A stretch of DNA of 64,000 bases from Actinomycetes bacterium (GCA_038252405.1 JBBSAJ010000003.1:72381-136380); one strand, 5' to 3'; numbered from the stretch's first letter, positions 1-64,000 are shown. Notes: generated by a model from the sequence alone, not told the origin. Made by a program: numbers and translations.

Positions 1-199
1 CGGCGCGCTCCGCCGCCCGAAGGATCGCCTCCGCCGACGGCGCCTCGTAGAGGCAGTAGGTCTTGCGCTTGTCCGCCGAGAGGAACGAGTACAGCCACCG
101 CACCCCCTCGGCTTCGTTGATCCGGTTGATGCCGTCGGCGACCTCTGCGGTGACGTCGAGCTGGTCCGCAAACCGCCGTTCGACCATGAACACGGGCAT
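1..199 (-). CDS. DUF4242 (SCO4226-like) domain protein, runs off window edge
   Basis: Manual translation from ATG at 199: MPVFMVERRFADQLDVTAEVADGINRINEAEGVRWLYSFLSADKRKTYCLYEAPSAEAI..., with the typical WxxS...KxxCxYEAP motif. Confidence 0.8.
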   Translation of the reverse strand, partial: MPVFMVERRFADQLDVTAEVADGINRINEAEGVRWLYSFLSADKRKTYCLYEAPSAEAILRAAERA

Positions 200-282
200 G
201 GCTGCCCCCTTCCGCACCTGGCCGCGCCCAACGTACTCGTCTCAGCGCTGGTCCTCCAGTGGTCGCAGCCGACCACGACCGC

Positions 283-1536
283 TCACGTGCCCTCACTCTG
301 GGGCACGACCACATCGACCGAGGGACGCCGGCGCAGCACGAGGGCCCCCATGGCCGCGGCGACCAGGGCGGCTGCGGCGCCTACCCCGAGCGCCCACCGC
401 GGTCCGGCGTGCTGGGCGATCCAGCCCACGATCGGGCCACCCACGGGAGTGCTGCCGAGGAACGCCACCGCCCACAGCGCCATCACTCTTCCGCGCATCG
501 CCGGCGCGGAGTTGAGCTGGAGCGTGGCGTTGCCGGTGGACAGGAACCAGACGCTGGCCGCTCCCACAGCCACGAGCGACGCCGCCGCGAGCAACAGCGT
601 CGGGGTGAGCGCGGTGAGCAGGTCGGTGACCCCGAAGACGAAGGCGGATGCCACCATGGGCGCGATCCCGGTGACCGACCGTCCGGCGCTGACCAGGCCG
701 CCGATCACCGCACCGACCCCCATGGCGGCGGTGATCAGCCCATAGTCCCGGGCGTCGCCGTTGAAGGTGTGCGTCACCAGCGCCGGGAGCACCACCTGGA
801 ACTCGTAGGTCAGGGTTCCGACCAGCGCCATCATGAGCAGCGGGACCAGCAGCTCGGGGGTGCGCCGCACGTAGCGAAGCCCCTCCCGCAGCTGGCCAGG
901 CAGGCGCTGCACCGGCTCGGACTGCGCCAGCTGGCTGCGGTGCATCGTCAGGTAGGCCACGATCACCGCCCCGAAGCTGACTGCGTTGACCAGGAAGCAC
1001 GCACCCACCCCGACGCTCGCGATGAGCACGCCGGCGACCGCGGGCCCGACAGCGCGGGCCACGTTGACCAGCACCGAGTTCAGGCTCACCGCGTTGCGGA
1101 CCTGGTCCCCGCTGACCATCTCCCGGACGAACGCCTGCCGGGCCGGGTTGTCCAGGACGTTGACCAGCCCCAGGCCGAGGGACAACGCCAGCACCCAGGC
1201 GAGCGTCACGTGACCGTTGACCGTCAGCACGCCCAGCGCCAGAGCCTGGACGGCGGCGGCCAGCTGGGTGCCGATCAGCAGCCGCCGCTTGTCGACCCGG
1301 TCGACCACGACGCCGCCGTACGGTCCGAGGAGGAGGATCGGCAGGAACTGCAGGGCGACAGCCAGTCCGAGCCAGGTTGCGGAGTGGGTCAGCTGGAGCA
1401 CCAGCCAGGCGGCCGCGACCGACTGCATCCAGGTGCCGACCAGCGAGACGACCTGGCCGATGAAGAACCGGCGATAGTTGGTGTTCTCCAGCGACGCGAA
1501 GGTCCGCGTGGACCAGTCCCGAAGCGCGTCCGTCAT
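283..1536 (-). CDS. MFS transporter (MFS_3 / DHA3-like)
   Basis: 417 aa, about 12 hydrophobic segments, N-terminal NYRRFFIGQVVSLVGTWMQ and GVVVDRVDKRR motif A. Confidence 0.9.
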   Translation of the reverse strand: MTDALRDWSTRTFASLENTNYRRFFIGQVVSLVGTWMQSVAAAWLVLQLTHSATWLGLAVALQFLPILLLGPYGGVVVDRVDKRRLLIGTQLAAAVQALALGVLTVNGHVTLAWVLALSLGLGLVNVLDNPARQAFVREMVSGDQVRNAVSLNSVLVNVARAVGPAVAGVLIASVGVGACFLVNAVSFGAVIVAYLTMHRSQLAQSEPVQRLPGQLREGLRYVRRTPELLVPLLMMALVGTLTYEFQVVLPALVTHTFNGDARDYGLITAAMGVGAVIGGLVSAGRSVTGIAPMVASAFVFGVTDLLTALTPTLLLAAASLVAVGAASVWFLSTGNATLQLNSAPAMRGRVMALWAVAFLGSTPVGGPIVGWIAQHAGPRWALGVGAAAALVAAAMGALVLRRRPSVDVVVPQSEGT

Positions 1537-1834
1537 GGTCCGGTCAGTATCCCCCGAACTGGTTTGCCGGATGCAGGCACAAGCTGCTCAGCCGTAGACG
1601 GCACGAAGCACCGTGCAGGCGCGCAGGGTGACTGTGACCGGCGCGAACCCGGACCCGCCCGCGCACGGCGGGGGCGGACACTTCCACAGCCCCGCAGGGG
1701 GTCCGCATGGAGGTGGCCGGTCCAGGTCATGGCATGAGTCCACCCTGCCGACACCGGCCGAACAGTCCTCTTGCCACCCACTCAGATCCGACGCACGCTG
1801 GTGCGACGTCGTTGGATGCGAGAGGGTGCGCCAC

Positions 1835-2347
1835 ATGCCGACTGACTCCGAGCTGGTGGACCTCGAGGCCCGCCGTCAGGAGCTGCGTTCGCAGTACCTG
1901 CGTCCGGTCACGGAGCGAGCGCCGTCGCCGGGGAGGGGGATCCACCACGTGGCGCTGATCTGCTCCGACGTCGAGCGGACCATCCAGTTCTACCAGGACC
2001 TGCTCGGATTCCCGCTGGTGGAGCTGGTCGAGAACCGCGACTACCAGGGCTCGTCGCACTTCTTCTTCGACCTGGGCAACCAGACCCTGCTCGGGTTCTT
2101 CGATTTCCCCGGGCTCGGGCTCGACCAGGGCGCCGAGTCGATCGGAGCCGTCCAGCACATCGCGATCTCGGTGCCACGCGACCGTTGGGAGCAGATGCAG
2201 AAGCGCCTGGACGCCGCCGGCGCCCGCTACGTCGGTCCGGACCGCGGGATCGCCGAGTCGATGTACCTCCAGGACCCCGACGGCATCCAGATCGAGCTGC
2301 TGAGCGATCCGCTCATGTACTTCGCCGGCCGTCAGCTTGACGAGTAG
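1835..2347 (+). CDS. VOC/glyoxalase family protein
   Basis: GIHHVAL...QHIAI...YLQDPDGIQIEL metal-binding motifs; ATG at 1835 after AGAGGG. Confidence 0.85.
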   Translation: MPTDSELVDLEARRQELRSQYLRPVTERAPSPGRGIHHVALICSDVERTIQFYQDLLGFPLVELVENRDYQGSSHFFFDLGNQTLLGFFDFPGLGLDQGAESIGAVQHIAISVPRDRWEQMQKRLDAAGARYVGPDRGIAESMYLQDPDGIQIELLSDPLMYFAGRQLDE

Positions 2348-2359
2348 CGGAGGGTCGAC

Positions 2360-3268
2360 GTGCGCCTAGGGGTCGGCGTGCCGGTGTCGGGGTCCTGGGC
2401 CACACCAGCGAACATCCGCCGGATCGCCACGCTGTCGGAGGATCTCGGTTACGACTCGCTGTGGACCTTCCAGCGGTTGCTGCACCCGGTGGACGAGGAG
2501 TGGGGATCGGCGTACCACGGGGTGCTCGACCCGATCGCCGCGCTCGCCTACGTCGCCGCCATGACGTCGCGGATCCGGGTCGGGCTGGCCGTCGTCAACA
2601 TGCCGTACTACGCACCGCTGGTGCTGTCCAAGGCGCTGACCACCCTCGACGTCGTGTCCGACGGACGCCTCGAGGTGGGCCTCGGCCTGGGCTGGGCTGC
2701 GCCGGAGTTCGAGGCGGTCGGAGTCTCCCGGGCCGGTCGGGGCGCCCGCGCCGAGGAGTACGTCCGCTACCTCAAGACCACCTGGACCGAGGCGGAGCCG
2801 GAGTTCCACGGCGCGTACTACGACCTGCCCCGCTCCCTGGTGGAGCCCAAGCCGGTGCAGAAGCCGTACCCGCCGGTGCTCATGGGCGGGGCCGCCGAGG
2901 TGGCCCTGCGCCGGGTGGGCCGGATCGCTGACGGCTGGATCAGCAGCAGCCGCGCGAACCTGGCCACGATCGGGCAGTCCATCGAGGTGGTGCGCGCGGC
3001 CGCGGTCGAGGCGGGTCGAGACCCCGGTCCGCTGCGGTTCGTGGTGCGTGGCGTGGTCAAGCTGACGGACGACGACTTGCCGGACCGGCGTCCGCTGCAC
3101 GGCTCCGGGACCCAGATCAGAGCCGACCTGGAGGCACTGGCCGACCAGGGCGTGACCGAGGTCTTCTTCGACCTGAACTGGGACTCGGAGACCACCGCCG
3201 TCGAGGTCGACCCAGCCGATGCGCTGCACCGCGCGGAGCATCTGCTCCGTGCGTTCGCCCCCCAGTAA
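2360..3268 (+). CDS. LLM-class F420-dependent oxidoreductase
   Basis: GYDSLW, DPIAALAYVAAMTSRIRVG, LDVVSDGRLEVGLGLGW, PKPVQKPYPP motifs. Confidence 0.9.
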   Translation: MRLGVGVPVSGSWATPANIRRIATLSEDLGYDSLWTFQRLLHPVDEEWGSAYHGVLDPIAALAYVAAMTSRIRVGLAVVNMPYYAPLVLSKALTTLDVVSDGRLEVGLGLGWAAPEFEAVGVSRAGRGARAEEYVRYLKTTWTEAEPEFHGAYYDLPRSLVEPKPVQKPYPPVLMGGAAEVALRRVGRIADGWISSSRANLATIGQSIEVVRAAAVEAGRDPGPLRFVVRGVVKLTDDDLPDRRPLHGSGTQIRADLEALADQGVTEVFFDLNWDSETTAVEVDPADALHRAEHLLRAFAPQ

Positions 3269-3298
3269 GGCCCGACCGGGCTCCCTGTCCTCACGGGT

Positions 3299-3406
3299 AT
3301 GACCGAGTGGAACGCCATCACGCACGAGGGCAAGGACACGATCGTGCGGGTGGTGCGGGAGGAGCCCACACAGGTCGCCGAGGTCCAACACCCACCCGCC
3401 CGATGA
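3299..3406 (+). pseudogene. Probable 5' remnant of a maleylpyruvate-isomerase/mycothiol-dependent (MDMPI) family gene
   Basis: 35-aa ORF MTEWNAITHEGKDTIVRVVREE... resembles from memory the N-terminus of that family, then ends abruptly. Confidence 0.35.
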
Positions 3407-3498
3407 GCCCGGCCCGCACCTGCATCGTGTCTGCGAGGTTCGTCGGCACCGACGGTGCGGACCCCCGGGATGGTGTCAGGCCCGGGTCACCCAGCCGG

Positions 3499-3912
3499 CT
3501 AGCCGTGGACGACGAGGACGGGGCAGCTCGCGTGCTCGGCGCACTCCGCGCTCACCGAGCCGAGCAGCAGTCCGGTGAACCCGCCATGCCCACGGCTGCC
3601 GACGACGAGCATCTCCGCATGGCGCCCAGCTTCGATCAGGACCGAGGCGGTCCGACCCTCGCGTGCCACCGCCACCAGACTAGCCGGTCGATCGGACCCG
3701 AAGACGTCGTCCAGCGTCTCGTTCAGGATGGTCTCAGCGTCGCGGTCCGGCCGCCAGTCACCGGCCTCCACGGCCCACCCGTAGTTGGTGGGGAACTCCC
3801 ACGCGGCGATCGCCTCGATCGTGGCGCCGATCCCGGGAGCCAACCGCGCGGCCCAGCGCAGCGCCGCCTTCGACGGCTCCGACCCATCGACCCCGACCAC
3901 GATCCGACCCAC
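3499..3912 (-). CDS. Universal stress protein
   Basis: IVVGVDGS...LVVGSRGHGGFTGLLLGSVS...CPVLVV. Confidence 0.93.
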   Translation of the reverse strand: MGRIVVGVDGSEPSKAALRWAARLAPGIGATIEAIAAWEFPTNYGWAVEAGDWRPDRDAETILNETLDDVFGSDRPASLVAVAREGRTASVLIEAGRHAEMLVVGSRGHGGFTGLLLGSVSAECAEHASCPVLVVHG

Positions 3913-4052
3913 GGCTCCCCCTTGATTTGATGCGACTGGAACGGCTGGCTGTCCCCATCAGGCTGTCACGGCAGGGCACGCCAAACCAGACCGGGGGCTG
4001 GACAGACCCCGCGCGGAGGAGTTCGCTGAGATGACGACGGATAGGAGAGGTC

Positions 4053-4259
4053 ATCAGTGTCTACCGAGTGATCGACGTCATCGGGACGAGCCCCACGTCC
4101 TGGGAGGAGGCCGCGGCCGAGGCCATCGCCACCGCGGGCGGCTCGCTGCGCGACCTGCGCATCGCCGAGGTGATCAAGCAGGACATCGTGGTGGGCGACG
4201 GCGGGTCCCTGACCTACCGGACCAAGGTCCAGCTGTCCTTCAAGTACGAAGCCGACTGA
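4053..4259 (+). CDS. Dodecin family flavin-binding protein
   Basis: (M)SVYRVIDVIGTSPTSWEEAAAEAI...YRTKVQLSFKYE; expected start codon reads ATC at 4053, 5 nt after AGGAG (ORF track uses GTG 4068). Confidence 0.85.
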   Translation: MSVYRVIDVIGTSPTSWEEAAAEAIATAGGSLRDLRIAEVIKQDIVVGDGGSLTYRTKVQLSFKYEAD

Positions 4260-6988
4260 CCAGCCCGGTCCGGCCGCGAACCCCGAGCTTGCGGTAGACG
4301 TTGCTGAGGTGGAACTCCACCGTCCGTGGTGAGAGGAACAAGGCCCCGGCCACCTCGCGGTTGGACCGCCCGGCGGCCACCTCCCTGACCACCGCGAGTT
4401 CCTGCGCGGTCAGCGAAACGAGCGATGCTCCCGCGTCGTCGGCGGCGAGCTGGCTGCCACCGCAGGCCCGCAGTTCTTCGCTGGCCCGGGTCAGCCACGG
4501 GGTGGCAGCCAGCGACTCGAAGAGCCGGACGCTGGACGCCAGCTCGAGGCGCGCCTCGCGGCGGCGCCGGCTGCGCCGCAGCTGCTCCCCTCGCAGCAGC
4601 CGGGTGCGGGCCTCCTCGAACGGGTCCCCGGCTGCGGCGTGGGCCTCGAGCGCCTCGCCGTAGTGGCGGTCGGCCTCCTCGTCGGTCGCGGCGACGAGAG
4701 CTGCCACGCGCGCAGCCAGCGCCAGCGCCAGCGGGGTGCCCATCGCGGAGAGCAACGGCTGGATCCCGCAGGACCGGACCACGGCCGCGTCGCGGTCACC
4801 GCTGCGGACCAGCGCCTCGACCAGGTCGACCCGAGCGGTGAGCACGCCGTCGCGCAGGCCTCGGCCGAGGAAGGGGACGTCGGCAGCCGCCGCCAAGGAC
4901 GCGATGGCCGCCTCCAGCCGCCCCTCGACCAGCGCCCGCAGGCCGAGGGAGCGGTCGAGAGTCGCCAGCCGCCTGCGGTCGCCCCATCGGCCGGCCAGGT
5001 TCCGCAGCCGCGCCGCCTCCCGGCGCAGCACCTCGTCGTCCTCCGACAACGCAGCGAGCTCGACGGCCAAAGCGGCCATGCCCCGTTAGGCCCCCGTGGC
5101 CCCCACCCGCTCGGCCAGCGGCCGTCCCCGGGCCAGCAGGGCGCGAGCAGCGTCCCAGTCACCCCGGGCCCGGGCCAGCCAGGCCTGCATCCCCAAGAGG
5201 CAGGCCAGTGGCTCAGCTGCCTCTCCCATCTGCTCCTCAGCGACTGCCAGCCGCCGGGCCGCCCTCTCGCCCATGTCGAGCAACAAGTCGTCGAGCGTGA
5301 CGACGTCGAGCAAGGTAGCCAGGTCGAGGGTGGCCGGGTCGACCGCGTTGGCCTGGGACAGGGCCTCCGCACGTAGCTGCATGGCGCGCTCCACGTCGCC
5401 GGCCTCGAAGGCAGCCACGGCGAGCAGGGCCGTCCCAGTCCAGGCCGCCGTAGTCATGGACGGGTCGGGCGTGGCGGCACCCAGCTCGGCCACCTCGCGT
5501 GCCGCGCGCAGCCCCTGCTCCGGGTCACCCAGCGTCCAGGCTGTCGCAGCCGCCTCCCACAGCAGGTTCGGGAGCAGCTCGGGCGAAGATCACCGCGCGT
5601 CCTCGATGGCGGCCCACTGAGCGGACAGGCTGCCTGCCGAGTCGTTGTCGGCTCGAAGGGTCGCCCGGAGCCAGCGCACCCACCGGGCGCCTTCCGGTTC
5701 CAGCGGCGCGCCCTCGCCCAGGCCGAGCAGGCCGCCGACCGCCGAGCCGACGAGACCGAGGTGGACCACCAGCAGGATCCCGTGCAGCGCCCGCTCCACC
5801 CGGGCGTCCTCCGTGGGGGACAGCTGCGCCGCGGACTCCCATGCGCGGCAGGCGGCGTCGTAGTGGCCCAGCTGCTCCGCCCGGGCGGCCTGGTCCGCGA
5901 TCGCCGCCGCAGTCGGCTCATCGGGCAGGACGACGGATCGCCCGAGGTGGCGCACCACCACGGACGGAGGGAGCCCGAGCTGGCCCGCCGCCGTTGCGGC
6001 GCGCTCGTGGACCGCGCGGACCAGGTACGCGGGGGAAGTGTCGAGGACGACCTCGCGCACCATCGGGTGGGCGAACTGAGGGGTCGCCCCGGTGTGGACC
6101 ACGACCAGCCGGCCACGAACGGCCTCGTCCAGGTCAGCGGCGGCGCAGCCGCTGGCCGTGAGCAGCGCCGTCAGCAGAACCGGGTTGCTGCCGGCCACCG
6201 CCAGGCACAGCAACGCCAGCCGGGACGGCTCGGGCAGCCGGTCCAGCCCGCCGCTCCACGCGGCCGCCAGGGCTGGGGTGACCGGCAGCTGGTCGGGCAG
6301 CGGGACGCGGCCGGCGAACTGATCCGCGGTCAGCAGCTCAGTGACCTGGGTCAGGGCCAGCGGATGGCCCTGCAACGTCTGCGCGAGCGCCGCGAGCACC
6401 GACTCGTCGGCGGCGCCACCGAGCACCGAGCACCGAGCACCGAGCACCGAGAACCGAGCGCAGCAGGGTCACTGACTCGTCGGCGGACAGCGGTGACAGC
6501 TCCAGCCGCAGCCACCGCACGAAACGCTGCTCGACGTTCGGCGCCGGTCGAGCCGCCAGCAGCACACCGAGGGGCGCCTCGGCCGAGCGCTCGACGGCCA
6601 GGACGAACGCGGTCAGGGAGGCACCGTCCGCGTTCTGCACGTCGTCGACGATCAGCAGGACCGGCTCGGTGGCGGTCAGCCCCAGCAGCAGGTCGAGCAG
6701 TGCCGCGCTGCGCCGGCTGACGCCCGGGACGCTGGACGGAGCCGGCGCGCCGGCGGCCCGGAACAGTTCGTCCAGCAGGGCAAACGGCACATCCGCCTCG
6801 CCGTCTGGGACACGCACCCGGATGACACGGAGCCGGTGGCGGGCTGCTCGACGGGCCACGGTGCTCAGCAGCATGGTCTTGCCGATGCCGGGATCGCCGA
6901 CGACGAGTGCGCGCCCCCAGCCGCCCCCGTTGACGTCGGCCAGCATCTGGTCCAGGCGCCCCAACTCGCCGGACCGTCCGACGATCAC
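4240..6988 (-). pseudogene. LuxR-family AAA/STAND transcriptional regulator, disrupted
   Basis: Walker A GDPGIGKT and Walker B LLIVDDVQ in 6338-6988; LuxR HTH (LTAQELAVVREVAAGRSNREVAGALFLSPRTVEFHL) at the 3' end; frameshift at the 6417-6458 repeat plus in-frame TGA (5590-5592) and TAA (5086-5088). Confidence 0.88.
6417..6458. repeat. Heptamer tandem repeat (CACCGAG)x5 plus AACCGAG
   Basis: Read directly from the sequence. Confidence 0.95.
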
Positions 6989-7124
6989 AGCTTGACTGTG
7001 CCACCGGTACCGTCACCTCAGGCAGGGCCCAACGACCCTGGCGCGCTCGCTCCTAGCGGTCCACGCTGCCAGGTGAGCCGGGGGCGGGGCGGGCCCCCCG
7101 GACGACTTCCCGGGGGGGATCATC

Positions 7125-7520
7125 ATGACGGCACCGACGCTGCAGCACATCGCCCTGAGCGTGCGCGACATCGAGAAGAGCACCGACTGGTACACGCGGC
7201 TGTTCGACCTGGCGGTGGTCGCCGAGTTCTCCGAGCCGGCCCCGATGAAGGTCCTGATGGCCCCGAGCGGCCAGGCCATCGACCTGCGCCAGGACCCCAA
7301 CGTGCGGCCGGGCGACTTCACCCAGGAGCACATCGGGCTGGATCACGTCGGCTTCGGCTGCGCCGACCGCTCCGAGCTGGACACCTGGCAGCAGCTGCTG
7401 CAGGACGAGGGCGTGGTGCGGTCTGACATCGTGCAGTCACCGTTCGGCTGGCACCTGAACTTCCGCGACCCGGACGGGATCCCGCTGGAGTTCTTCCTGC
7501 CCGCGAGCGCTGGCTCCTGA
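7125..7520 (+). CDS. VOC/glyoxalase family protein
   Basis: LQHIALSVRD...GLDHVGF...NFRDPDGIPLEF; divergent from the LuxR pseudogene. Confidence 0.88.
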   Translation: MTAPTLQHIALSVRDIEKSTDWYTRLFDLAVVAEFSEPAPMKVLMAPSGQAIDLRQDPNVRPGDFTQEHIGLDHVGFGCADRSELDTWQQLLQDEGVVRSDIVQSPFGWHLNFRDPDGIPLEFFLPASAGS

Positions 7521-7560
7521 CGCTCACCGGAGCCAGTCGGCGGCTGGCGGCAGATCCTTC

Positions 7561-8346
7561 TCAGCGGCCCGAGAAGCGGGCCCGCCGTCGTTCGACGAAG
7601 CTGGCCAGGCCCTCGCGGGCGTCCTCGCTCGCCAGCACCCCTGGGAGCAGGCCGGCCAGGTGAGTCGACGCTGCCACCGGGCCTTCGGCCTCCCCGACCC
7701 GTGCGTTGGCCAGGGTGGCCTGCACCCCGAGCGGCGCCTGCGCGGCGATGGACCCAGCCAGCTGACGGGCCCGATCGAGCTGGGAGCCGGCCAGCACGAC
7801 CTCCTGCACCAGCCCGATGCGCAGTGCTTCCGCCGCGCCGAACTCCTCCGCGGTCAGCAGGAACCGCATCGCGTTGCCCCAGCCCAGCCGGGTGGTCGCC
7901 CGGAACGTCGCCCCGCCGAACGGCAGGATGCCGCGGGCGATCTCCAGCTGGGCGAACCGGACGTCGTCCGCGGCCACCACGATGTCCGCCGCGAGGGCCA
8001 GCTCGATGGACAGCGTGAAGGCGAGCCCCTGTACGGCCATCACGACGGGCTTCGGCACCGGGTCGCGCCAGACTCCGAACGGGTCGAACGCGTGGTTGCC
8101 GGAGAGCGCGGCCGGTCCCTGTGAGGCGACCGTGGCCCCCACCTCGGCCAGGTCCAGGCCGGCCGAGAAGTGCGGGCCATGGCCGAAGATCACCCCGACC
8201 CTGAGCTCGGGGTCCTGACCGAGCAGCTCGTAGGCCGCACCCAGCTCGTCGATGGTGGCCAGGTCCCAGGCGTTGCGCTTCTCTGGCCGGTTCACCCCCA
8301 TGAGGAGCACGTGCCCATCGCGTTCCACCGTCACCCGCTGCGTCAT
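7561..8346 (-). CDS. Crotonase/enoyl-CoA hydratase family protein
   Basis: NRPEKRNA, FSAGLDL, FAQLEIARGILPFGG, DAREGLASFVERR. Confidence 0.92.
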   Translation of the reverse strand: MTQRVTVERDGHVLLMGVNRPEKRNAWDLATIDELGAAYELLGQDPELRVGVIFGHGPHFSAGLDLAEVGATVASQGPAALSGNHAFDPFGVWRDPVPKPVVMAVQGLAFTLSIELALAADIVVAADDVRFAQLEIARGILPFGGATFRATTRLGWGNAMRFLLTAEEFGAAEALRIGLVQEVVLAGSQLDRARQLAGSIAAQAPLGVQATLANARVGEAEGPVAASTHLAGLLPGVLASEDAREGLASFVERRRARFSGR

Positions 8347-8372
8347 GGCGGCCATCCTCCCAGCCCTCCCCT

Positions 8373-8507
8373 CCCGCATGAAGGTGCCCTTCTATGCGCA
8401 AGGCCGCACACAACGCACCTTCATGGTCGGCGTCCTCCGGCGAACCGGCGTCCGATGAAGGGTGGGAAGTTGCGACCACGCGCACAGAAGGGCCCCTTCA
8501 TGCGGGG
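8373..8507. repeat. REP-like palindromic element pair in inverted orientation
   Basis: CCCGCATGAAGGTGCCCTTCTATGCGC (8373-8399) and GCGCACAGAAGGGCCCCTTCATGCGGG (8480-8506) are near reverse complements; related copies near 40857 and 43580. Confidence 0.7.
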
Positions 8508-8554
8508 AAAACCATCCCCTACGAATGAGACGACGGACGCCGGTCCCTGGTGAG

Positions 8555-9226
8555 ATGGTGCCCGTGACCAAAGCACCGGGTCCACGGCGTGGCGAGCGCC
8601 GCCTTCCGATGGCGCTCGCGGTCCTGGTCGCCGCGGGCCTGTACCTGTTCACCCCCGCGCAGTTCCGCGTGTGGGAGGCCCTTCAGGTCGGCTACCCCGC
8701 GTTCTTGATGGTGCTTCTCGTCATCCTCATCATCGGCGACCCCGGACGGATCGACCAAGACAGCCGCTGGCTGCGCGTCACCAGCGGCGCCATGGTGGCC
8801 ATCCTCACCCTGGGCACCGCCGTCAGCACCGTCCGGCTGGTGCTCGGCATCCTGCGAAAGGCGACGTTCACCAGCCCGGGAGAGCTGTTGACCATCGGGG
8901 TGATCGTCTGGGCTACCAACATCATCGCGTTCGCGCTGTGGTACTGGCTGCTCGACGCCGGCGGCCCCGCGGCGCGGGCGAACGGGCGCACGGACGCGCG
9001 GTCGGCGTTCCGGTTCCCGGAACAGGACATCCCCGAGCTGGCCGACTCCGGCTGGTACCCGCAGTTCGTCGACTACCTGGCGCTGTCCTTCAACACGTCC
9101 ACCGCTTTCAGCCCGGCCGACGTCTCCGCAATCCGACACTGGTCGAAGCTGTGGCTGATCGCCCAGGCTGCCGTGTCGCTCACGCTGGTGGTCCTCGTGG
9201 TCGCGCGCGCCGTCAACGTCTTGTGA
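8555..9226 (+). CDS. DUF1345-like membrane protein
   Basis: Several TM segments; FALWYW.LD.GGP and FVDYLALSFNTSTAFSPADV motifs. Confidence 0.75.
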   Translation: MVPVTKAPGPRRGERRLPMALAVLVAAGLYLFTPAQFRVWEALQVGYPAFLMVLLVILIIGDPGRIDQDSRWLRVTSGAMVAILTLGTAVSTVRLVLGILRKATFTSPGELLTIGVIVWATNIIAFALWYWLLDAGGPAARANGRTDARSAFRFPEQDIPELADSGWYPQFVDYLALSFNTSTAFSPADVSAIRHWSKLWLIAQAAVSLTLVVLVVARAVNVL

Positions 9227-9240
9227 ACTGAGGGTTCCCG

Positions 9241-9897
9241 GTGGATCTTGCCTCGCTGCTCACCCTGGCTCTGCTGGCGCTCTTCCTCGCCGTCCAGCCG
9301 TGGTCGGTGCTCGCGGCGATCCTCCTGGTGACTGCCCGCGGAGGGCTGAAGAAGGAGCTGGCCTTCGTCGGTGGCTGGGTCGCCGCCCTCTCCGTCGTCG
9401 CCGTGGTGACCGTGGTGGTGTACCCGAACGTGCCCAAGACGTCGACGGCGAGCCTGGGCCACGCAGGGGTGGAGCTGGCGGCCGGGTTGTTCCTGGCCGG
9501 TTGGCTGCTGCGGCGCTGGCGCCACCCGAAGAACGCAGAGACCGACAGCCAGCCCTCGTGGATGGGCCGGCTGGACACCATGTCACCGCTGCTGGTCTTC
9601 GCACTAGGCGCCTTCCTGCCGACCTACGCGGTCGTCGTGGCCGCCGTCTCCCAGCTGCTGACCAGCGGGCTGACCCAGGCGAGCCTGCTGGTTGCCGCAC
9701 TGGCGTGGGTGCTCCTCGCGTCGACCGGCGTCGCAGCCCCCCTCCTGGTGCTCGTGAGGGATCGGGAGCACGCACCCGAGACCTACCAGCGCTGGCGCGC
9801 GTGGATCACCGCACACAGCCGGGCCGTCCTGTACGGAGCCGGCGGCTTCGTGTCCCTCGTGCTGGCCGTCAAGGGCGTCGTCGGGCTGTTGAGCTGA
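9241..9897 (+). CDS. GAP/Sap (sulfolipid-1-addressing) family membrane protein
   Basis: About 6 TM segments, QPWSVLAAILLV N-terminus, PSWMGRLD loop, WITAHSR near the C-terminus. Confidence 0.7.
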   Translation: MDLASLLTLALLALFLAVQPWSVLAAILLVTARGGLKKELAFVGGWVAALSVVAVVTVVVYPNVPKTSTASLGHAGVELAAGLFLAGWLLRRWRHPKNAETDSQPSWMGRLDTMSPLLVFALGAFLPTYAVVVAAVSQLLTSGLTQASLLVAALAWVLLASTGVAAPLLVLVRDREHAPETYQRWRAWITAHSRAVLYGAGGFVSLVLAVKGVVGLLS

Positions 9898-9925
9898 CCC
9901 GCAGTTCATCCCTGAAGGAACGGGG

Positions 9926-10331
9926 TCGGTCAAGAGGGGGCTCCCAATCGGTTTTTGATCTTCTCCGCCGGGGGTGTGGGCGCGTCGAAGTAGGCGTCGG
10001 GGTCAAGGCTCGGGCGGAGCCCGACCGCGTAGCGGCCGTAGGGCCTTGAGGCCGGCGCCGTTTCGGCGCATCGTGTTCACCGCGGAGAAGGTTGCAGCTG
10101 ATGGCTCCCGGGTGTTGCTTGGGGGTTAGGGCGTTGCGCTCGTCAGTGCCGGTGGTCCGGCGGGTCGGGCAGGCCCATGGGGGCTGCCGGTCATCCCTTC
10201 GCCGCGGCAGGGCGGCATGATGGGGTGCGCAGTGCTCTGGTCGGCGGGGTCAATCAGAATCGGGCGACCACGCCAGCTCGGGGGTCATGACCTGCACGAC
10301 CCGCGCCGACCAGCCTTACCGGTTGCGACTG
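9926..10331 (-). ncRNA. Candidate bridge/seek RNA region in the 3' non-coding end of the IS
   Basis: About 400 nt without a credible ORF between the transposase stop and the right IR, the known location of the guide RNA in IS1111-type elements; boundaries not determined. Confidence 0.55.
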
Positions 10332-11366
10332 TCATGCCGCCTCCGGTGACTTGGTGCCCAGGGCGCGGAGGTGTCCGTCGCGTAGGGCGTAGAAGACGTA
10401 CTCCAGTTGCAGTCGGGCCGCAGCGACAGCACCGATGTTGCGGCCTCGTTTGGCTCCGATCCGGTCTCGGATGCCTCCGACGTGGGTGGTTTTGGGCAGG
10501 ATCTGCACCGACTCGATCACCGCCCAGCGGACCAGCCGTGAGCCTTGCTTGGTGATCGAGCCGCGATGGACGTGGGTGTCGGACTCGTGGTGCTTGGGAG
10601 TCAGCCCGGCCCAGCAGGTCAGCTGCTCGGCCCGGGCGAACCGGGTGATGTCTCTGATCTCGGCGACCAGCACCGCTCCCAGGATCGGCCCGATCCCGGG
10701 GATCGTCTGCACTGCCGCGTAGCCGGGGTCTCGGGCTAGGCGGCCGCGGACCAGCCCGGTGAACACCTCGATCTCGAAGTCGATCCCCTCCAGCAGGCGA
10801 CGCAGCGACGCGATCCGAGCCGCGTACGGCGCCGGAAGGTCCAGTCGGTCGAGCAGCTCGTTGCCGGCGACGCCGAACAAGTCGACCATCAGCACCTGGA
10901 TCCCGCACTTGGCCAACACGGCGTGGACCTCGGCCTTGCAGTGTGACCGCAGCCCGACGAGCTTGGCTCGGTGCCGGACCAGCTCACGCAGCTCCCGCGT
11001 CGCCGGTGGGGCGATCCACGCCTCCGGCAACCGTCCCATCCGCAGCAGATCAGCCAGGTCAGAAGCGTCGCGTTCGTCGTTCTTCACCCGCCGGTACTCA
11101 AAGGCCTTCACCCCCAGCGGGTGCGCCAAGTGCACGACCGCACCCAGCTCAGCCAGGGCATCCGCCGCCCAGTACCACCCATATGTCGCTTCCAAGACGA
11201 CCTCAGGGGCCTCACCGGCCCGAGCCATCACCGCCGCCAGCCGATCAACATCGTTGACGATCCGCACGCACTCCAAGCGTTCACCCGTGTCGGTCGTCCG
11301 CACGATCACCGAACGACGCCGATGCAGATCGATCCCCACGAACTGCCTACCCACGTACCCTTCCAT
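10332..11366 (-). CDS. IS110-family transposase (DEDD recombinase)
   Basis: FVGIDLH, VLEATYGW, KNDERDA (DEDD); IPGIG and WAGLTPKHHESD (catalytic Ser); RBS AAGGAGG before ATG 11366. Confidence 0.96.
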   Translation of the reverse strand: MEGYVGRQFVGIDLHRRRSVIVRTTDTGERLECVRIVNDVDRLAAVMARAGEAPEVVLEATYGWYWAADALAELGAVVHLAHPLGVKAFEYRRVKNDERDASDLADLLRMGRLPEAWIAPPATRELRELVRHRAKLVGLRSHCKAEVHAVLAKCGIQVLMVDLFGVAGNELLDRLDLPAPYAARIASLRRLLEGIDFEIEVFTGLVRGRLARDPGYAAVQTIPGIGPILGAVLVAEIRDITRFARAEQLTCWAGLTPKHHESDTHVHRGSITKQGSRLVRWAVIESVQILPKTTHVGGIRDRIGAKRGRNIGAVAAARLQLEYVFYALRDGHLRALGTKSPEAA

Positions 11367-11454
11367 CAGGGCCTCCTTCGTCGTAGACGTGAGCACCCCC
11401 AGCATCCCGCCGGGAAAGAGTCACGGGGAGCGGAGGCCCCGCTCCTTCATCGCA

Positions 11455-11937
11455 TCAGCGGACCCGCTTGCCGTCCTCGAGATACCGCACCCGGTTCGGC
11501 TTCTTCACGGTGGCCCTGACCCGGCGGCGGACCGGGCCGCTGAGCAGCGACAGGGCCTCGTCGACCGTAGCCAGTCGGTGCGCAGAGATCTCCTCGGCCT
11601 GCAGGACGACGCCGTCCAAGGTGTCGTCGTCCAGCCGACCGCAGTCGAAGAGGAACCGGATGCCGCCAGGGCGGCCCGGCCGGGGGCGCAGGAAGTCCAC
11701 ACACACCAGCCGACCGCGTCCGACGACCAGGCCGGTCTCCTCGAGGGTCTCCCGCCGGCAGGCCTCCCAGGGCGTCTCCCCGTCGGCCTCGACGATGCCG
11801 CCGGGGATCGTCCAGCCCCCCTTGTAGGTGGGGTTGAGGATCAGCAGCCGCCCCCGGCGGTCCCAGATGAGTGCTCCGGCCGATGCCGGGATCCTCGGCA
11901 GGGACGCTTCCTCACTCATGACCTGTTGGTCGATCAC
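11455..11937 (-). CDS. NUDIX hydrolase
   Basis: Nudix box GGIVEADGETPWEACRRETLEETG. Confidence 0.9.
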   Translation of the reverse strand: MIDQQVMSEEASLPRIPASAGALIWDRRGRLLILNPTYKGGWTIPGGIVEADGETPWEACRRETLEETGLVVGRGRLVCVDFLRPRPGRPGGIRFLFDCGRLDDDTLDGVVLQAEEISAHRLATVDEALSLLSGPVRRRVRATVKKPNRVRYLEDGKRVR

Positions 11938-11938
11938 C

Positions 11939-13462
11939 TCAGCCGATCGCCTCGTCCACGCGTGCGGTCGCCTCCTGCGCGGCCGCGCGCGTCGCCGCCA
12001 CCAGCGCGGTTGCTTCGCCGAGGAGGCCAGCGCCCAACGCCGGGTCCGTCATCGAGGCGACGTTGATGCGCACGTTGTAGGCGGCTCCGCGGCAGGCGGC
12101 CTCGGCGAGCAGCGCGGCGACGCCGGAGTCGCTCACAGTGTTCGTGTTCCCCTTGGCCGCACAGGTAGCGGCCAGGCGAGCGACGTCGCGGCAGGCCCGG
12201 GCCGTCTCCAGCGGCGCCTGGGCCGCTTTCAGCAGCGCCGCCTGGATCTCTTCTTCACGCGCGGCCGCGGCGTCACCGTCACTCGGCAGCTTGTACGCCG
12301 CGGTCACCAACGCGTAGGCGTCGGCGTCCTCCTGCACGAGCGCGCCCAGCCGACCGCCGAGCGCCGCGGCCTCGAGCGCGAGCGTCGTCATCTCCACCTC
12401 GACCGCTGCGTACTTCTTGCGCCCGACCGTCAGCCCGGCGACCATCTGCGCGAGCGCCGCCGCGAGCTGGCCGGCGAGCGCGCTCACACTCCCCCCGCCC
12501 GGCACGGGTGCGCTGCCCGCGACACTCGCGACGAAGTCGCCCAGCGACTCGCCGCGCTGCGCTTCGCGCACCTTGCGCTCGAGGACCAGGTCGGTGGAGA
12601 AGTCCGGCAGCCGGATGTGCCGGGCCGCGGCCTCAAAGAGCACCTTCTCCGGCACCAGGCCGACCAGCTCGCTCCGGGTGGGCGAGACTCCCCGTGCCTC
12701 CGCCTCGGCCCGGACGAAGTCGAAGACGCGCGACAGCGGCGTCTGGTCGGTATCGACGAGGTTCATCGACACCTGCGCCTGCCCGTCGACCTCGAGCCCG
12801 AGCGCCTTGACGTAGCGGAACCCGCCGCTCGACCCGCGCGCCGCCTTCGCGACGTCCTTGGCGACCTGCAGGTTCTGCGAACCGCCAAGATAGACGTTGT
12901 ACGCCACCAGGAAAGGCCGAGCGCCGATGATGGTCGCGCCGGCCGTGGGGTGGACGGCATTGGGGCCGAAGTCGGGGACCCGGTCCGGGTTGGTCCCGAT
13001 CGCGGTGCGCGCCAGCTCGAACTCGCCACGGCGGACGTCGGCCAGGTTCTGTCGGTCCGGGCGGGTGGCCGCCCGCTCGTAGAGGAACACTGGGATGCCG
13101 AGCTCGTCACCGACCCGCCGGCCCAGCTCCCGGGCCAGCGCGACGCAGTCGTCCATCGTGGCGCCCTCGAGCGGGATGAACGGACAGACGTCGGTGGCGC
13201 CGATCCGCGGATGCTCACCCTGGTGCGAGGTGAGGTCGATCAGCTCACGCGCCTTCGCGATGCCTTTGAAGGCCGCCTGCACCGCGACGGACGACGGAGC
13301 GACGAAGGTGACGACGGTCCGGTTGTGGCTCGGGTCCGACGACACGTCGAGGACGGCGACGTCGGCCACGCTGGCGATGGCGTCCCGGATGGCGGCGATG
13401 ACCTCGGGGCGGCGCCCCTCGGAGAAGTTGGGGACGCACTCCACGAGCGGCACGACAGCCAC
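11939..13462 (-). CDS. ftcD: Glutamate formimidoyltransferase / formiminotetrahydrofolate cyclodeaminase (bifunctional)
   Basis: LVECVPNFSEGR, SHNRTVVT, GEHPRIGATDVCPFIP; C-terminal cyclodeaminase PVPGGGSVSA...GNTNTVSD...NVRIN. Confidence 0.93.
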   Translation of the reverse strand: MAVVPLVECVPNFSEGRRPEVIAAIRDAIASVADVAVLDVSSDPSHNRTVVTFVAPSSVAVQAAFKGIAKARELIDLTSHQGEHPRIGATDVCPFIPLEGATMDDCVALARELGRRVGDELGIPVFLYERAATRPDRQNLADVRRGEFELARTAIGTNPDRVPDFGPNAVHPTAGATIIGARPFLVAYNVYLGGSQNLQVAKDVAKAARGSSGGFRYVKALGLEVDGQAQVSMNLVDTDQTPLSRVFDFVRAEAEARGVSPTRSELVGLVPEKVLFEAAARHIRLPDFSTDLVLERKVREAQRGESLGDFVASVAGSAPVPGGGSVSALAGQLAAALAQMVAGLTVGRKKYAAVEVEMTTLALEAAALGGRLGALVQEDADAYALVTAAYKLPSDGDAAAAREEEIQAALLKAAQAPLETARACRDVARLAATCAAKGNTNTVSDSGVAALLAEAACRGAAYNVRINVASMTDPALGAGLLGEATALVAATRAAAQEATARVDEAIG

Positions 13463-13585
13463 CCTACAAGCCGGACGATCCCCGAGGACGGCCGATCAAG
13501 AGGTGCCGGGAAGCCAGTCGGCAAGCAGGCCGCCGACCTGGCCAGGCTGTGACACGATCAAGTCCACCGACCTGCGGAGGATGCG

Positions 13586-15070
13586 ATGGACCCGGTGGTT
13601 TCCCTGGCGCAAGGGCAGCTGCGCGGCACGCAGATGGACGGGGCGCTGTCCTTCAAGGGCATCCCGTACGCAGCGTCCCCGTTCGGAGCCAAGCGTTTTG
13701 CGGCACCCGGGGCGGCGCCGTCGTGGGACGGCGTTCGGGATGCCGTGGACTACGGCCCGACCGTTCCCAAGCCGCCGTACCCCAGCCCGATCGACCAGCT
13801 GCTGCCGGAACCGGTCATCCCCGGCGAGGACTGTCTGAACCTCAACGTCTGGACCCCGGCTCTCGACGCGGGCCGCCATCCGGTGCTGGTGTGGATCCAC
13901 GGTGGCGCGTTCGTCAACGGTAGCGGGGCGGTCAGCGCCTACGACGGGTCGAGGTTCGCTCGTGACGGCGTCGTGTGCGTGACGATCAACTACCGGCTCG
14001 GCGTCGACGGCTTCGGACTCATCGACGGGGCGCCAGCCAACCGTGGTCTGCTCGACCAGGTCGCCGCTTTGCGGTGGGTGCGCGACAACATCACCTCTTT
14101 CGGGGGCGATCCGGACGCGGTGACCGTCGCTGGCGAGTCGGCCGGCGCGATGAGTGTGACGACGCTGTTGTCGATGCCCGCGGCTGCGGGTCTCTTCCGA
14201 CGTGCGATCGCGCAGAGCGGCGCGGGGCACAACGTCCTGCCGGCGTCGACCGCCGCGAGCGTGACCGCGGCCCTCGCCGATCGGCTTGGTGTCCAGGCGA
14301 CGGTGGACGGGTTCGCGGCGGTTCCCGTTGCCGGGCTCGTCGCCGCCCAGGCCGAGCTGTCAGCGAGCATCGCGGCCGTGCCGAACCCGGCCGTGTGGGG
14401 CGAGATCGCCACCCACATGATGGCCTTCGAGCCGGTCATCGACGGGGAGGTCGTCCCGGCCCGGCCGATCGACCGGCTGGCCGAAGGGGCCGGCACCGAC
14501 GTGGATGTGCTGATCGGCACCAACTCCGACGAGCACGCGCTGTTCCTCGTCCCCAGCGGCATCGTCGACCTGGTCAACGATGCCGTGCTGGCGATGGCGC
14601 TCATGCTGGTCGGGGCAGATGCAGGCGCCGTCGCAGCCACCTACCGCGCGGCCCAGCCGGACGCCTCACCCGGTGAGATCATGATCGCCGCGGTCGGAGA
14701 CTGGTTCTTCCGCGTGCCGGCGATCCGCGTGGCCGAGGCTCGGTTGGCCCACGGTGCCGAGACCCACGTCTACGAGTTCGGCTGGCGCTCGCCACAGTTC
14801 GGTGGCCGGCTCGGTGCCTGCCACGCCCTCGAGATCGGATTCGTCTTCGACAACCTCCACGACCGCTCCGGTGAGCCACTGGCCGGGTCTGCGCCCCCAC
14901 AGGTGCTGGCCGACGAGGTGCACGGCGCGTGGGTGGCCTTCGTCAAGTCCGGCGATCCGGGCTGGGCCCCCTACGGGGACGACCGGACCGTTCGTCGGTT
15001 CGGCAGCCCGAGCGAGACCGTGATCGACCCTCGCTCCGCCCAGCGCCAGGCCTGGGACGGCGTCCGCTGA
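13586..15070 (+). CDS. Type-B carboxylesterase (PnbA-like)
   Basis: EDCLNLNVWTP, WIHGGAF, GESAG, GACHALEI. Confidence 0.94.
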   Translation: MDPVVSLAQGQLRGTQMDGALSFKGIPYAASPFGAKRFAAPGAAPSWDGVRDAVDYGPTVPKPPYPSPIDQLLPEPVIPGEDCLNLNVWTPALDAGRHPVLVWIHGGAFVNGSGAVSAYDGSRFARDGVVCVTINYRLGVDGFGLIDGAPANRGLLDQVAALRWVRDNITSFGGDPDAVTVAGESAGAMSVTTLLSMPAAAGLFRRAIAQSGAGHNVLPASTAASVTAALADRLGVQATVDGFAAVPVAGLVAAQAELSASIAAVPNPAVWGEIATHMMAFEPVIDGEVVPARPIDRLAEGAGTDVDVLIGTNSDEHALFLVPSGIVDLVNDAVLAMALMLVGADAGAVAATYRAAQPDASPGEIMIAAVGDWFFRVPAIRVAEARLAHGAETHVYEFGWRSPQFGGRLGACHALEIGFVFDNLHDRSGEPLAGSAPPQVLADEVHGAWVAFVKSGDPGWAPYGDDRTVRRFGSPSETVIDPRSAQRQAWDGVR

Positions 15071-15107
15071 CCTGATGACCTCACGTCGTCGGCGACGGGA
15101 CGAGAAC

Positions 15108-15484
15108 CTACTGGCTGATATCCGACAGCCACCTTTTCGCATCTCGGGGAGTGCGCAGTCGGACCCAGCTGGCCCGAGAGTCGGCCGCGCTGGCCTCCTC
15201 ATAGTCATGGCGGTAGCCCCGGTGCTGGGTCCAGGACCACAGCAGGACGTTCTCCCGCCGGTCGGTGTTCATCAGCGACGCCCAGCTCTCCCGGTTGCCG
15301 TTCCACAGCTCTCGTCGAAGCACCACCCGGCTCAGGGTTCGCCGGACGACTCGAGGGAAGACCACGCTCCTGGGGTAGTCGAACCACACGCTAGCTGGCG
15401 CGCCAGGCTGGTCTTGCCGGAGCCGCTGTTGCCAACGACGCAGATCCTGGCCGGCCCGCCGTCGCGCCCTCCGCGGCTTGTCAC
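15108..15484 (-). pseudogene. Adenylate-kinase-like / FlaR-like P-loop protein with internal deletion
   Basis: RICVVGNSGSGKTSLARQLA joins out of frame directly to VWFDYPRSVVFPRVVRRT...ELWNGNRES; the usual middle part (DGNY motif) is missing. Confidence 0.7.
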
Positions 15485-16437
15485 AGGGACTGCAGGAAGC
15501 CGATCAACCCGGGAAAGTAGTGCTGCGGGTCGTCGAACTGGGACAGGTGGCTGCCGTCGGGGCAGTGCAGGTAGGAGCCCCGGGGCAGCTGCTCGGACAT
15601 CCACCGCATGTGCGCCGGGTCCATCGTGTCGTGGGTGGCGCCGATGACCAGGGTCGGCACGTCGACGTCCTTCAGGTCGGCCGAGCGGTCCCAGTGCTCG
15701 AGGGTCCCGCTCATCCCAAGCTCGCTGGGCCCCTGCATCGGCACGTAGATCGCCGGGTTGATGTGGGCGAGCGACCGGACCACCGGGTCGGGCCACTCTT
15801 CCAGCGGAAGCCGACAGACGTGCAGCGTGTAGTGGTGCTCCATGAGGAGCTCCTCATACCGCGGGTTGTCGGTGGTGCCATCCGCCTCGAACTGCTTGAT
15901 CTCCGCTAGCACGGCCTGGTCCATGGCTGGCATAAGGACTTCGGTGGCGTACTCGTTGTACAGACGCGAGCTCGACATCATGTTGGAGATCACCAGGCCC
16001 TTGAGGTGCTCCTGGTGGTGGACTGCGTACTCCATCGCGAGCAGGCCGCCCCAGGACTGCCCCAGCAGCACGAAGCTGCTTGCGTCCAGGCCGAGCGCAA
16101 GTCGGACCTGCTCGACCTCGTCGACGAACCGGCCCAAGTCCCACAATGACGGGTCGTCGGGCTGGTCACTGCGGAACGAGCCAAGCTGGTCGTAGTAGTA
16201 GTACTCGATGCCAGCACCAGGGAACCAGACGTCGAAGCACTCGTAGAGCTCGTCTGTCGCTCCGGGACCGCCGTGCAGGAGAAGCACCTTGAGGTCCGGG
16301 TTGGTGCCGACCCGTTTCGTCCACACGCGAAAGTCGCCGCTCGGCGTGCTGATCGGCACCATCCGCGACCCGCCCGAGAGCACGTCTCGCGGGTCCCAGT
16401 CGGAGGTGTCGTAGTACGTCTCAGGTGGGTGCCCCAT
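15481..16437 (-). CDS. Proline iminopeptidase family hydrolase
   Basis: LLHGGPG, YDQLGS, GQSWGG, GSHLSQFDD. Confidence 0.92.
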   Translation of the reverse strand: MGHPPETYYDTSDWDPRDVLSGGSRMVPISTPSGDFRVWTKRVGTNPDLKVLLLHGGPGATDELYECFDVWFPGAGIEYYYYDQLGSFRSDQPDDPSLWDLGRFVDEVEQVRLALGLDASSFVLLGQSWGGLLAMEYAVHHQEHLKGLVISNMMSSSRLYNEYATEVLMPAMDQAVLAEIKQFEADGTTDNPRYEELLMEHHYTLHVCRLPLEEWPDPVVRSLAHINPAIYVPMQGPSELGMSGTLEHWDRSADLKDVDVPTLVIGATHDTMDPAHMRWMSEQLPRGSYLHCPDGSHLSQFDDPQHYFPGLIGFLQSL

Positions 16438-16554
16438 CGCCGCAATGTAGCCCGGACAGAAGGCCCGCGGCTGGCGTCGCGCCAACATGGTCGGTTGCCG
16501 GACCAAAGCCCCGCTGTTGCGGGTCCAGTGCCAGTGCGCGACGTGGTCGCGCGG

Positions 16555-17020
16555 CCGCGTACTGGACGACGTTCCACCACGATCCGGCCCGTACCGGTCT
16601 GGCCACCGGCCTCCCAGCGTTCGGCTCCGCAGGGTCGTGGCCGCGACCGAGAACGACAGCATCTACGCCTTGGACGCAGCCACCGGTGCGGTGCTGTGGC
16701 GCCAGCACATCGGGACGCCGGCGACCCTCGCGCAGCTGCCCTGCGGCGACATCAACTCCCTCGGCATCACCAGCACCCCGGTGTATGACCCGGCGACTGG
16801 CCGGGTGTTCGCGCTGGCCGAGACCTCGGGCGGTGGGCACCTGCTCGTGGGGTCGACGTCGCGACCGGGCGGGTCGCCGTTCGGGCGCCCGTCACGCTTT
16901 CGCGCGGCGTGCAGCCGGCGTTCCAGCAGCGCGCGGCGCTGGCGCTGGTTGACGGGCGCGTCTACATCCCATTCGGCGGCCTGTACGGCGGCTGCGGAAG
17001 CTACGTCGGGTACATAGACG
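16555..17020 (+). pseudogene. PQQ-like beta-propeller protein remnant
   Basis: Pieces in different frames: WTTFHHDPARTG; ATENDSIYALDAATGAVLW...GITSTPVYD; QQRAALALVDGRVYIPFGG. Confidence 0.7.
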
Positions 17021-17097
17021 ACTCTTCGAGTCCATGCCGGTCGTCTAAGGCCGGCATCTCGCCGAGTATCAGCGGTGCCGAGCCCTGGCCGGCGGTC

Positions 17098-18380
17098 CTA
17101 CCAGCCAGGCTCGGTGAGGCGGATGAAGGCGCCCAGCTCGGCGAGGCCGTTCGGGGAGTGGGGCAGGTAGTCGGTGAGCAGCGGTGAGCGCAGCACGATC
17201 GTGGCCCATTGCCCGCGGGACACGGCGACGTTGACCCGGTTGCGGGAGAGTAGGAACTCCATTCCTCGCGGCACGTCAGCCGGTGAGGACGCCGCCATCG
17301 ACACCATGACCACCGGCGCCTGTTGGCCCTGGAGCTTGTCGACCGTCCCGACCCGGACCCCGGCAAGGCCGGCGCGCGTGAGCTCACTACGCAGCAACGC
17401 CACCTGCGCGTTGTAGGCCGCGACCACCAGCAGGTCGCTCTGCGCGAGCGGCCGTGGGGCGGGGCCCTCCTCCGGGGCGGTCCACGGTAGGCCGGTGAGC
17501 TGGTGCACGAGCTGGACGATCCGGGCGGCCTCCTCAGGTGACGCGACCGCGTTCCCCTGGTGGTCAACCTCGACGACGTGCAGCCCGGGTTCGAGTCCAT
17601 CCAACCGGCGGGCATCGGTGGCGGCCTCGTGGGAGTGCAGCCGGCCGTCGTAGGCGAGCACGGAGACCCGTTCGCACAGCGACCGGTGCATGCGCCAGGT
17701 CTTCTTCAGGAAGTACCCGCGCGCCGGCGGGAGGGTGGCGTGCCCCTCGTTGAGCCAGCCGAGCGCGAATTCGTTGACGGGTTGGGGGTGGGTGCCCTGG
17801 CTGACCTGCGGCAGCTGCTGCGGGTCGCCGAGCAGCAGCAGCCGTTGCGCGGCGACCGACACCGCGAGGGTGTTCGCCAGGGCGAACTGACCGGCCTCGT
17901 CGATCACGAGCAGGTCGAGCTGACCCCGACCCACCCGGTTGAGGTTGGTGAAGCCCCAGGCGGTGCCCCCGACGAGGCAACCCTCGACATGGTCGGCGAG
18001 GAAGCCGGCGAGCTGGTTTGCCGTGTGCAGCGCGGTCCACCGAGGGACATCGGCGTGCTTGGGCTCCTTGCCGACCTGCTCCCCCGGCAGGCCCGCGTCG
18101 ACCGCGGCGTCCAGGAAATGCTCAACGACGGCATGGGACTGAGCCACCACGCCGACCCGCCAGCCGCGTTCGACGAGGGCTTTCACCACGCGGGCGCCGA
18201 CGTAGGTCTTGCCGGTGCCGGGTGGGCCCTGCACGGCGACGTAGGAGCAGTCGAGGTCGGCGATCGCCGCGGTGAGGGCCTCGAGGACGCCGTCAGGACC
18301 GTCCCCGACCGGCGGAAGCCCACCGGCGAGGGTGCGGGGCGGGACCCTGCCGAGCACGTCGAGCCCGGGCTGCGGACCCA
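17098..18380 (-). pseudogene. C-terminal SF1 (Upf1-like) helicase part of a TM0106-family RecB-nuclease/helicase, 5' truncated
   Basis: VQGPPGTGKT, IDEAGQ, GDPQQL, YNAQV, VGTVDKLQG, NRVNVAVSR; no credible start and no nuclease domain. Confidence 0.75.
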
Positions 18381-18388
18381 GGCCCGAG

Positions 18389-18544
18389 CTGAGGGTTGCT
18401 TGGATCCATCTACCACGCGAAGCTGCCGGATACGTCAACGTGCGCTCCCGCAGTGGCGGCATCACGGTGCTGGAAGAGGACGACTTCTTCCACAACCGCA
18501 CCCTGGTCAGCCTGAACGACACCTCGCACCTTGCAGGCGTATAG
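18389..18544 (+). pseudogene. Probable 3' remnant of a histidine phosphatase family gene
   Basis: [25 protein letters not shown] resembles the family C-terminal ND.SHL motif; no N-terminal RHG motif. Confidence 0.45.
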
Positions 18545-18839
18545 CCCAGGAAACGACCGACCCGGCAGGGGCGCGCCGATCGGTGCGCTGCCGGTAGCGC
18601 GGTGCTCCTACTTCATCGGGCGTGGCCGTCGGCCGCGTCGAGGGTCTGGGCAAGCAGGACAGCGATGGTCATCGGTCCGACCCCGCCGGGGACGGGTGTG
18701 ATGTGTGAGGCTCGTTCAGCCGCGGCGGCGAACTCCACGTCGCCTGCCGAACCTGGCAGGGTGTGATGAAGGTGCAGAACTCACGGACATCCGGCCTGCC
18801 GGCAGCAGCAGACTTGCGAGACGGTGGCAGCAGTCGGAT

Positions 18840-18888
18840 GGTTGACAGGGTTGACGCGCGGGGTACAGTTGCGGTTGACAGGGTTGAC
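18840..18888 (+). promoter_or_regulatory. Sigma70-type promoter with direct-repeat operator for the TA operon
   Basis: TTGACA (18842-18847), 16 nt, TACAGT (18864-18869); GGTTGACAGGGTTGAC at 18840-18855 and 18873-18888. Confidence 0.65.
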
Positions 18889-18903
18889 ATGAGGGGAGTC
18901 CAG

Positions 18904-19521
18904 ATGCCATCGCAGCGAGCCGGCGTGGTCGCCACGCGAGCGCGGACCCGACCGACGGTGGCCGACGACCCGGTCGCCCGACTGACGGCCGCGCTGCCGA
19001 CCCTGCCGCGCAGCCACGTCAGCCTGATGGCGGAGATGCTGCGCGAGCTTACCCGGCGCGACCCGCAGGGGACTGTGCTCGAGCGCAGCGACGACCTGCA
19101 GCGGCTCGCCGAGCAGGCAGCCGACCGCATCGTCGATGCGGCTGATGTCTGGGTCGAGCACCTCGGCGAGTTCTACGACACCTCCGGGGTGGCCGAGCTG
19201 CTGGCCCCGGCCGGCGAGAGGATCAGCCGGCAGGCGGTCCACAAGCGCAAGGGGCTGCTGGCGCTGACGACTGGGGACGGCAAGACCGTGTACCCGGCGT
19301 TCCAGTTCCGCGCTCGGCGCCCGGCGCCCGGGCTGGCCGAGGTGCTGGCCCTGCTGCCCGAACGGCTGGTGTCCGCGTGGACGGTCGCGTCGTGGCTGCG
19401 CACTCCGGATGCCGACCTGGACGGCCAGGCGCCGATCGACGTGCTGTTCGAGTCCGGCCCAGAGGGCCGCGCCGCGGTGCGCACCGCCGCCCGGGACTGG
19501 GCGGCCGCCCTCAGCCGATGA
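18904..19521 (+). CDS. Antitoxin, Xre/MbcA/ParS-like
   Basis: ISRQAVHKR, YPAFQF, WLRTPDADLDGQAPIDVL; RBS GAGGGGAG; ATGA overlap with the RES gene. Confidence 0.8.
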   Translation: MPSQRAGVVATRARTRPTVADDPVARLTAALPTLPRSHVSLMAEMLRELTRRDPQGTVLERSDDLQRLAEQAADRIVDAADVWVEHLGEFYDTSGVAELLAPAGERISRQAVHKRKGLLALTTGDGKTVYPAFQFRARRPAPGLAEVLALLPERLVSAWTVASWLRTPDADLDGQAPIDVLFESGPEGRAAVRTAARDWAAALSR

Positions 19522-20150
19522 GCCTGGGACCGCCGCCGGCCGACCTGACGGGGTTCCCCCTGCGACCATCGAGGCGCGCCCCGCGGACGCTGTACCGGCT
19601 GTACTGGCATCGCAACCGAGCGGGCGCGCTGAACTCGGCCTGGAACTTCACCAGCGACCCTCCGGGGGCCAACCGCTTCGACCTGCCGGCCCCCGCCGGC
19701 ACCTGCTACTGGTCGGACGTCGCCTACGGCGCGTTCGTGGAGGTCTTCCGCGGGCTGCGGGTGATCGACCCGTCGGACGTCGACCGGCGCCGGTTGTTCG
19801 TCGCCACCCCGCCGGGCCTGCGCCTGGCCGACACCACGGCCCCGCGTGCCTACTCCTTCGGCGTCACCGTCGAGCTGCCCGCCGTCACGCCGTACGACCT
19901 GCCGCAGCAGTGGGCGACACGGCTGGCCAGCCTGGGCGTGGACGGGCTGGTCGCGCTGTGCCGGCACGACCCCAGCGGGCACGCCCGCACCGTTGCGATC
20001 TTCGGGCGGGCCGGCACGCCCGTCCGCCGCGCCCGATGGCGAGTCCGGCGCACCAGGATGGACCGCGATCCGACGCTGACGGCGGACCTGCGCCGGCTCG
20101 GCGTGCGGACGGTCCCCATCCCGTTCAGCGTGCCGACCGTGCGACCGTAG
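19518..20150 (+). CDS. RES-domain toxin (NAD+ phosphorylase family)
   Basis: LYRL...NRFDLPAPAGTCYW...AFVE...PYDLPQQWA...RHDP. Confidence 0.82.
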   Translation: MSLGPPPADLTGFPLRPSRRAPRTLYRLYWHRNRAGALNSAWNFTSDPPGANRFDLPAPAGTCYWSDVAYGAFVEVFRGLRVIDPSDVDRRRLFVATPPGLRLADTTAPRAYSFGVTVELPAVTPYDLPQQWATRLASLGVDGLVALCRHDPSGHARTVAIFGRAGTPVRRARWRVRRTRMDRDPTLTADLRRLGVRTVPIPFSVPTVRP

Positions 20151-20647
20151 CGCCGCTGAACCCCCTGCTGTCGGGGCCAGGCAGGTACCGAACTGACACC
20201 CCTACGGCCGGAACATTGCGACGTGGCGCCAGGTCGCGGAGGTGGAAGACCGGAGCGCTGGGTGCCGATGGACTGAGGGCACCGCCCGCGAGGGGCACGG
20301 CCGTACCCCAGCCCAGGGGCCAGGCGCCCGGGAAGCCGCCCGGGGCAATGAGCCACCATCGATCACAGCACCCCGCCGAACTCAGCGGGCCGCGGCAAAC
20401 GGGGTTCCCATGGGGCGTCGAAGTGTCTTGAGGCTGTCGCTGTGGGCCGCTGCCAGCCGCGCCCTTCACGTAACGGTGGGAAGGCCACTGACACGGGATC
20501 GGAGCCGTACTCGGGTACCCCTGCCCCGCTCGCTCCGGTCATCAGTTTGGACAGTGCTCCACCCTGCGCCCGGCGCACACCGACGTGCCGGTAGGTGCGG
20601 TCGGTGGGTCGGCCAAGCGCGCTGCTCAGACTGCTCCCTGCCGTCCC

Positions 20648-21100
20648 TCACTGAGGACGGGAGTCGCTGCGACGGACCCAAGTGAACCCGTGAGTAGGCG
20701 AGATGAGTCCAGCCTCGAGCGGACCACCGACGGTCTCCATCTCCGCCTGGGTCATCTGACGCAGCACCTGAAGACCAACCAGCGCCTCCGCGACACCTGC
20801 CAGGTTGGCTGCAGGCAGGGAGGCGACAGTGCCGATCATGGGGCGCACGAAGTTCTCCCAGGACAACTGCTCGAAGTCGTCATCCAGCGACTTGTGCGCC
20901 TGGCTTTCCAGCGCCGTCACTACCTCACGTCGGTCCGCATCGTCAAGCCCACTCCGAAGCTCTTCCAGCGTGGCGTTCAATCGATCATGCGCCTGACTCA
21001 GGAACGAGGGGTGGTACGCGCGAAGGAAGGTGCGGACCGCCTCGGTCGTTCCATAGGGAAGGAAGGTGCCAGGCAGATCTGGCTCCCTCCCGGTCAGCAC
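20648..21100 (-). pseudogene. C-terminal fragment of a conserved hypothetical (Ntn-hydrolase/proteasome-like) protein
   Basis: Ends AEALVGL...ETVGGPLEAGLISPTHGFTWVRR, recalled as the ETVGGPID...GFxW family terminus; N-terminus absent. Confidence 0.45.
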
Positions 21101-21180
21101 GGACCGCAAGCGGGGGGCTCGGCCGCCACCGCGCGGCTCTCCCGCTCGTCGACCATCACGCTCCCGCCTCCTTCACTGAG

Positions 21181-21214
21181 GAGGCCCCCACCCCCGGCCG
21201 GGAGTGGGGGCCTC
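21181..21214. terminator. GC-rich hairpin downstream of nrdJ
   Basis: GAGGCCCCCAC / GTGGGGGCCTC arms. Confidence 0.5.
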
Positions 21215-21234
21215 ACTGCCCATCTATCTCTTCT

Positions 21235-21262
21235 ACCTTCTACTTCGCGTGAAGTAGAAGGT
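21235..21262. promoter_or_regulatory. Perfect palindrome, candidate operator
   Basis: ACCTTCTACTTC-GCGT-GAAGTAGAAGGT, next to a minus-strand TTGACA (21264-21269). Confidence 0.55.
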
Positions 21263-21327
21263 TTGTCAACGGTGCAACCCTTGACAAAACCGTGCAACCG
21301 GCCATGACAGAACGGTGCAACTGCACA
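21262..21327 (-). mobile_element. Orphan transposon-end-like sequence (TGT terminus plus three repeats)
   Basis: Minus strand right after the nrdJ TGA: TGTGCA-GTTGCACCGTTCTGTCA-6nt-GTTGCACGGTTTTGTCA-3nt-GTTGCACCGTTGACAAA. Confidence 0.55.
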
Positions 21328-24195
21328 TCAGCTGCAGCCGCTGGTCGCGCCACACCCCTCGCAGACGTAGCAGCTGCCGGCCGGGCGCATCTTGGTGCCG
21401 CAGGTGAAGCACATCGGCGCGTCGGCCGCGGTTCCGGTGAGCTTCTCCATCAGCTCGGCCGAGGAGTGCACACCCGCCGGGGCCGGCTCGGCCACCGCGT
21501 GACGCTCGACCGGCGCCGGGGCCAACGCCTCGACCACCGGCGTCACCGGTACGGACTGGGCCAGTGACTCGAGATCCTCGTCCCCGACCTCCAGCGGCCC
21601 GTAGGAGCCGGTGTCCAGGGCCCGGGTGCGCTCCTCAGCGGTGTGGATGCCGAGGGCGGACCGCTCGTCGAAGGGCAGGTAGTCCAGGGCCAGTCGCCGG
21701 AAGATGTAGTCCATGATCGACTGAGCCATCCGGACGTCCGGGTCGTCGGTCATCCCGGCCGGCTCGAACCGCAGGTTGGTGAACTTGGTGACGAAGGTCT
21801 CCAGCGGCACGCCGTACTGGAGCCCGATGGACACCGCGATCGAGAAGGCGTCCATGACACCAGCCAGGGTCGAACCCTGCTTGCCCAGCTTGAGGAACAC
21901 CTCGCCGAGACCGTTGTCCGGGTACGACCCGGCGGTCATGTAGCCCTCGGCACCACCCACCGTGAACGACGTGGTGATCGACGGGCGGGACTTCGGCAGC
22001 CGCTTGCGGGTCGCCCGGTGCTCCACCGTCGTCGCGCTGGACAGCGCCTCCACCGCGGAGTCCGCACCCTTGGCCTTCGCGTCGGACAGCGGCTGGCCGA
22101 CCTTGCAGTTGTCCCGGTAGACCGCCAGCGCCTTCAGACCGAGCTTCCAGCCCTGCAGGTAGACGTCCTCGATCTCCTCGACGGTGGCCGACTCGGGCAG
22201 GTTCACCGTCTTCGAGATCGCACCGGAGATGAACGGCTGGACGGCGGCCATCATCCGCACGTGGCCCATGGGCGCGATCGAGCGGGCACCCATCGCGCAG
22301 TCGAACACCTCGTAGTGCTCCTGGCGCAGCCCAGGCGCGTCGATCACGTGCCCGTGCTCGGCGATGTGCTCGACGATCGCCTCGATGGTCTCCTCGGAGT
22401 AGCCGAGCTTGCGCAGCGCCCGCGGAATCGTCTGGTTGACGATCTGCATCGAGCTGCCGCCCACGAGCTTCTTGAACTTCACCAGGGAGAAGTCCGGCTC
22501 GATGCCCGTGGTGTCGCAGTCCATCATGAAGCCGATCGTGCCGGTGGGAGCCAGCACCGAGGCCTGCGCGTTGCGCCAGCCGTTCTTCGCGCCGATCTCC
22601 AGGCACTTCTTCCAGGCCTTGGTCGCCTCGGTCTTGATGGCGCCGTCCATGTGGCCCAGCGTGCGGATCTCGTCGTTGGCCGCCGCATGCTTGCGCATCA
22701 CCCGCGCGTGCGGCGCGGCGTTGCGGGCGTAGCCCTCGTACGGGCCCACCACGCCGGCCAGCTCGGCGCTGCGCTTGTACGCCGTCCCGGTCATCAGGCT
22801 GGTGATGGACGCCGCCAGCCCACGGCCGCCATCGGAGTCGTACGCGTGCCCGGTCGCCATGAGCAGCGCGCCCAGGTTCGCGTAGCCGATGCCCAGCTGG
22901 CGGTACTTGACCGTGGTGTCGCCGATCGCCTCGGTCGGGAAGTCCGCGAAGCAGATCGAGATGTCCATCGCGGTGATGATGAACTCGACCGCCTTCGCGA
23001 AGGTCGCCGCGTCGAAGGTGTCGTCCTCCCTGAGGAACTTCAGCAAGTTGAGGCTGGCGAGGTTGCAGGAGGAGTTGTCCAGGCTCATGTACTCCGAGCA
23101 CGGGTTGGACGCGGTGATCCGGCCGGTCTCCGGGTTGGTGTGCCAGTCGTTGATCGTGTCGTCGTACTGGATGCCCGGGTCGGCGCACTCCCACGCGGCG
23201 CGGGAGATCTTCTCGAACAGGTTGCCAGCGTCGACGGTCTCGATGACCTCGCCGGTCTTGCGGGCCCGCAGCCCGAACGTGTTGCCCTCCTCGACCGCGC
23301 GCATGAACTCGTCGCTGACTCGGACCGAGTTGTTCGCGTTCTGGTACTGGACGCTGGTGATGTCCTTGCCACCGAGGTCCATGTCGTACCCGGCGTCGCG
23401 CAGCGCGCGGATCTTGTTCTCCTCGCGCGCCTTGGTCTCGATGAACTCCTCGATGTCGGGGTGGTCGACGTCGAGCACGACCATCTTGGCCGCGCGCCGG
23501 GTGGCGCCGCCGGACTTGATGGTGCCGGCGGAGGCGTCCGCGCCGCGCATGAAGGACACCGGGCCGGAGGCCGTGCCGCCGGAGGACAGCAGCTCCTTGC
23601 TGGAGCGGATCCGGGACAGGTTGAGCCCGGCGCCGGAGCCACCCTTGAAGATCAGCCCCTCCTCCCGGTACCAGTTGAGGATGGAGTCCATCGTGTCGTC
23701 GACGGCGAGGATGAAACACGCGGACACTTGCTGAGGGGACGACGTCCCGACGTTGAACCACACGGGTGAGTTGAAGCTGAACACCTGGTGCAGAAGCATC
23801 CAGGTCAGCTCGTGCTCGAAGATCTCCGCGTCGGTGTCGGCGGCGAAGTAGCCGTACTCCTTGCCCGCCTTGGTGTAGGTGAGCACCACGCGGTCGATGA
23901 GCTGGCGCAGCGACCACTCGCGCTGGTCGGTGCCGACCGCGCCGCGGAAGTACTTGGTGGTGACGATCGTGGACGCGTTCAGCGACCAGTAGTCGGGGAA
24001 CTCCACCCCGCGCTGCTCGAAGACGTTCTCGCCGGTCTTCCAGTTGGTCTGGACGACGTCGCGCCGCTCCCAGGTCACCTCGTCATAGGGGTGCACCCCG
24101 GCCGTGGTGTACAGCCGCTCCATTGTCAGTCGCTTGCCCTTGATCACCTGTGGCTTGTCCCCTGCCTGGGAGGCCCCGCTCACGGTCTCAGTCAT
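21328..24195 (-). CDS. nrdJ: Vitamin B12-dependent (class II) ribonucleotide reductase
   Basis: FNSPVWFN, SACFI, ASNPCSE, APTGTI, GAISKTVN; C-terminal TSCPD and CxxC...CxxC. Confidence 0.97.
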   Translation of the reverse strand: MTETVSGASQAGDKPQVIKGKRLTMERLYTTAGVHPYDEVTWERRDVVQTNWKTGENVFEQRGVEFPDYWSLNASTIVTTKYFRGAVGTDQREWSLRQLIDRVVLTYTKAGKEYGYFAADTDAEIFEHELTWMLLHQVFSFNSPVWFNVGTSSPQQVSACFILAVDDTMDSILNWYREEGLIFKGGSGAGLNLSRIRSSKELLSSGGTASGPVSFMRGADASAGTIKSGGATRRAAKMVVLDVDHPDIEEFIETKAREENKIRALRDAGYDMDLGGKDITSVQYQNANNSVRVSDEFMRAVEEGNTFGLRARKTGEVIETVDAGNLFEKISRAAWECADPGIQYDDTINDWHTNPETGRITASNPCSEYMSLDNSSCNLASLNLLKFLREDDTFDAATFAKAVEFIITAMDISICFADFPTEAIGDTTVKYRQLGIGYANLGALLMATGHAYDSDGGRGLAASITSLMTGTAYKRSAELAGVVGPYEGYARNAAPHARVMRKHAAANDEIRTLGHMDGAIKTEATKAWKKCLEIGAKNGWRNAQASVLAPTGTIGFMMDCDTTGIEPDFSLVKFKKLVGGSSMQIVNQTIPRALRKLGYSEETIEAIVEHIAEHGHVIDAPGLRQEHYEVFDCAMGARSIAPMGHVRMMAAVQPFISGAISKTVNLPESATVEEIEDVYLQGWKLGLKALAVYRDNCKVGQPLSDAKAKGADSAVEALSSATTVEHRATRKRLPKSRPSITTSFTVGGAEGYMTAGSYPDNGLGEVFLKLGKQGSTLAGVMDAFSIAVSIGLQYGVPLETFVTKFTNLRFEPAGMTDDPDVRMAQSIMDYIFRRLALDYLPFDERSALGIHTAEERTRALDTGSYGPLEVGDEDLESLAQSVPVTPVVEALAPAPVERHAVAEPAPAGVHSSAELMEKLTGTAADAPMCFTCGTKMRPAGSCYVCEGCGATSGCS

Positions 24196-24312
24196 CTTCT
24201 GCCGTTCCTCCTGTTGAACAACGTCCGGATCGGTACCGGGCTTCCCGTCCGGCGGGGGTGGTGAGTGGGGAAGGGGAACTCGGTGGTGGTGCTGAAGGTG
24301 CAGGGTGCTGCT

Positions 24313-24792
24313 TCAGGTACTGGGCACTTCGGGCCGGGTGGACACGTCTCGTTCGGCGCGCAGCAGCGCGATCTCGGCGTCGAAGTCCTCGAGGGAGTCG
24401 AAGCTGCGGTACACCGACGCGAACCGCAGGTAGGCCACCTCGTCGAGCTCTCGCAGCGGACCGAGGATGGCCAGGCCGACGTCGTGCGCGTCGATCTCAG
24501 CCGCGCCGGACGCCCGGACGACCTCCTCGACCCGTTGGGCGAGCAACGCCAACTGGTCCTCGGTGACCGGGCGGCCCTGACAGGCCTTGCGCACGCCGGC
24601 CAGCACCTTGGCCCGGGAGAACGACTCGGTGGCCCCGGAACGCTTGACCACGGTGAGGCTCGCGGTCTCGACCGTGGTGAAGCGACGGTTGCACTCCGGG
24701 CACTGCCGACGGCGGCGGATCGCGGTGCCGTCGTCGGTGACTCGGGAGTCGACCACGCGGGAGTCGGCGTGCCGACAGAACGGGCAGTGCAT
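24313..24792 (-). CDS. nrdR: Transcriptional repressor NrdR
   Basis: MHCPFC...[10 protein letters not shown]...RFTT; AYLRFASVY. Confidence 0.97.
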
Positions 24793-24811
24793 CGGGACCG
24801 ACCCCCTCCCC

Positions 24812-24886
24812 TGTGGACCAGGCTGTGGACCAGGCTGTGGACCGCCTGTTGAGAACCTGTGGGCACTGACCACAACCTGTGGATGA
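24812..24886. promoter_or_regulatory. Array of DnaA-box-like nonamers in the nrdR leader
   Basis: TGTGGACCA (24812, 24824), TGTGGACCG (24836), TGTTGAGAA (24847), TGTGGGCAC (24858), TGTGGATGA (24878) compared with the actinobacterial box TGTGGACAA/TGTGGATAA. Confidence 0.5.
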
Positions 24887-24916
24887 ACTACATCGATGTA
24901 ACCACTAGATGTAGGG
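24869..24916. promoter_or_regulatory. Tandem NrdR boxes
   Basis: ACCACAACCTGTGGAT (24869-24884) and ACCACTAGATGTAGGG (24901-24916), 32 nt apart, upstream of nrdR-nrdJ. Confidence 0.7.
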
Positions 24917-24991
24917 GGAACCGTAGGACGCGATCGGGCCGCTGTCCAGTCCATCCGCGCGCGTCGTGGCGCGTCGGCGTGTCGCCGCAGG

Positions 24992-25309
24992 TCAGGCGGG
25001 GATGACGAGCCGCTGGCCGGCCTGCAGCACCTCGGTGCGCATGTCGTTGAGCTCGCGGATGCGGTCCACGGTGGCCCGCGGGTCGTCCTGCGGTGCGACC
25101 TGCACGGCCAGCTGCCACAGCGTCTGGCCCGGCTGCACGGTGACCGCCCGGGTGGCCGAGCCGGTCGGCTCGGTGCCGGCCTGCGAGGCGACGCGACCGA
25201 TCGAGAAGGCCAGGAGGGCCACCGCCGCCACCAGGAGCACGAGGATCGCCCGGCCGCGACGGGTCAGACGCACGGAACTGCTGCTGGGGCTGATCGGGTT
25301 GGTGCTCAT
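24992..25309 (-). CDS. Membrane-anchored LysM protein (ChiZ/YneA-like SOS cell-division inhibitor)
   Basis: [10 protein letters not shown] helix, [13 protein letters not shown]...IRELN...[10 protein letters not shown]; divergent from lexA. Confidence 0.88.
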
Positions 25310-25329
25310 CGGGGCCTCCGGGGAAGGGG

Positions 25330-25427
25330 TCGAACCTGTGTTCGATCGAACGCCTGTACGAGGTATACACCGGGGAGCCGACGAAATCCAGCGACACTTC
25401 GAACAGGTGTTTGAAACGGGTGTTCGA
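25330..25427. promoter_or_regulatory. LexA (SOS) box cluster
   Basis: TCGAACCTGTGTTCGA (25330), TCGAACGCCTGTACGA (25346), TCGAACAGGTGTTTGA (25399), TGAAACGGGTGTTCGA (25412). Confidence 0.85.
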
Positions 25428-25496
25428 CTGCGCGTACGGTTGCGGTCACCGGACCAGCGTGGCCGGGGGGTCCGACAAGTTCGGCTGGAGGCAGAC

Positions 25497-26213
25497 GTGA
25501 GCAGCAAGCGGCGCGGCGACGAGGGCACGGCCGAGACGGCTGACCTGAGGGACACCGTGCGGGAGATCCCCGACGGTCCCCCCGACGAGTCCGGCCTGAC
25601 CCCGCGGCAGCGCCGCGTGCTCGAGGTGATCAAGGACGCCGTGGAGCGCCGTGGCTACCCGCCGTCGATGCGCGAGATCGGCAAGGCGGTCGGGCTCACC
25701 TCGCCGTCCTCGGTGGCCCACCAGCTGCACACGCTGGAGCGCAAGGGGTTCATCCGCCGCGACCCGAACCGGCCGCGAGCCATCGAGGTGGTCGCCCCCG
25801 ACAGCGTCGACGAGACCGGCAGCGGCGACGCGCGCCCGGCGCCGTCCTACGTGCCGATCCTCGGCCGGATCGCCGCGGGCGGACCCATCCTGGCCGAGGA
25901 GGCGGTGGAGGACGTCTTCCCGCTGCCCCGCCAGCTCGTCGGCGACGGCACCCTGTTCCTGCTTCGGGTGGTCGGCGACTCGATGGTCGACGCGGCGATC
26001 TGCGACGGCGACTGGGTGGTGGTGCGCCAGCAGCCCACCGCCGACAACGGCGACATCGTGGCTGCCATGCTCGACGGCGAGGCGACGGTCAAGACGTTCA
26101 AGCGCAAGGACGGCCACCTGTGGCTGCTGCCGCACAACCCGGCCTACTCCCCCATCGACGGCGACTACGCCACGATCCTGGGCAAGGTCACTGCGGTGCT
26201 GCGCCGGATCTGA
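25497..26213 (+). CDS. lexA: SOS repressor LexA
   Basis: [14 protein letters not shown] cleavage site, GDSM (Ser), ATVK (Lys); GTG start after GGAGG. Confidence 0.97.
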
Positions 26214-26426
26214 GCGGCCTGGTGGGAGACCGCCGCAAGGCATCTCGCGAGGTCGGTACTCGCCCCCAGTGAGCGCTGCATCACTGACGGCGAGCACTGT
26301 TTCCGAGAGGTCGCCGAGACGGCGTACGGCCCCCGAACCGGGGGGCTTGCGAACTGACGGGGGGCACGGCACGCTGCCAGGATTCCGGTCCGGACCCGGA
26401 AGCGGCGCGGGAGGGACGGAGCCACG

Positions 26427-29400
26427 GTGGTCGTCGACGCATCCGAGCAGGTGGTCGACCGCCCGCCGAGCCTGGTCGAGGACAGCGCCTCGGAGCGGCT
26501 GAAGCCCTACGTGCCGCGGCTGGCCGTCGACTGGCTGCGCCACCACCCGGAACGCACCTACCAGGAGGTCGAGGGCAGCCTCGCCTTCGTCGACATCTCC
26601 GGCTTCACCAAGCTGACCGAGCGCCTGGCCCGCAAGGGCAAAGTCGGCGCGGAGGAGATGAGCGACACCCTCAACGCCACCTTCGCAGCACTGCTGGAGG
26701 TGGCCTACCACGACGGCGCCGGCCTGGTGAAGTGGGGCGGCGACGCCGTGCTGCTGCTGTTCGACGGTCCGCTGCACGCCAAGCGCGCCGCTCGCGCCGC
26801 CTACCGCATGCGGGCCACCATGAGAACGATCGGTCGGCTGCGGACCAGCGCCGGCCAGGTCAGCTTGCGCATGTCGGTGGGTATCCACAGCGGTACGTTC
26901 CACTTCTTCCTGGTGGGCGACCCGGCCTACCACCGCGAGCTCATCGTCTCCGGCCCCGCGGCGTCCATGACTGCGGACATGGAGGCCACCGCGGACGCCG
27001 GCGAGATCGGCCTCTCCCCTGCGACCGCAGCGCAGCTCGATCCGCGCTGCGTGGGGCAGCCCAAGGGTGCGGCACTCCTGCTGCGCGGCGAACCGGGCAT
27101 CCCGATCCTCGGGGTCCCGCCCGGGAAAGAGGTGCACGACCTGGACCTGGCCGGAATCCTGCCGGTGGCCATCCGCGAACACCTGCTGGCCCAGCCCGGC
27201 GAGGCGGAGCACCGCACAGTCGCGGTCGCCTTCGTACAGTTCTCCGGGACCGACGCGCTGCTCGAGCGGGAGGGCCCGCAGGCGCTGGCCGACGCGCTGC
27301 ACGAGGTGATGGCCAACGTCCAGCAGGCGACCGCCAGCCACGGCGTCACCTTCTTCGAGACCGACATCAACCGCGACGGCGGCAAGATCATGCTCACCGC
27401 CGGCGCCCCGGTCAGCCGCGGCCACGAAGAGGACCGGATGCTGCGGGCGGCCCGGCTGGTCATCGAGCGGGCCGGCACCCTGCCGCTACGGATCGGCGTC
27501 AACCGCGGGCCGGTGTTCTCCGGCGACTTCGGGCCGTTCTTCCGCCGCACCTATTCGGTCAAGGGTGACGCCATCAACCTGGCGGCCCGGGTGATGGGCA
27601 AGGCCGCAGCGGGCGAGGTGCTGGCCACCCAGGCCGTGCTCGACCGGGCCCGGACCTCGTTCGCCACCGAACCGCTACCCCCGTTCCTGGTCAAGGGCAA
27701 GTCCCAGCCGGTGCACGCCCGCCGGGTCGGGCCCGTGGTCGCGGATGTCCAGCAGCCAGCTGGCTTCGGTGACAGAGAGCTGCCACTGGTCGGGCGGGAT
27801 GCGGAGCTGGCCGTGCTCACCGCGGCCATCGACGACGCGCGCCAGCGCCGCGGTCGGCTGGTCGAGCTGATCGGTGAGCCGGGGATCGGCAAGTCCCGGC
27901 TGGTGGCCGAGCTGCGCTCCCTCGCCGACGACGTCGACGTGCTGTTCACGACGTGCGAGGAGTACGAGTCGACCACGCCCTACTTCCCGTTCCGGGCGCT
28001 GCTGCGCAGCCTGCTGGGGCTGTCCCGGGACGTGCCCCCCGAGATTGCCTACCGCAGGCTGCACCAGCGGGTGGCCGTGAACACCCCCGACCTGGTGCCC
28101 TGGCTGCCCCTTGTCGGCATCCCGCTCGACGTCGCCGTCCCCGAGACCGAGGAGACCCGACGGCTCGACCCCCGCTTCCGCAAGGCGCGGGTCGAGGAGG
28201 TCACCACCGAGCTGCTGGAGCTGCTGCTGCCCACGCCGACGCTGCTCGTCTTCGACGACGTCCATCTCATGGACGACGCCAGCGTCGACCTGGTTCGGCA
28301 CCTCGTCGCGGGTGTCGCGCAGCGACCGTGGATGGTGCTCACCACCCGGCGTGACAATCAGCCGGACGGCTACGCGGCCGAGCCGGGACGGGCCACCGAG
28401 GTCCGCCCGCAACCGCTCGACCCAGCGGCGGCGCTGGCCCTGGTGTCCGTGTCCACCGAGCACGAACCGCTGCCGCCGCACGAGATGCAGGCCCTGGCTC
28501 GACGAGCCGGCGGGAACCCCCTGTTCCTGCGGGGGCTGGTGCTCGCCGCCCAGCAGACCGGCTCGATCGACGGGCTGCCCGACTCCGTCGAGGACCTCAT
28601 CACTGCGCAGATCGACCGGCTGACGCCGAGTGAGCGCACCCTGCTGCGATACGCCTCGGTCCTCGGCGCGACCTTCACGACCACCCAGCTCGAGGCGATG
28701 CTCGACGGCGAGCCGGTGACGGTCGACGCCCAGGCCCTGCGGCGGCTACAGGCATTCCTGGTGCCAGCGGGGGCCGACCGGTACGGGTTCCGGCACGCGC
28801 TGATCCGTGACACCGCCTACGAGGGCCTCCCGTACCGACAGCGGCGCCGGCTGCACGACCGCGTAGGGACGACGCTGGAGGCCGCCGCCGATACCCCAGA
28901 GGACCAGTCGGAGCTGTTGTCCCTGCACTTCTTCCACGCCGGGCGATCGGACAAGGCGTGGCACTACTCGCGCGTCGCCGGCGAGCGCGCCGCCGCCAAG
29001 TACGCCTACGTGGAGGCCGCCGAGCTGTACGCCCGAGCGGTCGAGGCCGCCCGCGAAGTGCCCGGCCTACCCGGCTCCGAGCTCGCTTTGGCGCACGAGT
29101 CCCTCGGCAACGCACGGTTTCGGATCGGCGCCCTGCCCGGTGCCCGGACCGCCTTCCGACAGGCCAGGGGCCTGGTCCCCGACGACCCGGTGCGGACGGC
29201 CGACCTGCTTCGCAAGGAGGCCGAGGTCGACCAGCGGCTGAATCAGCTCACCTCGGCGCTGCGAGCGCTCTCCCGAGCGATGAGGCTGCTCGAGCAGGGT
29301 GACCCGGGAGACGTCGCCGTCCTCGCCGAGCGCAGCCGCCTCGAGGGGTTCTACGCCGTCGTCCGCCAAAACCAGGGCCGCTATCGCGAGTCGCTGCGAT

Positions 29401-30314
29401 GGGGACGGCGGGCCGAGCTCACCGCCCTAGCGGCCGGCGACCGGCGGGCACTCGCCGACGCGTACGAGGCACTGCACGGAGCGTCGTCGATGCTCGGTGT
29501 CGAGCAGGACCAGCCATACGGGGAGCTGGCTCTGGCCCTGTACGAGGAGCTCGACGACCGCGCCGAGCAGTCCAAGGCGCTCAACAACTTGGCCGTGCTC
29601 GCCTGGCTGGAGGGCCGCGGGACGGACTCGGTGGACATGTTCCGGCGGGCGGAGACGGCAGCGGCCGAGGCCGGCGACACCCTCGGGGCGGCCTCATCGC
29701 GCTACAACGTGGGCGACGTGCTGCTGCGCATGGGGCGCGTCGCCGAGGCCGAAGAGGCACTGGCCGGGCTGCTGACGGTGTTCCGCGGGCTCGGTGCCGA
29801 GGACTTCCACGCGACCACGCTGCGGGTGCGCGGGCTCGCCCAGGTGCACCGGGGGGAGCTCGATGCCGGCCATGGCCTGCTGGTGCAGGCGCGCGGGGCC
29901 CTCGAGCTGCTCGGTCTGTCCGCCGAGGTGCTCGAAACGGATGCCGCCCTGGCGGAGGCCCTGATCGCCTCCGGCTCCCCCGACGCCGCGGCCACCGTCG
30001 CCGAGACCGCGGTGCAGCGCGCCGACTCCCTCGGCGCCGGCTACCTGCTTCCGACGCTGCACCGGCTTAGGGGCGCTGCCCTGCTGGACGCACGACGGCT
30101 GGACGAGGGCGAGGCCTGCCTACGGCTAGCGCTGCGGGCCTGCGACACGCACGGCGAGGAGATCGAGCGCGGCTTCATCCTCGCCGAGCTGGCTCGGGCG
30201 GCGAGGGAGCGCGCCGACGAGGCCCTGGCCAGCGCGCTCAGGGCCGACAGCGAGCGGGCCCTGGCCAGTCTGGGTTTCGTCGGTAGCGCCCGCTACCCCC
30301 GGTCAGGGCCGTAG
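26427..30314 (+). CDS. Tandem class III nucleotide cyclase - STAND AAA ATPase - TPR protein
   Basis: FVDISGFT and VKWGGDA (domain 1); YSVKGDAINLAAR (domain 2); GEPGIGKS, LVFDDVH, GNPLF, FRHALIRD; helical repeats. Confidence 0.9.
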   Translation: MVVDASEQVVDRPPSLVEDSASERLKPYVPRLAVDWLRHHPERTYQEVEGSLAFVDISGFTKLTERLARKGKVGAEEMSDTLNATFAALLEVAYHDGAGLVKWGGDAVLLLFDGPLHAKRAARAAYRMRATMRTIGRLRTSAGQVSLRMSVGIHSGTFHFFLVGDPAYHRELIVSGPAASMTADMEATADAGEIGLSPATAAQLDPRCVGQPKGAALLLRGEPGIPILGVPPGKEVHDLDLAGILPVAIREHLLAQPGEAEHRTVAVAFVQFSGTDALLEREGPQALADALHEVMANVQQATASHGVTFFETDINRDGGKIMLTAGAPVSRGHEEDRMLRAARLVIERAGTLPLRIGVNRGPVFSGDFGPFFRRTYSVKGDAINLAARVMGKAAAGEVLATQAVLDRARTSFATEPLPPFLVKGKSQPVHARRVGPVVADVQQPAGFGDRELPLVGRDAELAVLTAAIDDARQRRGRLVELIGEPGIGKSRLVAELRSLADDVDVLFTTCEEYESTTPYFPFRALLRSLLGLSRDVPPEIAYRRLHQRVAVNTPDLVPWLPLVGIPLDVAVPETEETRRLDPRFRKARVEEVTTELLELLLPTPTLLVFDDVHLMDDASVDLVRHLVAGVAQRPWMVLTTRRDNQPDGYAAEPGRATEVRPQPLDPAAALALVSVSTEHEPLPPHEMQALARRAGGNPLFLRGLVLAAQQTGSIDGLPDSVEDLITAQIDRLTPSERTLLRYASVLGATFTTTQLEAMLDGEPVTVDAQALRRLQAFLVPAGADRYGFRHALIRDTAYEGLPYRQRRRLHDRVGTTLEAAADTPEDQSELLSLHFFHAGRSDKAWHYSRVAGERAAAKYAYVEAAELYARAVEAAREVPGLPGSELALAHESLGNARFRIGALPGARTAFRQARGLVPDDPVRTADLLRKEAEVDQRLNQLTSALRALSRAMRLLEQGDPGDVAVLAERSRLEGFYAVVRQNQGRYRESLRWGRRAELTALAAGDRRALADAYEALHGASSMLGVEQDQPYGELALALYEELDDRAEQSKALNNLAVLAWLEGRGTDSVDMFRRAETAAAEAGDTLGAASSRYNVGDVLLRMGRVAEAEEALAGLLTVFRGLGAEDFHATTLRVRGLAQVHRGELDAGHGLLVQARGALELLGLSAEVLETDAALAEALIASGSPDAAATVAETAVQRADSLGAGYLLPTLHRLRGAALLDARRLDEGEACLRLALRACDTHGEEIERGFILAELARAARERADEALASALRADSERALASLGFVGSARYPRSGP

Positions 30315-32075
30315 CCGCGGGTCCTCCACGAACAGCACCGGCATCGTCAGCGCCCCCGTGAAGCGGTTGCCGGCTCGGGTGATCGCGTTGACGTCGACGC
30401 AGAACCCGGCTGCCTGAGCCTGGGAGGTGACGATCCGGCCGGTGGTCCAGCGGTTCCAGCTGGGCGCGCAAGCTGGCGCCTGGGCGAACGGCAGGTCACC
30501 TGTCGGGGTGTGGAGCGACACGTAGACCGGGTAGGAGGTGAACTCCTCCCGCCCCTCGTCGTTGCCCCAATAGTTGTACCGAGCGAAACGTGGTTCCTCG
30601 CTCAGGTCGGGATGCGGGCAAGCGGTGGCCGAGCACTGCCAGTCGATCCGGGCCGGCTTCAGCGGGCTGGACGGCGTCCCGAAGCCGTAGAGCGGGTTGC
30701 CCGACGAGTCCTTGAAGCTGCCAGAGAGCTGGACCTGGGTACCTGCGGAGCACGGGGTCGGGTCGGTGCCGCAGGCACTGACGAGGAGAGACACGGTGCC
30801 GTTCGCCCCGTTGCCCAGGTCCGCTGTGGCCCGGCCGGGCACGTTGAGCAGCGACGGATCGATGGCAACACCAGGAGTTCCAGGAGCCTGCGTCACGAAT
30901 GCGTTCACGTCGACGGACGTGGTCGCATCGGGGCTAAGACCCGGTGCGCTGGCGATCAGCGTGACGCCGAGGCCGACACCGGAGTAGGTGACCTCACTGA
31001 TCGTCGTCGCGGGGTCGAGCTGCTGCTGGGACCGCGTGCTCAGGACGCCAACGGTCGGGTCCCCGGCATGCCCGGTGGCGGTGAGGGTCACCGCTCCCGC
31101 GTAGGGACTCGCGTTGTCGTAGGCATCGCGGGCCGTGACCTGGACATCGAACGACTTACCAGTGCTGAGGAGGCTCAGCGTGTCAGGGTGCAGGGGATCG
31201 CTGACCGCGTCGATGGTGAGGTGGGTGGGTAAACCGGGGATGACCGTGAATGACGTTGTCTGAGTCAGGCTGGTACTCGCCACTGTGACTGTGTAGGTGT
31301 ACACGCCCGGACGGGTCGGGGCGTCGAGCGCCAGCGTCACTTTCCCGTCGACGGTCGACGCGGACCTCTGGGACCCGCCGGCGACGTGGACCTGGCCGTT
31401 CACCGTCACCGGGTCGACCAGGTTGCCGTAGGTGTCCGTCACGGTAGCGGTCGCGTTGAAGGCGGTGCCTGCGCCGACGCTGCCGGTCGGACCGGTCACC
31501 GACAGGTGGGCCGGCGGGCCGGGCCTCACCGTGACCTGCGGGTCGGTGCCGCTCTGACTGAACCGCTGACCTTCGCTCCAGCCGTCCGAGTTCTTGGCCG
31601 CAGCAGCCCAGGTCCACCGGCCTGGCGCAGTTGGGGTGGCGGTGATCGAGAACGTCAGCGTCCGCCCGGCTGCGACCTTCTTTGCCCCTCGGTCATCCGG
31701 AGTGTTCACCTGGACGAGCGTGCTGCCAGGGCTGCCACAGCCTGTGGGCGAGTCCGTCGAGCAGGTGGCCAGCGAGTAAGCCCAGCCGCTCGGTGAGGTC
31801 GTGGTCCCCAACGTGACGTTGGTGAATCCCGCCGGCACGACGACCTGTGCCGAACCCATGCTGTTCGAGCTCGTCGTCGCGTTGGTCAGGGTCAGCGTGA
31901 ACGTCGTCGGCTGGCCGACCGTCGCCTGGACCGGGCCGATCGCCACCGTGAAGCTGGACGACTTGGCCGATCCCCAGGCGAGCGCCGCGGTCGCCGGCAG
32001 CACCGACACCACCAGGGCGCCGGCCAGCAGCGCCGCGCCGGACCAGAGCGAACGAGACCGCGGACGGCGTTTCAT
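30303..32075 (-). CDS. Secreted Thr/Ser-rich multi-beta-sandwich (Ig-like) protein
   Basis: Signal peptide ending ATAALA; repeated DxYGN/DAYDN Ig-like motifs; Cys-rich C-terminal domain. Confidence 0.7.
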   Translation of the reverse strand: MKRRPRSRSLWSGAALLAGALVVSVLPATAALAWGSAKSSSFTVAIGPVQATVGQPTTFTLTLTNATTSSNSMGSAQVVVPAGFTNVTLGTTTSPSGWAYSLATCSTDSPTGCGSPGSTLVQVNTPDDRGAKKVAAGRTLTFSITATPTAPGRWTWAAAAKNSDGWSEGQRFSQSGTDPQVTVRPGPPAHLSVTGPTGSVGAGTAFNATATVTDTYGNLVDPVTVNGQVHVAGGSQRSASTVDGKVTLALDAPTRPGVYTYTVTVASTSLTQTTSFTVIPGLPTHLTIDAVSDPLHPDTLSLLSTGKSFDVQVTARDAYDNASPYAGAVTLTATGHAGDPTVGVLSTRSQQQLDPATTISEVTYSGVGLGVTLIASAPGLSPDATTSVDVNAFVTQAPGTPGVAIDPSLLNVPGRATADLGNGANGTVSLLVSACGTDPTPCSAGTQVQLSGSFKDSSGNPLYGFGTPSSPLKPARIDWQCSATACPHPDLSEEPRFARYNYWGNDEGREEFTSYPVYVSLHTPTGDLPFAQAPACAPSWNRWTTGRIVTSQAQAAGFCVDVNAITRAGNRFTGALTMPVLFVEDPRLRP

Positions 32076-32252
32076 CGGGCCCCCAGGGCAAAGTCGTGAA
32101 TTGGGGCAGCATGTCGGCTGCTCGGTGAAGCGTCAACGATCTTGGCGATCAGGGGTCGGATCGGACGGCTTTTCGGCCCAATCCTGTCGAAACTGTCACG
32201 TTGCGGTCACGCTGCGCTCGTGTCCCGTCGACGTGCGGCTCCCAGGGGCACG

Positions 32253-32675
32253 TCAGGACCGGTTGGCCGTCTCAGCCGCGCGCAGCCGGGCGCACAGCAC
32301 CGCCAGCAGCCCCTTGCATGCGGCCGGGTCGTCAAGGACGGGGGCGAAGGCCAGCGGCGAGATGGCCGCCACGCCGGTGCCGTCCGCCCCCGCGCGGACC
32401 GTCGCCGACCGGGGCTGCCGGTCGATGAGCGCGATCTCGCCGAGGTAGGCGCCGGCGGACAGGGTGGCCCTGCGGACGCCGTTGACCTCGACGTCGGCGG
32501 TCCCGTCGGTGATCAGGACGAAGCTGGCCCCTGACTCCCCCTGCTCGGTGATCAAGGCCCCGGCCTCGAAGGTCATCCGGGTGGCACGCTGGGCCAGCTC
32601 CTGCCGGGTGGCATCGGACAACCCTGCGAACAGGTCGATCTCGGCCAGCCGGTGCGCGATCTGGGTGCCCTGCAT
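32253..32675 (-). CDS. Stand-alone cyclic-nucleotide-binding domain protein
   Basis: LFAGLS...QGESG...GAYLGEIALIDRQPRSATVRA phosphate-binding cassette; no HTH. Confidence 0.9.
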   Translation of the reverse strand: MQGTQIAHRLAEIDLFAGLSDATRQELAQRATRMTFEAGALITEQGESGASFVLITDGTADVEVNGVRRATLSAGAYLGEIALIDRQPRSATVRAGADGTGVAAISPLAFAPVLDDPAACKGLLAVLCARLRAAETANRS

Positions 32676-32799
32676 CTTCTGCGTCCTCTCGTCGTCTGGC
32701 CGCTAAGGCTAGAGGGACGGGCGCCGCGGCGGGAGGGTTCTCGATTGCTCACACAGGGCGCGGTGGCCGTCGGTAGGGTGCACCACCTGGGAGGTGATC

Positions 32800-35700
32800 A
32801 TGGCCGAGAGCGCAGTCCGTTCGCAGCCACCAACGAATTCCGCCGGTCGCGGCCGGGTGACCGACCGCACCGTCCTGCTCGTCGCGTCCTTCGGCGCGTT
32901 CCTGGCCTTCCTCGACGCGACGATCGTCAACGTTGCGTTCCCCAGCATCCGGGCGTCCTTCGACGGGTCCTCAATCTCCAGCCTGTCCTGGATCCTCAAC
33001 GCCTACAACATCGTGTTCGCCGCCTTCTTGGTGATCTCCGGACGGCTCGCCGACCTGGCCGGGCGTCGCCGGGCCTTTCTCTCCGGTGTGCTCGTCTTCA
33101 CGGCGGCGTCCGCGATGTGCGCCATGGCCGGCTCGGTAGGCCTCCTCGTCGGTGCCCGGATGATCCAGGCGCTGGGCGCCGCCATCCTGGTCCCGGCGTC
33201 GCTCGCCCTGGTCGTCGAGGCCTTCCCCGCCCACCGCCGCGCACACGCGGTCGGGCTGTGGGGCGCGTCGGCGGCGCTGGCCGCGGGGCTCGGGCCGCCG
33301 ATCGGCGGCGCCCTCGTGGAAGCCGGCGGCTGGCGCTGGGCGTTCCTGGTCAACCTGCCGTTCGGCCTGGCCGCCCTGTGGGCCGGGCGCCGGCTGCTCG
33401 TCGAGAGCCGCGCCCCGGGGCGGCGTCGACTGCCCGACCTCAAGGGTGCCGTGCTCTCCGCGGCGATGCTGGGCCTGCTCACGCTCGGCATCGTCAAGGG
33501 CAACGACTGGGGCTGGACCAGCTGGCAGGTCCTCGGCTGCTTTGCTGGCGCCGCCGTCCTGTTCGCCGGTTTCGTGGTCAGCTCGCGCCGGCACCGCTCA
33601 CCGCTGCTCGACCCGGCCCTGCTGCGGATCCGGTCGTTCGCCGTGGGCAACCTTGCGATGATCATCGCGGGCATGGGCTTCTACGCCTACCTGCTGACGA
33701 ACATCCTGTGGTTGCAGTACGTCTGGGGCTACTCGGTACTGCGGGCCGGCCTGGCCCTCGTGCCGGCCGCGCTGGTCGCCGCCGTGCTGGCGGCCGTGCT
33801 GGGCCCGGTGGCCGAGAAGCGTGGGTACCGCCTGGTGATCATCCCGGGTGCCCTCGTCTGGGCGGTGGCGTACCTCTGGTACGCCACCCGGGTGGGGCCG
33901 ACCCCCGACTTCCTCGGCCAGTGGCTGCCGGGGCAGCTGCTCAGCGGGCTCGGGGTGGGGGCCACCCTGCCGGTCCTGGGCAGCGCGTCCCTGGCTGCCG
34001 TCCCCGGGGGTCGGTTCGCCACGGCCTCGGCGGTCAACTCCAGCGCCCGGCAGATCGGAGCCGTCCTCGGCATCGCGATCCTGGTCGTCCTCATCGGCAC
34101 GCCGACCCCGACGACCGCGGTCACGGACTTCCGGCGCGGCTGGGTGTTCTCCTCACTCTGCTTCGTGGCCGTGGCCATCGTGGCGGCTCTCGTGGGTCGG
34201 GTTCGCGCGGAGCACGTCGAGGCAGCGGACGCCGACGAGCACCAGCCGGCCCTCGTCCGGCTGCCGGACGTGCCGCACCCGCCCGCTGCCGGGGGGGCAG
34301 CGACGTCCGCGCCGTTGGTAGCCGCGCCGCTGTTCGCCCGGCTGCCGGAGCGGGCCCGGACCCGGCTGGAGCAGGAAGCCGAACCGGTCGAGGTCGCGGC
34401 CGGGGACTGGCTGTTCCACGCCGGCGATCCGGCCGAGGACCTGTTCGTCGTCCGCTCCGGCCGGCTCGAGGTGGTCATCGACGGCGAGCCGGTGCGCCAG
34501 CTCGGATCCGGAGCGGTGCTCGGTGAGCTGGCCCTGCTCACCGGCGGGGTGCGCTCGGCCTCGGTGCGAGCCCGTCGGGACAGCCACCTGCTTCGCGTAT
34601 CACGGGCGGCCTTCGAGGACGCCGTCGGCGACGATGCGTCGGCGCTGCGGGCGGTCGCGGAGGTGCTCGCGGGCCAGCTGAAGGACGCGCGCCCAGCGGC
34701 TGCCGCCGGCTCCCCGCAACCGCGGCTGGTCGCGGTCGTCGCCCTCGGGCCGGGTGCGCCGGTGGACGCGGTGGCCGACGTCCTGGTGAGCGGGCTGCGG
34801 CGCAGCCTCAGGGTCGGGGCCCCGGGTCGGGTCGGCCCGGACGGCCTGGAACGAGCGGAGCGTGACCACGACCGGGTCGTGCTGGTGGCCGAGGAGCAGG
34901 ACGACGACTGGTGGCGGCTGTGCGTCCGGCAGGCCGACCATCTGGTGCTGGTGGCCGCGGCCGGTGCCGAGGCACCCGCTGGGCCACCGTTGGGGCGCAC
35001 CCAGGCCGATCTCGTGCTGGTCGGCGCCCGGCCGGCGCCGGAACGCGTGCGAGCCTGGGCACAGACCATGGACCCGTGGCAGATCACCGTGACCGGCACC
35101 GACGACCTGCCCCTGGCACTGCGCCCGTTGACCGCACGCATCGCCGGCCGCTCGGTCGGGCTGGTGCTCGCCGGCGGCGGCGCCAGGGCCTTCGCGCACA
35201 TCGGCGTCCTGCAGGAGCTGGCCCGGGCCGGCGTCCACGTCGACCGGGTCGCCGGTTCCAGCCAGGGCTCGATCATCGCTGCGCTGCACGCGATGGGGAA
35301 CGACCCGGACACGATCCATGACGCCTGCTACGAGGAGTTCGTGCGGGCCCGGCCGTTCAGCGACTACACCGTGCCGACCGTCTCTTTGGCCAAGGGGCGT
35401 CGCGCCGAGAAGGCGATGCGGCGGCACTTCGGCGACGCCCGGATCGAGGAGCTGCCCCGCCAGTTCCGTTGCGCCAGCACCGACCTGCAGTCGCGCTCGC
35501 GGTTCACCCACCGCAGTGGCACGCTGGCCGACGCCGTCCTGGCTTCGATCGCGCTCCCCGTGCTGTTCCCCCCGAGACGGCACGACGGCCGGTTGCTCGC
35601 GGACGGCGGCATCCTGGACAACCTGCCGGTGACCTTGCTCACCGAACGGGACGAGGGGCCGCTGGTCGCCGTCAACATCGGCATGGGCGCCGGAGGTGAC

Positions 35701-35964
35701 CGGCCACGGCCGGAGGGACCGGGAGCCGCCACAGCGCCGCACCACGTCCGGGTGCCGTCACTCGGCGAGACCCTGCTGCGGACCATGTTCATCGGCAGCG
35801 GCGGCGCGGTGGAGTCGGCGCGGGCCGCCGGGGCGGTCGTCGTCACCCCGGCGGCCATGGGCGTGGGGCTGCTGGAGTTCCACCAGCTCGACCGGATGGT
35901 CGAGTCGGGTCGGGCGGCCGGCCGCGCGCTGCTCGACCAGGCCGGGCACCTGCTCAGCCAGTGA
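32800..35964 (+). CDS. DHA2 MFS transporter - cNMP-binding - patatin phospholipase fusion (Rv3239c/Rv3728-like)
   Basis: LDATIVNVAFP MFS start; GELALLTGGVRSASVRA; GGGARA, GSSQG, DGG patatin motifs. Confidence 0.92.
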   Translation: MAESAVRSQPPTNSAGRGRVTDRTVLLVASFGAFLAFLDATIVNVAFPSIRASFDGSSISSLSWILNAYNIVFAAFLVISGRLADLAGRRRAFLSGVLVFTAASAMCAMAGSVGLLVGARMIQALGAAILVPASLALVVEAFPAHRRAHAVGLWGASAALAAGLGPPIGGALVEAGGWRWAFLVNLPFGLAALWAGRRLLVESRAPGRRRLPDLKGAVLSAAMLGLLTLGIVKGNDWGWTSWQVLGCFAGAAVLFAGFVVSSRRHRSPLLDPALLRIRSFAVGNLAMIIAGMGFYAYLLTNILWLQYVWGYSVLRAGLALVPAALVAAVLAAVLGPVAEKRGYRLVIIPGALVWAVAYLWYATRVGPTPDFLGQWLPGQLLSGLGVGATLPVLGSASLAAVPGGRFATASAVNSSARQIGAVLGIAILVVLIGTPTPTTAVTDFRRGWVFSSLCFVAVAIVAALVGRVRAEHVEAADADEHQPALVRLPDVPHPPAAGGAATSAPLVAAPLFARLPERARTRLEQEAEPVEVAAGDWLFHAGDPAEDLFVVRSGRLEVVIDGEPVRQLGSGAVLGELALLTGGVRSASVRARRDSHLLRVSRAAFEDAVGDDASALRAVAEVLAGQLKDARPAAAAGSPQPRLVAVVALGPGAPVDAVADVLVSGLRRSLRVGAPGRVGPDGLERAERDHDRVVLVAEEQDDDWWRLCVRQADHLVLVAAAGAEAPAGPPLGRTQADLVLVGARPAPERVRAWAQTMDPWQITVTGTDDLPLALRPLTARIAGRSVGLVLAGGGARAFAHIGVLQELARAGVHVDRVAGSSQGSIIAALHAMGNDPDTIHDACYEEFVRARPFSDYTVPTVSLAKGRRAEKAMRRHFGDARIEELPRQFRCASTDLQSRSRFTHRSGTLADAVLASIALPVLFPPRRHDGRLLADGGILDNLPVTLLTERDEGPLVAVNIGMGAGGDRPRPEGPGAATAPHHVRVPSLGETLLRTMFIGSGGAVESARAAGAVVVTPAAMGVGLLEFHQLDRMVESGRAAGRALLDQAGHLLSQ

Positions 35965-36006
35965 GCTGGCCGGGCACCTCGCGCAGGGCAGCCGCGTCCA
36001 CCGCCG

Positions 36007-38079
36007 TCAGGTCGCGGCGTACTCGTCGGACTCGACGGCCAGGCCGGAGCTGAGCAGGGCCGGCACCCGCTCCTCGGGCACCCCCCACTTGGCCAGCTGC
36101 TCGCGGACCTTCGCCTCCGCCTCGGCGGACTGGTCGGCCAGCAGCCGGCGCTGCGCCCAGGCCAGCTCACGCTGGCGCAGCGCCCGCTCCATGCGCTCCA
36201 TCCTGGCGTCGTCCAGCGGCAGGTCGTAGGCGAGCGACGCGAACCGGGCGAGGTCCTTGCGGTAGTCGTGCCCCTTGGCCACGAACTTGCCGGGGATGAC
36301 GTTCATGGCGTTCTTCACGTCGATCAGCGTGATCAGGAACGTGGTGTACGGCCGCCAGGCGACCTCCGGCGGCACCCCGGGCTCCCTGCCCTCGCGGGGG
36401 CCGAGCCAGTCGGGGGCCTGCACCGCCAGCGGGAACCAGAACTTCGGCATCGGGTCGTTGTGGTGCGTGAGCAGGAAGAAGCGGGCCCGCTGCCTGGCCT
36501 CCTCCGGCAGCGCCAGGTACTCCTCGTAGGAGTCCACCTCGACGACCTCGCCGTGCGGGTCCCACACTGACGGCTCGGACAGCCAGCGCTGCCGCCACTT
36601 GGTGTTCGCGGGAGTGCCGAGGAACAGGCCCCGCTCGAGGCCGACACGGGAGAAACCCAGGGCGCCCTCCTCCTGGAAAACGTCCAGGGAGGTCTGCGCA
36701 CCGAGGCTCTCACCGAAGATCGCCAGCCGCGGACGGCGGTCCTCCGGGATCGCGTGCAGCCGCCACTTCAGCGCGTGCAGGAAGGCGTTGTTCTGGTCGA
36801 TCCCGATGCCGACCCGGCCCAGGGACAGCGGCGAGGGGCGCAGCGAGTACTGCATGGCCACGCAGGCGACGTCACCGCGGGTCAGGTACTCCAGCGCCTC
36901 GGCCGTGACGTAGTTGAGGTAGCCGGTCCCGGTCGGCGACATGAACACGATCAGCTGGCGCTCGAAGGCGCCCAGCGCCTCCAGCTCGCGCATCGCCAGG
37001 TCGGCCCGGCCGCTGGTGGTGTCGTTGGACTCCAGTCCCACGAAAACCCGGATGGGAGCCATCGCCGGCTCGTCCATGACCTCGGTGATCTCGGCCGGGG
37101 TCAGCGCCATGTTGACGAAGCGGCGTCCCTCGCGGCCGACGTCCTGCCAGGAGACGGAGCTGCGCGGGCCACCGCTGACGAACTCCGAGGTCGGCGGGGT
37201 GCGGTAGGCGGCCTCGACGGCGTCCCCACCGTGCTCGGCCTTGTGGAAGACCTTCTGCAGCCCCGCATAGCCGGCGCCGGCCAGCAGCCCGGAAGCGGCC
37301 AGGTGGCCCATCGGCTTGGCGATCAGCTCGGCCCGCGGGGAGAGCGCCTGCACCACCGCGCCCACGCCGTCGGCGAACAGCCGCTCCCCCTCCGCGAGCA
37401 CGAACATGCCGGCCGTGACACCGGTGCCGACGAGCAGCGCGCGGCCGGTCGACACCGACGAGCTCTCCTTCAAGGACAGGCCCGAAGCGTCCGTCTCGAC
37501 CCCGGCCCGCTCCATCGCCTTGCGCAGGGCGCGGTACTCGTAGGCGGCCAGTGCCCCGCCGACGGGGAGCGCGACCGGCACCTGCCGCCACCAGTCGCGG
37601 CCGCCCTCGCCGGAGAGCCGGTCGAAGGCGGCGTCCAGTCCCACCAGGATCGACCCGGACAGCCCGCCGACGGCGATCCGCCAGCTGGAGGTGCGGCCCC
37701 AGGCCCGGGTGATCCGCTCGTCCTTGCGCTGGGCCAGCACCCGCTGGGCCAGCACACCGGCGCCCATCGCCGCGACGTTGCCCACCAGGACGACGTTGCG
37801 GTGGGCGATCCGCTCGGTCCGGTCGGTCGGCCGGGCGCCGGTGACCTTGAAGGCCGCGCTCTCGATCAGCGACTGGGCCAGCGCGGTCAAGGCGTAGTTG
37901 AGGGTGACCGAGACGCCGGTGATGATCGCCTGGTCGGCGGTCGCGCGCGGCAGCAGCCCTCGGCTGAACGACCGTCCGACGCTGGTGGACGCGGCCAGCA
38001 CGCCCGCCCGCTCGGGCAGCTGCATCCCCCGCTCGGTAGCGTTCAGCATCCGGCTGGCCAGCTGCACCACGTTCGCCAT
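36007..38079 (-). CDS. Membrane alpha/beta hydrolase (Abhydrolase_9 family)
   Basis: GREGRRFV, PIRVFVG, PTGTGYLN, MQYS, GESLG, HNDP, GHDY. Confidence 0.85.
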   Translation of the reverse strand: MANVVQLASRMLNATERGMQLPERAGVLAASTSVGRSFSRGLLPRATADQAIITGVSVTLNYALTALAQSLIESAAFKVTGARPTDRTERIAHRNVVLVGNVAAMGAGVLAQRVLAQRKDERITRAWGRTSSWRIAVGGLSGSILVGLDAAFDRLSGEGGRDWWRQVPVALPVGGALAAYEYRALRKAMERAGVETDASGLSLKESSSVSTGRALLVGTGVTAGMFVLAEGERLFADGVGAVVQALSPRAELIAKPMGHLAASGLLAGAGYAGLQKVFHKAEHGGDAVEAAYRTPPTSEFVSGGPRSSVSWQDVGREGRRFVNMALTPAEITEVMDEPAMAPIRVFVGLESNDTTSGRADLAMRELEALGAFERQLIVFMSPTGTGYLNYVTAEALEYLTRGDVACVAMQYSLRPSPLSLGRVGIGIDQNNAFLHALKWRLHAIPEDRRPRLAIFGESLGAQTSLDVFQEEGALGFSRVGLERGLFLGTPANTKWRQRWLSEPSVWDPHGEVVEVDSYEEYLALPEEARQRARFFLLTHHNDPMPKFWFPLAVQAPDWLGPREGREPGVPPEVAWRPYTTFLITLIDVKNAMNVIPGKFVAKGHDYRKDLARFASLAYDLPLDDARMERMERALRQRELAWAQRRLLADQSAEAEAKVREQLAKWGVPEERVPALLSSGLAVESDEYAAT

Positions 38080-38200
38080 GGTCTCGCCTCTCCCATGCGT
38101 TCCGTCGCCCCCACCCTGCCCGATCCCGACTGTCTCGGGAAGCGGGTTCCCCGGCACCGGGGCTTTCGCCCCAGCCGGGCGACGCGCATAGGCTCACCCG

Positions 38201-38836
38201 GTGACTGTTCGCCGCACCGCGCCCCTGCTGACCTCGGCCGCCGTCCTCGTCGTGCTGCTCGCCGGCTGTAGCGGGGGCAGCAGCCCGAGCTCCGCGGCGT
38301 CGGCCGCCTCCAGCAGCCCGGCCGCCTCGGCCAGCGAGTCGAGCGCGTCGCCCACGGCGAGCCCGAGCGACACGGCGAGCCCGTCGGCGTCAGGGGCCGG
38401 CTCGACGGCCTGCACGACGGCGCAGCTCGCTGTGGCGCTGGGCCAGACCGACTCGGCGGCCGGCAACCAGTACACGCCGATCGTGTTCACCAACCGGGGC
38501 GCCGCCGCCTGCACGATGGCCGGCTTCCCCGGGGTGGCGTTCGTGAACACGGCCGGCCAGCAGGTCGGCCCGGCCGCCGTCCGGGAGGCCCAGCCGGTGC
38601 AGACCGTGCAGCTGCCCGTCGGGGGCTCCGCGCACGCGATCATGGACTTCCACGACGCCGGGCTGTACTCGGCGTCCGCCTGCCAGGCGGCGGCAGCGAC
38701 GTACCTGCAGGTCTACCCGCCGAACCAGACAGCTGCGGTCCGGCTCACGTCCAGCCAGCAGGTGTGCACCCAGCCGATGAGCAGCCCGCAGCTGACCGTC
38801 CGCCCGGTGCGCCCCGGGGTCAGCTCGACCCCCTGA
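38201..38836 (+). CDS. DUF4232 lipoprotein
   Basis: Lipobox LLAGC, Ser/Ala linker, CTTAQL...FTN...CTMAGFPGV...VYPP. Confidence 0.85.
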   Translation: MTVRRTAPLLTSAAVLVVLLAGCSGGSSPSSAASAASSSPAASASESSASPTASPSDTASPSASGAGSTACTTAQLAVALGQTDSAAGNQYTPIVFTNRGAAACTMAGFPGVAFVNTAGQQVGPAAVREAQPVQTVQLPVGGSAHAIMDFHDAGLYSASACQAAAATYLQVYPPNQTAAVRLTSSQQVCTQPMSSPQLTVRPVRPGVSSTP

Positions 38837-40775
38837 GCGCGCGCAGCGAGCGCCGGACGACCGCCGGGTCGTCGGTGCGCCAGAACGGCGGCAGCGAACG
38901 CAGCAGGAACCCTGCGTAGCGCGCGGTGGCCAGCCGGGAGTCGAGCACGGCCACCACGCCGCGGTCCTGCGCCGAGCGGATCAGCCGGCCGGACCCCTGC
39001 GCCAGCAGCAGCGCCGCGTGCGCGGCGCTGACCGCCATGAACCCGGCCGCCCCGGCGGCGTCCTGCCGGGCCCTGACCAGCGGGTCGTCGGGCCGCGGGA
39101 ACGGGATGCGGTCGATGACCACCAGCTGGCAGGCGTGGCCGGGGACGTCGACGCCCTGCCACAACGACAAGGTGCCGAACAGGCAGCTGGCCGGGTCCGC
39201 GGCGAAGCGCCGGACCAGCTCGGCCGTGGCGTCGTCGCCCTGGCACCACAGGGTCAGCTCGGGCAGCCGTGCGCGCAGCTCCTCGGCGGCCTGCTCGGCG
39301 GCGCGCAGCGAGGAGAACAGCCCCAGGGTGCGACCGCCCGCGGCCTCGACCAGGCCGGCCAGCTCGTCGAGGAACGCCTCGGACGGCCCGTCGCGACCGG
39401 GCGGCGGCAGCTGCCGGGCCACGTAGAGGATGCCCTGCCTGGGGTAGTCGAACGGCGAGCCGACATCCAGCCCGGCCCACGCGGGGGGCGCCTCACCGGG
39501 CGCGCCCCGGGTCAGCCCGAGCGCGTCGGCCACCGGGTCGAAGCTGCCGCCGAGCTCGAGGGTGGCCGAGGTCAGGATGACGGTCACGCCCTTGAACAGC
39601 TGCTCGCGCAGCAGGTCCGCGATGGACAGCGGCGCGCGGTACAGAGCCGGGGGACGCCGCTCGGAGTGGGTGACCCACACGACGTCGTGCGCGCCCGCCT
39701 CGAGCACCCGTCCCGCGATCTCGTGCACCTCCTCGACGGCAGCCCTGGCCCGGACCCGGCCGGCGTCGGCGTCCTCCTCGCCGGCGTCCTTGCCGCTCTT
39801 CCCGCTGCTCTCGGCGAGCGCCGCGTGGCCGACGTCCCGTACCGCGACCAGCGCGTCGAAGAGCAGGCCGCGCAGGCCCACCAGCCGCCCGGGCTCGGCC
39901 TCGCGCAGACCCTCCTCGAGCGCGGCCGCGGCAGCGAGCAGGTTCTCGTGGGTGGTCGCCTCGACGTGCCGGCGGATCCGGCGCGCGGCTCGCTCGACCA
40001 GACCGGCCGTGAGCTCGTCGGTGACCGCTCCGGTGGCCCGGTCGACCAGCTCGTGGCCCTCGTCGACCACGACGACGTCGTGCTCGGGCAGCAGCGGGAT
40101 CCCGGACATCGCGTCGATGGCCAGCATGGCGTGGTTGGTGACCACGACGTCGGCGCGGCGGGCCTGCTCGCGGGCCGCCTCGGAGAAGCACTCGGCGGCG
40201 TAGCGGCACCGGGCTGCGCCCAGGCACTCGTGACTGGTGGCGGACAGCGACCGCCAGGCCCGCTCCATCGGCGCCGGCACCAGCTCGTCGCGGTCACCGG
40301 TCTCCGTGCTGTCCGCCCACGCCCGGATCCGCCGGACGTCGCGGCCCAGCGGCGTGGTCGGGGCGGGCGCGAACAGCATGGCGTCGTCGTCCTCGGCCGG
40401 GCCCTCGTTCAGCCGGTGCAGGCACAGGTAGTGGTGCCGGCCCTTGAGGATCGCGAACTTCGGACGCCGCTCGAGCAGCGGCTCGAGAGCGTCGACCACG
40501 CGCGGCAGGTCACGCTCGACCAGCTGCCGCTGCAGCGCGATGGTCGCCGTGGCGACGATGACCGGATGCTCGCCGGCCGCGCTGTGCAGGACCGCCGGGA
40601 CGAGATAGGCCAGGCTCTTGCCGGTCCCGGTGCCGGCCTGGACGAGCAGGTGCTCGTGCGCGTCGATCGCGGCGGCGACGGCCTCGGCCATCCGCTGCTG
40701 CCCCACGCGTGACTGGCCGCCGACCGCGTGGACGGCGGCGTCCAGGGCGCTGGCCAGGTCCACCACGCCGTCCAT
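38820..40775 (-). CDS. dinG: ATP-dependent DNA helicase DinG
   Basis: QAGTGTGKS, DEGH, TSATL, WQGVDVPG, QGSGRLIR. Confidence 0.93.
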   Translation of the reverse strand: MDGVVDLASALDAAVHAVGGQSRVGQQRMAEAVAAAIDAHEHLLVQAGTGTGKSLAYLVPAVLHSAAGEHPVIVATATIALQRQLVERDLPRVVDALEPLLERRPKFAILKGRHHYLCLHRLNEGPAEDDDAMLFAPAPTTPLGRDVRRIRAWADSTETGDRDELVPAPMERAWRSLSATSHECLGAARCRYAAECFSEAAREQARRADVVVTNHAMLAIDAMSGIPLLPEHDVVVVDEGHELVDRATGAVTDELTAGLVERAARRIRRHVEATTHENLLAAAAALEEGLREAEPGRLVGLRGLLFDALVAVRDVGHAALAESSGKSGKDAGEEDADAGRVRARAAVEEVHEIAGRVLEAGAHDVVWVTHSERRPPALYRAPLSIADLLREQLFKGVTVILTSATLELGGSFDPVADALGLTRGAPGEAPPAWAGLDVGSPFDYPRQGILYVARQLPPPGRDGPSEAFLDELAGLVEAAGGRTLGLFSSLRAAEQAAEELRARLPELTLWCQGDDATAELVRRFAADPASCLFGTLSLWQGVDVPGHACQLVVIDRIPFPRPDDPLVRARQDAAGAAGFMAVSAAHAALLLAQGSGRLIRSAQDRGVVAVLDSRLATARYAGFLLRSLPPFWRTDDPAVVRRSLRALRGSS

Positions 40776-40808
40776 TGTCCGGCACGGTCACCGCCCGTCC
40801 GGCGGCGG

Positions 40809-43478
40809 TCAGAGCCGTCCCGGTGCGTGACGGGCGCCGAGCTTCGACGGTGCTGGCAGAAGGGACCCTTCATGGGCCGCGGTGGCGGTGAGGGAGGCGG
40901 TGGTGAGGGAGGCGGTGGTGAGGGAGGCGGTGAGGTACTCGGTCAGCTCGGCGGCCGGCATGGGCCGGGCGAACAGGTAGCCCTGGCCGCGGTCGCAGCC
41001 CATGGCCAGCAGGGCGGCGTGCTGCTCCGCGGTCTCGATGCCCTCGGCCACCGTGGTCAGCCGCAGCGCCGTGCCGAGCCGGACGATCGTGCGGGCGACC
41101 TCGGCCTCCTCCGACCCCCGCCGTCCGACCGACTCCACGAACGACCGGTCGATCTTGAGCACATCGACCGGGACCCGGGACAGGTAGGACAGCGACGAGT
41201 AGCCGGTGCCGAAGTCGTCCAGCGCCAGACCCACCCCCATGGTCCGCAGCTGGCGCAGCAGACCGAGCGCCTCGTCGGTGCGCTCGAGCAGCACCGACTC
41301 GGTCACTTCGAGGGTCAGCGCGTCCGCGGGCAGCCCGCTCTCGGCGAGCGCGGCCTGGACGACGCGGGGCCAACCCGGCAGCAGCTGGCGAACCGACACG
41401 TTCACCCCGACGTGGAACGACTGACCCGGCAGCGCGAACCGCTGCCACTCCACCGCGTTGCGGCAGGCCTCTCCCAGGATCCAGGCGCCCAGCTCGTGCA
41501 CGACGCCGGTCTCCTCGGCCAGCCCGATGAAGTCGCCCGGAGCGACCACGCCCCTGGTCGGGTGGTTCCACCGGACCAGCGCCTCGGCCCCCACCGCCAG
41601 CCCGGTGTCCAGGTCAACCACCGGCTGGAACAGCACGGCCAGCTCCCCGCCGGCCACCGCAGCCCGCAGCTCGGACTCGACCCGCACCCGGGCCAGCAGG
41701 GCGTCGTGCATCTCCTCCTCGAAGCGCACGAACATGGTTCGCTCGGCGGCCTTCGCCTTGTACATGGCCAGGTCAGCGTTGCGCAGCAGCTGGTCGGCCG
41801 TCTCGTCCCCACGGTCGTTCACGGCCAGCCCGATGGACCCGCCGAGGGTGAGGGTCCGCCCGTCCAGCTGGAACGGGCTGCCCAGCTGCCGCCAGATCCG
41901 TCGGGCTACCCAGGCGGCGTGGTGCTCGACGTCGTCGTCTCGCAGCAGCACCCCGAACTCGTCGCCGCCCAGGCGGGCCACCACATCCCCGGTGCGCACG
42001 CAGCCGGACAGCCGACGGCCCACCAGCTCGAGCAGTCGGTCGCCGCTGGCGTGGCCCTGGGTGTCGTTGACCGACTTGAACCCGTCCAGGTCGACGAACA
42101 GGACGGCGACCCGGCCCGCTTCGGCACCCTCGAGCGCCCGCTGCACCCGGTCGCTGAACAGGGTGCGGTTGGCCAGCCCGGTCAGCGGGTCGGTGTGGGC
42201 CTGCGCGGTCAGCTGGTCGGCCAGCCGACGGTGCTCGCTGATGTCCCGCATGGTCAGCACCAGGCCATGGATGTCGTCGTCCTTGAGCAGCGAGGTCGCG
42301 GTCACGTCGGTCAGCACCCACCGCTCGTCGCGGTGCCAGACCGACAGCTCCAGGTCGTGGCTGACACCGGGCTGGCTGATGCAGGCGGCGAGGGCGCCGG
42401 CCAGCAGCTCCTCGCCGTCCGGGGTGAGCAGCCGCCGGAACGACAGCCCGACCAGCCGCTCCGGGTCGTAGCCGAGGATCCGGCGACCGGACGGCGTCAT
42501 GTACCGGATCATGCCGTCAGCGTCCAGCACGGTGACGACGTCGGAGCCGTGCTGCACGAGCGCGCGGAACCACTTCTCCCTGGTGCCCAGGACGAGGGTG
42601 CGCTCCTCGACCCTGGCCTGCAGGGTGCGGGCGACGCGCAGCGCGTCCAGCCGGGTGAGGGTCGCGCCGCCGAGCAGCAGGACGAGCGTCGCCAGCCCGA
42701 AGGCCCTGCCGATGCTCGACAGCTCGATCGCCCGTAGCGCGTCGAGCAGCACCATGACGCCGCCGAGCACCAGCGGCAGCAGCGGGACCAGGACAGCGAC
42801 GCGCTCGCGCCGGCGGGCGTCCACCGGGCGTTCGGCGACGCGGACCGGCCGGCTGGCGCCATAGGTGACCAGGGCCGAGCCGATGACGAGGACGATGAGG
42901 CCGGCGACCTCGACCGGACGGTACCGCTCGGCCACGGCCAGGGCGGCCAGGACGAGCCCGAGGACGCCCGCGAGCAGTCCACCGGCCACCGGTCCGATGG
43001 TCGGGAACGGCAGGCCCCCGGGCAGCTGGGCCCTGGCCAGCACGTAGACCGCGGCCGTCGCGACGGCCGCCGCACCGATGGCGGCGGTGCCCTCGACCGC
43101 CTGTCGGACCGGCTGACTGTCCGGCAGCACGGCCGGCAGCACGAGCTCCCAGGTCAAGAAGGTGAAGGCCAGCGCGGCCACGGCGGCGTCGCTGGCACGC
43201 TGCACCCGGCGGAACCGGTCAGCCGGCGGGTGCGGCAGCGCCAGCACCCCGACGACGGCGAGCGGGGCCGCGACCAGCTGGAACAGGTCGGGCAGCAGTG
43301 CCGGGATCCCGCGGAGCGAGCCGGGCTGCGCCACCTGGGCGGCCTGCAGCAGGAGGGCCACGGCGAGCACGATCCAGGGCGCGCGAGAGCCCGGAGGCTC
43401 TCGCCGGCCACGCAGCGCGCACGCTGCGGCGGCCGTCGCCCCCGCCATCACCACCACCAGTGCTGGCACCCAGGCCAT
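40809..43478 (-). CDS. Membrane PAS-GGDEF-EAL diguanylate cyclase/phosphodiesterase
   Basis: N-terminal TM region, PAS, RLGGDEF, AEALVRW, DDFGTGYSS. Confidence 0.93.
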   Translation of the reverse strand: MAWVPALVVVMAGATAAAACALRGRREPPGSRAPWIVLAVALLLQAAQVAQPGSLRGIPALLPDLFQLVAAPLAVVGVLALPHPPADRFRRVQRASDAAVAALAFTFLTWELVLPAVLPDSQPVRQAVEGTAAIGAAAVATAAVYVLARAQLPGGLPFPTIGPVAGGLLAGVLGLVLAALAVAERYRPVEVAGLIVLVIGSALVTYGASRPVRVAERPVDARRRERVAVLVPLLPLVLGGVMVLLDALRAIELSSIGRAFGLATLVLLLGGATLTRLDALRVARTLQARVEERTLVLGTREKWFRALVQHGSDVVTVLDADGMIRYMTPSGRRILGYDPERLVGLSFRRLLTPDGEELLAGALAACISQPGVSHDLELSVWHRDERWVLTDVTATSLLKDDDIHGLVLTMRDISEHRRLADQLTAQAHTDPLTGLANRTLFSDRVQRALEGAEAGRVAVLFVDLDGFKSVNDTQGHASGDRLLELVGRRLSGCVRTGDVVARLGGDEFGVLLRDDDVEHHAAWVARRIWRQLGSPFQLDGRTLTLGGSIGLAVNDRGDETADQLLRNADLAMYKAKAAERTMFVRFEEEMHDALLARVRVESELRAAVAGGELAVLFQPVVDLDTGLAVGAEALVRWNHPTRGVVAPGDFIGLAEETGVVHELGAWILGEACRNAVEWQRFALPGQSFHVGVNVSVRQLLPGWPRVVQAALAESGLPADALTLEVTESVLLERTDEALGLLRQLRTMGVGLALDDFGTGYSSLSYLSRVPVDVLKIDRSFVESVGRRGSEEAEVARTIVRLGTALRLTTVAEGIETAEQHAALLAMGCDRGQGYLFARPMPAAELTEYLTASLTTASLTTASLTATAAHEGSLLPAPSKLGARHAPGRL
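40887..40931. repeat. 15-bp tandem repeat x3 (GGTGAGGGAGGCGGT) encoding TASLT repeats
   Basis: Three perfect copies in the 3' tail of the GGDEF-EAL gene. Confidence 0.9.
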
Positions 43479-43589
43479 GCAGCCGGATCGACCTGGCGGG
43501 CCCGGCGGTGTAGCGCCACAGGTCAGCGGGCCGACCAAGGCCCCGCTGATTCACCCGTTCGGCCCACCCTCCCCTGCCGGAAGGTGCCC

Positions 43590-44981
43590 TCATGCGGGGG
43601 TGGGGTAGTGGGCGAGCTCGGCGGCCAGCGCCGGGTCGACCCGCGCGACCAGCCGGGTCCCGTCGGCCGTGTGCTCCTCGGCCTGCACGGCCCCATGGGC
43701 GTGCACCCGGGAGACCAGGTCGCCCCGGTCGTAGGGCACCAGCACGTCGACGTCCACGGCCGGCCGGGGCAGCTCCCGCTCGATCAGGGCGAGCAGCTCG
43801 TCCATGCCGGCGCCGGTCCGCGCGGACACCACGATGGCGCCCGGCTCGGCCCGCAGCACCCGGTTCACCACGAACGGGTCGGCGGCGTCCGCCTTGTTCA
43901 CCACGACCAGCTCGCGCACGGACGACGCGCCGATCTCGCGCAGCACCTCGCGGACGGCGGCCAGCTGGCCCTCGGGGCTCTCGTCCGAGCCGTCGACCAC
44001 GTGCAGCAGCAGGTCGGCGTCGGCGACCTCCTCCAGGGTCGAGCGGAACGCCTCGACCAGCTGGTGCGGAAGGTGCCGCACGAACCCGACCGTGTCGGTG
44101 AGGGTGTACTCGCGGCCGTCGGTGGTGCGGGCCCGGCGCACCGTCGGGTCCAAGGTGGCGAACAGCGCGTCCTCGACGAGCACGCCGGCGCCGGTCACCC
44201 GGTTGAGCAGACTGGACTTCCCCGCGTTGGTGTAGCCGACGATCGCGACGCTGGGCACCCCGTGCCGTCGCCGCTCGGTGCGCTTGGTCTCCCGCGCCGT
44301 CCCCATGCCGGTGATCTCGCGGCGCAGCTTGGACATCCGCGCCCGCAGCCGGCGGCGGTCCGTCTCGATCTTCGTCTCGCCGGGGCCGCGACCGCCGATC
44401 CCGACGCCGCCGGCCGCCCGGCCACCGACCTGCCGGGACATCGACTCGCCCCAGCCGCGCAGCCGGGGCAGCATGTACTGCATCTGGGCCAGCTCGACCT
44501 GGGCCTTGCCCTCGCGGCTCTTGGCGTGCTGGGCGAAGATGTCGAGGATCAGCGCCGTCCGGTCGACGACCTTGACCTTGACCACCTTCTCCAGCTGGAT
44601 CAGCTGGCCCGGGGTCAGCTCGCCATCGCAGATCACGGTGTCCGCGCCGGTCGACACGACGACGTCGCGCAGCTCGCGGGCCTTGCCGGAGCCGATGTAG
44701 GTGGCGGCGTCCGGCTTGTCGCGGCGCTGGATCAGCGCGTCGAGCACCTCCGACCCCGCGGTCTCGGCCAGCGCGGCCAGCTCGCGCATCGACTGCTCGG
44801 CCTGCGCCTGGGTGCCGTCGGTCCACACCCCGACCAGGACGACGCGCTCCAGGCGCAGCTGGCGGTACTCGACCTCGGTGACGTCGGCGAGCTCGGTGGA
44901 CAGGCCAGCCACCCGGCGCAGGGCCTGCCGGTCGGCCAAGTCGAGCTGATCGCCGTCGAACTCGGTGAAGGTGTCGGTCAT
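43590..44981 (-). CDS. hflX: GTPase HflX
   Basis: GPGETKIE, GYTNAGKS, LFATLD, DTVGF, NKAD. Confidence 0.97.
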   Translation of the reverse strand: MTDTFTEFDGDQLDLADRQALRRVAGLSTELADVTEVEYRQLRLERVVLVGVWTDGTQAQAEQSMRELAALAETAGSEVLDALIQRRDKPDAATYIGSGKARELRDVVVSTGADTVICDGELTPGQLIQLEKVVKVKVVDRTALILDIFAQHAKSREGKAQVELAQMQYMLPRLRGWGESMSRQVGGRAAGGVGIGGRGPGETKIETDRRRLRARMSKLRREITGMGTARETKRTERRRHGVPSVAIVGYTNAGKSSLLNRVTGAGVLVEDALFATLDPTVRRARTTDGREYTLTDTVGFVRHLPHQLVEAFRSTLEEVADADLLLHVVDGSDESPEGQLAAVREVLREIGASSVRELVVVNKADAADPFVVNRVLRAEPGAIVVSARTGAGMDELLALIERELPRPAVDVDVLVPYDRGDLVSRVHAHGAVQAEEHTADGTRLVARVDPALAAELAHYPTPA

Positions 44982-45415
44982 CGTGCTTCCAGGGTCGCAC
45001 GGACCGCTCACCGATGGCACGCCGATATCCGCCGACCGGCCGGTGACCCGATGGACGGGCAGCCGGCCCGGGCCTACAGTGCGCTCGCCATGTTCCCCTC
45101 GATGCCGCCGACCCCGCGCCGGGCGGCCCGCGCTGCCTCGTCCTCACCCGGGCGCTCCTCTTCGACCGGGTCGCCGCCGCGATCCTGCTGCCGCCGTGGA
45201 TCTTCCCCATCGGTGGTCGCCTTCCACGGCAGCTGGCACGGGCCACAGCTGGTGCTGAGCAGCCCGGACAACTCGTTCACCGAGCTGTTCACCCCGGCGG
45301 GAGCCATCCGGATGACGACCTCCACCGCTGATGCCGGGGGCACGACGGTGACGTTGAGCCACGGCTCCGCCGCCGGGTTCACGCAGGCGTGCCGGGCACT
45401 CGCCGCCGGTCGGGC

Positions 45416-47083
45416 ATGACGGTCTGGGCGGACCAGCCGGGATTCCCCGGTGCGCACCACGCTGCGGCGCACCACGACGGTCTCGACCATGTGGCTGCTC
45501 TACGACCCGACGACCTGTCCCGTACCTGGCTGCTGGACTTCCACCACCCGCGCGGGGTGGTGCCGTTGGCTATCCCCCTCGTCGACGACATCGCGACGGC
45601 CAGCCAGCAGGCTGCCCTCGAGCTCGGCCTGGGGCTCGGCGGCGGCTTCGCCTCGCGCCTCGTCGGGCCGCACGTCTACCTCGGCCCGTGCCCCGCGCAG
45701 TCGGCGATCGCGGTTGCCCGGCACGCCGCGGAGGCCGAGCTGGACGGCTACCCGGACCGGTTCGCGGCCGAGTGGGCCGACCACGTCTCCGAGCTGGGCT
45801 CGGCCTACGCGGCGCTGGACTCGGCCGACCTCGACGGTATCGACCGGGCCGGGCTGGCCACCTACCTGGCCGCCGCGCAGCGGCTGCACCGTCGGGCCTG
45901 GCAGATCCACTTCCACGTGCTGTACCGGGTGTTCGCCGTGCAGCACCGGTTCCTGGCGCAGTGCCGGGAGCTGGGGCTCAGCGACGTCGACGCGGCGGCG
46001 CTGCTGCAGGGCGACGACAACGCGATCCTGGCCTCCGACCAGGCGCTGGACGGGCTGGTCGCCTCGGCCCGCTCGGCCGGCCTGGACGTCGTGCTGCTGG
46101 CGGCCCCGCCGGGCGAGGTCGCCGTGGCCCTGCGGGAGCACCCGGGGGCGGCCGGCTGGCTGACCGAGCTCGGCGGCGTGCTCGCCCAGCACGGCGACCG
46201 GTCGGACGCCCTCGCCGACCTGACCGCGCCCAGCTGGCGGGAGGACCCGGAGATCCCGCTCGGGCTGGTCCGGGCCGCGCTGGCGGCGGGACCGCCCCGG
46301 CACCGGGTCCGGGCCGCCGAGCGACTGGCCGCGGTGCGGGCCCGGCTCAGCCCGGCCGCCCGGCCGCGGCTGGACGCGGCCCTGGACGTCGCGCTGCGGG
46401 CCAACGCGGTGTGGTGGAACGAGGAGCACGCCGCCTGGATCGACCTGCGGGTGCACCTGCCGGTGCGCCGAGGGGCGCTGGCGCTGGCCGCCGTGGTGGG
46501 CACGCCACGGCCGGACGACGGGCTGCTGCTGTTCCGGCGCGAGCTCGCCGACCTGCTGCACGGGTCGGCGTCCTGGTCGTCGCTGGCCGACCAGGTGGCC
46601 GAGCGCCGGGACTACCTCGCCCGGTGGGCCGTGCGGCGTGGCCAGCTGCCACCGCGGCTCGGCTCCGCCGGGCCGTGCTCGGACCCGGTCCTGGACGAGA
46701 TCCTCGGTGCCTCGCAGCCGGCGCGGTCCGGTGTCGGTCCGGTGCTGCACGGACTCGGTGTCTCGGTCGGGGTGGCCCGCGGGCCGGCCCGGGTGGTGCG
46801 CACGCCCGACCGGCTGCCCGACGTCCTGACCGGCGAGGTGCTCGTCTGCGAGGCGACGTCCCCGAGCTGGACGCCGGTGTTCGAGCGGCTGGCCGGCTGC
46901 GTGTGCGACTCGGGCGGGATGCTCACCCATGCGGCGACCATCAGCCGCGAGTACGGGCTGCCCTGCGTGTGCGCGCTGGGCGACGCGACCTCGGTCATCG
47001 CGGACGGCGACCTCGTCGAGGTGGACGGCGCCGCCGGCACGGTCCGCCTCCTGACCAGTTGTCAGGGTGAGGACGACGTATAG
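45416..47083 (+). CDS. PEP-utilising enzyme with phospho-His swivel domain, lacking ATP-grasp domain
   Basis: C-terminal GEVLVC..TSPSWTPVF...GGMLTHAATISREYGLPCV...VEVDG. Confidence 0.82.
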   Translation: MTVWADQPGFPGAHHAAAHHDGLDHVAALRPDDLSRTWLLDFHHPRGVVPLAIPLVDDIATASQQAALELGLGLGGGFASRLVGPHVYLGPCPAQSAIAVARHAAEAELDGYPDRFAAEWADHVSELGSAYAALDSADLDGIDRAGLATYLAAAQRLHRRAWQIHFHVLYRVFAVQHRFLAQCRELGLSDVDAAALLQGDDNAILASDQALDGLVASARSAGLDVVLLAAPPGEVAVALREHPGAAGWLTELGGVLAQHGDRSDALADLTAPSWREDPEIPLGLVRAALAAGPPRHRVRAAERLAAVRARLSPAARPRLDAALDVALRANAVWWNEEHAAWIDLRVHLPVRRGALALAAVVGTPRPDDGLLLFRRELADLLHGSASWSSLADQVAERRDYLARWAVRRGQLPPRLGSAGPCSDPVLDEILGASQPARSGVGPVLHGLGVSVGVARGPARVVRTPDRLPDVLTGEVLVCEATSPSWTPVFERLAGCVCDSGGMLTHAATISREYGLPCVCALGDATSVIADGDLVEVDGAAGTVRLLTSCQGEDDV

Positions 47084-47102
47084 GTCGTCGTCACCCTGAC
47101 AA
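47059..47102. terminator. Long inverted repeat between convergent genes
   Basis: TTGTCAGGGTGAgGACGAC-GTATAG-GTCGTCgTCACCCTGACAA, 19-bp arms with one mismatch. Confidence 0.65.
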
Positions 47103-47106
47103 GTCC

Positions 47107-47847
47107 TCAGCGGGCCGGGAAGGCGTGCGCCTTGGCGGCGTCCAGCAGGGCACGCAGCTCGGCCTGCTCGGCGTCGTCGAGCACCGCGTAGGCCGGCTGC
47201 ACCAGCCGGTCGGTGAGCGCCTCCGCGTCGGCGCGGACCCCGGCCAGGCCGCTGACGTCCTCGTACGGCGGGTCCCAGCCGAAGAACACCGCGTTGGCCT
47301 CGCCGCCCTTGCCCGAGAGCACCGCCTGCCGCGGGGTCAGCCCGGCCGCCAGGACGGCGACCGCGTGCAGCCCGCCCCGGTGCTCACGCAGCACGTGCAG
47401 GGCCTGGGCGCACCGCGCGGCCGGATCGTCGGGCAGCGGCATGGCCCGCCAGCCGGCGAACAGCGGCAGCGCCGAGACGTCGGCCTCGGCCGCGACCGTC
47501 CCGGCCAGCTCGGCCAGCCGGGCCGCGCCGGTGAAGCCCTCGAGCCGGGCCCGGCCCCACTCGTGGCAGGCCTGTCCGTAGCGGTCGGCCGCCTTGTCGG
47601 GCGCGACCGCCGCCCGGCCGGTCGTCCACGCCTGCCGGACGACGTCGACCGGGTAGAAGACGGTCGCGGCCGCCACGACGTCCGGGTGGACGTCGCCCAG
47701 CACTCCGCACCGGCCCAGGAAGTACGCCGACCACACGTCGGTCAGCCCGTGCTCGGCCGCCGCCGCCTTGGCGTAGCGGGAGATCATGAATCCGCCGCCG
47801 AGCAGGCTGACCTGATCCTTGACCGACGCCGCAAACGGCTCCCTCAT
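47107..47847 (-). CDS. SCO6745-family protein
   Basis: YFLGRCGVLG, PLFAGWRA, LREHRGGLH motifs; overlaps the dapF stop. Confidence 0.75.
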   Translation of the reverse strand: MREPFAASVKDQVSLLGGGFMISRYAKAAAAEHGLTDVWSAYFLGRCGVLGDVHPDVVAAATVFYPVDVVRQAWTTGRAAVAPDKAADRYGQACHEWGRARLEGFTGAARLAELAGTVAAEADVSALPLFAGWRAMPLPDDPAARCAQALHVLREHRGGLHAVAVLAAGLTPRQAVLSGKGGEANAVFFGWDPPYEDVSGLAGVRADAEALTDRLVQPAYAVLDDAEQAELRALLDAAKAHAFPAR

Positions 47848-48707
47848 CGATGGGCCTCCCACCACTCGCGACGGATCTCGCCCTCGGCCACCAGCACCGC
47901 CGGACCGGTCATGGCGATGTCGCCGTCCGCACCGACGGTCAGCGTGAGCCGGCCACCGGGGACGTCGACGGTCCAGCGCTGCGAGGGGTCGGCGCCCGGC
48001 CGCTGCCGGGCCGCGGCCAGGACGGCGCAGGCACCGGTACCGCAGGAGCGGGTCTCGCCGACGCCGCGTTCGAACACCCGAAAAGCCACGTGCGCCGGAC
48101 CCCGCTCGACGACGAACTCGACGTTGACGCCCTCGGGGAAGGTGGCCGCCGGGATCACGGTCGGCGGGTCCAGCAGCCGCCCGGCGTCGTCGAGGTCGTC
48201 GACGAACGCGACCGCGTGCGGGTTGCCCACGTCGACGGCCACGGCGTCGAAGCTGCGGCCGGCCACGGAGACCTCGACGGTGCCCGGGGCCACCACCGCG
48301 GGCCCCATGCCCACGGTCACGTCGCCGCCCGGCGGCACGTGCGCCCACTTCACGCCGCCCCGGGTGGCGATCCGCAGCGCACCGCTGGGAGCCAGGCCGG
48401 CGGTGACCAGGTAACGCGCGAACACCCGGGCACCGTTGCCGCACATCTGGGCCAGCGAGCCGTCGGCGTTGCGGTAGTCCATGAAGAATTTCGCCTCGTC
48501 GGCGTGCGGGGCGCCGTCCGGGTCCAGCCGGGACGGCACGACGCGCAGCACGCCGTCCGCGCCGATGCCAGCCCGGCGGTCGCACAGCGCAGCGACGAGG
48601 GAGCGAGTCAGCTCGAGACGGCCGTCGAGGTCGGGGAGCAGCACGAAGTCGTTCTCGGTGCCGTGCCCCTTGAGGAACGGCACCGAGCCGGGCTGGTCGT
48701 GGATCAC
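47844..48707 (-). CDS. dapF: Diaminopimelate epimerase
   Basis: KGHGTENDF, MCGNG, GNPHAV, ERGVGETRSCGTG. Confidence 0.96.
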   Translation of the reverse strand: MIHDQPGSVPFLKGHGTENDFVLLPDLDGRLELTRSLVAALCDRRAGIGADGVLRVVPSRLDPDGAPHADEAKFFMDYRNADGSLAQMCGNGARVFARYLVTAGLAPSGALRIATRGGVKWAHVPPGGDVTVGMGPAVVAPGTVEVSVAGRSFDAVAVDVGNPHAVAFVDDLDDAGRLLDPPTVIPAATFPEGVNVEFVVERGPAHVAFRVFERGVGETRSCGTGACAVLAAARQRPGADPSQRWTVDVPGGRLTLTVGADGDIAMTGPAVLVAEGEIRREWWEAHR

Positions 48708-48734
48708 CGCACCTCCTCGCGAGTCACCCGCACG

Positions 48735-49655
48735 CTAGCCAACCGCCGCCGCCGCGACCACTCGACCCACCAGGTCGGGCGCGTCGAACGGCAGCCAGCC
48801 GATCCGCGGGTCCCGACGGAACCAGGCCAGCTGGCGCCGGGCGAACCGCCGGGTGGCCCGCACCGTCTCCGCCTTGGCCCGCCCCTCGTCCCACTCCCCC
48901 GCCAGGAACCGAAGCACCTGCGCGTACCCCAGCGCCCGGGACGCCGTTCGGCCGTCCCGCAGCCCCTGGGCCTCCAGCCGCCGGACCTCGGCCACCAGCC
49001 CAGCCGCCCACATCCGCTCCACCCGCTGCTCGATCCGCTCGTCGAGGAGGTCTCGCGGGACCTCGAGCCCGACCTGGACGGCGCCGGGCACGGCGACCGG
49101 CAGCGGCGGCAGGCTGGCCGCGAACGGCTGCCCGGTGATCTCCACGACCTCCAGCGCGCGCACCACCCGGCGGCCGTTGGTGGGCAGGATCGCGGCGGCC
49201 GCCTGCTGGTCGACCGCCGCCAGCCGCGCGTGCAGGGCCGCCGCGCCCTCGGCGGCGAGGTCGGCCTCCAGCCGGGACCGGACCTGCGGGTCGGTGCCCG
49301 GAAAGTCCAGCCCGTCGACCACGGCGCGCACGTACAGCCCCGAGCCGCCGACCAGCACGGGCAGCCGCCCGCGGGCCCGGATGTCGGTGACCACCGTCCG
49401 CGCCAGCCCGGCGAATTCGACCACGGTGGCCTCGTGGGTGACGTCCCACAGGTCGAGGAGGTGGTGCGGCACACCGCGCCACTGGTCGCCCGTGAGCTTG
49501 GCGGTGCCGACGTCCATGCCGCGGTAGACCTGCATGGCGTCGGTGTTGACCACCTCGCCGCCCACCGCCAGCGCGACCGCGACGGCGAGGTCGGACTTGC
49601 CGGTGGCCGTGGCCCCCACGATGGTGAGCAGCCGCCCGCCCGCGCCCGCGCTCAT
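48735..49655 (-). CDS. miaA: tRNA dimethylallyltransferase
   Basis: GATATGKS, DAMQVYRGMDVGTAK, VGGSGLY, TRRFARRQ. Confidence 0.96.
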   Translation of the reverse strand: MSAGAGGRLLTIVGATATGKSDLAVAVALAVGGEVVNTDAMQVYRGMDVGTAKLTGDQWRGVPHHLLDLWDVTHEATVVEFAGLARTVVTDIRARGRLPVLVGGSGLYVRAVVDGLDFPGTDPQVRSRLEADLAAEGAAALHARLAAVDQQAAAAILPTNGRRVVRALEVVEITGQPFAASLPPLPVAVPGAVQVGLEVPRDLLDERIEQRVERMWAAGLVAEVRRLEAQGLRDGRTASRALGYAQVLRFLAGEWDEGRAKAETVRATRRFARRQLAWFRRDPRIGWLPFDAPDLVGRVVAAAAVG

Positions 49656-50347
49656 CGCCGGGCGGGGGTCCAGGTGGCCACCAGGTAGCCCACCCCGTAC
49701 GGCTGCGTGTGGGCCAGCAACCGCCCGACCGGCGGCTGCGGTTCGGTCCAGGCGGCCGCGGCGACCTGCCATGGGGCCCGGCCGGAGACCATGAGCGCCG
49801 CGGCCAGCCCGGCGTCCAGCCCGGCCAGCGCGGCTCGGTCGCCGGCCCCGAGAGCCTCGGCGGCCGCGGACTCGAAGGCCTCCGCCCGCACGTCGAGCGC
49901 CCCCGGTGCCTTCGCGCTGAGCCGGGCGCTGCCCTCCCCCACCACGACGAGGGCCGTGGGCCGGGGGTCGGCGGCCAGCTCGGCGCCCAGCCGGGCGCAC
50001 TCCTGCGGGGTCGCGTCGTCCGCGACGGCGCGGTACTCGCGGGCCCCCTGGTGCCCGGCCCGGTCGAGCAGCCAGGCCGCGACGGTGAGGGGCGCCGGCA
50101 GCACCGGGTCGTCGGAACCCCCGGCAAGCGCATCGACGCCGAACCCGCGCAGGCTGCCGACCGCGTCCCCCGGCCACCGCCCGGCCGCGTCGGCCGCGCC
50201 CAGCACCACGACGCGCTCGGCCGCCAACACCGCGTCCAGGGCCTGCGCGCAGGCAGCCCGGACGTCGTCCAGCTCGCCGGCGGCCCCGACGGCGACCTCG
50301 GGGACGAGCACCGGCGGCCCAGGCACGAAGGCGACCGCGACGATCAC
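49652..50347 (-). CDS. Conserved LigB-like (extradiol dioxygenase B-like) protein upstream of miaA
   Basis: PGPPVLVPEV, GEGSARLSAKAPG, PYGVGYLVATW; translational coupling to miaA. Confidence 0.75.
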   Translation of the reverse strand: MIVAVAFVPGPPVLVPEVAVGAAGELDDVRAACAQALDAVLAAERVVVLGAADAAGRWPGDAVGSLRGFGVDALAGGSDDPVLPAPLTVAAWLLDRAGHQGAREYRAVADDATPQECARLGAELAADPRPTALVVVGEGSARLSAKAPGALDVRAEAFESAAAEALGAGDRAALAGLDAGLAAALMVSGRAPWQVAAAAWTEPQPPVGRLLAHTQPYGVGYLVATWTPARR

Positions 50348-50470
50348 GCGGCACCGCGCACGCGTGCGCAGGAACCAGGCATGGCTCCGACCCTACGTGC
50401 GCAGCCTCAATCCGCCGCGGCGCGAAGCCGATGCCGACGTCGGGGTCCGCCAGCGCACCCAGGGAGCCGC

Positions 50471-51070
50471 ATGCCGCGAGAGCGCTCGCTCGACGAGCTG
50501 CTGCTGCGCGCCCGGGGCGGGGACAAGGACGCCTTCGGCGCGCTGTTCCAGCGGCTGTCCCCCGGCGTCGCGGGGTACCTGCGCGCGCACCGCTGCCCGG
50601 ACGTCGAGGACGTCACGAGCGAGGTGTTCCTCGCCGCATTCCGCGGGATCTCCCGGTTCGAGGGGGACGCCGCGGCGCTGCGCCCCTGGCTGTTCAGCCT
50701 GGCCCACCGGCGTCGGGTCGACGCGATCCGGCGCGCCGTCCGGCGTCCGCAGCGCGTGGACGCCGGTCCGGACGACGACCCGCGCAGTGAGCCGAGCGCC
50801 GAGGACAGCGCCCTGGCCCGCACCGGCGGCGCGCTCGCGCTGCTGCACCGGCTGACCGAGGACCAGCGGGAGGTGCTGGCGCTGCGAGTGATCGCGGACC
50901 TGTCCTTGGAGGAGACCGCCGTGGCTCTCGGGCGCAGCGTCGGCGCGGTCAAGTCGCTGCAGCACCGGGCGCTCGAGGTGCTGCGCCGGCTGGTCGAGCA
51001 GGACGCGGCGGTGGGCCGAACGGGTGACAGCGGCCGCGGGGCGTATCCCCCGGTGGGCGCCGGGCGATGA
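50471..51070 (+). CDS. ECF RNA polymerase sigma factor
   Basis: EDVTSEVF, WLFSLAH, LTEDQREVL, GAVKSLQHRA. Confidence 0.9.
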   Translation: MPRERSLDELLLRARGGDKDAFGALFQRLSPGVAGYLRAHRCPDVEDVTSEVFLAAFRGISRFEGDAAALRPWLFSLAHRRRVDAIRRAVRRPQRVDAGPDDDPRSEPSAEDSALARTGGALALLHRLTEDQREVLALRVIADLSLEETAVALGRSVGAVKSLQHRALEVLRRLVEQDAAVGRTGDSGRGAYPPVGAGR

Positions 51071-51080
51071 CAGGGGTGCG

Positions 51081-51767
51081 ATGAGCAACGGCGACGACTT
51101 TTTCGACGACCTGCTGGGCGGTTCGACCGGCACCGAGCGGGGCGTCGAGGGCGTGCTGCGCGACCTGCGCCGACTGGCCGACCAGCCGGCGCCGCACCCC
51201 AGGGGTGAGCTCGCCGCCTTCCTGGCCGCGGCCCCGACGGTCGACCCCGCCGGACGGCTGGCCCCCCTGAGGCTGCGGATCACCCGGCTGGCCGCCCGCA
51301 CCGCGAGCATGGGCGCCGCCGGCGCCATCGTGCTGGGCGGCGGCGCCGTGGCGATGGCCTGCGTCGGCGCGGTCACCGTGGCGCACGTGACGTCGCAGCA
51401 CCCCAAACCGCCGGCCGTCGTGAGCACGTTGCCGTCGACCCACTCCGCGGCGAGCGAGTCCCCGGAGGCCGGGGCCGCCACCCGGTCCACGGACCCGAAC
51501 GCGACGGTCACCCAGACCACCAAGACCACCCAGACCACCGGGCCGGCCAGGTCACCCAAGGCCGACGAGACGGCCGAGCCCAGCGGGTCGCCGGGCCAAG
51601 ACAAGAGCGTCGCCAACCACAACGACGGCCAGGGCCGAGACGACCAGCGGGCCGACGTGAGCAGCGGCGGACCGGTCCACCACCAAGGCGACGGATGGCG
51701 GCCGGGCCTCGGCCAGGGCGCGGGCCAGGACGCAGGCAAGGTCGGCGGGGCCCAGCCCCGACCCTGA
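51081..51767 (+). CDS. Putative membrane anti-sigma factor with low-complexity tail
   Basis: Directly after the ECF gene; single hydrophobic segment followed by a Thr/Ser/Pro/Gly-rich tail. Confidence 0.55.
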   Translation: MSNGDDFFDDLLGGSTGTERGVEGVLRDLRRLADQPAPHPRGELAAFLAAAPTVDPAGRLAPLRLRITRLAARTASMGAAGAIVLGGGAVAMACVGAVTVAHVTSQHPKPPAVVSTLPSTHSAASESPEAGAATRSTDPNATVTQTTKTTQTTGPARSPKADETAEPSGSPGQDKSVANHNDGQGRDDQRADVSSGGPVHHQGDGWRPGLGQGAGQDAGKVGGAQPRP

Positions 51768-51785
51768 CGTCACGGGCGTGCGGCG

Positions 51786-53240
51786 TCAGGCGCGAACCGA
51801 GGGCATCCCGAGGAGCACGCCCCCACCCGTGGGGGCGTGCTCCTCGTTCGGCTGCTGCCGGGCCAGCCACGCGTCACCGGCCCGGGTGCGGCGGACCGCG
51901 AAGGTCGGGCCGTCGGCCACCAGGTGGTGCGGCGCCGCGTAGGTGACCTCGACGGTCGCGACGTCCCCCGGCCGCGGCGGCTGCTGCCGCTGCGGCACGG
52001 CGAAGTGCACCAGCCGGTTGTCCGGGGCCCGGCCGGAGAGCCGGTGCGTCGCGTCGTCCTTGCGGCCCTCGCCCTCGGCCACCAGCACCTCGAGCACCCG
52101 CCCGACCTGCCGACCGTTCTCGGCCCAGGCGATGTCGTCCTGAACGGCGACCAGCCGCTCGTACCGCTCCTGGACGACGGCCTTGGGCACCTGGTCGGCC
52201 AGGTCCGCGGCCGGCGTCCCCGGCCGGCGCGAGTACTGGAAGGTGAACGCGCCGGCGAACCGGGCCGTCCGCACCACGTCCAGGGTGGCCTCGAACTCGG
52301 CGTCGGTCTCCCCAGGGAAGCCGACGATGATGTCGGTGGTGATGGCGGCGTCCGGCAGGACGGCCCGGACCCGCTCGATGATGCCGAGGTAGCGTGCCTG
52401 CCGGTAGGACCGGCGCATCCGGCGCAGCACGTCGTCCGACCCGGACTGCAGCGGCATGTGCAGGCTGGGCATCACGTTTGGGGTCTGTGCCATCGCCTCG
52501 ATGACGTCGTCGGTGAAGTCCTTGGGGTGCGGGCTGGTGAACCGCACCCGCTCCAGCCCCTCGATGTCGCCGCAGGCCCGCAGCAGCTTGGAGAACGCCT
52601 GCCGGTCGCCGAACTCCACGCCGTAGGAGTTGACGTTCTGCCCGAGCAGGGTGACCTCGAGGACACCCTGCCCGACCAGCGCCTCGACCTCGGCGAGGAC
52701 GTCGCCCGGGCGGCGGTCCTTCTCGGTGCCGCGCAGGCTCGGCACGATGCAGAACGTGCAGGTGTTGTTGCAGCCCACGCTGATCGAGACCCACGCCGCG
52801 TACGCCGACTCGCGCCGGGTGGGCAGCGTGGACGGGAACACCTCGAGGGACTCGAGGATCTCCACCTGGGCGGTCTCGTTGTGCCTGGCCCGCTCGAGCA
52901 GCACCGGCAGCGACCCGATGTTGTGGGTGCCGAAGACGACGTCCACCCAGGGGGCCCGGCGGGTGATCTCGCCGCGGTCCTTCTGGGCCAGGCAGCCGCC
53001 GACGGCGATCTGCATGCCCGGGCGCTGCGCCTTCACGGGCGCCAGATGGCCCAGGTTGCCGTACAGCCGGTTGTCGGCGTTCTCGCGCACCGCGCAGGTG
53101 TTGAACACGACGACGTCGGCCGGCTCGTCCTCGGCCGCGCGCCGGTAGCCCGCGTCCTCCAGCAGGCCGGCCAGCCGCTCGGAGTCGTGGGCGTTCATCT
53201 GGCACCCGTAGGTACGGACCTGGTAGCTGCGCTGTGTCAT
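51786..53240 (-). CDS. miaB: tRNA methylthiotransferase MiaB
   Basis: [22 protein letters not shown] radical-SAM motif. Confidence 0.97.
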
Positions 53241-53276
53241 GTCGGGGTCAAGGGTAGGCGGATCTACGCTGCCCCC

Positions 53277-53705
53277 GTGCCCACCCCGCCCGCGCACCTG
53301 ACGGCCAGCGCCGTCGTGGTCACCCCGGACGGCACCCGGGTGCTGCTGCTGCGGCACCGCCGGTTCGGTCGCTGGGGCCCGCTGGGGGGGCACGTCGAGG
53401 GCGCCGAGTCCCTGCCGGACGCCGTCCGCCGGGAAGTGGCCGAAGAGTCCGGGCTGACCGACGTCCGGGTCCTGGAAACGGCTCTGGGCGTGACGCAGGC
53501 CACCGTCACCTGCGGTCGCGCCGAGGAGGTCCGGCACCTGGACCACCTGTTCGCGGTCGTGGCCGACCCGGAGCACCCGCTCACTGCCGAACCGGGCTCG
53601 GCGCTGGCCTGGTTCGCCGTGGGCGCACTGCCGGAGCCCGCCGTCCCGGGGCTGAGCAAGTGGGTCAGCGCGGCCGCGGGGGCCGCGCGCGGCGCCCGCT
53701 CGTAG
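53277..53705 (+). CDS. NUDIX hydrolase
   Basis: [32 protein letters not shown]. Confidence 0.85.
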
Positions 53706-53715
53706 AGTCGAGGAC

Positions 53716-54147
53716 GTGAACGCGAGCCGGCAGCACGACCTCGTGGGGGTGCTCGCCGTCGACCCGGCCGGGACGCAGGTGCTCTTGGACCGCGACCCGG
53801 AGTTCGGCCGGTGGGGGGTCGTCAGCGCCCATCTCGAGGGACGCCAGCGACCGCTCTCGGCCGTGACCCGCACCCTGCGCGACGCGACCGGCCTGGTTCC
53901 GCAGCTCACTCTGCAGCCACCTCTGGCCATCCTGCAGGACGTCTACGCCTGCCCCGGCGGACCCGAGCCGGTGCGCCATGTCGAGCACGTGTTCGCGGTC
54001 GTCGTCGACCGGCTGGCGCCGCTCGGTGGCGACCACCCGCATCGGCTCGAGTGGTTCCCGGTCCGGGCGCTACCCGAGCCGCTCGTCCCGGGGCTGCACC
54101 TGCAGGTCCGGGCCGCGCTGCGGCTGCTCGACGCGCAGCAGCACTGA
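53716..54147 (+). CDS. NUDIX-fold protein with degenerate Nudix box
   Basis: Colinear with the upstream NUDIX ([32 protein letters not shown]), but the box reads [23 protein letters not shown]. Confidence 0.7.
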
Positions 54148-54759
54148 CGTCGTCAGCGACAGCCAGGCCAGCGCCAGCGCCCAGCCGGCCAGCACGTCGG
54201 TGAGCCAGTGCACGCTGAGCACGATCCGGCTGACCCCGATGAGTGGGCCCACGAGGCACGCAGCCAGCGCCAGCCGCTGCCCCAGCCGGCCGGGGACCAG
54301 GAGCAGCGCGAGCACCGACAGCGCGCCGAACAGGTAGATCCCGGCGGCCGCGTGACCGGAGGGGTAGCTGAACCCGTGCGCCGCAACCAGGTGGTCGACC
54401 GTCGCGGGGCGGGCTCGCTCGACGAGCAGCTTGACCGAGGTGTTGAGCAGCGCACCCCCGGCCGCGGTCGCCGCCAGGTAGACGGCCGCCGGCCGGGCCC
54501 CCCGGGCGTACAGGAGCAGCGTCAGGACCACGACCACCACGGTCACGACCACCGGGTTGCCCAGCCAGGTGACGGCCTCGGCGACCCGGACGGCTGCTGG
54601 TCGTCCGCTCACCCACTGCCGCATGGTGCGCTCGACCGCGGAGTCCAGCCGGGCCAGCCGGTGGCCGTCCAGCAGCACGACCAGGGTGAGCGCCAGGAAG
54701 AACCCGAACGACGTCGACCCGACGACCCGCAGCCGGGTGGGCGACGGGAGAGTGGGCAC
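54070..54759 (-). CDS. PAP2-family phosphatase
   Basis: KLLVERARP, SYPSGH, SRIVLSVHWLTDVLAG. Confidence 0.88.
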   Translation of the reverse strand: MPTLPSPTRLRVVGSTSFGFFLALTLVVLLDGHRLARLDSAVERTMRQWVSGRPAAVRVAEAVTWLGNPVVVTVVVVVLTLLLYARGARPAAVYLAATAAGGALLNTSVKLLVERARPATVDHLVAAHGFSYPSGHAAAGIYLFGALSVLALLLVPGRLGQRLALAACLVGPLIGVSRIVLSVHWLTDVLAGWALALAWLSLTTSVLLRVEQPQRGPDLQVQPRDERLG

Positions 54760-54775
54760 ACACGGCACTGTAAGG

Positions 54776-55759
54776 GTGAGGGTGCGACAGGATGGCCCGG
54801 TGGGAGCCGTCGAGCGGTACGCGGCCGCAGCTGGCGTCGACCCGGCGACCTCGGGGCTGGTGCTCGACCTGCGCGGCAAGCAGCACGTGGTGCTGGTCGA
54901 CCGGACCGCCGGCCTGGTCTGGCGGTTCCCCCGGACACCGGCCCGGCTGGCCCTGCTCGCGGACGACGCGGCCCGGCTGCGGGCGGCGCACCGGCTGGGG
55001 CTGCCGGCGCCCGCGGTGCTCGGTGCGGTCCTGGACGCGCCGCTGGGCCGGGCCCACCTGCTGCTGGAGTACCTGCCCGGCATCGCCATGGACGACCCGG
55101 TGCTCCGCTGCCTGGACGACGCGTCGGCCGCACGGCTGGGTCGCGACCTGGCCGCGCTGCTGTCCCGGACCCGCTGCCTGCCGGCCGGGGCCTGGCCGCT
55201 GCCGGCGCCGGAGTGGGTCGGGCTGTGGGAGGCGCTGGCCGCCGAGCTGTCGGTCAGCGTGGTGCCGCTGCTGCCGGTGGCCCTGGCCGAGCGCGCCCTC
55301 TCGGACCTGGACCAGGCGGCCGGCGCGGCTCGACGGGCCCCGCACGGGCTGATCCACGGCGACCTGGGCGGGGTCAACCTCCGGGTGGACCCGGCCACGG
55401 GTGCGCTGACCGGCGTGCTCGACTGGGACGGCGCGGTGCCCGGCGACCCGGCCGTGGACACCGTCGCGGTGGCCGTGGGCGCCGACCCGCGGGTGGTCGC
55501 CTCGATGCTGGCCGCCGGGCCCGAGCTGGCCGGCGACCTGGAGCGGGCCAGGGCCTATGTGGCCACCTGGGCGCTGCAGGAGATGGCCTGGGGGCTGCGC
55601 CACGACGATCCGGGGCTCACCCAGGACGGGCTGGCCCGGTTCAGCGGCCTGCTGGCCGGTCAGCCCGGCTCGGCGGTGTCCAGCCCGGCCAGCTGCTCCT
55701 CGACCAGGCCCTCCGCCACCAGACCTTCTCCGGCCAGCGCCTCCCGGACCACCCGGTAG
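54776..55759 (+). CDS. Aminoglycoside phosphotransferase (APH/Vph-like) family protein
   Basis: GKQHVV...VWRFPR, HGDLGGVN, GVLDWD, GDPAVD; start uncertain. Confidence 0.8.
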   Translation: MRVRQDGPVGAVERYAAAAGVDPATSGLVLDLRGKQHVVLVDRTAGLVWRFPRTPARLALLADDAARLRAAHRLGLPAPAVLGAVLDAPLGRAHLLLEYLPGIAMDDPVLRCLDDASAARLGRDLAALLSRTRCLPAGAWPLPAPEWVGLWEALAAELSVSVVPLLPVALAERALSDLDQAAGAARRAPHGLIHGDLGGVNLRVDPATGALTGVLDWDGAVPGDPAVDTVAVAVGADPRVVASMLAAGPELAGDLERARAYVATWALQEMAWGLRHDDPGLTQDGLARFSGLLAGQPGSAVSSPASCSSTRPSATRPSPASASRTTR

Positions 55760-56250
55760 CTGAGCCCGCCCGGGTAGCCCTTGCGGGCCAACAGCGCGGT
55801 CAGCCGGCGCACCCGGACGGCCGGCTCCAGGCCCCGGGTCGCGGGCAGCCGGCGGGCCACCAGCGCCCGGGCGGTGGCCAGCTCACGGTCCGGGTCGAGC
55901 TCGTCGAGGGCCTGGTCGACGAGCGGGTCGGGCACCCCCCGGTGCCGCAGCTCGTGGGCCAGCGCACGGCGGGCCAGCCCCCGGCCGGTGTGCCGGGACT
56001 CGACCCAGGCGGACGCGTACGCGGCGTCGTCGACCAGGCCGACCTCACTGAACCGTTCGAGTACCCGCCGGGCCGACTCCTCCGGCACGTTGCGCCGGGC
56101 CATCACCTGCTCGAGCTGAGCCCGGGTCCGCGGGCCGAAGCCCAGCTGCTGCAAGGCGATGGTGCGGGCCACGTCGTCGGGGTCCGCGTCCGGCCCCGCG
56201 TCGCGGTCGCCGCCCGGCTCCGGCGGCGCGGGCCGGCCCCGGTGTGCCAT
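55660..56250 (-). CDS. recX: Regulatory protein RecX
   Basis: PRTRAQL, GLVDDAAYA, ELRHRGV, LARKGY; directly downstream of recA. Confidence 0.93.
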   Translation of the reverse strand: MAHRGRPAPPEPGGDRDAGPDADPDDVARTIALQQLGFGPRTRAQLEQVMARRNVPEESARRVLERFSEVGLVDDAAYASAWVESRHTGRGLARRALAHELRHRGVPDPLVDQALDELDPDRELATARALVARRLPATRGLEPAVRVRRLTALLARKGYPGGLSYRVVREALAGEGLVAEGLVEEQLAGLDTAEPG

Positions 56251-56257
56251 GCGCGGC

Positions 56258-57301
56258 TCAGATCGTGACCGGGACAGCAGCGGTGAGGTCGACCTCGGCG
56301 TCCAGGGTGGCGCCGATGCCGAGCTTCTCCTTGATCTTCTTCTCGATCTCGTCGGCAAGGTCGGGGTTGTCCCGCAGGAAGGTGCGAGCGTTCTCCTTGC
56401 CCTGGCCCAGCTGGTCGCCGTCGTAGGTGTACCAGGCCCCGCTCTTGCGGACGATCCCGTGGTCGACGCCCATGTCGATCAGGCCGCCCTCGCGGGAGAT
56501 CCCCTGGCCGTAGATGATGTCGAACTCGGCCTGCTTGAACGGCGGGGCAACCTTGTTCTTCACCACCTTGACGCGGGTGCGGTTGCCGACCGCGTCGGTG
56601 CCGTCCTTGAGCGTCTCGATCCGGCGGACGTCGAGCCGCACGCTCGCGTAGAACTTCAGCGCCTTGCCACCGGTGGTGGTCTCCGGTGAGCCGAACATCA
56701 CGCCGATCTTCTCGCGCAGCTGGTTGATGAAGATCGCCGTGGTGTTGGTGTTGCTCAGCGCCCCGGTCATCTTGCGCAGCGCCTGCGACATCAGCCGGGC
56801 CTGCAGGCCCACGTGGTTGTCGCCCATCTCGCCTTCGATCTCGGCCCGCGGCACCAGCGCGGCCACCGAGTCGATGACCACGATGTCCAGGGCACCCGAG
56901 CGGACCAGCATGTCGGCGATCTCCAGCGCCTGCTCGCCGGTGTCCGGCTGGGAGACCAGCAGCGCGTCGGTGTCGACGCCGAGCTTGCCGGCGTAGTCGG
57001 GGTCGAGGGCGTGCTCGGCGTCGATGAACGCGGCGATCCCGCCGGCCCGCTGCGCGCTGGCCACCGCGTGCAGCGCGACCGTGGTCTTGCCGGAGGACTC
57101 CGGGCCGTAGATCTCCACCACCCGGCCGCGGGGCAGTCCGCCGATGCCGAGGGCGACGTCGAGCGCGATCGACCCGGTCGGGATGACCTCGATCGGCACC
57201 CGCACCTCGTCGCCGAGCCGCATGACGGAGCCCTTGCCGAAGGACTTCTCGATCTGTGCGAGGGCGGTGTCGAGCGCCTTCTCGCGGTCTGCTGCTGCCA
57301 T
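56258..57301 (-). CDS. recA: Recombinase RecA
   Basis: [33 protein letters not shown]; no intein. Confidence 0.98.
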
Positions 57302-57375
57302 GCTGGCTGCCTCCGGGGGTCGGGCCGGTGTCGTGCGCCGGTTCGGTGCGGACGGGCGGGGCTTGCCCTGCAACG

Positions 57376-57397
57376 ACGCTACGACCCGCCACCGACA
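57376..57397 (-). promoter_or_regulatory. RecA-NDp (PafBC-type, LexA-independent) promoter motif
   Basis: Minus strand TGTCGG-TGGCGGGTCG-TAGCGT matches TGTCGG-N10-TA-N3-T. Confidence 0.75.
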
Positions 57398-57446
57398 ACC
57401 AGCGAGAGCCGACACCGAGGCTGTGGACGAAGCGACACCGGGAAGA

Positions 57447-58748
57447 CTAGGTCGAACGAGTGTTCGAATCCAACCGACACGCCGGGTGGGCCGCACCGAT
57501 CACCAACAGCCCGACCAGCCCGGCTGCCCCCACGGTGAGCCAGCCGTACGACGCCAGCGCCACGACCACCCCGGCGAGCGCCCCACCCACCGCGCCGGCC
57601 GCGTTCATGGCCAGGTCGGCGGCGCCCTGCACCGAGGTCCGGGTGGCCGCCGGGACCGACTCGGTGAGCAGCGTAGAGCCGGCGACCAGCCCGCAGGACC
57701 AACCCAGCCCGAGCAGGAACAGCCCCACCCCCAGCCGGGCCGAGTCGTGCGCGGGGGCCGTCCCGGCCACCGCCGCGGACGCGAGCAGCAGCACCGCACC
57801 CAGGTAGATCATCGGGACCCGGCCGAACCGGTCGACGGCCCAGCCCACCACCGGGGAGAGTGCGTACATGCCGGCGATGTGCACGCTGATCACCAGGCCG
57901 ATGACGGTGAGCGAGACGTCGACGTGCCGCATGTGGATCGGGGTCATCACCATGACGCCGACCATGGCCGTGTGCGCGACCACGATGGCGCCGAGCCCCA
58001 GCAGCGCCCGTGGCGACCGGCCCACGACGCGGTACGCCGCCCGCACCGACAGGGCCGGGGTGGCGACGCCGCCGTCCGCGACGAACCGGCGACGGGCCAG
58101 CAGCAGCGGGTCGGGGCGCAGCAGGGTGGCCACCAGCAGCGCACCCAGCGCGAACGCCACCAGCGAGAACAGGTACGGCCCGGCCAGCATCGGCAGGCCC
58201 AGCTCCAGCGCCACCCGCCCGGCCGGCTCGGCCAGGTTCGGCCCGGCGACCGCGCCGATCGTGGTCGCCCACACCACCAGGGACAGGGCGCGGGCCCGGT
58301 GCCGCGGCTCGGCCAGGTCGGTCGCCGCGTAGCGGGCCTGCAGCCCGGTCGCTGACGCAGTCCCGAACAAGAACGTGCCCACGAGCAGCAGCGGCAGCCA
58401 CCGGGCCACCGACGCGACGAGCACGACGGCTGCCCCCAGCGCTCCCACCATCAGCCCGGCCGCCAGCCCGGACCGGCGGCCGCGCCGGTTCATCAGCCGG
58501 GACAGCGGGACGGCGGCCACCGCCGCGCCCAGGGTGCTCGCGGTCTGCGCCAGGCCGGCCGCGGAGTCGGAGTTGGCCAGGCTCGCGGCGATCAGCCCGC
58601 CGACGGCCACGCCGGCCCCGACGCCCAGCCCGCCGAGCACCTGCCCACCGGACAGCACGGCCACCGTGCGCCGCTGGACGGCGGCGACGAAACCGGCGCC
58701 GTCGGGAGGGGCTGCGGCCAGGGCTTCGGGCCGCGCGTCGGACGTCAC
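57447..58748 (-). CDS. MFS transporter
   Basis: About 12 TM segments, [31 protein letters not shown]. Confidence 0.88.
57452..57467. promoter_or_regulatory. LexA box upstream of recA
   Basis: TCGAACGAGTGTTCGA. Confidence 0.88.
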
Positions 58749-58791
58749 CGAGGCAGGGTAAGCGGTCGGCCCCAGCGGTCAGCGGGCGCGG

Positions 58792-58986
58792 TCAGCGGGC
58801 GGCCGGCGGCAGCTGCAGGTGCGCCCAGACGGCGCGCCAGACCAGCAGGGTGTCCTCGCCCTGGGCCAGCGCCTGGTCAACGGTGCGCCCGCCGAGCTCG
58901 GCGAGCACCGTGTCTCGCGCCCACGAGGCCGCGTAGCCGGGACCGAGGTGGTCCTCCATCCGCCGCCAGAAGTCGGAGAGCCGCAC
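58792..58986 (-). CDS. DUF3046 domain protein
   Basis: MRLSDFWRRMEDHLG...LGGRTVDQAL...VWRAV. Confidence 0.85.
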   Translation of the reverse strand: MRLSDFWRRMEDHLGPGYAASWARDTVLAELGGRTVDQALAQGEDTLLVWRAVWAHLQLPPAAR

Positions 58987-59018
58987 GGCCGCGACGGTAG
59001 TCGACCCGGTTGTCGGGG

Positions 59019-59795
59019 TCAGCCCTCGGGCCGGCCGGTCGCCACCGCGGGCGGCAGGCCCGGCAGGATGCTCCCGGCCGGCACCTCCGCCGCCGGAGCC
59101 GTCGGACGCCGCCGCATCGTCACGACCAGCAGCCCGCCCATCAGCGCGAGACCGGCCACCAGTCCGCCGACGGCCAGCCACCTCCCTGCCGACGACGCCG
59201 GCGTGGCGCTCGCCACGGCCCGCAGGGCGATCTTCTCCCCGGCCTTCGGCGTCCAGGTGACCGTGCGGCCGTCCACCACGCCGTTCGCGCTCAGCACGTC
59301 ACCGGGGAAGGTCAGCCGCACCCGCAGCTGCGGGCTGGCGCCGAGGGCGGTCAGGTCGATCGGCGCAGCCGAGGCACCGCTGCCCCCGGAACTGGCCGCC
59401 GAGGTCCCTCCGGCGGTGGACATGTCCAGCGTGCCGCTGACCCAGAACGTGTCGCCGTCCCGGGTGATCGACAGGTCGTTGCCGTTGGAGCCGGACTGGA
59501 ACTGGGTGATCGGCACCCCGCTGAAGTTCATCTGGGTGCCCACGTAGGTGCCGTCGTCGTACGGCTTTTGGCTGACGCGGCCCTGCGCGGGCTGGGTCGT
59601 CGTGCCCTGGTTCAACAAGTCGCTGAGGTTCCCCCCGGCCATCCCCTGGAGCTTCTTGTCGACGGCGAGGACGACCGCGCCGTCGACCGTGTTGTCCGCC
59701 TGGACCGCCAGGTTCATGTCGAGCTTCACGCATCCCGACAGGACCAGCGCCAGCCCGGCCACGACCGCAATCCGCAGAATCCGCATCTTCCGCAT
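59019..59795 (-). CDS. LppM/DUF3153-like lipoprotein
   Basis: Lipobox VLSGC followed by VKLDMNLAV; TFPGDV..ANG; C-terminal TM helix. Confidence 0.78.
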   Translation of the reverse strand: MRKMRILRIAVVAGLALVLSGCVKLDMNLAVQADNTVDGAVVLAVDKKLQGMAGGNLSDLLNQGTTTQPAQGRVSQKPYDDGTYVGTQMNFSGVPITQFQSGSNGNDLSITRDGDTFWVSGTLDMSTAGGTSAASSGGSGASAAPIDLTALGASPQLRVRLTFPGDVLSANGVVDGRTVTWTPKAGEKIALRAVASATPASSAGRWLAVGGLVAGLALMGGLLVVTMRRRPTAPAAEVPAGSILPGLPPAVATGRPEG

Positions 59796-59863
59796 GGTCA
59801 GGACATCGGCAGCCGGGGGCCGAGGCTCAAGCACTCCCGGCGGCGGGGGCAGGATGGAGGGCC

Positions 59864-64000
<4,137 letters not shown>

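Follow-up and report, generated by a model that had tools for sequence, protein, structure and literature searches.

A soluble adenylyl cyclase-like protein recurs in actinomycetes beside cyclic-nucleotide-binding-domain proteins, among them a transporter-lipase fusion

Four adjacent genes in the genome of an uncultured actinomycete, located between positions 26427 and 35964 of the stretch of DNA analysed here (64,000 nucleotides, referred to as the window), probably form a physiological cAMP signalling module of actinomycetes, and the recurrence of their neighbourhood in relatives points to routine membrane control, not to virus defence. They encode a soluble adenylyl cyclase (sAC)-like protein (26427..30314, + strand, 1295 aa), a secreted protein termed SEC (30303..32075, − strand, 590 aa), a stand-alone cyclic-nucleotide (cNMP)-binding protein (32253..32675, − strand, 140 aa) and a fusion protein consisting of an MFS transporter, a cNMP-binding domain and a patatin-like lipase (32794..35964, + strand, 1056 aa). 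These genes had been proposed, together with their domains and several motifs, in an earlier sequence-only reading. Pfam searches and the translations confirm that the four genes and the quoted motifs are real, and chance is excluded by the E-values together with the conservation among related sequences. The orientation of the genes (+ − − +) is that of a cluster and not of an operon, as had been noted.

The placement between lexA and dinG is right, except that two more genes lie in this interval. The lexA gene (25590..26213, + strand; Pfam LexA_DNA_bind and Peptidase_S24) was listed as an ORF of 415 aa with a 5' extension, the LexA domains starting at residue 209. Downstream of the fusion gene follow a gene for a membrane alpha/beta hydrolase of the Abhydrolase_9 family (36007..38157, − strand; PF10081 with an E-value of 3.8e-55, also PF15420), a DUF4232 gene (38201-38836, + strand; Pfam) and the dinG-like helicase gene (38820-40775; Pfam). 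The core genes around the locus also include nrdJ, nrdR and hflX according to Pfam. The Abhydrolase_9 gene adjoins the fusion gene in just 1 of 80 other loci (L034).

The first gene encodes two tandem cyclase domains, C1 (approximately aa 45-205) and C2 (approximately aa 257-440), followed by a STAND P-loop NTPase (aa 453 to approximately 800) and a TPR region (approximately aa 800-1295), with Pfam matches to Guanylate_cyc (E 1.6e-23, in two stretches), AAA_16 (E 2.7e-22) and TPR_12 (E 6.8e-12). All three parts of the proposed cyclase-STAND-TPR architecture are present, with two cyclase domains in place of the single one assumed before. Human ADCY10 was the top match in a sequence search of the PDB (E 1.9e-15). 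A Foldseek search with an AlphaFold model of aa 1-450 (pLDDT 93, pTM 0.91) led to the same protein: the best 24 among the matches listed were all human sAC (TM 0.75-0.81), with alignments spanning 462-489 columns at a sequence identity of about 21%. In the alignment to 4clf/4oya, D56, K102 and D106 of the cyclase correspond to D47, K95 and D99 of human sAC, and within C2, S377, N384 and R388 correspond to T405, N412 and R416. D56, D106, N384 and R388 are invariant in 40 homologues, in which K102 and K320 are at least 90% conserved; in a set of 35 sequences K102 is invariant. The catalytic set is split between the domains: C1 carries the two metal aspartates and lacks the Asn/Arg pair, and C2 carries the Lys, a Ser in the place of Thr, the Asn and the Arg, its first Asp being replaced by Gln. 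From the model and these residues we conclude that the cyclase is a single polypeptide with two differing cyclase homology domains, which are predicted to pair as a pseudo-heterodimer of the sAC type. The 1295-aa protein would be a bacterial counterpart of full-length sAC, in which C1 and C2 would form a single active site, C1 giving the two metal-binding aspartates and C2 the base-recognising lysine as well as the transition-state asparagine and arginine.

The regulatory half of the protein has an intact Walker A motif (GEPGIGKS) and an intact Walker B region (LLVFDDVH). Within 35 sequences, G486, G488 and D616 are invariant, and K489 and S490 are at least 90% conserved. The NB-ARC model of Pfam scored 19 bits, under its cut-off of 23.5. 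With Walker A, Walker B and subsequent helical repeats, the protein is assigned to the STAND P-loop NTPases on its predicted features. The translation contains neither a membrane segment nor a signal. Lys95 and Arg176 of human sAC are what we take to be its bicarbonate site, a numbering that agrees with our alignment; in the cyclase, the equivalent of Arg176 is Ala according to a single pairwise profile alignment.

The cyclase resembles sAC (ADCY10) in its tandem, unlike C1 and C2 domains within one chain, in the STAND-type P-loop region that follows them and in the conserved metal aspartates, Lys, Asn and Arg. It differs in its low overall identity, in the Ala and Ser at the positions of Arg176 and T405, in being bacterial and shorter, in its clear TPR end and in its conserved gene neighbours, nothing comparable being known around the animal gene. 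Mycobacterial proteins of the Rv0386, Rv1358 and Rv2488c type have one cyclase domain, an ATPase, TPRs and a LuxR-type DNA-binding end. The cyclase shares with this actinobacterial type, as generally described, the combination of a class III cyclase, a STAND/AAA ATPase and helical repeats, and it is set apart from that description by its two cyclase domains and by the lack of an HTH domain in the Pfam search. For full-length human sAC (sACfl), the sections available of a 2025 biochemical study describe C1, C2 and a predicted STAND P-loop domain and state that no sACfl-specific regulator was identified (PMC12802110).

Two of the four gene products carry an intact cNMP-binding cassette, as had been claimed: the Glu and the Arg are kept in both, and both cassettes are conserved in relatives. 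In the small protein the cassette reads GEIALIDRQPRSA (Pfam cNMP_binding, E 2.5e-11), and its residues G79, E80, R89 and A91 are invariant in 7 homologues. The best PDB matches of the cNMP domain were domains of PKG and of the PKA R-subunit (E 1e-15 to 1e-18). Both proteins contain the Gly-Glu and Arg-[ST]-Ala signature of CAP/PKA-type cassettes, and nucleotide binding is predicted for both. Homologues of the small protein are found near cyclase or fusion genes in the loci L036 (68% identity), L119 (55%), L041 (42%), L092 and L102 (36% each) and L126 (33%). In L092, L102 and L126, the homologue lies immediately upstream of the cyclase gene on the same strand, which fits a close functional tie, be it as a buffer, an adaptor or a feedback element, and is consistent with the role of buffer or adaptor that had been suggested for the small protein.

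The fusion protein comprises a DHA2-type MFS part (aa 28-470), a cNMP-binding domain (aa 515-640), a linker and a patatin-like lipase (aa 787-950), with Pfam matches to MFS_1 (E 7.8e-48), cNMP_binding (E 1.9e-19, cassette GELALLTGGVRSA) and Patatin (E 7.3e-37). Its database version has 1054 aa, and the protein therefore probably starts at the ATG at position 32800. The translation contains all of the patatin motifs named in the sequence-only reading (GGGAR, GSSQG, DGG). G821, S823, G825, D937, G938, G939 and the cassette residues are invariant in 29 homologues, and the mean column identity across the 29 sequences amounts to 68%; the protein is mostly single-copy, and at least 1500 homologues were found at E ≤ 1e-20. 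The NCBIfam model TIGR00711 (DHA2 efflux) matched with 248.5 bits (cut-off 230.2), which places the fusion protein in the DHA2 (EmrB/QacA) family of MFS proteins with a predicted transport function. The patatin part was closest to PlpD (5fqu, E 2.8e-25) in the PDB search, and several homologues of the fusion protein are named "NTE family protein" by JGI. With GGGxR, GxSxG and DG[GA], a cNMP domain N-terminal of the patatin and a membrane anchor, the protein shows the predicted features of the patatin-like phospholipase/NTE group, the anchor being an MFS transporter instead of one helix.

The MFS-cNMP-esterase fusions Rv3239c and Rv3728 are known from mycobacteria. The combination of a membrane anchor, one or more cNMP domains and a Ser-Asp patatin in one protein is shared with these two, by their general architecture, and with the NTE family (PNPLA6/NTE, PNPLA7 and Drosophila SWS), from which the fusion protein differs by having a whole DHA2 transporter as its anchor and one cNMP domain. 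Compared with Rv3239c and Rv3728, what is added here is the conserved neighbouring cyclase seen in other actinomycete lineages. In the accessible part of a 2024 review, Rv3728 is listed as a hypothetical membrane lipase/efflux protein (PMC10865251).

Taken together, these features would be compatible with the following mechanism. The STAND NTPase and the TPR region probably turn the cyclase on when a ligand or partner binds, and its product, cAMP judging from the catalytic residues, would be read by the neighbouring receivers. The first of them, the 140-aa protein consisting of a cNMP domain only, may act as a buffer, an adaptor or a feedback element. In the second, a 14-helix-type DHA2 MFS protein with a cytoplasmic cNMP domain and an NTE-like patatin lipase, cAMP binding would free the lipase, gate the transporter or do both, in analogy to PKA/EPAC-type cNMP domains and enzymes of the NTE family. 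Following the same analogy, the outcome would be an altered turnover or export of membrane (lyso)phospholipids. The earlier idea of a membrane/lipase output, reached through a cyclase that feeds cNMP receivers encoded next to it, agrees with this picture and with the recurrent linkage of the genes.

That reading had set gene-neighbourhood analysis across Actinomycetota as its check and had named homologues occurring without conserved linkage as evidence against itself; the linkage is conserved, so that this objection does not apply. Of 80 fusion-gene loci, 13 have a cyclase homologue within 10 kb of the fusion gene; among the 51 whose flanks reach 9 kb or more in each direction, the number is 12. 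The cyclase-linked loci belong to Nocardioides (3), Actinotalea, a Mycobacteriales MAG and further MAGs, and the same gene order is kept in several culturable Nocardioides species, such as N. aestuarii, N. taihuensis and N. pocheonensis, and in Actinotalea lenta. We also drew an even sample of 400 genomes of the class and applied a threshold of E ≤ 1e-100 for cyclase matches. An intact cNMP-patatin part was present in 28 of the 400 genomes, 20 of which also hold the cyclase, and in 10 of these 20 the cyclase and fusion genes are adjacent. Two newly met adjacent genomes show the order cyclase gene, opposite-strand gene of 330-350 aa, fusion gene. Because they come from related organisms, these counts are not independent observations; several genomes are shared between the two data sets, and incomplete MAGs are numerous. 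Genes in the relatives' loci were called with a simple GC3-based caller, which gave no usable calls for L058 and L116. We conclude that the genes represent a recurrent neighbourhood and not a one-off adjacency.

This recurrence could also be the remainder of an old gene order, in the sense that an ordinary, diffuse cAMP network, in which any cyclase of the genome may feed the receivers, has inherited an adjacency that is decaying; we regard this as possible, though rather improbable. It would account for the 39 of 51 fully flanked loci without a nearby cyclase, for the several cyclase and cNMP-binding genes of the genome itself and for the arrangement of four genes that are not co-oriented. 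The cyclase family is also three times commoner than the fusion protein and widespread without it, as in 70 of the 372 sampled genomes that have no intact cNMP-patatin part and, for example, in G005, G008 and G010. Conversely, 8 of the 28 fusion-bearing sampled genomes were without a cyclase match at E ≤ 1e-100, as were 10 of 80 fusion-bearing genomes at E ≤ 1e-60; G270, G406 and G420, large complete genomes of one family, have 1-2 fusion copies (38-48% identity) and no cyclase match at E ≤ 1e-100. The trees, too, can be explained by a single ancient arrangement that was lost many times. They are part of the evidence for linkage as well: in the cyclase tree, adjacent pairs turn up in each of the three subclades of clade A (10 of 23 rows) and a single time in clade B; on the fusion-protein tree adjacency requires 9 changes, and it is often found at early branches. 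The two trees are congruent, and L090 groups with L054/L059 on the fusion-protein tree and with the cyclases of the same genomes, L096/L097, on the cyclase tree, which indicates joint vertical descent.

What speaks against mere inheritance is, first of all, that adjacent pairs persist between lineages whose proteins are just 43-60% identical and which bear the names of three orders. Moreover, cNMP-domain genes are enriched near cyclases that do not adjoin a fusion gene: among 40 loci chosen for this property, 17 hold 33 cNMP-domain genes in 537 kb, i.e. 61 per Mb as against 2.5 per Mb in five whole genomes (about 25-fold). Their arrangements vary and include overlapping operons; in L119, the cyclase gene and an MFS-cNMP gene on the same strand overlap by 4 bp. 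Elsewhere, members of the cyclase family are encoded next to lipase-free MFS-cNMP transporters, stand-alone patatins, putative phosphodiesterases and a glutaminase-cNMP enzyme. Finally, in the congener G001, whose flanks are 92-96% identical, all four genes have been lost together by three separate deletions, which left remnants with 77-85% identity to positions 26355-26666, 30152-30441 and 32846-32907 of the window. No other copy of the module was found in the G001 genome, which retains lexA (96% DNA identity) and the Abhydrolase_9 protein (89% protein identity).

The signalling module that we favour is not a closed one: the same cyclase family has other neighbours elsewhere. The genome itself contains three other cyclase genes (4 in total), so that the cAMP source for the receivers is not unique, and three other cNMP-binding genes (5 in total); 2 of these 5 genes lie within 3 kb of the cyclase described here. 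Together with the frequent occurrence of the cyclase without the fusion protein, this led us to abandon the earlier description of a self-contained system.

The most constant neighbour of the cyclase is the secreted cysteine-rich protein. The SEC gene is arranged tail-to-tail with the cyclase gene, their 3' ends overlapping by 12 bp, and its GC3 of 0.85 supports coding. The N-terminus has a hydrophobic, signal-like stretch as judged by eye. SEC matched no family in Pfam, NCBIfam or PADLOC, and only 11 homologues were found in 5.8 billion proteins. C481, C486, C536, C559, D561 and D585 are invariant in 22 sequences and belong to a Cys-rich C-terminal domain. The AlphaFold model is all-beta (pLDDT 80), and its Foldseek matches are chains with Ig/macroglobulin-like domains (complement C3, the adhesin FdeC, the S-layer protein SbsB and PrgB), from which a secreted multi-domain beta-sandwich protein is predicted. 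Of 50 cyclase genes, 41 have the gene of a secreted protein in tail-to-tail position (with gaps from −31 to +204 bp); 22 of the 41 belong to the family of SEC (group 0) and 19 to a second family.

One may ask whether SEC is a functional partner of the cyclase, reporting or responding to the state of the cell surface, with the cyclase-fusion pair acting downstream. This position in most cyclase loci, the invariant cysteines and aspartates and the loss of SEC along with the cyclase in G001 would all agree with such envelope sensing, which we nevertheless consider quite unlikely. Nothing indicates a direct contact, given that the cyclase lacks membrane segments and a signal and that no more than a few residues of SEC would be cytoplasmic. 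In addition, homology between the two secreted families is not demonstrable (hhalign E 0.12), and convergent genes share no common promoter, so that the kept position may be just old synteny.

A role in defence had also been put forward, and the data speak against it. Searching the six locus proteins with PADLOC gave weak matches at the domain level only, namely to PycC (32.9 bits, E 1.1e-8), to the cNMP domain that Pycsar effectors carry (E 1.6e-15) and to a "Phospholipase" effector (E 1.6e-8), and no CD-NTase or other defence family was found among these proteins. The locus resembles Pycsar in pairing a class III-like cyclase with a cNMP-domain effector, and PycTIR (8jsj) is among the PDB matches to the cNMP domain (E 2.3e-9). 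It differs from Pycsar in the absence of a family-level match, in not being a two-gene operon, in its sAC-type cyclase, in its core-gene context and in its vertical inheritance; we rejected membership in Pycsar on the domain-level PycC match, the lack of co-orientation and the core-gene context. The proposed activation of a patatin phospholipase by a nucleotide second messenger is a feature shared with CBASS that uses CapV effectors. CapV is not known to have a CAP/PKA-type cNMP domain, whereas the patatin of the fusion protein would be gated by one and is fused to a transporter; membership in CBASS was rejected because none of the six proteins was matched by a CD-NTase model. Anti-phage abortive infection, in which the STAND-TPR part would sense a phage protein, the cyclase would raise the alarm and the cNMP-gated patatin would destroy the membrane much as in Pycsar or CBASS-CapV, is very improbable: it could draw on the STAND-TPR architecture, the patatin gated by a nucleotide-binding domain, the weak PADLOC matches and the patchiness in close relatives (the loss in G001; the fusion protein in only 2 of 11 members of the taxonomic family), but it is opposed by the domain-level nature of these matches, by core-gene neighbours among which we found no integrase, tRNA genes, flanking repeats or other mobile element or island context, by the high conservation and mostly single-copy state of a fusion protein whose tree is congruent with that of the cyclase, by related loci with putative phosphodiesterases, MFS-cNMP transporters and a glutaminase-cNMP enzyme as in physiological signalling, and by the sAC-type adenylyl cyclase fold and residues.

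The physiological module is not a new kind of system: all of its enzymes belong to known families, and its logic is that of ordinary second-messenger signalling with a cyclase, receivers and probable phosphodiesterases. In its most far-reaching form, SEC, the cyclase, the small cNMP protein and the fusion protein would make up one conserved envelope circuit, in which the state of the envelope or an invading element acts on the STAND-TPR part and the resulting cAMP switches the NTE-type lipase/transporter, a proposal that we put forward as an unlikely one. If it were true, an NTE-family enzyme would for the first time have a defined cognate cyclase, and the STAND region of soluble adenylyl cyclase could be studied in a bacterial model amenable to genetics. 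According to the portions available of two publications, the response of the cNMP domains of NTE-type lipases is still studied in animals (PMC12710771, PMC7103881). This response, the regulation of the STAND/P-loop part of soluble-type adenylyl cyclases and the function of MFS-cNMP-esterase fusions become testable in harmless, culturable relatives, and an uncharacterised secreted protein family is singled out as the most constant neighbour of these cyclases.

The four genes of the module lie in the order and orientation + − − +: a cyclase gene (26427–30314), a gene for a secreted protein (30303–32075), a gene for a small cNMP-binding protein of 140 aa (32253–32675) and a fusion gene (32794–35964, with the start probably at 32800), whose 1056 aa product joins a DHA2-type MFS transporter, a cNMP-binding domain and a patatin-like lipase. 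The gene set, its orientation and all motifs named in the sequence-only reading were borne out by Pfam searches and translations. The same reading had placed the genes between lexA and dinG, where they are indeed present, but an Abhydrolase_9 gene and a gene for a DUF4232 protein (38201–38836, + strand, E 1.5e-30) also precede the dinG-like helicase gene. Long ORFs overlap on both strands at 38194–38836; the one on the + strand is likely the real gene, since it carries the DUF4232 match and no family was found for the − strand ORF.

The surroundings of the module consist of core genes, i.e. nrdJ, followed by nrdR, and lexA upstream, and the dinG-like helicase, a PAS-GGDEF-EAL protein and hflX (43590–45020) downstream. 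The PAS-GGDEF-EAL gene (40809–43478, − strand), with a predicted role in c-di-GMP turnover, directly follows the helicase gene, so that a second nucleotide-messenger gene is located 5 kb from the cAMP module. CRP-like sites of the form GTG-N8-CAC were not enriched (33 found versus 31.8 expected) and were absent from the 118-bp divergent intergenic region. The GC content of the window is high (0.66–0.77), and the host genome, from the class Actinomycetes, comprises 2.8 Mb in 120 contigs and is 92% complete; close homologues of the fusion protein bear MAG names such as 'Candidatus Nanopelagicales'. Elsewhere in the window (18889–20150, + strand), two overlapping genes for proteins of 210 aa each resemble a toxin-antitoxin pair, the first with a weak Xre/MbcA/ParS antitoxin C-terminal domain (E 1.2e-4) and the second with a RES domain (E 1.1e-8).

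The cyclase (1295 aa) had been described as a cyclase-STAND-TPR protein. These domains were all found, but there are two cyclase domains, C1 and C2, which are followed by an intact P-loop NTPase and a TPR region. With the first 458 residues, the best sequence match in the PDB was human soluble adenylyl cyclase (sAC, E 1.9e-15), to which both halves align. C1 retains both metal aspartates (D56, D106) and lacks the Asn/Arg pair, while C2 has lost the first aspartate and retains K320, S377 (Thr in sAC), N384 and R388. D56, D106, N384 and R388 do not vary among 40 cyclase homologues, in which K102 and K320 show at least 90% conservation. By its residues, the sAC-type cyclase is catalytically complete. 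An AlphaFold model of residues 1–450 (pLDDT 93, pTM 0.91) was compared with known structures by Foldseek; the best 24 matches listed were all human sAC (TM 0.75–0.81, over the whole length), and C1-C2 pairs of membrane cyclases ranked after them. Kobayashi, Buck and Levin reportedly dealt with sAC-like cyclases in bacteria in 2004. The position of Arg176 in the bicarbonate site of sAC is aligned with Ala in the window cyclase according to the PDB search, and therefore we make no bicarbonate claim for this protein. Full-length sAC shows the same C1-C2-STAND architecture, and its STAND portion is described as having no known regulator (PMC12802110).

On the receiving side, both cNMP domains of the module are most similar to PKG and PKA regulatory domains and keep Gly-Glu and Arg-Ser-Ala of the phosphate-binding cassette, which are conserved among relatives. 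The transporter part of the fusion protein exceeds the curated NCBIfam cutoff for DHA2 efflux, and its patatin part is closest to PlpD. Both cassettes look competent, and the patatin dyad is complete. The fusion-protein family has 1500 or more members at E ≤ 1e-20; among the 120 homologues listed, almost all are about 1050 aa in length, and the mean column identity is 68% (29 sequences). When the STAND-TPR part of the cyclase (residues 460–1295) was predicted in complex with cAMP and the small cNMP protein, the score was 0.00, which speaks neither for nor against binding.

The gene-neighbourhood check that the sequence-only reading suggested for Actinomycetota was carried out on individual loci and on a class-wide genome sample, and the linkage recurred in both. 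In 13 of 80 loci around fusion-protein homologues, the fusion gene has a cyclase homologue (identity of 35% or more across 500 or more residues) within 10 kb; when only the 51 loci with 9 kb or more on each side are counted, the number is 12. Three Nocardioides species, Actinotalea lenta and a Mycobacteriales MAG are among the carriers. Near the fusion gene, lexA, nrdJ and the dinG-like gene were absent from all 80 loci, which means that the module genes stay together in differing surroundings. Somewhere in the genome, a cyclase homologue at E ≤ 1e-60 was present in 70 of the 80 fusion-gene genomes (38/40 and 32/40). When 400 genomes were sampled evenly across the class, 28 contained an intact cNMP-patatin part (E ≤ 1e-50), and the cyclase (E ≤ 1e-100) occurred in 20 of these 28 compared to 70 of the remaining 372. 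Of the 20 genomes with both, 10 have the two matches within 8 kb of each other on a single contig, and one has them on a single contig at a distance of 163 kb; in the other nine they are on separate contigs, and at least three of these nine have both matches at contig ends. Many of the genomes counted are incomplete MAGs, related genomes are not independent and gene calls are heuristic. The class sample shares some genomes with the 80-locus set, and three are new (G474, G259, G145); in the two of these with enough sequence, the cyclase gene is followed by an opposite-strand gene of 330–350 aa and then by the fusion gene. The tallies include the unpublished genomes G017, G025, G034, G039 and G341, which affect only the fusion-less counts, G341 being one cyclase-only genome in the class sample.

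In a quick IQ-TREE analysis of the cyclases (51 rows), two groups were recovered, clade A (23 rows, support 100) and clade B (25 rows, support 98). The cyclase gene adjoins the fusion gene in 10 rows of clade A, spread over all three of its subclades, and in one row of clade B. On the fusion-protein tree, which holds 71 of 81 rows because the gene caller gave no full-length gene for the other 10, adjacency requires at least nine changes and is often present at early branches. Where comparable, the two trees agree: the fusion tree groups locus L090 with L054 and L059, and the cyclases of the latter genomes (L096, L097) group with that of L090. We read the adjacency, from these sequence comparisons, as an old arrangement that was vertically inherited and often broken up. 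An instance of its loss was observed in the congener G001 (95% complete), whose flanks are 92–96% identical to the window, whereas only three remnants of 77–85% identity are left of the module (contig C63, locus positions 4514–5240, corresponding to window positions 26355–35510). Three separate deletions took the greater part of all four genes; lexA and the Abhydrolase_9 gene were retained, and a search of this genome for a second cyclase or fusion gene found none. The linkage of the module genes is conserved, and their joint loss was observed in one genome.

The secreted protein (590 aa) is encoded by a genuine coding sequence (GC3 0.85), whose lower overall GC content (0.68–0.70 at 30500–32000 versus 0.72–0.76 in the neighbours) is due to Thr/Ser/Ala-rich codons. 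No family was found in Pfam, NCBIfam or PADLOC, and a search of 5.8 billion proteins yielded only 11 homologues. Its model is all-beta (pLDDT 80), and Foldseek returned generic chains of Ig/macroglobulin-like domains (complement C3, the FdeC adhesin, the SbsB S-layer protein, PrgB). Atlas leads were weak, with DUF11 at 0.80 and clusters without a name for the C-terminal part. Within the C-terminal 190 residues, C481, C486, C536, C559, D561 and D585 are invariant. A downstream neighbour had been called for 50 cyclase genes; in 22 of these it is a convergent gene of this family and in 19 one of a second secreted, cysteine-containing family, with gaps of −31 to +204 bp. Members of the second family (about 400–490 aa) occupy the same tail-to-tail place behind clade-B cyclases (L120:11773–13239, L129:11352–12539 and 17 others), and no Pfam or NCBIfam family was found for them. 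They end in a hydrophobic-x-D-x-[RK] motif that, by eye, resembles the C-terminal motif of the window's secreted protein; homology of the two families was considered and is unproven by profile comparison (hhalign E 0.12, 33 columns).

We also inspected 40 further cyclase loci, chosen as not lying beside a fusion gene or as coming from genomes without one. In 17 of these, 33 cNMP-domain genes were located within 537 kb, i.e. 61 per Mb compared to 2.5 per Mb in five whole genomes; a Poisson calculation on this excess takes no account of relatedness and is not to be read as a probability. The receivers were small cNMP proteins, lipase-free MFS-cNMP transporters and a glutaminase-STAS-cNMP enzyme. 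Directly upstream of the cyclase, L092, L102 and L126 each encode a relative of the small cNMP protein. At L092:11885–14086 and L102:15147–17303, a small cNMP protein, a MaoC-like dehydratase-fold protein (Pfam assignment for L092) and a free patatin of 311–329 aa adjoin the cyclase, the lipase output being here a separate gene and not a fusion. At L119:4415–9702 (− strand), the genes for the cyclase and a 550 aa MFS-cNMP transporter run in the same direction with a 4-bp overlap and are likely a translationally coupled operon. Near a clade-B cyclase, L103:4616–6448 (+ strand) encodes a glutaminase-STAS-cNMP_binding fusion of 610 aa, and similar 610 aa cNMP genes occur in L108, L127 and L129.

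Putative phosphodiesterase genes, of the Lactamase_B_2 and metallophosphoesterase types, are often found beside the cyclase in clade-B loci. A Lactamase_B_2 gene (275 aa; e.g. L014:13103–13939) also adjoins the fusion gene in 21 of the 80 loci, mostly immediately downstream and convergent, and in the genome of the window a copy with 63% identity is located elsewhere (C9:50269–51081). Its product matches the NCBIfam model 'cyclic nucleotide-degrading phosphodiesterase' over the full length at 63.7 bits versus a cutoff of 400, and a role as cyclic-nucleotide phosphodiesterase is a lead only. The system had been proposed to be self-contained. This did not hold, since the genome has further cyclase, cNMP-binding and patatin genes outside the module: four cyclase, three patatin and five cNMP-binding genes in total, two of the latter within the module. 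The module accordingly belongs to a small cAMP network and is not closed.

A function in physiological signalling is favoured by the core-gene surroundings, by the degree of conservation, by the vertical pattern and by the neighbouring phosphodiesterase-like and metabolic cNMP proteins. Anti-phage defence, the other option put forward from the sequence, would be in line with the logic of STAND-TPR and patatin proteins and with the patchy presence among close relatives, but we consider it very improbable: PADLOC matches were weak and at the level of shared domains, no tRNA gene, integrase or meaningful direct or inverted flanking repeat was found at the locus, the setting, conservation and vertical pattern point away from it, and the company includes phosphodiesterase-like and metabolic cNMP proteins. 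A mobile island was rejected, given the lack of a tRNA gene and of meaningful flanking repeats and a GC profile that is unremarkable save for the lower-GC secreted gene.

Literature searches on cyclase/patatin/MFS-cNMP combinations, sAC-like bacterial cyclases and Rv3239c/Rv3728/Rv2565 returned nothing on this cluster. Within the literature searched, three features appear to be undescribed: the conserved association between a full-length sAC-type cyclase and an NTE-type MFS-lipase, the association of such cyclases with other cNMP receivers, and their near-constant tail-to-tail secreted partner. Each catalytic part comes from a known family, and the logic is that of ordinary second-messenger signalling. 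In the signalling function that we favour, the STAND-TPR part would gate the cyclase, whose product is presumably cAMP; binding of cAMP may release the lipase of the fusion protein or gate its transporter, and the small cNMP protein could buffer or adapt the signal.
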